From Parvibaculales bacterium (GTDB lineage Bacteria; Pseudomonadota; Alphaproteobacteria; RS24), in contig JBPCVS010000016.1 of NCBI GenBank assembly GCA_051010295.1, positions 1-25,903 on the forward strand: a stretch of 25,903 bases of DNA. Reading direction: 5' to 3'. The translations under genes were made by a program, and so were the position numbers. The notes beneath the pieces were generated by a model. The model worked only from the letters and a program-made list of their open reading frames with translations. It was not told the origin of the DNA and ran no database searches. Positions 1 to 25,903 of the stretch are shown here, in pieces (within the stretch, counting starts at the first letter, position 1; each line of letters begins with the position of its first letter).

Positions 1-14
1 AAAGCGCGGAAGGC

Positions 15-50
15 GCACTAATGTTGCGCTAATGCGCAACAAGTGCTTTT
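15..50 (+). terminator. Putative intrinsic terminator of an upstream gene
   Basis: Stem tgttgcgc (22-29), loop taat, gcgcaaca (34-41), extended by gcac (15-18)/gtgc (43-46) and followed by tttt (47-50). An open frame KARKAH-TAA ends at 21. Confidence 0.4.
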
Positions 51-98
51 ACCGCGTTAAGCGGTTGGCGACCCGTTCATTTTTTTTACAAAGTCTAT

Positions 99-366
99 GT
101 CGGTGCGTCAATCCGTGCTTCGCACGGATGCGCCCGACAGACTTTGAATAGCCGTCATCCGCTTGACGCGGATGAACGTATAAGAGAAAAACAAAAACAG
201 GGTGTGAATGGGAAAAGAATAAACGTCCATCTGCGCCAGCAGATGGCGGCACGTCCCAAGCGGCTGCGTATCCGTGCGTAGCACGGATTGGCGCATAGCT
301 CGCTTGGGAGAAAGAACAACAGGAAGCCAAAACCAAAAACAGGCCGCACATGGGAAAAGAATAAAC
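99..366. repeat. Cluster of REP-like palindromes with a duplicated purine-rich motif
   Basis: The hairpin core atccgtgc-N3-gcacggat occurs at 111-129 and 270-288. A third hairpin tcatccgc-ttgac-gcggatga is at 155-175. The motif caaaaacagg-N6-atgggaaaagaataaac occurs at 192-224 and 334-366. Confidence 0.75.
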
Positions 367-411
367 CAGCTTATCCTTGAAATTTATAATAAACGCATTA
401 CTCTGGCGCAG

Positions 412-1275
412 ATGAATAGCACCAGCGACACTTCCCAAAATCTCCAAAATCAGGGGCATCAGGCGGTAAATGCCGAAAATTATCGGCAATTTGGGGTGCG
501 GCATTTTGGCTATTTCAACTATCTTGGCTTGTGGACTTTATATCGCAAAGAGGTGCAACGTTTTATCAAAGTCTGGATGCAGACTTTTGTTGCCCCAGTG
601 GTTACGACGCTTTTATTTCTGGCGATTTTTTCGGTGGCTTTGGCGGGGCTTCGGCCTGATATTAACGGCTTGCCTTTTGTCAATTTTCTTGCGCCGGGGT
701 TGATTATGATGGCGGTGGTGCAAAACGCTTTTGCCAATTCTTCCTCATCTTTATTGGTGGCCAAAGTGCAAGGCACGGTGGTGGATATTTTAATGCCGCC
801 CATTTCGCCTTTAGAGCTTAATATCGCAATCTCTATCGGCGGTGTAACGCGGGGCGTGGCGGTGGGTTTTGGCACTTATCTGGGCATGATATGGTTTGTG
901 CCTTTGGCAATTTATGATGTGCCAGCATTGTTGTTTTATGCTTTTGTGCCATCGCTGATTATGGCGCAGTTGGGGCTATTGGCGGGCATTTGGGCTGAAA
1001 AATTTGACCATATGGCGGCGGTCACCAATTTTCTCATCACGCCCTTATCATTTTTGTCTGGCACTTTTTATTCGGTGCAACAATTACCAGATTTTGCGCA
1101 CACCATCACGCAATATAATCCGTTTTTCTATATGATTGATGGTATCCGCTATGCCATGACAGGCCATAGCGAGGGCAGTTTGCTATTTGGCATTATGTTT
1201 CTCACGGGGCTGGCACTCATTTTGGGTGTGGCTTGCCAGCGCATATTGATGACAGGCTATCGCCTAAAAAGCTAG
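412..1275 (+). CDS. ABC-2 type transporter permease (YadH-like)
   Basis: Motifs LWTLYRKEVQRF, FLAPGLIMM, NAFANSSSS, P..FLSGTFYS and NPFFYMIDGIRY with multiple TM segments. Start moved from 274 to ATG 412 because 274-411 is repeat-derived sequence. Confidence 0.9.
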   Translation: MNSTSDTSQNLQNQGHQAVNAENYRQFGVRHFGYFNYLGLWTLYRKEVQRFIKVWMQTFVAPVVTTLLFLAIFSVALAGLRPDINGLPFVNFLAPGLIMMAVVQNAFANSSSSLLVAKVQGTVVDILMPPISPLELNIAISIGGVTRGVAVGFGTYLGMIWFVPLAIYDVPALLFYAFVPSLIMAQLGLLAGIWAEKFDHMAAVTNFLITPLSFLSGTFYSVQQLPDFAHTITQYNPFFYMIDGIRYAMTGHSEGSLLFGIMFLTGLALILGVACQRILMTGYRLKS

Positions 1276-1277
1276 CA

Positions 1278-1306
1278 TTTACCAAATGGGGTAGATTTGC
1301 TATAAG
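1278..1306 (+). promoter_or_regulatory. Putative sigma70 promoter for the argD operon
   Basis: tttacc (1278-1283), a 17-nt spacer, then tataag (1301-1306). Confidence 0.45.
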
Positions 1307-1316
1307 CCAAGTGAAT

Positions 1317-1339
1317 GCCGCCAATGGGCGGCTTTTTCG
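1317..1339 (+). terminator. GC hairpin with T-tract upstream of argD
   Basis: gccgcc-aatg-ggcggc followed by tttttcg. Confidence 0.5.
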
Positions 1340-1352
1340 TTAAGGGGTTGGT

Positions 1353-2561
1353 ATGAAAAACAACGCGCCTGATTATATATTGCCGACCTATCGGCGTAGC
1401 CCATTGGCTTTTGTCAGTGGCGAAGGCGCGTGGCTAACAGCCAGCGATGGCACGCGCTATCTTGATTTTAGCTCAGGCATTGCCGTCAATACATTAGGCC
1501 ATGCCGCGCCCGAATTGGTGGCGGCATTGACCGCCCAAGCGCAAAAATTATGGCATGTATCCAATCTTTATCAAATTCCCGAACAGCAAGAATTAGCCGC
1601 TTTATTATGCGCCCATAGTTTTGCCGATTTGGTGTTTTTCTGCAATTCTGGTGCCGAAGCAGTGGAGGGCACAATTAAAACGATGCGCAAATATCACGCC
1701 GCAATGGGCGCGCCTAAACGAAAAACCATTATTGGCTTTGCGGGGGCGTTTCATGGCCGCACTTTGACGGCTTTGGCGGCAGCCGGCAATGCCGACAAGC
1801 TGGCAGATTTTGGCCCCGTGCCGCAGGGTTTTGTGCAATGTGCGCAATTTGATATTGCCGCGCTGGAAAAATTGATTGATGACACCACCGCAGGCATTTT
1901 GCTAGAGCCCGTGCAGGGCGAAGGCGGGGTGCGCGATGTTGGCACCGCGTTTTTGCGTGCGGTGCGCGCCCTATGCGACAAACATGATATTTTGCTGGCG
2001 TTGGACGAGGTGCAATGCGGTATTGGCCGCACGGGAAAATTATTTGCCCATGAATGGGCGGGCATTACCCCCGATATAATGGCCATTGCCAAAGGCATTG
2101 GCGGCGGTTTTCCGCTTGGCGCATTTCTCACCACGCGCAAAATTGGTGCGGTCATGCAGGCTGGCACACATGGCTCAACTTTTGGCGGCAATCCATTGGC
2201 TTGTGCGGTGGGGCTGGCGGTTATGCAGATTGTGCTAGGCGATGGGTTTTTGCAAAATGTGCAAAATCAGGCACTTTATTTGCGGCAAAAACTGGCTGAA
2301 CTGGTGGATAGCGACCCCGATATTTTTACCAATATAAGCGGGCGCGGTTTGATGATTGGGCTACACTGCCAGCCACCCAATGCCGATGTGGTGGCGGCTT
2401 TGCGCGATGTGCAACTGCTCACAGTGCGGGCGGCCAATAATGTGCTGCGGCTGTTGCCGCCGCTTAATGTAACGCACACTGATATTGATACTGCGATTGA
2501 TAAACTCAAAACCGCCTGCGTATCTTTGCAAACACCAAATAAAGGGGTGCGCCATGAGTAA
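1353..2561 (+). CDS. argD: Acetylornithine aminotransferase (class III PLP aminotransferase)
   Basis: Motifs SGAEAVE, FHGRT, EPVQGEGG, DEVQCGIGRTG, AKGIGGGFP (PLP lysine) and HGSTFGGNP; directly upstream of argF. Confidence 0.93.
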   Translation: MKNNAPDYILPTYRRSPLAFVSGEGAWLTASDGTRYLDFSSGIAVNTLGHAAPELVAALTAQAQKLWHVSNLYQIPEQQELAALLCAHSFADLVFFCNSGAEAVEGTIKTMRKYHAAMGAPKRKTIIGFAGAFHGRTLTALAAAGNADKLADFGPVPQGFVQCAQFDIAALEKLIDDTTAGILLEPVQGEGGVRDVGTAFLRAVRALCDKHDILLALDEVQCGIGRTGKLFAHEWAGITPDIMAIAKGIGGGFPLGAFLTTRKIGAVMQAGTHGSTFGGNPLACAVGLAVMQIVLGDGFLQNVQNQALYLRQKLAELVDSDPDIFTNISGRGLMIGLHCQPPNADVVAALRDVQLLTVRAANNVLRLLPPLNVTHTDIDTAIDKLKTACVSLQTPNKGVRHE

Positions 2562-3516
2562 AAATGCCCAAGATTTTATTGATTTAGCCGCTTTGTCGCC
2601 TGATGCTTTGCGCGCTCTGCTTGATGTTGCCCATGCACGCAAGGCGGCGCGGGTGGGCTATCCAAAAGCCCAAGCCGATGCGGACGCGCCTTTGCAAAAT
2701 TATATGTTGGCGATGGTGTTTGACAAACCTTCCACCCGCACCCGATTATCATTTGATTTGGCAATGCGCCAGCTCGGCGGCAATACTATGATTATCAATC
2801 GTGACGATACGCATTTGCATCGGGGCGAAAGCTTGTCGGATACCGCGCAAGTGGTGTCGCGCTTTGCCGATATTGCTATGTTGCGCACGGGCGCGCATGA
2901 AAATTTGGCCAAATTTGCCGCCACCGCCGATATTCCAGTGATAAATGGACTCACGGCACATAGTCATCCGTGCCAAATTGTGGCTGATTTAATGACTTTT
3001 GAAGAGCATAAGGGGCGTTTATCTGGCCAAATTTTGGCGTGGGTGGGCGATGGCAATAATGTTGCGGTGTCGCTGATACAAGCGGCAGCCTTGTTGCCTT
3101 TTGAATTGGCTTTGGCGTGTCCGCCAGATTTTATGGTGGCCGAAAAACTGATTGCTGGGGCGCGCAAAAAAGGCGCGAAAATCACCCTATGCGACACCGC
3201 AGAAATGGCGGCTACAGGTGCATCTGCACTGATGACCGATTGCTGGGTGTCAATGAATGATAACCCCGCCACGGCACAAAAACGCCAAGCCGCTTTCGCG
3301 CCTTTTAAGGTTACGCAAGCTTTGATGGATTTGGGCGATAATCCAATTTTTCTGCATTGCTTGCCCGCCTATCGCGATGAAGAGGTAACGGCAGAAGTGA
3401 TTGATGGGGCGCAATCGGTGGTGTTTGATGAGGCGGAAAATCGTTGCCACGCGCAAAAAGCCATTTTGTTATATTGTCTTGCAGATAATGTGGGCCTTGC
3501 AGATAAAGTGCAGTAA
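2554..3516 (+). CDS. argF: Ornithine carbamoyltransferase
   Basis: Motifs STRT, HPCQ, GDGNNV and LHCLP. ATG 2554 overlaps the argD 3' end, behind an aggggtg SD-like sequence. Confidence 0.95.
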   Translation: MSKNAQDFIDLAALSPDALRALLDVAHARKAARVGYPKAQADADAPLQNYMLAMVFDKPSTRTRLSFDLAMRQLGGNTMIINRDDTHLHRGESLSDTAQVVSRFADIAMLRTGAHENLAKFAATADIPVINGLTAHSHPCQIVADLMTFEEHKGRLSGQILAWVGDGNNVAVSLIQAAALLPFELALACPPDFMVAEKLIAGARKKGAKITLCDTAEMAATGASALMTDCWVSMNDNPATAQKRQAAFAPFKVTQALMDLGDNPIFLHCLPAYRDEEVTAEVIDGAQSVVFDEAENRCHAQKAILLYCLADNVGLADKVQ

Positions 3517-3521
3517 ATTTG

Positions 3522-4448
3522 ATGGTCGCACCACCGCACACAGAAACTGATTTTATCCGCCCTTTCCGCATTGAGGGACAAAATGTTAATGGCCGCATTG
3601 TTCGGTTGCAGGCAGTCGTAACCGATATTTTAACGCGCCATAATTATCCCGATGTCATAAATCATTTGCTTAGCGAAGCACTGGTTTTGGCCGCCATGTT
3701 GGGCAGTAGTCTAAAATTTGATGGCCGCTTTATCTTGCAACTACAAGGTGCAGGCGCGATTTCTATGTTAATGGCCGAATATAAATCGGCAGGCGAGATG
3801 CGCGCCTATGCGCGATTTGATGCCGAAACATTGGCGGCGGCACAAAAAAGCGGGGTGCAAGGTTTGGCTCTCATGCAGTCTGATAAACAGGCGGCACACA
3901 TGGCTTTCACCATTGAACAGCGCACCGATGGAGAAAATTATCAAGGCATTGTGTCGCTTGAGGGCGATAATTTGGCACAAGCCGCGCTGGGTTATTTTGA
4001 ACGTTCTGAGCAAATTTCTACACGGCTGAAATTGGCCAGTGCGCCGATTATTCTACGAGCGGGTAAAACTAAATGGTGCGCGGGCGGCATCATGTTGCAA
4101 CAAGCCCCCGATATAGGCGGCAAAATGCCCTCTTTGCGGCAAGATGATGATTGGCATCGGCTGGCTATTTTGTTGGATACCACACAAGATAGCGAATTGC
4201 TGGATAACACAATTAACGTGGAAAAGCTGCTTTATCGGTTGTTTAATGAAGATGATGTGCGGCTTTTTGAACCGCGTGTTTTGCGCTTTTTGTGTTCGTG
4301 TTCGCGCCTGCGGGTGCAAAATATGCTCCGCGCTCTGCCAGATACAGAGCGGACGCAAATGCAGGTTGAAGATAAAATTGAGGTGCGGTGCGAGTTTTGT
4401 GCGAAACTATATCAGTTTTCGCCGCAAGAGGCTTTTACGGCTGATTAA
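3522..4448 (+). CDS. hslO: Hsp33 redox-regulated chaperone
   Basis: C-terminal CSC...CEFC zinc centre, YFERSEQI and AGGIMLQ motifs; argD-argF-hslO order. Start is ATG 3522 or TTG 3519. Confidence 0.92.
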   Translation: MVAPPHTETDFIRPFRIEGQNVNGRIVRLQAVVTDILTRHNYPDVINHLLSEALVLAAMLGSSLKFDGRFILQLQGAGAISMLMAEYKSAGEMRAYARFDAETLAAAQKSGVQGLALMQSDKQAAHMAFTIEQRTDGENYQGIVSLEGDNLAQAALGYFERSEQISTRLKLASAPIILRAGKTKWCAGGIMLQQAPDIGGKMPSLRQDDDWHRLAILLDTTQDSELLDNTINVEKLLYRLFNEDDVRLFEPRVLRFLCSCSRLRVQNMLRALPDTERTQMQVEDKIEVRCEFCAKLYQFSPQEAFTAD

Positions 4449-4479
4449 ATCTATGACTGATAAAAGGTGCGTTTGGCGT

Positions 4480-4500
4480 TATATAATGGCATATTATATA
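4480..4500. promoter_or_regulatory. Operator-like palindrome overlapping a TATAAT hexamer
   Basis: tatataat-ggcat-attatata, a perfect 8-bp inverted repeat, 35 nt upstream of the RND adaptor gene. Confidence 0.45.
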
Positions 4501-4535
4501 GGGTATAGATAAATGTCTCAATTTATGAGCCAAAG

Positions 4536-5804
4536 GTGATTATGCGCGCATTACAAAATTTACGACATTATGGTGTCGGCCTGTTTGGGTCGTGCTTGGC
4601 AATGGTTGCTCATTTGGCCAGCTTTTTGCGCCTGCGAAGAAAGGGCTGGCGGGTTGTGTTGCCATTTATGGTGATTGCGCTGGCTTTTTCTGGCTTTTCG
4701 CTATTGCTGATGACGCGGCCTGAAACCCGCCCGTCAAAAAATCTGGAGCGCGTTTGGCCAGTGGCCGCACTTGATGTTGAGCGCGTTACCTATGTGCCGC
4801 ATATTCGTGCCTTTGGCGAGTTACGCGCCCGCCGCCAGATTGATTTACGCACCCAAGTAGCGGGTGAGGTGATAGTGACTTCCGAGCAATTTGAAAATGG
4901 TTCGCGGGTTGGGGCGAATGATGTGTTGTTGCAGATTGACCCATTTCATTATGAGGCCGCCTTGCGCGATACTGAAGCACAACTAAAAGGCGCAAATGCT
5001 GTTTTGGCCGAGCGCAAAGCGGCAATTATCCAAGCTGAAAATGATTGGCGGCGCACCACGGAATTGGCAAAAAAGGGTACGGTTTCGCAAAAAACATTAG
5101 ATGACCGCACAACTGAGTTGACCATTCAAAAAGCCCGCCATGACCAACAGCAAGCAGTGGTTGATAGGGCTGGTGTTGCCCGCGATCGTGCCCGCCGCGA
5201 CCTTGCAAACACCAAACTTACCGCGCCTTTTAATGCCCATATAAGCAACATTGCGGCACGCAAAGGGCGGGTTTTGAACCCGAATGACCGCGTTGCCACT
5301 TTGTCGGATGCTGATGCTTTTGAAATTATTTTCAATCTATCAGATGCTGATTATGGGCGGTTTTTGGCGCGTGATGCTGATATTATTGGCCAGCACCTTG
5401 CGGCGGTTTGGGCGTTAGGTAGCCAATCGGTTAAATTACAGGCCGAAATTCGCCGCGTTGGTGCGAATATCTCGCAAAGCACACGCGGGGTTGATGTCTA
5501 TGCCCGCGTGTTGGGGGCGGTGCCGTCTAATTTGCGCGGGGGTGCTTTTGTAACGATTGATTTGCAATCGCGCCCAGTGCCAGATGTTATGGTTGTGCCG
5601 CGCCGTGCTGTCTATGGCGATAATCAGGTATTTGTTGTGGTGCATGGGCGGCTAGAGACGCGCAAGCTAGAAAAATTTATTGATTTAGGCAATGTATTGC
5701 TGGTTAGCGAGGGGCTGGTGGCGCATGATAAATTATTGGTTACGCGCTTTAATGAAGCCGCGCCCGGGGTCAGTGTCAAAATTATTGATGAGGGCAATTC
5801 ATGA
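4536..5804 (+). CDS. RND efflux periplasmic adaptor (membrane fusion protein)
   Basis: N-terminal TM; lipoyl-like halves (QVAGEVI / TKLTAPFNA) around a coiled-coil hairpin; stop overlaps the RND permease start (ATGA). Confidence 0.9.
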   Translation: MIMRALQNLRHYGVGLFGSCLAMVAHLASFLRLRRKGWRVVLPFMVIALAFSGFSLLLMTRPETRPSKNLERVWPVAALDVERVTYVPHIRAFGELRARRQIDLRTQVAGEVIVTSEQFENGSRVGANDVLLQIDPFHYEAALRDTEAQLKGANAVLAERKAAIIQAENDWRRTTELAKKGTVSQKTLDDRTTELTIQKARHDQQQAVVDRAGVARDRARRDLANTKLTAPFNAHISNIAARKGRVLNPNDRVATLSDADAFEIIFNLSDADYGRFLARDADIIGQHLAAVWALGSQSVKLQAEIRRVGANISQSTRGVDVYARVLGAVPSNLRGGAFVTIDLQSRPVPDVMVVPRRAVYGDNQVFVVVHGRLETRKLEKFIDLGNVLLVSEGLVAHDKLLVTRFNEAAPGVSVKIIDEGNS

Positions 5805-8800
5805 ATCCACTTATTGCCGCCATTGAATTATTTTCACGTCATCGCAATGCCGCCAATCTGCTATTTATCTCAATGATTATGTTTGGGTTTTTTGGGCTGT
5901 CGCAGCTCAATAGGCAATTTTTCCCCACTGTTGATGTCAAAAATGTCACCATTCGTGTCAACTGGCCGGGGGCGACCGCGCAAGATATTGATAAAAATAT
6001 CGTGGCCGCTATTCAGCCAGAAATCCGTTTTCTTGATGGCGTTAAAGAGGTGCGTAGCGAGTCGCGGCAGAGTTTTGCCGCTATCACGATGGAATTTAAT
6101 GCCGAAACCGATATGCAACGCGCTGTAGCTGATGTTGAGGCGGCGGTTAATGCTGTTACCACTTTGCCCAAAGAGGCCGAACGTCCGATTATCAAACAGG
6201 AGATTTTTTTTGAGCCTATCGCTTCTTTGCTGGTGAGTGGGCCTTATGATGAGGCGGTTTTGCGCACCTATGCCAAAAATTTGCGCGATGGTTTGTTGGC
6301 AGCAGGTGTTGATAAAATTGAATTTGAGGCTTTGCGTGAGCCAGAGATTTGGATTTCAACCCGCCCCGAGCAGTTGCGCCGCTATAATTTAACCCCACAA
6401 CTGATTGCCGCCCGTGTTGAAAATAGCTCGTTAGATGTGCCGGGCGGTATTTTGCGTGGCGCGGTTGAACAACAGGTGCGCGCCGTTGGGTTGGCGATGA
6501 GTGCCGAAGAAGTGGGTAACATTGATTTACGCACCTTACCCGATGGGCGGCAGTTAAAAATCCGTGATGTTGCACAGGTGCATGAGACTTTTGATGCGTC
6601 AAAGGCAAATGGTTATTATCGTGGCAATCTGGCTATTCGGCTGACAATTTCACGCAGTAAAAATTCTGACGCGCTGGAAGCCACCGCAAAAATTCGTGAC
6701 TATCTGGCGACAACCATTCCCACTTTACCGCCCAGCCTCACAGTCAAATTGTTCAATGTGAGTAGCAATAAAATTATCCAGCGCATCAATGTGTTGCTTT
6801 ATAATGGGCTGACTGGCATGGCATTGGTATTGTGCATTTTGTTTTTGTTTTTGAATAGCCGTATCGCCTTTTGGGTGGCGATGGGTATTCCTGCCTCCAT
6901 GATGGCCACATTTGGGGTTATGCTGATGTTGGGCATGAGTATCAATATGTTGTCTATGTTTGCGCTGATTATGACGATTGGTATTATTGTTGATGATGCT
7001 ATTGTGGTGGGCGAACATGCCGCCACATTGTCGGAACAAGGCATGAATGCGCAACAAGCCGCAGAAGGCGGGGCGATACGCATGACCATGCCGATTATCG
7101 CGGCGGCTTTGACCACATTGGCTGCTTTTTTGTCGGTGTTGATGGTTGAAGGCACATTCGGCCAGATTATCAAACCCATTCCATTGGTTTTGCTTAGTGT
7201 GCTGGTGGCCAGCTTGGTTGAATGTTTTTTAGTTTTGCCCGGTCATCTTAATCATGCTTTGTCGGCCCCGCCCAAAGCCCCGCCAAAATTCAAACAAAAT
7301 TTTCAACAAGCATTTAACAAATTCCGCGATGGTCGTTTTCGCCGTTTCATCACATTAGCCTATGATTATCGCTATACCACCATTGCTGGTGGTATCGGTA
7401 TTTTGGTGGTGTGTATTGGGTTATTATCAAGCGGGCGGGTGCCGTTTCGGTTTTTCCCATCACCTGAAGGCGAAGTTATCAATGCTTATGTGTTTTTTCA
7501 GCCCGGCACGCCCCGCGCCCAAACCCAAGAGGGCGCAAAAAAAGTGGTGGCCGCATTACACCAAGCTGAACGCGAATTGGGGGCTGAGGCTGGCGATGTG
7601 GTTGCGTTAGTTTTTACGCAAATTGGCCGCTCGCGCACCACAATGGGCGATGAGCGCGCTTATGTTTGGGTTGAACTTGTTGCCAGTGAAGACCGCGATA
7701 TTCGCACCCGTGAGATTGTTAAAAAATGGGAATCGCTGATGCCAGAACTGCCAGCTTTGCGCTATATTTTTGTGCGCGAATTGCGTAGCGGCCCGCCGGG
7801 ACGCGATATTGACATTCGGCTAAGCCATGATGACCCCAAAATACTAAAAAAAGCCGCATTGGAAGTGCGCGCCGCATTGGAAAAATATCCGGGCATTTCT
7901 CGCGCCCGCGACAATTTGCACTATAATAAGGAAGAATTATTACTGGAGGTTAATGAGCATGGCGCGGCGCGGGGCTTTAGCAATAATTTTGTTGGCCAAG
8001 CCACGCGGGGCGCGTTGGAGGGGCTGATTGCCAAACGTTTTGCGCGTGAAGATGAAGAGGTTACCATTCGCGTATTATTGCCCCGCGATGCCACAGGCCC
8101 CAATTTGTTGGAAGAGGTGGAATTGCTGATACCCGCCAGCACCCCGCCGCGTTTTGTGCCACTGACCGCTGTGGTAGATGTTGTTGCCCAGCCGGGTTTT
8201 TCAACTGTTCGGCGTGTTGATGGCAAAGTGGCTATCTCAGTCATTGCCGATTATGACGATGCGGCTGGCAACCCCAATAGTGTTTTAACCGCAATCAGCC
8301 AAAAAGCCCTGCCCGATATTGCCGCCAAATATAATGTTACTTTTAGCTTTGGCGGGCGCAACCAAGACCAGCGCGAATCGGTGGGTAATTTATTGCTTGG
8401 CACTTTTATCGGGTTGGGATTGATTTATGTGATTTTGGCTTTTGTGTTTGCCAGCTATTCAAAACCGCTCATTATTATGTCAATTATTCCTTTTGGCTTT
8501 GTCGGCACATTGCTTGGCCATTATATCCAAGGCCATGATTTAACTTTTTTAAGCTTGATTGGTCTGCTTGGCTTGTCGGGGATTTTGGTCAATAACTCAA
8601 TCATTTTAATTGCGCGTATTGAACAACGTCGCCAAACGGGTGAAGCCCTAAAGCTGGCAATTATCAATAGTGTGTGCGACCGCTTCCGTGCTGTTACGCT
8701 CACCTCGCTAACCACTGTGTTAGGGCTGACACCGCTTTTATTTGAAACCAGTATTCAAGCGCAATTTTTATTACCGATGGTGATTACCATTGCGTGGGGG

Positions 8801-8962
8801 CTGGCCATTGCGAGTGTTATTGTTTTGGTGCTGGTGCCAGCTTTGCTTGGGGTGCAAGAAGATGTGCGCCGCCTATTTGCGTCCGCCCACCAGCCCACTC
8901 ACCATTCCGCCCACCAGCCCACCCGGCAGCTTGTTGATACTACCGAAGAAATGGCCGAATAA
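5801..8962 (+). CDS. RND efflux permease (AcrB/AcrD/AcrF family)
   Basis: 1053 aa with two large periplasmic loops; TM4 GIIVDDAIVVGE, RFRAVTLTSLTT and GLTPL motifs. Confidence 0.93.
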   Translation: MNPLIAAIELFSRHRNAANLLFISMIMFGFFGLSQLNRQFFPTVDVKNVTIRVNWPGATAQDIDKNIVAAIQPEIRFLDGVKEVRSESRQSFAAITMEFNAETDMQRAVADVEAAVNAVTTLPKEAERPIIKQEIFFEPIASLLVSGPYDEAVLRTYAKNLRDGLLAAGVDKIEFEALREPEIWISTRPEQLRRYNLTPQLIAARVENSSLDVPGGILRGAVEQQVRAVGLAMSAEEVGNIDLRTLPDGRQLKIRDVAQVHETFDASKANGYYRGNLAIRLTISRSKNSDALEATAKIRDYLATTIPTLPPSLTVKLFNVSSNKIIQRINVLLYNGLTGMALVLCILFLFLNSRIAFWVAMGIPASMMATFGVMLMLGMSINMLSMFALIMTIGIIVDDAIVVGEHAATLSEQGMNAQQAAEGGAIRMTMPIIAAALTTLAAFLSVLMVEGTFGQIIKPIPLVLLSVLVASLVECFLVLPGHLNHALSAPPKAPPKFKQNFQQAFNKFRDGRFRRFITLAYDYRYTTIAGGIGILVVCIGLLSSGRVPFRFFPSPEGEVINAYVFFQPGTPRAQTQEGAKKVVAALHQAERELGAEAGDVVALVFTQIGRSRTTMGDERAYVWVELVASEDRDIRTREIVKKWESLMPELPALRYIFVRELRSGPPGRDIDIRLSHDDPKILKKAALEVRAALEKYPGISRARDNLHYNKEELLLEVNEHGAARGFSNNFVGQATRGALEGLIAKRFAREDEEVTIRVLLPRDATGPNLLEEVELLIPASTPPRFVPLTAVVDVVAQPGFSTVRRVDGKVAISVIADYDDAAGNPNSVLTAISQKALPDIAAKYNVTFSFGGRNQDQRESVGNLLLGTFIGLGLIYVILAFVFASYSKPLIIMSIIPFGFVGTLLGHYIQGHDLTFLSLIGLLGLSGILVNNSIILIARIEQRRQTGEALKLAIINSVCDRFRAVTLTSLTTVLGLTPLLFETSIQAQFLLPMVITIAWGLAIASVIVLVLVPALLGVQEDVRRLFASAHQPTHHSAHQPTRQLVDTTEEMAE
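8882..8922 (+). repeat. 24-bp-period in-frame tandem repeat (SAHQPTHH-SAHQPT)
   Basis: tccgcccaccagcccac at 8882-8898 and 8906-8922. Confidence 0.85.
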
Positions 8963-8963
8963 A

Positions 8964-10415
8964 TCACCGCCGCCAAAAAGCTGGCGCAAGCATGACCAAA
9001 ATGCTCAAAAACTCCAACCGCCCTAGCATCATGCCAAAAGCCAATGTCCATTTGGCGGCATCTGGCAAAGAGGCATAATTGCCGCTTGGCCCAACCACAT
9101 GCCCAAGCCCTGGCCCCACATTGGCAATAGCGGCTGCCGATGCCGATAGGGCAGTCAATGTGTCCAAACCCATGAGCGACAAAGCAAGCGATGTAAAGGC
9201 AAAAGTAATGAGAAAAATAGCCACAAAGCCGATGATTGAATTGGCAACTTCTTCTTCCAACACGCGGCCATTATAGCGAATAATAAAAACCCCATTTGGC
9301 AAAACAAGCTGGCGAATATAACGCCAGCCCGCTTTCAACACCACTTGCACACGAAAAATTTTTAGCCCGCAGGCGGTTGAACCCGCACACCCACCAATAA
9401 AGGTGAGAATAAAAAATAGCGCGACCGCAAATGGCCCCCAATTATTATAATCGGTGACGCTATAGCCAGTGCCAGATAAAATGGAGGTGGTGGAAAAACC
9501 AGATTGCAAAAACCGCCTTGCGCCATCACTCATTTGCATATCTGGCACTTGATAGAGCCACATAATAAATGCCGCCCCTAGCGCAATAGCAAGAAAAACG
9601 CGGATTTGCGAATCTTGCCAAAGGGCGTTGACCTTGTCATTCATGGCACGCAAATAGGCAACAAAAGGCAAAGATGAGGCCAGCATAAAAATAATGGCAA
9701 CCAGCTCAATCGCAGGCGCATCAAAAGAACCAAGACTGCCATTGCGAGTTGAAAAACCACCCGTTGCGATGGTTGTCATGGCGTGGGCGACTGCATCAAA
9801 AATGGGCATACCCGCCACCCAATAAGCCAGCGCACAAGCAATGGTGATACCAAAATAAAGCTGCATTAGCGAGCCAGCAATTTGTGCCGTGCGCGGCAGA
9901 ATTTTTTCCGAATTATCAGAACTTTCCAACCGAAATAATTGCATGCCGCCAACATTGAGCATTGGTAGCACCGAAATAGCCATTACAATAATGCCGATGC
10001 CGCCAAACCATTGCAACAAAGCCCGCCATAGCAAAATGCCGGGCGGTGCGTTATCCAAATCGGTTATAATGGTGGCGCCCGTTGTGGTCAGCCCCGACAT
10101 GGCTTCAAAAAATGCGTCAGTATAGCTCAGCTCCATCGCACCAAAAGCAAAAGGCAGGGCGGCAAAACTCGTGAGGGTCAGCCATGAAAAACCAGTCAGA
10201 ATAAAAGCTTGTTTGGTAGAAAGCGGTGGTAATTCGCCCCGATTGGTCAAAATAAGCAACCCCGAAACAAAGCCAGTAACCAGTGCGCTGGTGATAAACA
10301 CCCGAAACTCATCATGGCCTGCCAATGCGTCTATCAGTGCGGGAATCAAAAGCCCGACAGCCACTGCAGCCAGCAATATGCCGATAATAAAAAAAATGGT
10401 GCGTTGGTCGCTCAT
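8964..10415 (-). CDS. trkH: Trk potassium uptake membrane protein
   Basis: Four pore-loop motifs (SGLTTTGAT, IATGGFST, LSGTGYS, ANVGPGLG), GGCAGSTACGLK and C-terminal GRLE. Confidence 0.93.
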   Translation of the reverse strand: MSDQRTIFFIIGILLAAVAVGLLIPALIDALAGHDEFRVFITSALVTGFVSGLLILTNRGELPPLSTKQAFILTGFSWLTLTSFAALPFAFGAMELSYTDAFFEAMSGLTTTGATIITDLDNAPPGILLWRALLQWFGGIGIIVMAISVLPMLNVGGMQLFRLESSDNSEKILPRTAQIAGSLMQLYFGITIACALAYWVAGMPIFDAVAHAMTTIATGGFSTRNGSLGSFDAPAIELVAIIFMLASSLPFVAYLRAMNDKVNALWQDSQIRVFLAIALGAAFIMWLYQVPDMQMSDGARRFLQSGFSTTSILSGTGYSVTDYNNWGPFAVALFFILTFIGGCAGSTACGLKIFRVQVVLKAGWRYIRQLVLPNGVFIIRYNGRVLEEEVANSIIGFVAIFLITFAFTSLALSLMGLDTLTALSASAAAIANVGPGLGHVVGPSGNYASLPDAAKWTLAFGMMLGRLEFLSILVMLAPAFWRR

Positions 10416-10440
10416 CGCATAATATCCGCTTATTTGCCGT

Positions 10441-11637
10441 TTAATCTAGCTGTGCAAGGGCTTGTTGAAAATCAGCAAGCAAATCATCGCCATCTTCCAG
10501 CCCTACCGATACACGCAATGAAGCACCGCTAATACCTAATTCATGTTTGGCTGCTTCTTCCAACTTAAAATGAGTGGTGGTGGCAGGATGTGTAATCAGT
10601 GTTTTTGCATCACCGAGATTATTGGAAATTTTAGCAATGGTGAGCGCGTTTTCCAGTTTGAAAGCTTCGGCTTTGCCGCCTTTTATATCAAAAGCAATCA
10701 AATTGCCGCCGCGTTGCATTTGCGCCATCGCCAAATTATGTTGCGGGTGGGCTTTATCGGCGGGATAAAAAACCCGCTCAATTTTTTTATGCGCGCTCAA
10801 AAAATCGCATAATTTTTCGGCATTATCACAATGGGCATGCACGCGCAAAGCCAGTGTCTCTAGGGCTTTCACCATCACCCACGCATTAAAGGGGCTTAAA
10901 GATGGCCCTGTCTGGCGCAAAAAATTGGCCAATGTGTCGTGGATATAAGCCTCATGCCCAATAATAATACCACCCAAACAACGTCCCTGCCCGTCAATAT
11001 GTTTGGTGGCACTATAAACCACAATATCGGCACCAAACTCAAACGGCTTTTGCAAAATCGGGGTGGCAAATACATTATCAACCACCAGCAAAGCATCATT
11101 TTCATGCGCCAAATCAGCCACTGCGCGCATATCAATAATTTCCAGCACTGGATTAGAAGGCGTTTCTAAAAACAACATTTTGGTTTCGGGGCGCATGGCG
11201 GCTTTCCACGCTTGTATGTCGCGGCCATCAACCAATGTGCAATCAACGCCAAAACGCGGCAATAATGTTTCAACAACATAACGGCACGAGCCAAATAGCG
11301 CACGAGCAGCAACAATATGGTCGCCCGCTTGCACACAGCTCATCATAGAAGCTGTTACGGCCGCCATGCCAGTTGCGGTGGCACGCGCATCTAATTTGTG
11401 GCCGCATGTGCCAGTTTCTAGCGCAATCATGCGTGTTTCAAACATCCGCACAGTCGGATTACCAAAGCGCGAATAAATATAGCCATCTTCTTCTTCAGCA
11501 AAACGTGCGGCGGCTTGTTCGGCACTGTCATATACATAGCCAGAAGTTAAATAAAGTGCCTCGCTGGTTTCACCAAAAGCCGAACGATTTTGGCCCTCAT
11601 GCACCATATTGGTTTGGGTGTTATATTGTTTTTTCAT
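10441..11637 (-). CDS. metZ: O-succinylhomoserine sulfhydrylase
   Basis: Cys/Met-metabolism PLP motifs YSRFGNPT, LETPSNP and YSATKHIDGQGR; SAM riboswitch upstream. Confidence 0.92.
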   Translation of the reverse strand: MKKQYNTQTNMVHEGQNRSAFGETSEALYLTSGYVYDSAEQAAARFAEEEDGYIYSRFGNPTVRMFETRMIALETGTCGHKLDARATATGMAAVTASMMSCVQAGDHIVAARALFGSCRYVVETLLPRFGVDCTLVDGRDIQAWKAAMRPETKMLFLETPSNPVLEIIDMRAVADLAHENDALLVVDNVFATPILQKPFEFGADIVVYSATKHIDGQGRCLGGIIIGHEAYIHDTLANFLRQTGPSLSPFNAWVMVKALETLALRVHAHCDNAEKLCDFLSAHKKIERVFYPADKAHPQHNLAMAQMQRGGNLIAFDIKGGKAEAFKLENALTIAKISNNLGDAKTLITHPATTTHFKLEEAAKHELGISGASLRVSVGLEDGDDLLADFQQALAQLD

Positions 11638-11687
11638 CGCTCTTTCTCATCATTTCTATTGCTGCGTCCACCATGTGATATTGACGC

Positions 11688-11715
11688 AATAAAAAACCGG
11701 CCTGTGGCCGGTTTT
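11688..11715 (-). terminator. Intrinsic terminator in the metZ leader (riboswitch expression platform)
   Basis: Minus strand reads aaaaccggcc-aca-ggccggtttttt-att. Confidence 0.8.
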
Positions 11716-11725
11716 CGCCCGGCCA

Positions 11726-11779
11726 TTTTAGCTGTTTATTTAACGTGGCCGCAAGCCGACCGGCTCAAATTACCACGTT
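11726..11779 (-). ncRNA. SAM-II (SAM_alpha) riboswitch aptamer
   Basis: Minus strand reads aacgtggtaatttgagccggtcggcttgcggccacgttaaataaacagctaaaa. This has P1 aacgtgg/ccacgtt and the ATTTG, TTGC and 3' GCTAAA elements of the SAM-II consensus, and lies upstream of metZ. Recognised from memory of the consensus, not by a covariance-model search. Confidence 0.88.
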
Positions 11780-11784
11780 GGATA

Positions 11785-11813
11785 AGCATGTCTAAAAAAT
11801 CGGCGCACGTCAA
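11785..11813 (-). promoter_or_regulatory. sigma70-type promoter for riboswitch-metZ
   Basis: TTGACG (11813-11808, overlapping the lysS stop codon), a 17-nt spacer, then CATGCT (11790-11785). The predicted start site coincides with the aptamer 5' end. Confidence 0.7.
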
Positions 11814-13396
11814 GCCTGTTTTCGTGCCAAAGCCACATCAATCAGCGCGATGGTTTGGGCAATGCCATAGAGTGCCACAAAAGAGCCAAAACGCGGCCCT
11901 TGTTTTTGCCCCAACAAAACTTCGTATAATGTGCCAAACCAGCCGCGCAAATCATCTTCAAAATGCGCCTTGCCAATAGCATAAATCGCGCTTTGAATTG
12001 TTTCACCATCGGCTTTTTTCGGCAGTGCGTCCAGTGCCTCTTTAAGCGCGATAAGCGCGGTTTGTTCGGCACTATCTGGCGCACGAAAAGCTTTGTTGGG
12101 TGCTACAAAATCACGATAATAAGCCAGCGCGTAATCGGTTAAATTATCCAACAAAGGCTGGGTTTCGGGGCTGGCATCGGGCGCGTAGGCGACAATAAAA
12201 CCCCATAACACATTTTTATTTTCTGCATTGGACGCGCTGACAAGATTAAGCAGAAGCGCGAAACTCACCGATATATCCGCTTGGGGTGGCGCGCCATTGT
12301 GAATATGCCAAACGGGGTTGGCCAGCTGGTCGGCTGGTTCTTGTGTATGAAATTTATTAAGCAAGGCCAGATAATCATCCACCGCTTTGGGTATCACATC
12401 AAAATAAAGCCGCTTGGCTTTGCGCGGATTTTGAAACATATAAAGCGATAGGCTTTGCGGCGGCGCATAGCTGAGCCATTGTTCAATGGTCAGCCCATTG
12501 CCGCGTGATTTGGAAATTTTCTCGCCATTTTCATCAAGAAATAATTCATAAGAAAAATTTTCAGGCGGTGTGCCGCCCAAAGCCTGCACAATGCGCGAAG
12601 AAAGTTTTACCGATTCTGATAAATCTTTGCCCGCCATCTCATAATCAACCCCCAATGCCAGCCAGCGCATCGCCCAATCGGCCTTCCATTGCAGCTTGCA
12701 CGCCCCCCCCGTCACTTTGGTTTCAATCACTGCACCATTATCAGGGTGTTGATAATTTATAATGCCGCCCGCTTTATCAATGGGCGTTACTGGCACCATC
12801 AAAACGCGGCCTGTATCAGGGCAAATTGGCAAAAATGGCGAATAGGTGCGTTGACGTGCTTCGCCCAAAGTCGGCAAAATTATATCGCGGATTTTTTCAT
12901 AATGCGCCAATATCTGCAAAAGTGTCGCATCAAATGCGCCCGATTGATATTTGGCTGTCGCGCTGACAAATTCATAATCAAAGCCAAAACTATCCAAAAA
13001 AGCCTGCAGCCGCGCATTATTATGCGCCGCAAAACTATCATGCGTGCCAAATGGGTCTGGCACGGCGGTTAGCGGCTTGTCCAAATGCGCCGCCAGCATA
13101 TCACCATTGGGGATATTATCTGGCACTTTGCGCAACCCATCCATATCATCAGAAAAACACAGCAGGCGGGTTTTAATATCTGGCGCAAGCAGACAAAACG
13201 CATGGCGCACCATGCTGGTGCGCACCACCTCGCCAAAAGTGCCAATATGCGGCAGACCTGAAGGGCCATAGCCAGTTTCAAACACCGCCTCATTTTGGCT
13301 GGTATTTTCGCACCGCCGCAAAATTTTGCGGGCCTCCTCAAAAACCCATATTTTTGTGTCTTGCGCCAATGATTGAAGCGACATGACCATCTCCAT
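11810..13396 (-). CDS. lysS: Lysine--tRNA ligase, class I
   Basis: [12 protein letters not shown] (HIGH-like), KISKSRGN (KMSKS-like), WKADWAMRW and GPRFGSF. Start could be 13396, 13390 or 13384. Confidence 0.95.
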
Positions 13397-13502
13397 TTTT
13401 TACCCCTAAACTGCCTTTAGGTTTTGCAAATGTGCGGCGAACCTATCAGTCCGCATTTTATTGTCAATTGCCAAACGCCCATGATAACGGCATATAAGAC
13501 AG

Positions 13503-13940
13503 ATGAGCAATGCAATCCCCCAGTTGAACCCACACCAAGCTATGTTGGCTTGCCTAACATTGGTGATGGCAGTCAATGGTGCGCCAAGCACTAAAACCCG
13601 CGATTTATTGATGCGTTTGTGCGCCGCCACGCGGGGTTTTGCAATCATAATAGAGGAGGATACCATACAAAACGAAGCACAAATGGAGGCTATGACGCTT
13701 GATATTTTATCCGCCCCTGATGGTATGAATACATTATTGGAGCTGGCCGCACCAGTGCTGACAATGGAGGCGCGCCAATTAACTTATGCGTTGGCGGTGG
13801 ATTTTGTGCTGGCCAATAATAAGCTAACGCCAGAAGAAATGCGGGTGCTGGATATTCTGGCCGACACTTTCAAACTTGATAAACTTACCCGCGCCGCCAT
13901 TGACCGCGCCGCGCAAATCCGTTTGCAACCTTATTTTTAA
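13503..13940 (+). CDS. TerB-family (tellurite resistance-like) protein
   Basis: 145-aa helical protein with TYALAVDFVLAN..LTPEEMRVLDIL..LDKLTRAAIDR, resembling the stand-alone alphaproteobacterial TerB-family proteins; divergent from lysS. Confidence 0.7.
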   Translation: MSNAIPQLNPHQAMLACLTLVMAVNGAPSTKTRDLLMRLCAATRGFAIIIEEDTIQNEAQMEAMTLDILSAPDGMNTLLELAAPVLTMEARQLTYALAVDFVLANNKLTPEEMRVLDILADTFKLDKLTRAAIDRAAQIRLQPYF

Positions 13941-13944
13941 TGTT

Positions 13945-14049
13945 ATGCATGCTTTATCCACATTTTTTCTTTTGTTGTTTTTGTTGTTTGGGTTGCGTTT
14001 TATTTATTTTTCCACACTGGGATACGCATTTATTGCCGTTATTTTATAA
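13945..14049 (+). CDS. Putative 34-aa hydrophobic small protein, in frame with the GT2 (copy 1)
   Basis: MHALSTFFLLLFLLFGLRFIYFSTLGYAFIAVIL*. ATG lies 4 nt after the terB stop. Three of four differences from copy 2 within the ORF are synonymous in this frame. Confidence 0.45.
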   Translation: MHALSTFFLLLFLLFGLRFIYFSTLGYAFIAVIL

Positions 14050-14100
14050 TGTAGCTTCTGGCTTCTGGCATTATTTTGTCTGCCCTGTCAGAGTTGGTTT

Positions 14101-15591
14101 ATGGGTGAGGATGAAGACAGAGATAGTTTCTCTGATAGGGGAACGGATGGGTGGGATTTTTCAGATGATAATTCAGATGATGACTCACATGATGATTCAC
14201 AAGTCCCTGATACTCTAGAAGAAAGCACGATGGCTTATTTGCCTGCGGGTGCTTCTCATACACACCATAACAACATGGAACATCCTCATTTTTTACCTGC
14301 TTTTTTGGTTGTTCTTGTTTTTGGGTTGGTGTTTTTGGGTGCGGGCTTAATTGATGTGTTTGACAGCTTTCTAATATGCCTCTGGGGTGTGCATTTTTTT
14401 GGTGTATTGCCCCTATTACTGACACTGGAAACCCCAATCATTGCTTGGGGCAAGATAGATAAAAGCACGATAGATAACGCACATCATGATTTACCAATTT
14501 ATTCTATTTTAGTGCCAGTCTATCGGGAAGCCAATATGCTGTCCCAAATGGCCAAAGGTCTGGCCGCCCTTGATTATCCATCTGACCGATTGGATATTAT
14601 TATTTTGTTAGAAAGCGATGATAAGCGCACCTATCAGGCGGCACAGGCGATTAACTGGCCAGCTGGCACAAATTTGCTAGTGGTGCCTGATGGGGTGCTA
14701 CGCAATAAGCCACGTGCGTGTAATTATGGTCTAAAACAAGCACGCGGTGCGTTTTTGGTAATTTATGATGCTGAAGATATTCCCCACCCCCAACAATTAC
14801 GTGCCGCCATTGCCCGCTTTGAGGCAGACACTGACAAGCTTGCTTGCCTGCAATCGCCCCTATGTATTTTGCCCAACCATCATGGCTGGCTAGAAAGCCA
14901 TTTTCTGTTAGAATATAGACAGCTCTTTGGAGTTATTTTACCCGTTTTATGTATGTTTAATATGCCAATTCCATTGGGTGGAACCTCTAATCATTTCAAA
15001 ACCAGCATATTGCGCGACATTGGTGGCTGGGACCCATGGAATTTAACCGAAGATGCTGATATTGGCCTAAGGCTGGCATTGGAGGGCTATAAAATAGCCA
15101 TGATTGATGTGCCAACTTTTGAGAATGCACCCCATAGTGCAAAAATATGGATGCACCAACGCACCCGTGGGTTGAGTGGGCATATTCAAACATTGGGCAC
15201 ACATGGCTTTGTGTTTGATGATTGGATAATCAGGCGTGGCTTGCTGGCCACCCTATCAATGATAAGTATTTTATTGTGTCGTTTGCTCAGTGGCGTTCTC
15301 ACCATGTGTTGCGGGGTGCTTACCTTATGTGCTGTTTTGGGGATTCGCCCATGGCATTCTTCAACCATTTTTATATATATCGCATTAGGCGTTTATGTTG
15401 GTATCTTTGTTGTCAATATGCGGCTATTGCGTGATTTTCCTATCCGACACCGCTTATTTATTGTGTTCACAACGCCTTTTTATTGGCTGATGACCAACCC
15501 GGCTTTTGCCCGCGCCTGCTGGCGCATCGCAACTGGCAACCTAAAATGGATAAAAACACCACACAAACCACACACAGATACGATAAAATAA
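14101..15591 (+). CDS. Membrane GT2 glycosyltransferase, copy 1 (QRTRG variant)
   Basis: Motifs ILVPVYRE, KPRACNYGL, IYDAED (DxD-type), LGGTSNHF, GGWD..TEDADIG and WIKTPH with flanking TMs. The QxxRW motif reads QRTRG (GGG at 15169-15171). Confidence 0.9.
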   Translation: MGEDEDRDSFSDRGTDGWDFSDDNSDDDSHDDSQVPDTLEESTMAYLPAGASHTHHNNMEHPHFLPAFLVVLVFGLVFLGAGLIDVFDSFLICLWGVHFFGVLPLLLTLETPIIAWGKIDKSTIDNAHHDLPIYSILVPVYREANMLSQMAKGLAALDYPSDRLDIIILLESDDKRTYQAAQAINWPAGTNLLVVPDGVLRNKPRACNYGLKQARGAFLVIYDAEDIPHPQQLRAAIARFEADTDKLACLQSPLCILPNHHGWLESHFLLEYRQLFGVILPVLCMFNMPIPLGGTSNHFKTSILRDIGGWDPWNLTEDADIGLRLALEGYKIAMIDVPTFENAPHSAKIWMHQRTRGLSGHIQTLGTHGFVFDDWIIRRGLLATLSMISILLCRLLSGVLTMCCGVLTLCAVLGIRPWHSSTIFIYIALGVYVGIFVVNMRLLRDFPIRHRLFIVFTTPFYWLMTNPAFARACWRIATGNLKWIKTPHKPHTDTIK

Positions 15592-15607
15592 AATAAAGGA
15601 TTTTACT

Positions 15608-16792
15608 TTACACCTGCCGTTTGCGTAGCATTTCGGGCGTGAGTTGTGACAGATTACGCACGCCCATCAGCTTCATGCCCCGTTCTATTTCCGCTTGCAT
15701 ATTGCCAAGTGCTTTTTCCACACCAGCTTGCCCACCACCAGCGAGAGCATAAAGATACATGCGGCCGCCCGAGCAAGCCGTTGCGCCCAGTGCCATTGCT
15801 TTCAACACATGCGTGCCGCGCCGAATGCCACCATCAAGAATAATTTCAATATCACCACCAACCGCTTGCACAATTTCTTCTAGCTGGTCAAAAGGTGCGC
15901 GCCCGCCATCAAGCTGGCGGCCACCATGATTAGAAATCATAATAGCATCTGCGCCTAAACTGACAGCACGGCGAGCATCACTTACACTCATAACACCTTT
16001 GAGACAAAATTTACCGCCCCAGCTCTGGCGCAAATGGGCGGCATCATCCCAATTCATATTTTGGTCAAGCATGGTAGAAAAATAATCACTAATTGAAATG
16101 GCAATGTTTGAGCCTTGCCCGACATAATCTTTTAATTGCGATAGTTCAAATTTTTTGCGCAACAAATAATTGAGCGTCCATCTAGGTTTGATAGCAAATT
16201 CAAACAGGCTGTTGAGTGTGAGACGTGGCGGTGAAGTAAAACCAGTATGTAAATCGCGCTCACGATTGCCGCCTGTAATAGTATCCACAGTCAGGGTGAG
16301 AATATCAAATTTGGCTTGTTTAGCCATCTCCAACATGGCGGCATTGAGGGCTCTATCTTTGTGAAAATAAAATTGAAACATTTTAGGCGTGGTAATCAAT
16401 GCGCCAATCTCAGACAAGCCAACCGTGCCAAGCGAAGACACACCAAATAAAGTGTCATATTTCTCTGCCGCCCGTGCTACTGCGCGTTCGCCCTCATGGT
16501 GAAACAGGCGTTGCAATGCAGTCGGCGCACAAAATATGGGTAAGCCTAGGCGATGCCCCATCACCTGAACCGACATATCAATATCAGCCACACCCGCCAA
16601 TATGTTCGGCACTAAATCATAATCGTTAAAAGCTTGGCTGTTGCGCCGATAGGTCACCTCATCATCGGCCGCCCCATCAATATAATGAAAAATCGGTGCG
16701 GGCAAACGCTTGCGCGCCAATATGCGCAAATCATCAATATTTCTGCACTTTGCCAAAGATTGCGTCAATGAAAGGGGAAAATGGGGCATCAA
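15608..16792 (-). CDS. FMN-dependent alpha-hydroxy acid oxidase/dehydrogenase (LldD-like)
   Basis: Motifs FHYIDGAA, APTALQ, SNHGGRQLD and DGGIRRGTHVLKAMALGA. Substrate (lactate, glycolate or other) cannot be determined from the sequence. Confidence 0.9.
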   Translation of the reverse strand: MMPHFPLSLTQSLAKCRNIDDLRILARKRLPAPIFHYIDGAADDEVTYRRNSQAFNDYDLVPNILAGVADIDMSVQVMGHRLGLPIFCAPTALQRLFHHEGERAVARAAEKYDTLFGVSSLGTVGLSEIGALITTPKMFQFYFHKDRALNAAMLEMAKQAKFDILTLTVDTITGGNRERDLHTGFTSPPRLTLNSLFEFAIKPRWTLNYLLRKKFELSQLKDYVGQGSNIAISISDYFSTMLDQNMNWDDAAHLRQSWGGKFCLKGVMSVSDARRAVSLGADAIMISNHGGRQLDGGRAPFDQLEEIVQAVGGDIEIILDGGIRRGTHVLKAMALGATACSGGRMYLYALAGGGQAGVEKALGNMQAEIERGMKLMGVRNLSQLTPEMLRKRQV

Positions 16793-16822
16793 ACCAGCCT
16801 TATTTATGCTTTGCTGAGATTA

Positions 16823-18064
16823 TCAGAAATCTTGCTTGAAATGTTTGGATAATTTTAATCCTTGCGCCTGATAATGCGATTTCAAACCATCACCATAAAG
16901 CTTTTCTGGTGTTTCGGTAAGACGTTCATAAACCAACCGCCCAATAATTTGGCCGTGTTCAACAATAAAGGGCACTTCACGCGAGCGCACTTCCAGCACC
17001 GCATGGGCGCGGCCATCGCCCGCCTTTTGTGCGCCAAGCCCTTCTGCACCAAATCCAGGATCAAAAAACCCCGCATAATGCACACGAAACTCACCCATAA
17101 GAGGGTTAAAAGGTATCATCTCTGCCGCATGGGTGGGCGGAATTGTGACCGCCTCACGCGAGGCCAGAATATAAAATTCATCGGGGTCAAGGATAATCTG
17201 CTGGTCGGCGCGATGATAAATAGGTTCCCAATATTGCCGCACATCAAGGCAATCGGGCGCATCTACATCAATCAATCCCGCATGACGCTTGGCGCGATAG
17301 CCAATAATATCTTTATTATGCGTGCTATCACCAGCCTTGCTAGCTTGTAAATTGATGGAAAGTGCCAGACCATTATCAATATCAGCCTCGCCATCCACCA
17401 GCCCGATTGTGTGTTGCAACTGGCGAATATCATCATCACAGCTGGTTGATGGCCCGCGCCGAAAACGAATTTGCGACAGGCGCGAGCCAGCACGCACTAA
17501 TATCGGGAAAGTGCGCGGCGTTACTTCCAAATAAAGCGCGCCCTTATATCCGCCACACACTGTATCAAAGGCTGTGCCGAAATCGGTAATCACGCGTGTA
17601 AATACATCAATTCGGCCAGTTGAGCTTTTGGGGTTAGCAAAAGCGGTAATGCGTTCGGGTAGATTGAGCGATTCTAGCAGTGGCACCAAATAAACGCATC
17701 CGGTTTCTAACACCGCGCCCTCGCGCAAATCAATCTCGTGATAGGTTAGTAATTTCAATTTTTCTTGCACAGTGGCTTTAGCCCCGGGCAGAAAGCTGGC
17801 GCGGATGCGATAAGCCGTGCGCCCCAATCGTAAGTCAAGACTGGCTGGTTGTATCTGCTCGGCAACAATCGGCTCATTTGACAAAATTTGTTTTTCGCGC
17901 ACCATATTGACAATGCCGTGCGCGGGCAAAATGCCTGCTACATGGCCAGCCGCATGCTCTGCGCTGGCGGCGGTGGCCGTGCTGGTGGATTGGGATGTTT
18001 TTTCTGCTTCTCCCAGCCCGTTTTTGTCGAAAGACAAATTTGATAATGGCGCGTCTGCTGGCAT
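16823..18064 (-). CDS. dcd: 2'-deoxycytidine 5'-triphosphate deaminase (two-domain alphaproteobacterial type)
   Basis: Motifs QIQPASLDLRLG, NPKSSTGRIDVFTR, EFRVHYAGFFDPGFG and YQAQGLKLSKHF; aaggag SD upstream of ATG 18064. Confidence 0.9.
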   Translation of the reverse strand: MPADAPLSNLSFDKNGLGEAEKTSQSTSTATAASAEHAAGHVAGILPAHGIVNMVREKQILSNEPIVAEQIQPASLDLRLGRTAYRIRASFLPGAKATVQEKLKLLTYHEIDLREGAVLETGCVYLVPLLESLNLPERITAFANPKSSTGRIDVFTRVITDFGTAFDTVCGGYKGALYLEVTPRTFPILVRAGSRLSQIRFRRGPSTSCDDDIRQLQHTIGLVDGEADIDNGLALSINLQASKAGDSTHNKDIIGYRAKRHAGLIDVDAPDCLDVRQYWEPIYHRADQQIILDPDEFYILASREAVTIPPTHAAEMIPFNPLMGEFRVHYAGFFDPGFGAEGLGAQKAGDGRAHAVLEVRSREVPFIVEHGQIIGRLVYERLTETPEKLYGDGLKSHYQAQGLKLSKHFKQDF

Positions 18065-18170
18065 AATAAATCTCCTTCTACCTACCTACTACATACGAAG
18101 CGCAATAGCATGACACTAATATGATTCTTTAACAGATTTCCCCAACAACCGCACAAGTATCGCAAATCCT

Positions 18171-19664
18171 TTACTTTATTTTATTGGGCCTGTGTGTGCC
18201 TGTATGTGGTTTGTGTGGTGTTTTTATCCATTTTAGGTTGCCGGTTGCGATGCGCCAGCAGGCGCGGGCAAAAGCAGGGTTAGTCATCAGCCAATAAAAA
18301 GGCGTTGTGAACACAATAAATAAGCGGTGTCGGATAGGAAAATCACGCAATAGCCGCATATTGACAACAAAGATGCCAACATAAACGCCTAATGCGATAT
18401 ATATAAAAATGGTTGAAGAATGCCATGGACGAATCCCCAAAACAGCACATAAGGTAAGCACTCCACAGCACATGGTGAGAACACCACTGAGCAAACGACA
18501 CAATAAAATACTTATCATTGATAGGGTGGCCAGCAAGCCACGCCTGATTATCCAATCATCAAACACAAAGCCATGTGTGCCCAATGTTTGAATATGCCCA
18601 CTCAACCAACGGGTGCGCTGGTGCATCCATATTTTTACACTATGGGGTGCATTCTCAAAAGTTGGCACATCAATCATGGCTATTTTATAGCCCTCCAATG
18701 CCAGCCTTAGGCCAATATCAGCATCTTCGGTTAAATTCCATGGGTCCCAGCCACCAATGGCGCGCAATATGCTGGTTTTGAAATGATTAGAGGTGCCACC
18801 CAATGGAATTGGCATATTAAACATACATAAAACGGGTAAAATAACCCCAAAGAGCTGTCTATATTCTAACAGAAAATGGCTTTCTAGCCAGCCATGATGG
18901 TTGGGCAAAATACATAAGGGCGATTGCAGGCAAGCAAGCTTGTCAGTGTCTGTCTCAAAGCGGGCAATGGCGGCACGTAATTGTTGGGGATGGGGAATAT
19001 CTTCAGCATCATAAATTACCAAAAACGCACCGCGTGCTTGTTTTAGACCATAATTACACGCACGTGGCTTATTGCGTAGCACCCCATCAGGCACCACCAA
19101 CAAATTTGTGCCAGCTGGCCAGTTAATCGCCTGTGCCGCCTGATAGGTGCGCTTATCATCGCTTTCTAACAAAATAATAATATCCAATCGGTCGGATGGA
19201 TAATCAAGGGCGGCCAGACCTTTGGCCATTTGTGACAGCATATTGGCTTCCCGATAGACTGGCACTAAAATAGAATAAATTGGCAAATCATGATGTGCGT
19301 CATCTATCGTGCTTTTATCTATTGTGCCCCAAGCAATGATTGGGGTTTCCAGTGTCAGTAAGAGGGGCAATACACCAAAAAAATGCACACCCCAGAGGCA
19401 TATCAGAAAGCTGTCAAACACATCAATTAAGCCCGCACCCAAAAACACCAACCCAAAAACAAGAACAACCAAAAAAGCGGGCAAAAAATGAGGCTGTTCC
19501 ATGTTGTTATGGTGCCTATGAGAAGCACCCGCAGGCAAATAAGCCATCGCGCTTTCTTCTAGAGTATCAGGGACTTGTGAATCATCATGCGAATTATCAT
19601 CTGAAAAATCCCATCCATCGGTTCCCCTATCAGAGAACCTATCTCTGTCTTCATCCTCACCCAT
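18171..19664 (-). CDS. Membrane GT2 glycosyltransferase, copy 2 (canonical QRTRW)
   Basis: Same motifs as copy 1; intact QxxRW (TGG at 18608-18606). Confidence 0.92.
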   Translation of the reverse strand: MGEDEDRDRFSDRGTDGWDFSDDNSHDDSQVPDTLEESAMAYLPAGASHRHHNNMEQPHFLPAFLVVLVFGLVFLGAGLIDVFDSFLICLWGVHFFGVLPLLLTLETPIIAWGTIDKSTIDDAHHDLPIYSILVPVYREANMLSQMAKGLAALDYPSDRLDIIILLESDDKRTYQAAQAINWPAGTNLLVVPDGVLRNKPRACNYGLKQARGAFLVIYDAEDIPHPQQLRAAIARFETDTDKLACLQSPLCILPNHHGWLESHFLLEYRQLFGVILPVLCMFNMPIPLGGTSNHFKTSILRAIGGWDPWNLTEDADIGLRLALEGYKIAMIDVPTFENAPHSVKIWMHQRTRWLSGHIQTLGTHGFVFDDWIIRRGLLATLSMISILLCRLLSGVLTMCCGVLTLCAVLGIRPWHSSTIFIYIALGVYVGIFVVNMRLLRDFPIRHRLFIVFTTPFYWLMTNPAFARACWRIATGNLKWIKTPHKPHTGTHRPNKIK

Positions 19665-19715
19665 AAACCAACTCTGACAGGGCAGGCAAAATAATGCCAG
19701 AAGCCAGAAGCTACA

Positions 19716-19820
19716 TTATAAAATAACGGCAATAAATGCGCACCCCAGTGTGGAGAAGTAAATAAAACGCAACCCAAACAACAAAAACAACAAAAGAAAA
19801 AATGTGGATAAAGCATGCAT
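19716..19820 (-). CDS. Putative 34-aa hydrophobic small protein (copy 2)
   Basis: MHALSTFFLLLFLLFGLRFIYFSTLGCAFIAVIL*, in frame with GT2 copy 2. Confidence 0.45.
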   Translation of the reverse strand: MHALSTFFLLLFLLFGLRFIYFSTLGCAFIAVIL

Positions 19821-20000
19821 AACATTAAAATATATGAAATTATCTAAGCTACATTAGAAAAAATAGATTTTAAGCAATCTAGCGTTGCCGTCTAAAGGCT
19901 GATACAATGCCGCCATGTTTCGCTCGTGTTATGCAATCATTATTTACAAAATTATCGCTATTGCCCTTATTGTTCGCTCGCATTTTGTGCGTGGTGCGTG

Positions 20001-21056
20001 ATGGCCAATTTTTATCGTGCCATACGTCCGCTTTTATTTGCTCTGCCGCCAGAGGGTGCGCATCGGCTTGCATTGCTGGCGTTAAAAAGCCTGAATATGG
20101 CAGTGGGCTATGCTGAGGGTGAAGACCATTTGCTAAAACAACAAATTTGGGGGCGGCATTTTGCCAATCCATTTGGCATGGCGGCTGGGTTTGACAAAAA
20201 TGGCGAAACCATTGGCGGTGTTTTGAAGCTGGGTTTTGGCTTTACTGAAATCGGCACTTTGACTCCTTTGCCCCAAGCTGGCAATGCGCGGCCACGCCTC
20301 TATCGTCTGCCACAATATGGGGCAATCATAAATCGGCTCGGCTTTAATAATAAAGGTCAGATTGAGGCACTCCATAGATTATCAGTTTTTCGGGCGCGTT
20401 CATCGGGGCATCGCCGCCTTATTGGGGTTAATATCGGGGCGAATAAGCAAAGCCCTGATTGGTTTGCGGATTATGAAATTGGCGCGGCGCGTTTTGCGGT
20501 AATGGCAGATTATCTTACAGTCAATATCTCTTCGCCCAACACGCCGAATTTGCGTGATTTACAGGCGCAAGACCCGATTGATATTTTGATGAAAAAAGTG
20601 CGTATGGCCGCCCCCGCCACGCCGATTTTGATTAAGCTTGCGCCAGATTTGTCGCCTGATGAAGCTTGCGCGATTGCTGAGTTGGCTGTTGTTAACAAAA
20701 TTGATGGTTTGATTGTGTCTAACACCACCACCAGCCGCGCTGGTGTGAATGGGCATAAATTTGCAGCGCAAACAGGCGGCTTATCTGGGCAACCGCTTTT
20801 TGATAAATCCACTTCTTTGCTGGCCGAAATTTATCGCACCAGTCAAAATAAACTTACATTGATTGGTGTTGGTGGTGTGGCCACGCCAGAGCAAGCCTAT
20901 GAAAAAATTTGTGCTGGTGCGAGTTTGGTGCAACTTTATACTGCATTGATATATCAAGGGCCTGCTTTGGTAGGGCAGTTGCGGCGTGGGCTGGCCGATT
21001 TGTTGCGCCGTGATGGTCATCGTTCAATCAGCACCGCCATTGGGAGCAAAATTTGA
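20001..21056 (+). CDS. pyrD: Dihydroorotate dehydrogenase (quinone), class 2
   Basis: Motifs AAGFDKNG, GFGFTEIGT, INRLGFNN, NISSPNTP (catalytic Ser), KLAPD, SNTT and GGLSG. Start moved from 19926 to ATG 20001. Confidence 0.95.
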   Translation: MANFYRAIRPLLFALPPEGAHRLALLALKSLNMAVGYAEGEDHLLKQQIWGRHFANPFGMAAGFDKNGETIGGVLKLGFGFTEIGTLTPLPQAGNARPRLYRLPQYGAIINRLGFNNKGQIEALHRLSVFRARSSGHRRLIGVNIGANKQSPDWFADYEIGAARFAVMADYLTVNISSPNTPNLRDLQAQDPIDILMKKVRMAAPATPILIKLAPDLSPDEACAIAELAVVNKIDGLIVSNTTTSRAGVNGHKFAAQTGGLSGQPLFDKSTSLLAEIYRTSQNKLTLIGVGGVATPEQAYEKICAGASLVQLYTALIYQGPALVGQLRRGLADLLRRDGHRSISTAIGSKI

Positions 21057-21058
21057 AA

Positions 21059-21406
21059 ATGCGTGTAATACTTTACCATAATCCGCGATGTTCAAAATCG
21101 CGCCGCGCATTGGAGCTTATTCGCGCCGCTGGATATGAGCCCATTATTATAGATTATTTGAAAACCCCGCTTGATGTTGGTGGGTTGGCGGATTTACACA
21201 AGAAATTGGCGGTGCCAGTGCGCGATATGATGCGGCACGGCGAGGCCATATATAAAACCCTCAATTTGGCGGCGGAAGAAAGTGAGACAGCATTGCTGGC
21301 GGCGATGGCCGCGCATCCGATTTTATTGGAACGTCCAGTGATTGTAACGGATAAGGGCGCGCTTATTGGTCGCCCGCCAGAAAAGCTGCATGATATTTTG
21401 ACCTGA
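21059..21406 (+). CDS. arsC: Arsenate reductase (glutaredoxin-dependent ArsC family)
   Basis: HNPRCSKSR active-site motif and HPILLERPVI. Start is ATG 21059 or TTG 21053. Confidence 0.85.
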   Translation: MRVILYHNPRCSKSRRALELIRAAGYEPIIIDYLKTPLDVGGLADLHKKLAVPVRDMMRHGEAIYKTLNLAAEESETALLAAMAAHPILLERPVIVTDKGALIGRPPEKLHDILT

Positions 21407-21496
21407 ATATGAATTTTTGAATATGAATTTGCTTCTTGGTCGCTTTTCGCTATTATTTTTGGAGGGTATTGGGGGTTAAAAGTTAGGGAGAATAAA

Positions 21497-22525
21497 ATGC
21501 AGTCTTTTATCATCTGGATTATGAAAAATATGCCCAATTTTATATTGCGGCTACTGGCGGGCAAGCCGCTGGATATTGATGGCAACCGACTGGATGTGAA
21601 TATGCAGATTGTTGCCAATATGGCGGCGCGCAACGCGCCTGAGGCGGGCGAATTTCCGCCATTGGATGAGTTGCGGGCATCAATGGCCGAGCTGAAACCG
21701 CTTGATGCTTCGCGCCGTGCGGGTGTGCAGTCGGTGGATAGGCATTTTTCGGCCTCTGTTGGTGATATAAAAGTGCGTATTTATACCCCCCATAATTGCC
21801 CTGATTTAGCCCCTGCAATTTTGTTTTTTCACCAAGGCGGATTGGTGGTTATGGATTTGGATAGCGATGACACATTTTGCTCTGTTATGGCTGATGAAGC
21901 CAAAGCGCGGGTCATATCTTTGGATTATCGGTTGTGTCCAGAGCATGCGTTTCCTGCCGCCATTGATGACGCGTTGGCACTTTGGGATTATGTGCAAAGC
22001 CATGCGGCTGAATTGGGCATTGCGTCTGCACGCATTGCGCTGGCGGGGGATAGTGCGGGCGGTTTGATAAGTGCGGTGCTGGCACAAGAAATCCGCGATA
22101 GGGGCGGGGTGCAACCTGCCGCGCAATTATTGGTTTATCCATGGGTGGCAACGCAAATGGAAGAGCAGGGTTCGGTGGTGAGTTGTGCCGAAACTTTTCC
22201 GCTCAACCGTGCGACAATGGATTTTTTCAACGCGCAAGTGTTTCCTGATGATAAAAATACCGACCATAAATGGGCAAATCCATTGCATAATGACAATTTG
22301 GAAAATTTGCCGCCAGCGATTGTGGCAACGGCGGGGTTTGACCCTATTCGCGACCAAGGCAATGCTTATGCGCAAGCCATAAAAGCGGCTGGTAATCGGG
22401 TGACGCACCATTGCTTTGGCAGTTTAACGCATAGTTTTTTGATTTTCGGCAATGTGTCCCACACGGCACAACGCGCCAGTGTTCAACTGGCACGTGAGTT
22501 GGCTGAATTGCTAAAAACTGATTAG
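21497..22525 (+). CDS. Alpha/beta hydrolase, HSL-family esterase/lipase
   Basis: DYRLCPEH, GDSAGG nucleophile motif, DPIRD and H..L..G. The oxyanion motif reads HQGG. Confidence 0.9.
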   Translation: MQSFIIWIMKNMPNFILRLLAGKPLDIDGNRLDVNMQIVANMAARNAPEAGEFPPLDELRASMAELKPLDASRRAGVQSVDRHFSASVGDIKVRIYTPHNCPDLAPAILFFHQGGLVVMDLDSDDTFCSVMADEAKARVISLDYRLCPEHAFPAAIDDALALWDYVQSHAAELGIASARIALAGDSAGGLISAVLAQEIRDRGGVQPAAQLLVYPWVATQMEEQGSVVSCAETFPLNRATMDFFNAQVFPDDKNTDHKWANPLHNDNLENLPPAIVATAGFDPIRDQGNAYAQAIKAAGNRVTHHCFGSLTHSFLIFGNVSHTAQRASVQLARELAELLKTD

Positions 22526-23268
22526 CCCAATGTTGCCAGTGCTGGAAACCAATCAAGCAAATAGCCCGCCAATAATTGCAATCTATTAAGCATAATCATC
22601 AGGCCGGTTATGATGAGCAACCCGCCCGCCACGCGTTCTATCAGCCCGATATGTTTTTTAAGTTTTTGGCTGGCAACCATAAAATGCCCCACGCCTAAGG
22701 CCGCCAAAATAAACGGCAAGCCAAGCCCCATAGCATAAAATGTCAATAGCCCAACCCCCTCGCCAAAACTTTCGCGCCCTGCCGCCAGTGCTAAAATTGT
22801 GGCCAATATCGGCCCGATACAAGGTGTCCAGCCAAAAGCAAAAGCCAGCCCCATAATATAAGATGTTACAAAATTAGCCGATTGTGTGCCGCCAACCCCC
22901 AACAAACGCGCTTCACGTTCCAAAAAAGGCAGGCGGATAATATGTGCCATGTGCAAGCCCAATAGAATAATGACACCCCCCGCAATTTGGCTGAGAATTT
23001 GTTGGTGCGCCAGCAATAGCGGGTTGATGGCCGCCGCCCCTGCACCAAGCAAAATAAAAATAGTTGAAAAGCCCGCCACAAAAGCCAACACACCGCGCAA
23101 AATGGCGCGTCTGGCGCGGCTTTGTTGTTGCAATGCGGCAAGCTCGCTAAATTGCAATCCAGCGGCAAAGCACAAATAGCCCGGCACAAGCGGCAACACA
23201 CAGGGTGACAAAAAACTCAGCGCACCGCCGCCAAAAGCGACCAAAGCCGATGCCAAAAAACTATCCAT
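22522..23268 (-). CDS. ccdA: Cytochrome c biogenesis protein CcdA (DsbD TM domain family)
   Basis: Redox Cys motifs SFLSPCVLPLVPGYL and FGWTPCIGPIL; multiple TMs. Confidence 0.9.
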   Translation of the reverse strand: MDSFLASALVAFGGGALSFLSPCVLPLVPGYLCFAAGLQFSELAALQQQSRARRAILRGVLAFVAGFSTIFILLGAGAAAINPLLLAHQQILSQIAGGVIILLGLHMAHIIRLPFLEREARLLGVGGTQSANFVTSYIMGLAFAFGWTPCIGPILATILALAAGRESFGEGVGLLTFYAMGLGLPFILAALGVGHFMVASQKLKKHIGLIERVAGGLLIITGLMIMLNRLQLLAGYLLDWFPALATLG

Positions 23269-23286
23269 TATTTCTCCTTAGCATTT

Positions 23287-24051
23287 TTATTTGCGTCTAA
23301 ACACCAGCGCGCCGCCCCAGCCCATAAATCCAGCAATCATAACCCCAACAAGACCATAAATAAGCGGATTTTCATGGGCGGCTTGGTGTAATATATGGCC
23401 AGCACCCACAATATCTACCGGCAATTCTCCCGTTTGATAGCCGACCAACCGCCCCCGCCGAAAAGCAAAAAATTCGGTAACATAAGTGCCGACAGGCATG
23501 CCAGAGGGTAAATCAATCTCAGCCCGAAATAGCCGATTATTCAAAATTGTAACGCCTTGTTCATTGGCGGAATATAATCCCGCACGGTGTCTGAGCCGAA
23601 TAAAACCATCTAGCACTTCTTTTTGTGGCATATTTTGCAAATTGGTAGATAAATAACGCGGTAACAAAGCGTGTTTTTTTTGTTCCCCAGCAGGGGCAAT
23701 TCGGTCAAGTGCGCGTGAGCTACTCATAGCAAAAAAGCTGGGCAATGGCCCTAGCAAAAAACTATCGCTATTGATCCAAATGCCGAAATGTTTTTGCTTG
23801 CGGCGCACCATAAAATCTTCGGCGGGGCTGCGCAGCACCACAACAATATCGGTCGCAACATTGCTATCAGCTGCGTCAATCGCACCGAATAAGAGCAATT
23901 TTTCGCCGCTAAAGTTGGATTGAATGGTGATATGGTCTTTTGATAAATCGGCAATGAGTGCGCCATCACCGCGTGTTGTGGCAGGAAAAAGCATGATGCC
24001 TAAGGCGAAAAATGTTAAAAATTTTGTGGACTTATTTATCTGGTTTCTCAT
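23287..24051 (-). CDS. TIGR02186-family conserved protein
   Basis: Signal peptide; I.I.SNFSGEKLLLFGAID, VRRK...GIWIN and LFRAEIDLP; C-terminal TM; coupled to the TauE gene, as is typical. Confidence 0.8.
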   Translation of the reverse strand: MRNQINKSTKFLTFFALGIMLFPATTRGDGALIADLSKDHITIQSNFSGEKLLLFGAIDAADSNVATDIVVVLRSPAEDFMVRRKQKHFGIWINSDSFLLGPLPSFFAMSSSRALDRIAPAGEQKKHALLPRYLSTNLQNMPQKEVLDGFIRLRHRAGLYSANEQGVTILNNRLFRAEIDLPSGMPVGTYVTEFFAFRRGRLVGYQTGELPVDIVGAGHILHQAAHENPLIYGLVGVMIAGFMGWGGALVFRRK

Positions 24052-24974
24052 TTGCCTAGCCCCAATCGCGTGAGTGAATAAAGCTCATCTGGCATTAGCA
24101 CAAGGTCAAGCAATAGGCGCATACCAACGCCTAGCACAATAAGTGCTAGCAAAGCGCGCAACTGCTCACCGGGCAATTTTTGCCCCACCCGCGCCCCAAT
24201 TTGCGCGCCCAGCACACCCCCAATCATCAACAAAACAGCCAGCACAATATCAACCGTCTGATTTTCTACCGCATGCAAAATGGTAACAGATGCGGTTACA
24301 AAAATAATCTGAAACAAAGATGTGCCAATCACCACATTGGTTGGCATTCGCAAAATATAAATCATGGCTGGCACCATAATAAAGCCCCCACCCACACCCA
24401 TAATAGCGGCCATCACGCCAACAAAAAAACCAATAAAAAGCGGTGGGATAATGCTGATATAAAGTTTTGATTGGCGAAAGCGCATCCGCAGGGGCAAGCC
24501 TTGCACCCAGCTATGTTGGCCGGGCCGCCTTGCGCGGAGGGGTTGGCCACGTCGCCGTGCCATAATAGCATGCAGGCTTTCGCGCAACATCAACGCGCCA
24601 ATAATGCTCAAAAATAGCACATAGCTGGCCGATACAAGCAAATCAACTTGGCCACGTTCGCGCAAAAGTTTGAATAATTGCACACCAGCATAAGAGCCCA
24701 CCAAGCCGCCCGCCATCAAAACCAGCCCCATGCGAATATCAATAGCGCGCCTTTGCCAATGCGCTAACCCACCAGAAATTGACGAAGCGACAATTTGGTT
24801 GGCTTCGGTGGCCACTGCCACTGCTGGTGAGATACCGATGAAAATTAATAAAGGTGTCATTAAAAAGCCGCCGCCGACACCAAACATGCCCGACATAAAG
24901 CCAACAAGCCCCCCCATCCCTATCAGCGTAAGGATATTGGCACTAATCTCGGCAATGGGCAGGTAAATCTGCAT
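24048..24974 (-). CDS. Sulfite exporter TauE/SafE family membrane protein
   Basis: MQIYLPIAE start and duplicated GMFGVGGGFLMTP / AIMGVGGGFIMVP motifs. ATG 24974 preferred to GTG 24992. Confidence 0.88.
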   Translation of the reverse strand: MQIYLPIAEISANILTLIGMGGLVGFMSGMFGVGGGFLMTPLLIFIGISPAVAVATEANQIVASSISGGLAHWQRRAIDIRMGLVLMAGGLVGSYAGVQLFKLLRERGQVDLLVSASYVLFLSIIGALMLRESLHAIMARRRGQPLRARRPGQHSWVQGLPLRMRFRQSKLYISIIPPLFIGFFVGVMAAIMGVGGGFIMVPAMIYILRMPTNVVIGTSLFQIIFVTASVTILHAVENQTVDIVLAVLLMIGGVLGAQIGARVGQKLPGEQLRALLALIVLGVGMRLLLDLVLMPDELYSLTRLGLGK

Positions 24975-25141
24975 TGATGGCGCAACTTTCACGGGGTTAA
25001 AACCCCGCCAGAGCTAGCACATTTTGACGGCTTTTAGCAAATGGGCGTTTATTTTTTAATTCGCCTCTGGGTTAATTTGCGGGTAGCGATTGATTTTTTA
25101 TCCAAGCATGGCATGATGTAAGAAATGAGCAGGGCAGGTTT

Positions 25142-25903
25142 ATGTCGCGTTTTGACTTTCCAACAGATGATGGCACAATTTCGGTGATGCGCTGGGCACC
25201 CGCGCAATCCGCCATGCCTGACGGCCAAAAACCCATATTGCATTGGGCACATGCCAATGGTTTTAATGCGCAGACTTATGACAAATTGCTTGCGCCACTG
25301 GCCGCCCATATTGATATTTTTGCCGCTGATGCGCGTGGGCATGGCTTGACTAATTTGCCGTGCGACCCGCACCGCATGACGGGTTGGCATATTTATTGCG
25401 ATGATATGGTGCCGCTGGTTGAAAAGCTGGCCGCCCAAGCGGGGGCTAAAATCTGGCTGGGCGGTCATTCAATGGGCGGCTGTGTGAGTGTGTTATTGGC
25501 GGCCAAGCGTCCCGATTTAGTGGCCGGGCTGGTGCTGGCCGACCCTGTGATTGTGCCATATATTCCGCGCTGGCTGATGCGCCTCTATGGTTTTCTCAAA
25601 CCCACAAGTCACATTGCCGCATTAACGCAAATGTCGGCCAAACGCCGCCGCGATTGGCCAGATGCCGCCACCATAGAGGCCGCCTATGCTGGGCGTGGTG
25701 CGTTCGCCACTTGGCAAGCTGGCTTTTTGCCCGATTATCTGGCGGGCGGGCTACACCCCATAACCCAAGATGACGCAGGCAATAAGGTGCGGTTGGCCTG
25801 TGCGCCGCAATGGGAAGCGGCTAATTTTTTGGGGCCGCAAATCAACGCCGCCAAAGCGGTTAAAAAATTGCAAACCCCTTTTACTTTGCTGATGGCGCAA
25901 ACC
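25142..25903 (+). CDS. Alpha/beta hydrolase (3'-truncated by window end; absent from the ORF track)
   Basis: Open frame from ATG 25142 to the window end: HANGFNAQTY, DARGHG, GHSMGG nucleophile motif, LVLADP. Confidence 0.9.
   Translation, partial: MSRFDFPTDDGTISVMRWAPAQSAMPDGQKPILHWAHANGFNAQTYDKLLAPLAAHIDIFAADARGHGLTNLPCDPHRMTGWHIYCDDMVPLVEKLAAQAGAKIWLGGHSMGGCVSVLLAAKRPDLVAGLVLADPVIVPYIPRWLMRLYGFLKPTSHIAALTQMSAKRRRDWPDAATIEAAYAGRGAFATWQAGFLPDYLAGGLHPITQDDAGNKVRLACAPQWEAANFLGPQINAAKAVKKLQTPFTLLMAQT

Follow-up and report, generated by a model that had tools for sequence, protein, structure and literature searches.

The window, that is the whole 25,903-nt stretch of DNA analysed here, is one entire contig of a MAG in 204 contigs. 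It contains a 1.67-kb inverted repeat whose two arms, at 13935-15603 (arm A, plus strand) and 18164-19830 (arm B, minus strand), are 96.6% identical and enclose a unique core of 2.56 kb (15604-18163). Each arm consists of one cellulose-synthase-like GT2 gene with about 165 nt of upstream sequence, to which arm A adds the last bases of orf13503. The two genes, GT2A (14101-15591, plus strand, 496 amino acids) and GT2B (18171-19664, minus strand, 497 amino acids), are both intact and face inward. The core holds two genes on the minus strand, one for an FMN-dependent alpha-hydroxy-acid dehydrogenase/oxidase (FMN_dh, LldD-like; 15608-16792) and dcd, which encodes a two-domain dCTP deaminase (16823-18064); profile searches agree here with the preliminary description, which had placed an alpha-hydroxy acid oxidase and dcd between inward-facing GT2 genes. 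The left outer flank is orf13503 (13503-13940, plus strand, 145 amino acids), a neighbour of GT2 that is conserved family-wide. It had been called terB, and a Pfam TerB match does exist, but at E = 0.087 it misses the cut-off. The right outer flank is pyrD (19926-21056, plus strand), divergent from GT2B.

That the arms are reverse complements, as first described, was found again by repeat search, blastn and global alignment. Repeat search and blastn give an inverted match of 1,647 nt between 13932-15577 and 19834-18200, at 96.6% identity with 43 mismatches and three gaps; the window belongs to a short-read MAG, in which the placement of these 43 differences on A or B, and the orientation of the core, could be wrong. 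Global alignment sets the outer limits of the repeat at 13935 and 19830 and the inner ones at about 15603 and 18164, the inner tails being diverged from about 15568 on. Apart from the arms, the only repeat of at least 40 nt in the whole window is one 43-nt pair, which excludes chance as the source of the inverted repeat. The differences between A and B are evenly scattered, as fits a longest run without any difference of about 124 nt. Over the codons of 14101-15567, 29 differences are synonymous and 11 non-synonymous (dN/dS 0.10), in agreement with an earlier partial count of about 18 and 5 over 14461-15540; the overall range of dN/dS is 0.06 to 0.17. This indicates purifying selection and upholds the earlier view of the arms as diverged copies subject to it. 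Arm A also has an in-frame insertion or deletion of 12 nt (14173-14184, plus strand), missing from arm B, in the acidic, low-complexity N-terminal region. Upstream of GT2A, in frame with it and inside the repeat, lies a hydrophobic ORF of 34 codons ending in TAA (13945-14049, plus strand), which is kept in nine of ten arms and has an analogue in the sister species.

Both GT2 proteins have above-cut-off Pfam matches to Glyco_trans_2_3, Glyco_tranf_2_3 and Glycos_transf_2, and their best solved relatives are 6YV7, a minimal cellulose-synthase-like mannosyltransferase, and BcsA (4HG6/4P00). All matches to the named equivalogs of NCBIfam (PgaC/IcaA, BcsA, EpsU and others) are far under cut-off, that to PgaC scoring 63 against 422 bits. 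Judging from its sequence, this membrane GT2 is probably a polysaccharide synthase for a cell-surface polymer; it is probably non-essential, and it evolves faster than every other gene of its neighbourhood. Of the expected DxD, TED and Q(Q/R)xRW motifs, GT2B has the complete set (DAED, TEDAD, QRTRW), whereas the set of GT2A is incomplete, with QRTRG in place of QRTRW. The Trp concerned is present in 19 of 19 relatives, and the GGG (Gly) codon that replaces it (15169-15171, plus strand) is private to GT2A: all eight other arms have TGG, so that Gly is found in a single arm of a single assembly. Position 18608 is unchanged in run X1, an independent cave metagenome.

The sister species, too, has two copies, both on a contig of 1.98 Mb: GT2a by orf13503 and GT2b by pyrD, in direct orientation with 155 kb between them. 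Two copies are thus present in both species although the GT2 proteins of the window and of the sister species are only 61% identical, which makes the duplication an old one. A comparison of synteny among relatives had been suggested as a way to count copies; two were found in this sister species, and one in each of 40 other relatives. Alignment and synteny place arm A in the ancestral context, orf13503 followed by GT2, and point to arm B as the derived copy, divergent and adjoining pyrD, a junction found in the sister species as well.

Despite this age the copies are nearly the same within each genome. GT2a and GT2b of the sister species are 97.06% identical over 1,669 nt. Within the species of the window, there is no site at which the 'a' arms as a group can be told from the 'b' arms, while 21 sites have a state that is common to both window arms and absent from every other arm. 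Together, these two observations argue for concerted evolution of the copies through gene conversion. In one other strain (contigs L117 and L110) the arms differ at two sites in 914 nt. The X runs are all Logan k=31 contigs; in X1 the collapsed arm spans 22 of the A/B sites, of which 9 have the A-type allele and 13 the B-type. Arms in independent populations are homogenised or mosaic, which upholds the proposal that they are real substrates of recombination. Paralogues within a genome are closer than orthologues between lineages, and the sequences indicate that the pair is kept about 97 to 100% alike by gene conversion while the gene diverges fast between lineages. Neither the old age of the duplication nor its upkeep had been noticed in the preliminary description. 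A search for further populations gave no match to the GT2 protein in genome_contigs or JGI metagenome_contigs, and a 41-mer taken from the arm had no exact match in metagenome_contigs.

The orientation of the core varies. Among the contigs of one multi-strain sample (ERZ25073868; L numbers), L109, and L117 joined to L110, have the order orf13503-arm-dcd...FMN_dh-arm-pyrD, while in L111/L116, as in the window, the core has the opposite orientation. L117 and L110 abut with an exact overlap of 22 nt and have similar coverage. As read from these assemblies, there are two haplotypes each way among co-occurring strains, which supports the earlier suggestion that crossover between the arms flips the core. 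The flanks of oppositely oriented contigs differ by about 1%, which means that these contigs come from different strains; they are not two phases of a single clone. The right-flank tree, from which inversion events might be counted, is star-like with bootstrap values of 27 to 77. A crossover would make the 3' parts of the arms travel with the ends of the core, and a weak trend of this kind is seen (10 versus 15 to 17 differences). In the Logan k=31 contigs the arms are collapsed or broken, and the orientation of the core is unreadable there.

As had been reported, no recombinase was found among the window ORFs scanned against Pfam. No serine recombinase was found in the 91%-complete MAG, and its sole tyrosine recombinases are two of Xer size on other contigs; no invertase lies near the locus in related contigs. 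Both recA and mutS are present in the genome. We consider it quite likely that the locus holds an old GT2 duplicate pair, homogenised by homologous recombination, in which crossovers flip the core and both orientations persist. Under this scenario, GT2 would be a stand-alone synthase gene in its host, a Parvibaculales bacterium that resembles the PS1 clade and has a small genome. The duplicated unit would have been the entire gene with its upstream region, one copy remaining at the ancestral site behind orf13503 and the other being placed divergently by pyrD before the split from the sister species. Homologous recombination, presumably dependent on RecA, would then repeatedly copy sequence from one arm to the other. 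With arms that are inverted and only 2.56 kb apart, those events that end in crossover would flip the dcd/FMN_dh core and yield chimeric arms. Given the symmetric structure, such a flip would cost little, and we infer that it is close to selectively neutral, so that both orientations may persist among strains.

Other explanations bear on whether the two copies, and the two orientations, are real. The window could be a product of co-assembly, each cell having one GT2 and two strains being joined through their common core; the window is, after all, an entire contig of a 204-contig MAG, and related samples hold several coexisting strains. Such a joining predicts a core at double depth. In X1, however, the four arm/flank junction contigs have word depths of 73 to 90, and the depth of flanks and core is that of a single copy, whereas the arm interior (18200-19283) reaches 148, arm A having no contig of its own as the arms are collapsed. 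We conclude from the doubled interior and single junctions that there are two GT2 copies per genome. Arm contigs are at roughly double flank depth in X2 and X3 too; in X4 the core is at half the flank depth, which counts against the account that we favour. Single contigs, one of 107 kb and one of 231 kb (long-read products as judged by name and length only), moreover carry both copies, as does the 1.98-Mb contig from the sister species. A single copy per cell, named at the outset as what would overturn the proposal, is contradicted by these depths and long contigs, and the artefact appears extremely improbable. A different objection grants the repeat and its gene conversion but denies the inversion, the flipped contigs having been wrongly assembled, in a sample of several strains, across arms that are nearly identical. 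The assembler can certainly mis-join at this locus, since L112, from the same sample, has the pyrD flank at both ends and is chimeric. In addition, L110, L113 and L117 terminate within the repeat unit, and private changes are clustered at the outer edge of L109_b. Against this, the arms of L109 and L111 differ at dozens of sites and could be told apart by accurate long reads, although those of L117 and L110 are nearly identical. Four junctions of the flipped type, from at least two haplotypes, agree with each other (both sides of L109, and the abutting L117 and L110), and mis-joins would be required in more than half of the cases. Mis-assembly as the whole source of the flipped order is therefore, in our opinion, unlikely.

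The preliminary description had gone further and seen a glycan phase switch in the locus. In its strong form, this would be a selected, recombinase-free device in which the flip, or an exchange of 3' ends, alters the allele or level of the synthase that is expressed and so lets a clone vary its surface polysaccharide reversibly. The coexistence of both core orientations in one sample could be taken in this sense, as could the fast evolution of GT2, the survival of the duplicate through a speciation event in small genomes, and the Gly that replaces the otherwise invariant Trp in QxxRW, which would make the window copies an active/impaired allele pair. That Gly is confined to one arm of one assembly, however, and the oppositely oriented contigs are strains. 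Since both arms include an upstream region of their own, a crossover within the arms leaves promoters unexchanged; the contrast that had been drawn between terB read-through and the AT-rich side next to pyrD falls outside the upstream unit of about 165 nt. Both GT2 genes are whole in either orientation and, by symmetry, dcd-FMN_dh is again downstream of one arm after the inversion. Finally, the copies of the sister species, direct and 155 kb apart, cannot invert, and yet their similarity is kept equally high. These observations lend the phase switch no support, and its selected form is very unlikely: what acts at the locus is probably ordinary homologous recombination, with no dedicated on/off switch. 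It is quite unlikely, too, that the twin copies were selected as a two-cassette system for shuffling alleles of a fast-evolving surface-polymer synthase. If they were, conversion and crossovers would keep producing mosaic synthase alleles, one copy could be silenced and restored (compare the Trp-to-Gly change at QxxRW), and the flip of the core would be the visible footprint of recombination between copies. This would amount to recombinase-free variation of a polymer exposed to phages or grazers in small-genome marine bacteria.

The homologous recombination that we favour has counterparts in known systems, of which tufA/tufB of Salmonella enterica appears to be the closest. The tuf genes are hundreds of kb apart and their product is highly conserved, essential and abundant. 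According to PMC6735719 (see also PMC5485169), recombination trades information between the two copies and inverts the intervening region in up to half of the events (original work: Abdulkarim & Hughes 1996, Hughes 2000, both cited there). The inversion has a fitness cost (PMC6735719), and the conversion rate falls strongly in recA strains (PMC5485169). The GT2 locus shares with tufA/tufB a duplicate pair, sequence exchange, inversion of what lies between, and paralogues closer than orthologues; it differs in having arms 2.56 kb apart, a fast-evolving and probably non-essential gene, and both orientations in nature. In the sap locus of Campylobacter fetus, S-layer gene cassettes lie in opposite orientation and inversion between them depends on RecA; the invertible segment holds the sole outward-facing promoter, so that a flip changes the expressed cassette. 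Here too the inverted homologous segments are gene-sized and the segment between them would flip by general recombination with no dedicated invertase, but the GT2 genes face inward with their own upstream regions and no expression change is predicted. Invertons (fim, hin, the Bacteroides capsule promoters) have inverted repeats of about 10 to 30 nt and a nearby tyrosine or serine invertase. The resemblance is limited to DNA inversion close to surface-polymer genes: the arms here measure 1.67 kb, no invertase is found in the window or nearby in related contigs, and a flip alters neither a promoter link nor a coding sequence, the upstream region lying within the arms. In plastid genomes a large inverted repeat gives flip-flop isomers, equimolar within one individual. 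Both cases have in common a symmetric repeat whose arms are homogenised and an enclosed single-copy region that exists as two isomers, with no functional consequence; they differ in scale and host and in that the GT2 isomers are found between strains, not in equimolar amounts in one individual.

The locus would be a natural case, from an uncultured organism, of two textbook processes acting jointly, namely concerted evolution of a duplicated gene through speciation and inversion by general recombination between gene-sized repeats. It comes from a marine lineage with a small genome (1.4 to 2 Mb), where duplicates are expected to be uncommon. It also carries a warning for assembly: contigs stop in the arms, one is a chimera, and the arms collapse in k=31 contigs. 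At such repeats, neither the orientation nor the placement of variants in a MAG can be trusted unless reads span the repeat.

Some minor observations concern the surroundings of the arms. A loose end in X3 and X4, at 15357/18420, was considered as a structural variant and rejected, since it is the same gene with a sequence that diverges locally. A scan of 13300-20200 for sigma-70 promoters and terminators yielded no excess of sites over shuffled sequence. The 100 nt upstream of dcd, compared with the ancestral intergenic region in other genera, resemble it detectably only at the ribosome-binding site. A larger rearrangement, from dcd to lysS (class I; 11810-13396, minus strand), had previously been overlooked: lysS, orf13503, GT2A, FMN_dh and dcd form a five-gene block which, set against the gene order of the family, is inverted.

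The window is the entire 25.9-kb contig of a 1.43 Mb metagenome-assembled genome (MAG; 204 contigs, 91% complete), placed in the Parvibaculales near the PS1-clade isolate IMCC14465 by lysS similarity. A repeat search and blastn of the window found a single long inverted repeat (13932-15577 versus 19834-18200), with 96.6% identity over 1647 nt and 43 mismatches in blastn. Global alignment placed its outer ends at 13935/19830 and its inner ends near 15603/18164; by the same alignment, the arms differ by a 12-nt in-frame indel (14173-14184) and their inner tails diverge from about 15568. Each arm holds one intact, inward-facing GT2 ORF: GT2A in arm A (14101-15591, + strand) and GT2B in arm B (18171-19664, - strand). 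The core carries genes for an FMN-dependent alpha-hydroxy-acid dehydrogenase (FMN_dh, 15608-16792, - strand) and a two-domain dCTP deaminase (dcd, 16823-18064, - strand). Between the two GT2 genes, 29 codon differences are synonymous and 11 are non-synonymous (dN/dS 0.10). Repeat search, blastn, alignment, ORFs and codon counts thus bear out the preliminary description of an inverted GT2 repeat around a core, with diverged copies under purifying selection.

If such a pair were a co-assembly of two strains with one GT2 copy per cell, core depth would be doubled. Logan contigs (k=31) of four sequencing runs from three studies were placed on window 11500-21500. For a cave metagenome (X1), contigs span all four arm/flank junctions at a word depth of 73-90, the arm interior 18200-19283 is one 1084-nt contig of depth 148, and 14506-15507 of arm A has no separate contig. 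This is expected of one genome with two identical inverted arms; single-depth junctions with a double-depth arm interior are the reverse of core doubling. Two other runs (X2 and X3) also have arm contigs about twice as deep as the flanks. In ERZ25073868, one ENA sample that was apparently assembled from long reads, to judge by the names and lengths of its contigs, both GT2 copies are found together on a 107-kb and on a 231-kb contig. The inverted pair is not an artefact, and the one-copy explanation fails. In the fourth run (X4), core depth over 15500-18200 is 36-41, compared to 82-105 for the flanks and 77-87 for the arms, a half-depth core not accounted for by a simple two-copy repeat. A second public MAG (NCBI GCA_973532405.1) has a 14.7-kb contig that matches window positions 3479-14331 at 99% identity and stops within arm A, as expected where short reads cannot cross the repeat.

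Contigs of k=31 cannot phase an arm, and orientation was read from assembled contigs. Arms in ERZ25073868 were typed by their unique outer flank (pyrD, or orf13503, an ORF at 13503-13940 with a weak TerB assignment) and inner flank (the FMN_dh or dcd end). Contigs L111/L116 have the arrangement of the window, and in L109 the core is reversed relative to it, as confirmed at the nucleotide level. A 444-kb contig (L117, 15x) leads from orf13503 across the arm to dcd and ends within FMN_dh; in a 291-kb contig (L110, 16x), the arm connects pyrD with the FMN_dh 3' end. The two match exactly over their terminal 22 nt and make up a second reversed haplotype. Together with the window, itself a short-read assembly, this typing of assembled contigs therefore gives two haplotypes per orientation. 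In one contig (L112), both outer flanks are pyrD, and the two are 98.95% alike; this contig must be chimeric, from two strains, and mis-assembly is therefore possible at this locus. That both core orientations are real is, in our judgment, very probable. The proposal that a crossover between the arms flips the core thus agrees with the reversed core of assembled contigs; switching of orientation as phases of one clone was not seen.

Had the copies diverged freely since their duplication, many sites would set all arms of one copy ('a') apart from all arms of the other ('b'). No such site exists among the window arms and seven arms from ERZ25073868 strains. The window arms have a common state absent from every ERZ arm at 21 sites, and 36 further A/B differences are private to a single window arm. 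Of the 22 A/B sites covered by the collapsed X1 arm, 9 have the A-type and 13 the B-type allele. Within-genome synonymous divergence ranges from near zero (the collapsed X1 arms are at this low end, and those of L117 and L110 show 2 differences in 914 nt) through 0.03 in L111 and 0.06 in L109 to 0.095 in the window, with purifying selection throughout (dN/dS 0.06-0.17). This is the signature of recurrent gene conversion. In Salmonella, homologous recombination swaps genetic information between the duplicate tuf genes; conversion is much less frequent in recA strains, and the intervening region is inverted in as many as half of the events (PMC6735719; PMC5485169). The GT2 pair resembles the tuf pair in both sequence exchange and inversion of the region between copies. 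Given this match, we read the locus as a concertedly evolving duplicate pair: recombination between close inverted copies would lead to conversion, and the core flip would be a by-product of the layout. Both recA and mutS are present in the genome. No recombinase was found within the window, as already reported; in the 91%-complete MAG, no serine recombinase was found, and there are only two tyrosine recombinases, both Xer-sized.

Both GT2 proteins match GT2 families of Pfam, and their matches to the NCBIfam PgaC, BcsA and EpsU models are far under cut-offs. The closest solved structures are 6YV7, a minimal cellulose-synthase-like mannosyltransferase, and BcsA. GT2B has the motifs DAED, TED and QRTRW, and hydrophobic stretches, read straight from the sequence, border its catalytic domain. 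No polysaccharide genes adjoin GT2 in the window genome, in a genome of the same genus (G001) or in a sister species (a 1.98-Mb contig of ERZ25073868). The description that fits the protein best is that of a stand-alone synthase-type GT2. In GT2A, the Trp of QxxRW is replaced by Gly; Trp is found in 19 of 19 relatives and 8 of 8 other arms examined, and the collapsed X1 arm is unchanged at this position, so the Gly is private to one copy in one assembly. The acidic low-complexity N-terminus (14101-14260, and equivalents in L109-L113) has 12-nt and 18-nt in-frame indels that vary mosaic-fashion among arms and strains, and one arm of L112 (L112_a) has a 30-nt tandem duplication further into the gene.

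The repeat includes about 165 nt 5' of each GT2, so that each copy comes with its own 5' region. This contains a conserved upstream ORF of 34 codons, hydrophobic, in the GT2 reading frame and with a TAA stop (13945-14049, + strand, in arm A; 19716-19820, - strand, in arm B); of 10 arms examined, 9 retain it. Both sister-species copies have an analogous hydrophobic in-frame ORF that stops before GT2. The preliminary description had proposed a glycan switch, or phase variation, by exchange between the arms. Recombination is supported; the switch is not. Each arm supplies its own upstream region, and after a flip both GT2 genes are whole, with dcd and FMN_dh again downstream of one arm and convergent on the other. 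Opposite orientations are found on flanks differing by about 1%; they mark different strains and not two phases of a single clone. The Trp/Gly difference, which could supply an on/off pair of alleles, is confined to a single arm. The sister-species copies are equally alike (97.06% identity over 1669 nt) without invertible geometry, since they share a strand and lie about 155 kb from each other. A selected allele-shuffling role is improbable, and the concertedly evolving pair is preferred.

In four related genera, the gene order is trkH(-), a Cys/Met enzyme gene(-), dcd(+), FMN_dh(+), GT2(-), orf13503(-), lysS(+), pyrD(+), with no match to FMN_dh in two of them (G008 and G020; it is present in G007 and G015). 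In all of 40 related genomes, GT2 is single-copy. Relative to the family order, the window has the dcd to lysS block inverted and an extra GT2B between dcd and pyrD, so GT2A is the copy in ancestral context. As the simplest path, we infer that a GT2 copy was inserted between lysS and pyrD, and the five-gene block then inverted. The sister species also has two copies, one after orf13503 and followed by FMN_dh and dcd, the other adjoining pyrD and divergent from it. The duplicated unit, from the orf13503 end to the GT2 end, and the pyrD junction are common to both species, which implies a single old duplication. GT2 is the fastest-evolving gene of the neighbourhood, with 61% protein identity between window and sister species, compared to 96% for lysS, 88% for FMN_dh and 77% for pyrD. 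In G001 (L023, 2618-7637), the single GT2 lies after lysS, not at the ancestral FMN_dh/orf13503 site, and is followed by the housekeeping genes ADH, rplU, obg, proB, proA and nadD; the gene has relocated at least twice within this genus.

The Cys/Met-metabolism PLP enzyme gene (10441-11637) has an upstream SAM_alpha (SAM-II) riboswitch (RF00521; 11707-11786, - strand, 71 bits), a leader that it kept when the adjacent block inverted. In the sister species (ERZ25073868 ctg77344; L114, 8006-15452), three genes follow pyrD and its GT2 copy: one ZorA-like, by a weak match to MotA/ExbB, one OmpA-like and one of the HNH/DUF8245 type. A copy of hfq stands on either side of the block (the two are 94% alike across 635 nt), and the arrangement resembles a defence insertion of the Zorya type in which hfq was duplicated.

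Follow-up and report, generated by a model that had tools for sequence, protein, structure and literature searches.

A probably crippling tryptophan-to-glycine change in the QxxRW motif of one of two inverted membrane GT2 synthase genes in a Parvibaculales bacterium

In hyaluronan synthases, the tryptophan of the QxxRW motif positions the acceptor sugar, according to the part of PMC11750622 that deals with this motif, and an excerpt of PMC8306620 describes contacts of the tryptophan with the terminal residues of the acceptor chain. Both agree with the role in stacking on or positioning the acceptor sugar that an earlier note on the DNA studied here had assigned to this residue. For chitin synthase, an excerpt of PMC5412288 reports that the relevance of the QRRRW motif was shown by site-directed mutagenesis. 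The cellulose synthase BcsA combines a GT-A domain, which carries the D, DxD, TED and QxxRW motifs, with a fused transmembrane part. At the genetic level, variation by recombination between inverted gene copies is known from the sap inversion of Campylobacter fetus, in which only one of several cassettes at a time is placed under the single promoter.

Herein, we analysed a stretch of 25,903 nucleotides (the window), which is contig JBPCVS010000016.1, positions 1 to 25,903 of the forward strand, from the Parvibaculales bacterium GCA_051010295.1 (GTDB lineage Bacteria; Pseudomonadota; Alphaproteobacteria; RS24). The source genome is a metagenome bin of 1.43 Mb in 204 contigs, with a completeness of 91%, and it contains exactly two matches to a GT2 gene, both of them in the window. 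GT2 copy 1 (14101..15591, + strand) encodes a protein of 496 aa (P0001) and GT2 copy 2 (18171..19664, - strand) one of 497 aa (P0002), each identified by its translation, its matches to the Pfam GT2 families and synteny. The two genes are convergent, and each lies in one arm of an inverted duplication whose unit is about 1.67 kb long. The left arm (13935..15603, + strand, the latter end being approximate) comprises 166 nt of upstream sequence, the whole of copy 1 and roughly 12 nt beyond the stop codon of this gene; the right arm (18163..19830, - strand, with 18163 approximate) is the mirror unit carrying copy 2. Two genes lie between the arms. One is lldD (15608..16792, - strand) for an FMN-dependent alpha-hydroxy-acid (L-lactate-type) dehydrogenase (Pfam FMN_dh, E 5e-127), for which the NCBIfam LldD-like match is below the equivalog cut-off. 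The other is dcd (16823..18064, - strand) for the long form of dCTP deaminase (Pfam DCD_N/DCD_C; NCBIfam NF005734, 557 bits against a cut-off of 283), which is co-directional with copy 2. The upstream neighbour of copy 1 is hyp145 (13503..13940, + strand), an ORF of 145 aa that matched no Pfam or NCBIfam family, and the duplication begins at its stop codon. In relatives, too, hyp145 (32-57% identity there) is conserved next to the GT2 gene, on its upstream side, and it could be a functional partner of the GT2 synthase. The GC content is 0.42-0.44 in the GT2 arms (14001-15000 and 18001-20000), lower than the 0.48-0.52 of the surrounding genes. Scanning with Rfam revealed no RNA element within the arms or next to them, and there are no tRNAs.

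The difference at the motif was evident from both strands. Copy 1 reads caa cgc acc cgt ggg ttg on the + strand (15157-15174), with GGG at 15169-15171, and copy 2 reads cag cgc acc cgt tgg ttg on the - strand (18620-18603), with TGG at 18608-18606. The five motif codons (15157..15171 in copy 1, 18606..18620 in copy 2) encode QRTRG, ending in G357, and QRTRW, ending in W353, and the translations around them are HQRTRGLSGH and HQRTRWLSGH, respectively. The changed base is 15169, which is G in copy 1 and T in copy 2. These readings bear out the pair of motifs given by the earlier note, and the alignment of the copies confirms that they do not differ in DAED or TED.

Both copies matched the Pfam families Glyco_trans_2_3, Glyco_tranf_2_3 and Glycos_transf_2 above the cut-offs. 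An AlphaFold2 model of copy 2, built on a 63-sequence alignment (pLDDT 83.4, pTM 0.85), predicted two N-terminal and several C-terminal membrane helices around the GT-A domain. In this model W353 lies in helix 343-365, so that copy 2 carries QxxRW on the interface helix, whereas copy 1 has QRTRG instead. The residues of DAED (D219, E221 and D222) and TED (E313 and D314) are invariant across the 63 sequences. The best Foldseek matches were the BcsA proteins of E. coli and Rhodobacter, the hyaluronan synthases of Chlorella virus (CvHAS) and Xenopus (XlHAS1), PcManGT and yeast Chs1, with a probability of 1.00 to BcsA, CvHAS, XlHAS1 and Chs1 and TMq values of 0.41-0.59. By modelled fold and by motifs, the protein belongs to the membrane GT2 synthases of the BcsA, hyaluronan synthase and chitin synthase type.

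BcsA (PDB 4hg6, 4p00, 5ej1 and 9b8v) shares with the window protein the arrangement of GT-A domain, motifs and fused transmembrane part. It is the best Foldseek match (E 1e-14 to 1e-13, TMq 0.57-0.59), and its QRGRW aligns on the window QRTRW. However, the identity is approximately 18-21%, and the window protein has neither a PilZ domain nor a BcsB partner nearby; the window GT2 is not a BcsA orthologue. The hyaluronan synthases (Chlorella virus 7sp7/7sp8, Xenopus 8smm) and Chs1 (8k3q) have the fold class and the QxxRW tryptophan in common with it, and CvHAS is of similar size (about 500 aa), but their identity to it is 12-14%. The window family ends in a conserved W-x-K-T-P-H and not in the WGTSGRK/R gating loop described in an excerpt of PMC11750622; as a guess, the one may correspond to the other. 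The best NCBIfam match, over residues 120-461 and including the GT and TM regions, is the PgaC/IcaA poly-beta-1,6-GlcNAc synthase (TIGR03937), yet at 63.4 against 422.3 bits it misses the equivalog cut-off, as do the CelA model TIGR03030 (55.4 against 699.1) and NF008558 (49.2 against 992), and there are no pgaABD-like genes among the scanned window ORFs. Among solved chains, PcManGT (6yv7) and BcsA are nearest in sequence.

The subfamily comprises 2069 library representatives at E <= 1e-30. Many of its members, relatives of 620-700 aa, have an N-terminal extension of 200-300 aa, and the window copies have an acidic low-complexity N-terminus in its place. MshEN is a c-di-GMP receptor domain, and six MshEN domains precede the GT2 part of P0085 (1281 aa), the one such protein among ten scanned.

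The tryptophan was present in every homologue examined, as the alignment check suggested by the earlier note required: in all 27 motif-covering homologues found at loci of other genomes, in 149 of 149 library representatives (P0008-P0156) and in all four proteins of the same 90% cluster that come from other assemblies and cover the site. The fifth member of this cluster is a fragment of 114 aa (P0005) that does not include the motif. Among P0008-P0156, the rule is Q-R-x-R-W with a varying x, apart from one QHTRW, and W353 is one of the 24 invariant columns of the 63-sequence alignment. Glycine occurs in one of 181 site-covering sequences, P0001 (copy 1) itself; the G allele is private to the source assembly and was not seen in the related strains examined. 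Given the invariance of the tryptophan in homologues and its described role at the acceptor, it is reasonable to infer that the copy 1 protein would be impaired or altered.

The two arms align over 1647 nt with 96.6% identity, 43 mismatches and 3 gaps, as determined by a repeat search, blastn and base-by-base alignment, a similarity far above chance. The homology extends 1,234 nt upstream of the motif codon (13935-15168), in keeping with the approximately 1.2 kb of the earlier note, and about 406-430 nt downstream. Differences are scattered evenly along the arms, which agree without interruption over 124 nt at most, and the base-by-base alignment revealed no recent conversion tract. A 12-nt in-frame indel (14173-14184) lies in the acidic N-terminal repeat, and a 10-nt indel in a CACA-rich tract (15568-15582 / 18189-18208), together with substitutions, gives the copies their own C-terminal tails, DTIK and GTHRPNKIK. 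The codon differences comprise 28 synonymous and 11 nonsynonymous ones, corresponding to a dS of 0.107, a dN of 0.011 and a dN/dS of 0.10 by the Nei-Gojobori method. Since the differences are mostly synonymous, both copies were subject to purifying selection during most of the time since they separated, until recently. When the changes were polarised with four other-strain proteins, 7-8 were private to copy 1 (S9, the 4-aa insert, T43, K118, N126, A347, G357 and the tail) and 4-5 to copy 2 (N24, R50, Q57, T238 and the tail). The change from W to G is the only difference between the copies in a conserved column. No other sign of decay, that is, no stop and no frameshift, was seen in the sequence and translation of copy 1.

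The relatives, of which the named ones are uncultured 'Rhodobiaceae', Parvibaculaceae and Parvibaculales bins, bear on the history of the locus. A GT2 match was found in 29 of 40 genomes, 24 of them with matches of the full-length type (E <= 1e-59); 23 of these 24 have a single GT2 locus, and G029 adds weak matches. The gene order of the family is metC-, then dcd+ (lldD+) GT2- hyp145- lysS+, then pyrD+, where the signs denote strands. GT2 lies between dcd/lldD and hyp145 in 12 of the 17 loci spanning the site, and pyrD comes next in all 15 loci reaching past lysS, the G001 locus excepted. The order in the window is metC-, then lysS- hyp145+ GT2_1+ lldD- dcd-, then GT2_2-, then pyrD+. Copy 1 keeps both ancestral neighbours, with hyp145 upstream and lldD/dcd convergent, and copy 2 lies exactly at the new junction of dcd and pyrD, which is seen in none of the relatives examined.

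Against the order in the relatives (loci L036-L067), the block of five genes lysS-hyp145-GT2-lldD-dcd (11810-18064) has been inverted with respect to metC and pyrD. A SAM_alpha riboswitch (RF00521; 71 bits, gathering score 36) was found at 11707-11786 (- strand), upstream of a gene for a Cys/Met-metabolism PLP enzyme (10441-11637). It lies within the 172 nt that separate this gene from the lysS stop, which is the left edge of the block inversion.

G001, the only other genome of the genus (L032, G001:C2 1-7600), has one GT2, which has moved to after lysS and is 46% identical, among neighbouring genes that are mostly 72-82% identical (hyp145, 57%); no pyrD was found in the 16 kb compared. Given this relocated and divergent single GT2, the region is rearrangement-prone in this genus. 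We also considered whether the orders in the window and in G001 arose from one ancestor by recombination between GT2 copies, but no one- or two-step path fits both. A 44-aa match in G004 was ruled out as a gene remnant, the contig ending 19 nt beyond it. Elsewhere among the relatives, the GT2 homologue of L017 (G012:C24, 1203-2382) is broken into two overlapping parts that lie in different frames (query 96-203 and 194-488), as would be expected of a frameshifted gene or a pseudogene. Four other loci (L047, L049, L053 and L064) gave no GT2 match (E <= 1e-8) between lldD/dcd and hyp145/lysS, where the gaps are 1.1-1.6 kb, and GT2 may have been lost or be very divergent in these relatives.

We consider the best explanation, with a probability of roughly 0.55, to be a recent, assembly-private and probably crippling missense change in a redundant GT2 duplicate. 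A whole membrane GT2 gene with its 166 nt of upstream sequence was duplicated in inverted orientation in this lineage, the relatives having one copy, and both copies remained under purifying selection. Copy 1, at the ancestral position, would subsequently have gained the private T-to-G change that replaces the invariant, acceptor-positioning tryptophan of QxxRW by glycine. By analogy with other enzymes, the most likely consequence would be a catalytically crippled or strongly weakened copy 1 enzyme, whose loss would be tolerated because copy 2 is intact. The outcome would be the first step in the decay of a presumably redundant paralogue. A counter-point to decay is that copy 1 is intact apart from its few private amino acid changes.

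Next in standing is an assembly artefact, an alternative that is unlikely but has to be reckoned with: the G at 15169 may be a consensus error, or two strain haplotypes of a collapsed inverted repeat may have been split between the arms, in which case the comparison of copy 1 with copy 2 would partly be one of strain A with strain B. Evidence that bears on it comes from Logan contigs of four runs (X1-X4) of three studies (cave, sponge and 'organism A'). None of these is the source sample, since all four share differences from the window in its unique middle part. In all four runs, contigs end at the four repeat ends (13961, 15548-15587, 18180-18229 and 19804) and the depth of the arm pieces is about double that of the flanks; the inverted duplication is therefore real in the X1-X4 strains and not an artefact of the source bin. 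X1 and X2 also share with the window its copy-specific C-terminal tails and its arm ends, so that the two-copy structure itself is real.

At the motif, the spanning piece of the runs was placed on arm 2, and no piece of any run was placed on 14989-15215, which holds the copy 1 motif. Uncovered parts such as 14535-15442 in X1 could be taken for absence but are read instead as the placement of a collapsed repeat. The depth of the motif piece and of the flanks was 148 and ~79 in X1, 151 and ~67 in X2, 260 and 109-137 in X3, and 77 and 36-41 in X4. The X1 piece (1084 nt, 18200-19283) has 11 differences from arm 2, nine of which are the window arm-1 letters and none of which is at 18608, and the X2 piece (365 nt, 18469-18833) has a single difference, at 18760. 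Given the approximately twofold depth and the lack of a difference at 18608, the motif reads W in X1 and X2, apparently in both copies. By our estimate, arms that differ as those of the window do would leave about half of the 31-mers single-copy, with a depth nearer 1.5x. The motif pieces of X3 and X4 have 18 and 17 differences, 2 of which are listed, and W would be expected in these runs from the matching P0003-type proteins, whose HIGP tail is encoded by the loose ends at 15587 and 18180. The Logan contigs drop rare variants, so they show W to be present but are weak evidence for the absence of G.

Three further observations were made on the other strains. Strains of the X3/X4 type have a third C-terminal tail (HIGPIK), apparently in both arms. 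Two proteins of the 90% cluster are truncated: the frame of P0005 is lost after residue 107, and P0007 (306 aa) starts inside the gene. Both may be broken second copies in other strains. A search for relatives of P0002 in genome contigs and in metagenome contigs found none, and a 32-nt degenerate motif pattern accepting either allele had 0 matches in the metagenome contigs.

The artefact explanation draws support from the fragmented state of the bin (204 contigs, 91% completeness) and from the state of the arms in the related runs. There, the 3' 1.1 kb of the arms seems to be identical between the copies, being one piece at ~2x depth, and in the X1-type piece window alleles of arm 1 (at 9 sites) and of arm 2 (at 13 sites) are interleaved. 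Each window arm is ~1-1.4% from this piece, similar to the strain-level difference of ~0.6-1% in the unique part. The ratio of 28 synonymous to 11 nonsynonymous differences would also fit allelic divergence between strains. Against a single-base error stand the changes private to arm 1 at 15140 and 15159, which are within 30 nt of 15169 and thus on the same reads, and the longest identical inter-arm stretch, at 124 nt, is short enough for phasing by reads or large k-mers. Taken as they stand, the arms appear to be homogenised in the sister strains but not in the source assembly.

More doubtful is the retention of copy 1 as an altered paralogue, in which the QRTRG protein would be kept as a non-processive transferase or one with a different acceptor, or as a protein without activity that assists or regulates the W copy. 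Apart from this motif copy 1 is intact, with all other catalytic motifs identical to those of copy 2, and the private changes V to A (347) and W to G (357) cluster in one helix. PcManGT has R-A-Q-H aligned where the window family has R-T-R-W, which implies that a GT2 of related fold can work without that tryptophan. The overall dN/dS of 0.10 could likewise speak for retention, but it is dominated by the period before the change from W to G. There is also no sign that G has been kept over time, because it occurs in 1 of the 181 site-covering sequences and was not read in related strains.

The earlier note had proposed an OFF/ON allele pair, and such a switch, in which crossover or gene conversion between the inverted arms would move the W/G codon between differently expressed loci and so produce glycan variation, we consider improbable. 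Inverted repeats bounding an invertible segment are indeed present (arms 13935-15603 and 18163-19830), with 1.2 kb of inverted homology upstream of the codon, and the region is rearranged in this genus. The arms seem to be homogenised in related strains, so inter-arm conversion seems to occur. The distal upstream contexts differ, copy 1 following hyp145 and copy 2 diverging from pyrD and being co-directional with dcd-lldD. The proximal region is, however, common to both copies: the 166 nt before the genes (13935..14100, + strand; mirror 19830-19665) have 5 mismatches between the arms, the start regions are identical, and both arms contain a TATAAT 50 nt before the ATG (14045-14050 in copy 1, 19720-19715 in copy 2). 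This hexamer is a consensus match only, and the promoter/terminator scan, with 19 promoter-like sites against 14.8 +/- 4.0 expected, was given no weight. The arrangement thus differs from one with a single promoter or a promoter inside the invertible part. As to the consequence of a crossover, the geometry of the earlier note was right: through an exchange upstream of the codon, the 3' parts of the genes would change places and lldD-dcd would be inverted. The new promoter context would, however, be limited to the distal sequence, the proximal 166 nt being the same.

A reciprocal crossover would, moreover, always leave one W and one G gene, and this would amount to switching only if one locus were silent, for which the present analysis gave no evidence. 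None of the 21 larger window ORFs that were scanned encodes a recombinase, and no inversion joints were found in the X1-X4 contigs, which stop at the repeat ends and could hardly show one. The window arms are without a recent conversion tract, as their longest identical run of 124 nt reflects, other strains did not show the G allele, their motif piece bearing W at ~2x flank depth (W being read in X1 and X2), and a dN/dS of 0.10 is what two genes constrained until recently would give, in contrast to an OFF allele kept for long. The C. fetus sap system resembles the locus in its two inverted homologous genes with a long shared 5' sequence, in which a crossover swaps the 3' parts and inverts the middle, but the window differs from it in that each copy has its own, near-identical sequence upstream, the two genes converge, and contigs that stop at the repeats show no inversion. 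The proposed allele pair was therefore not supported, given the same proximal upstream sequence, the conservation of one W and one G, the lack of a recombinase among the scanned ORFs and the G not seen in other strains; the change looks like a spare copy beginning to decay and not like an on/off switch. Just as improbable is a W-less copy kept to work together with the intact synthase, be it as a subunit that is catalytically silent or has an altered acceptor, or else as a reservoir allele, with arm conversion setting the number of active synthase genes (0, 1 or 2), which, if true, would mean heritable surface-glycan variation without a dedicated recombinase.

If the early decay of a redundant duplicate is the correct explanation, the locus represents an ordinary young gene duplicate taking its first disabling mutation, and a duplicated GT2 synthase with one motif-mutated copy would hold nothing surprising for a specialist. 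A larger significance would arise only if the G copy were maintained or exchanged in a regulated way. The locus also shows a gene-sized inverted duplication at the edge of a block inversion, and copy 1 would provide a natural W-to-G variant of QxxRW in an uncharacterised, widespread membrane GT2 subfamily.
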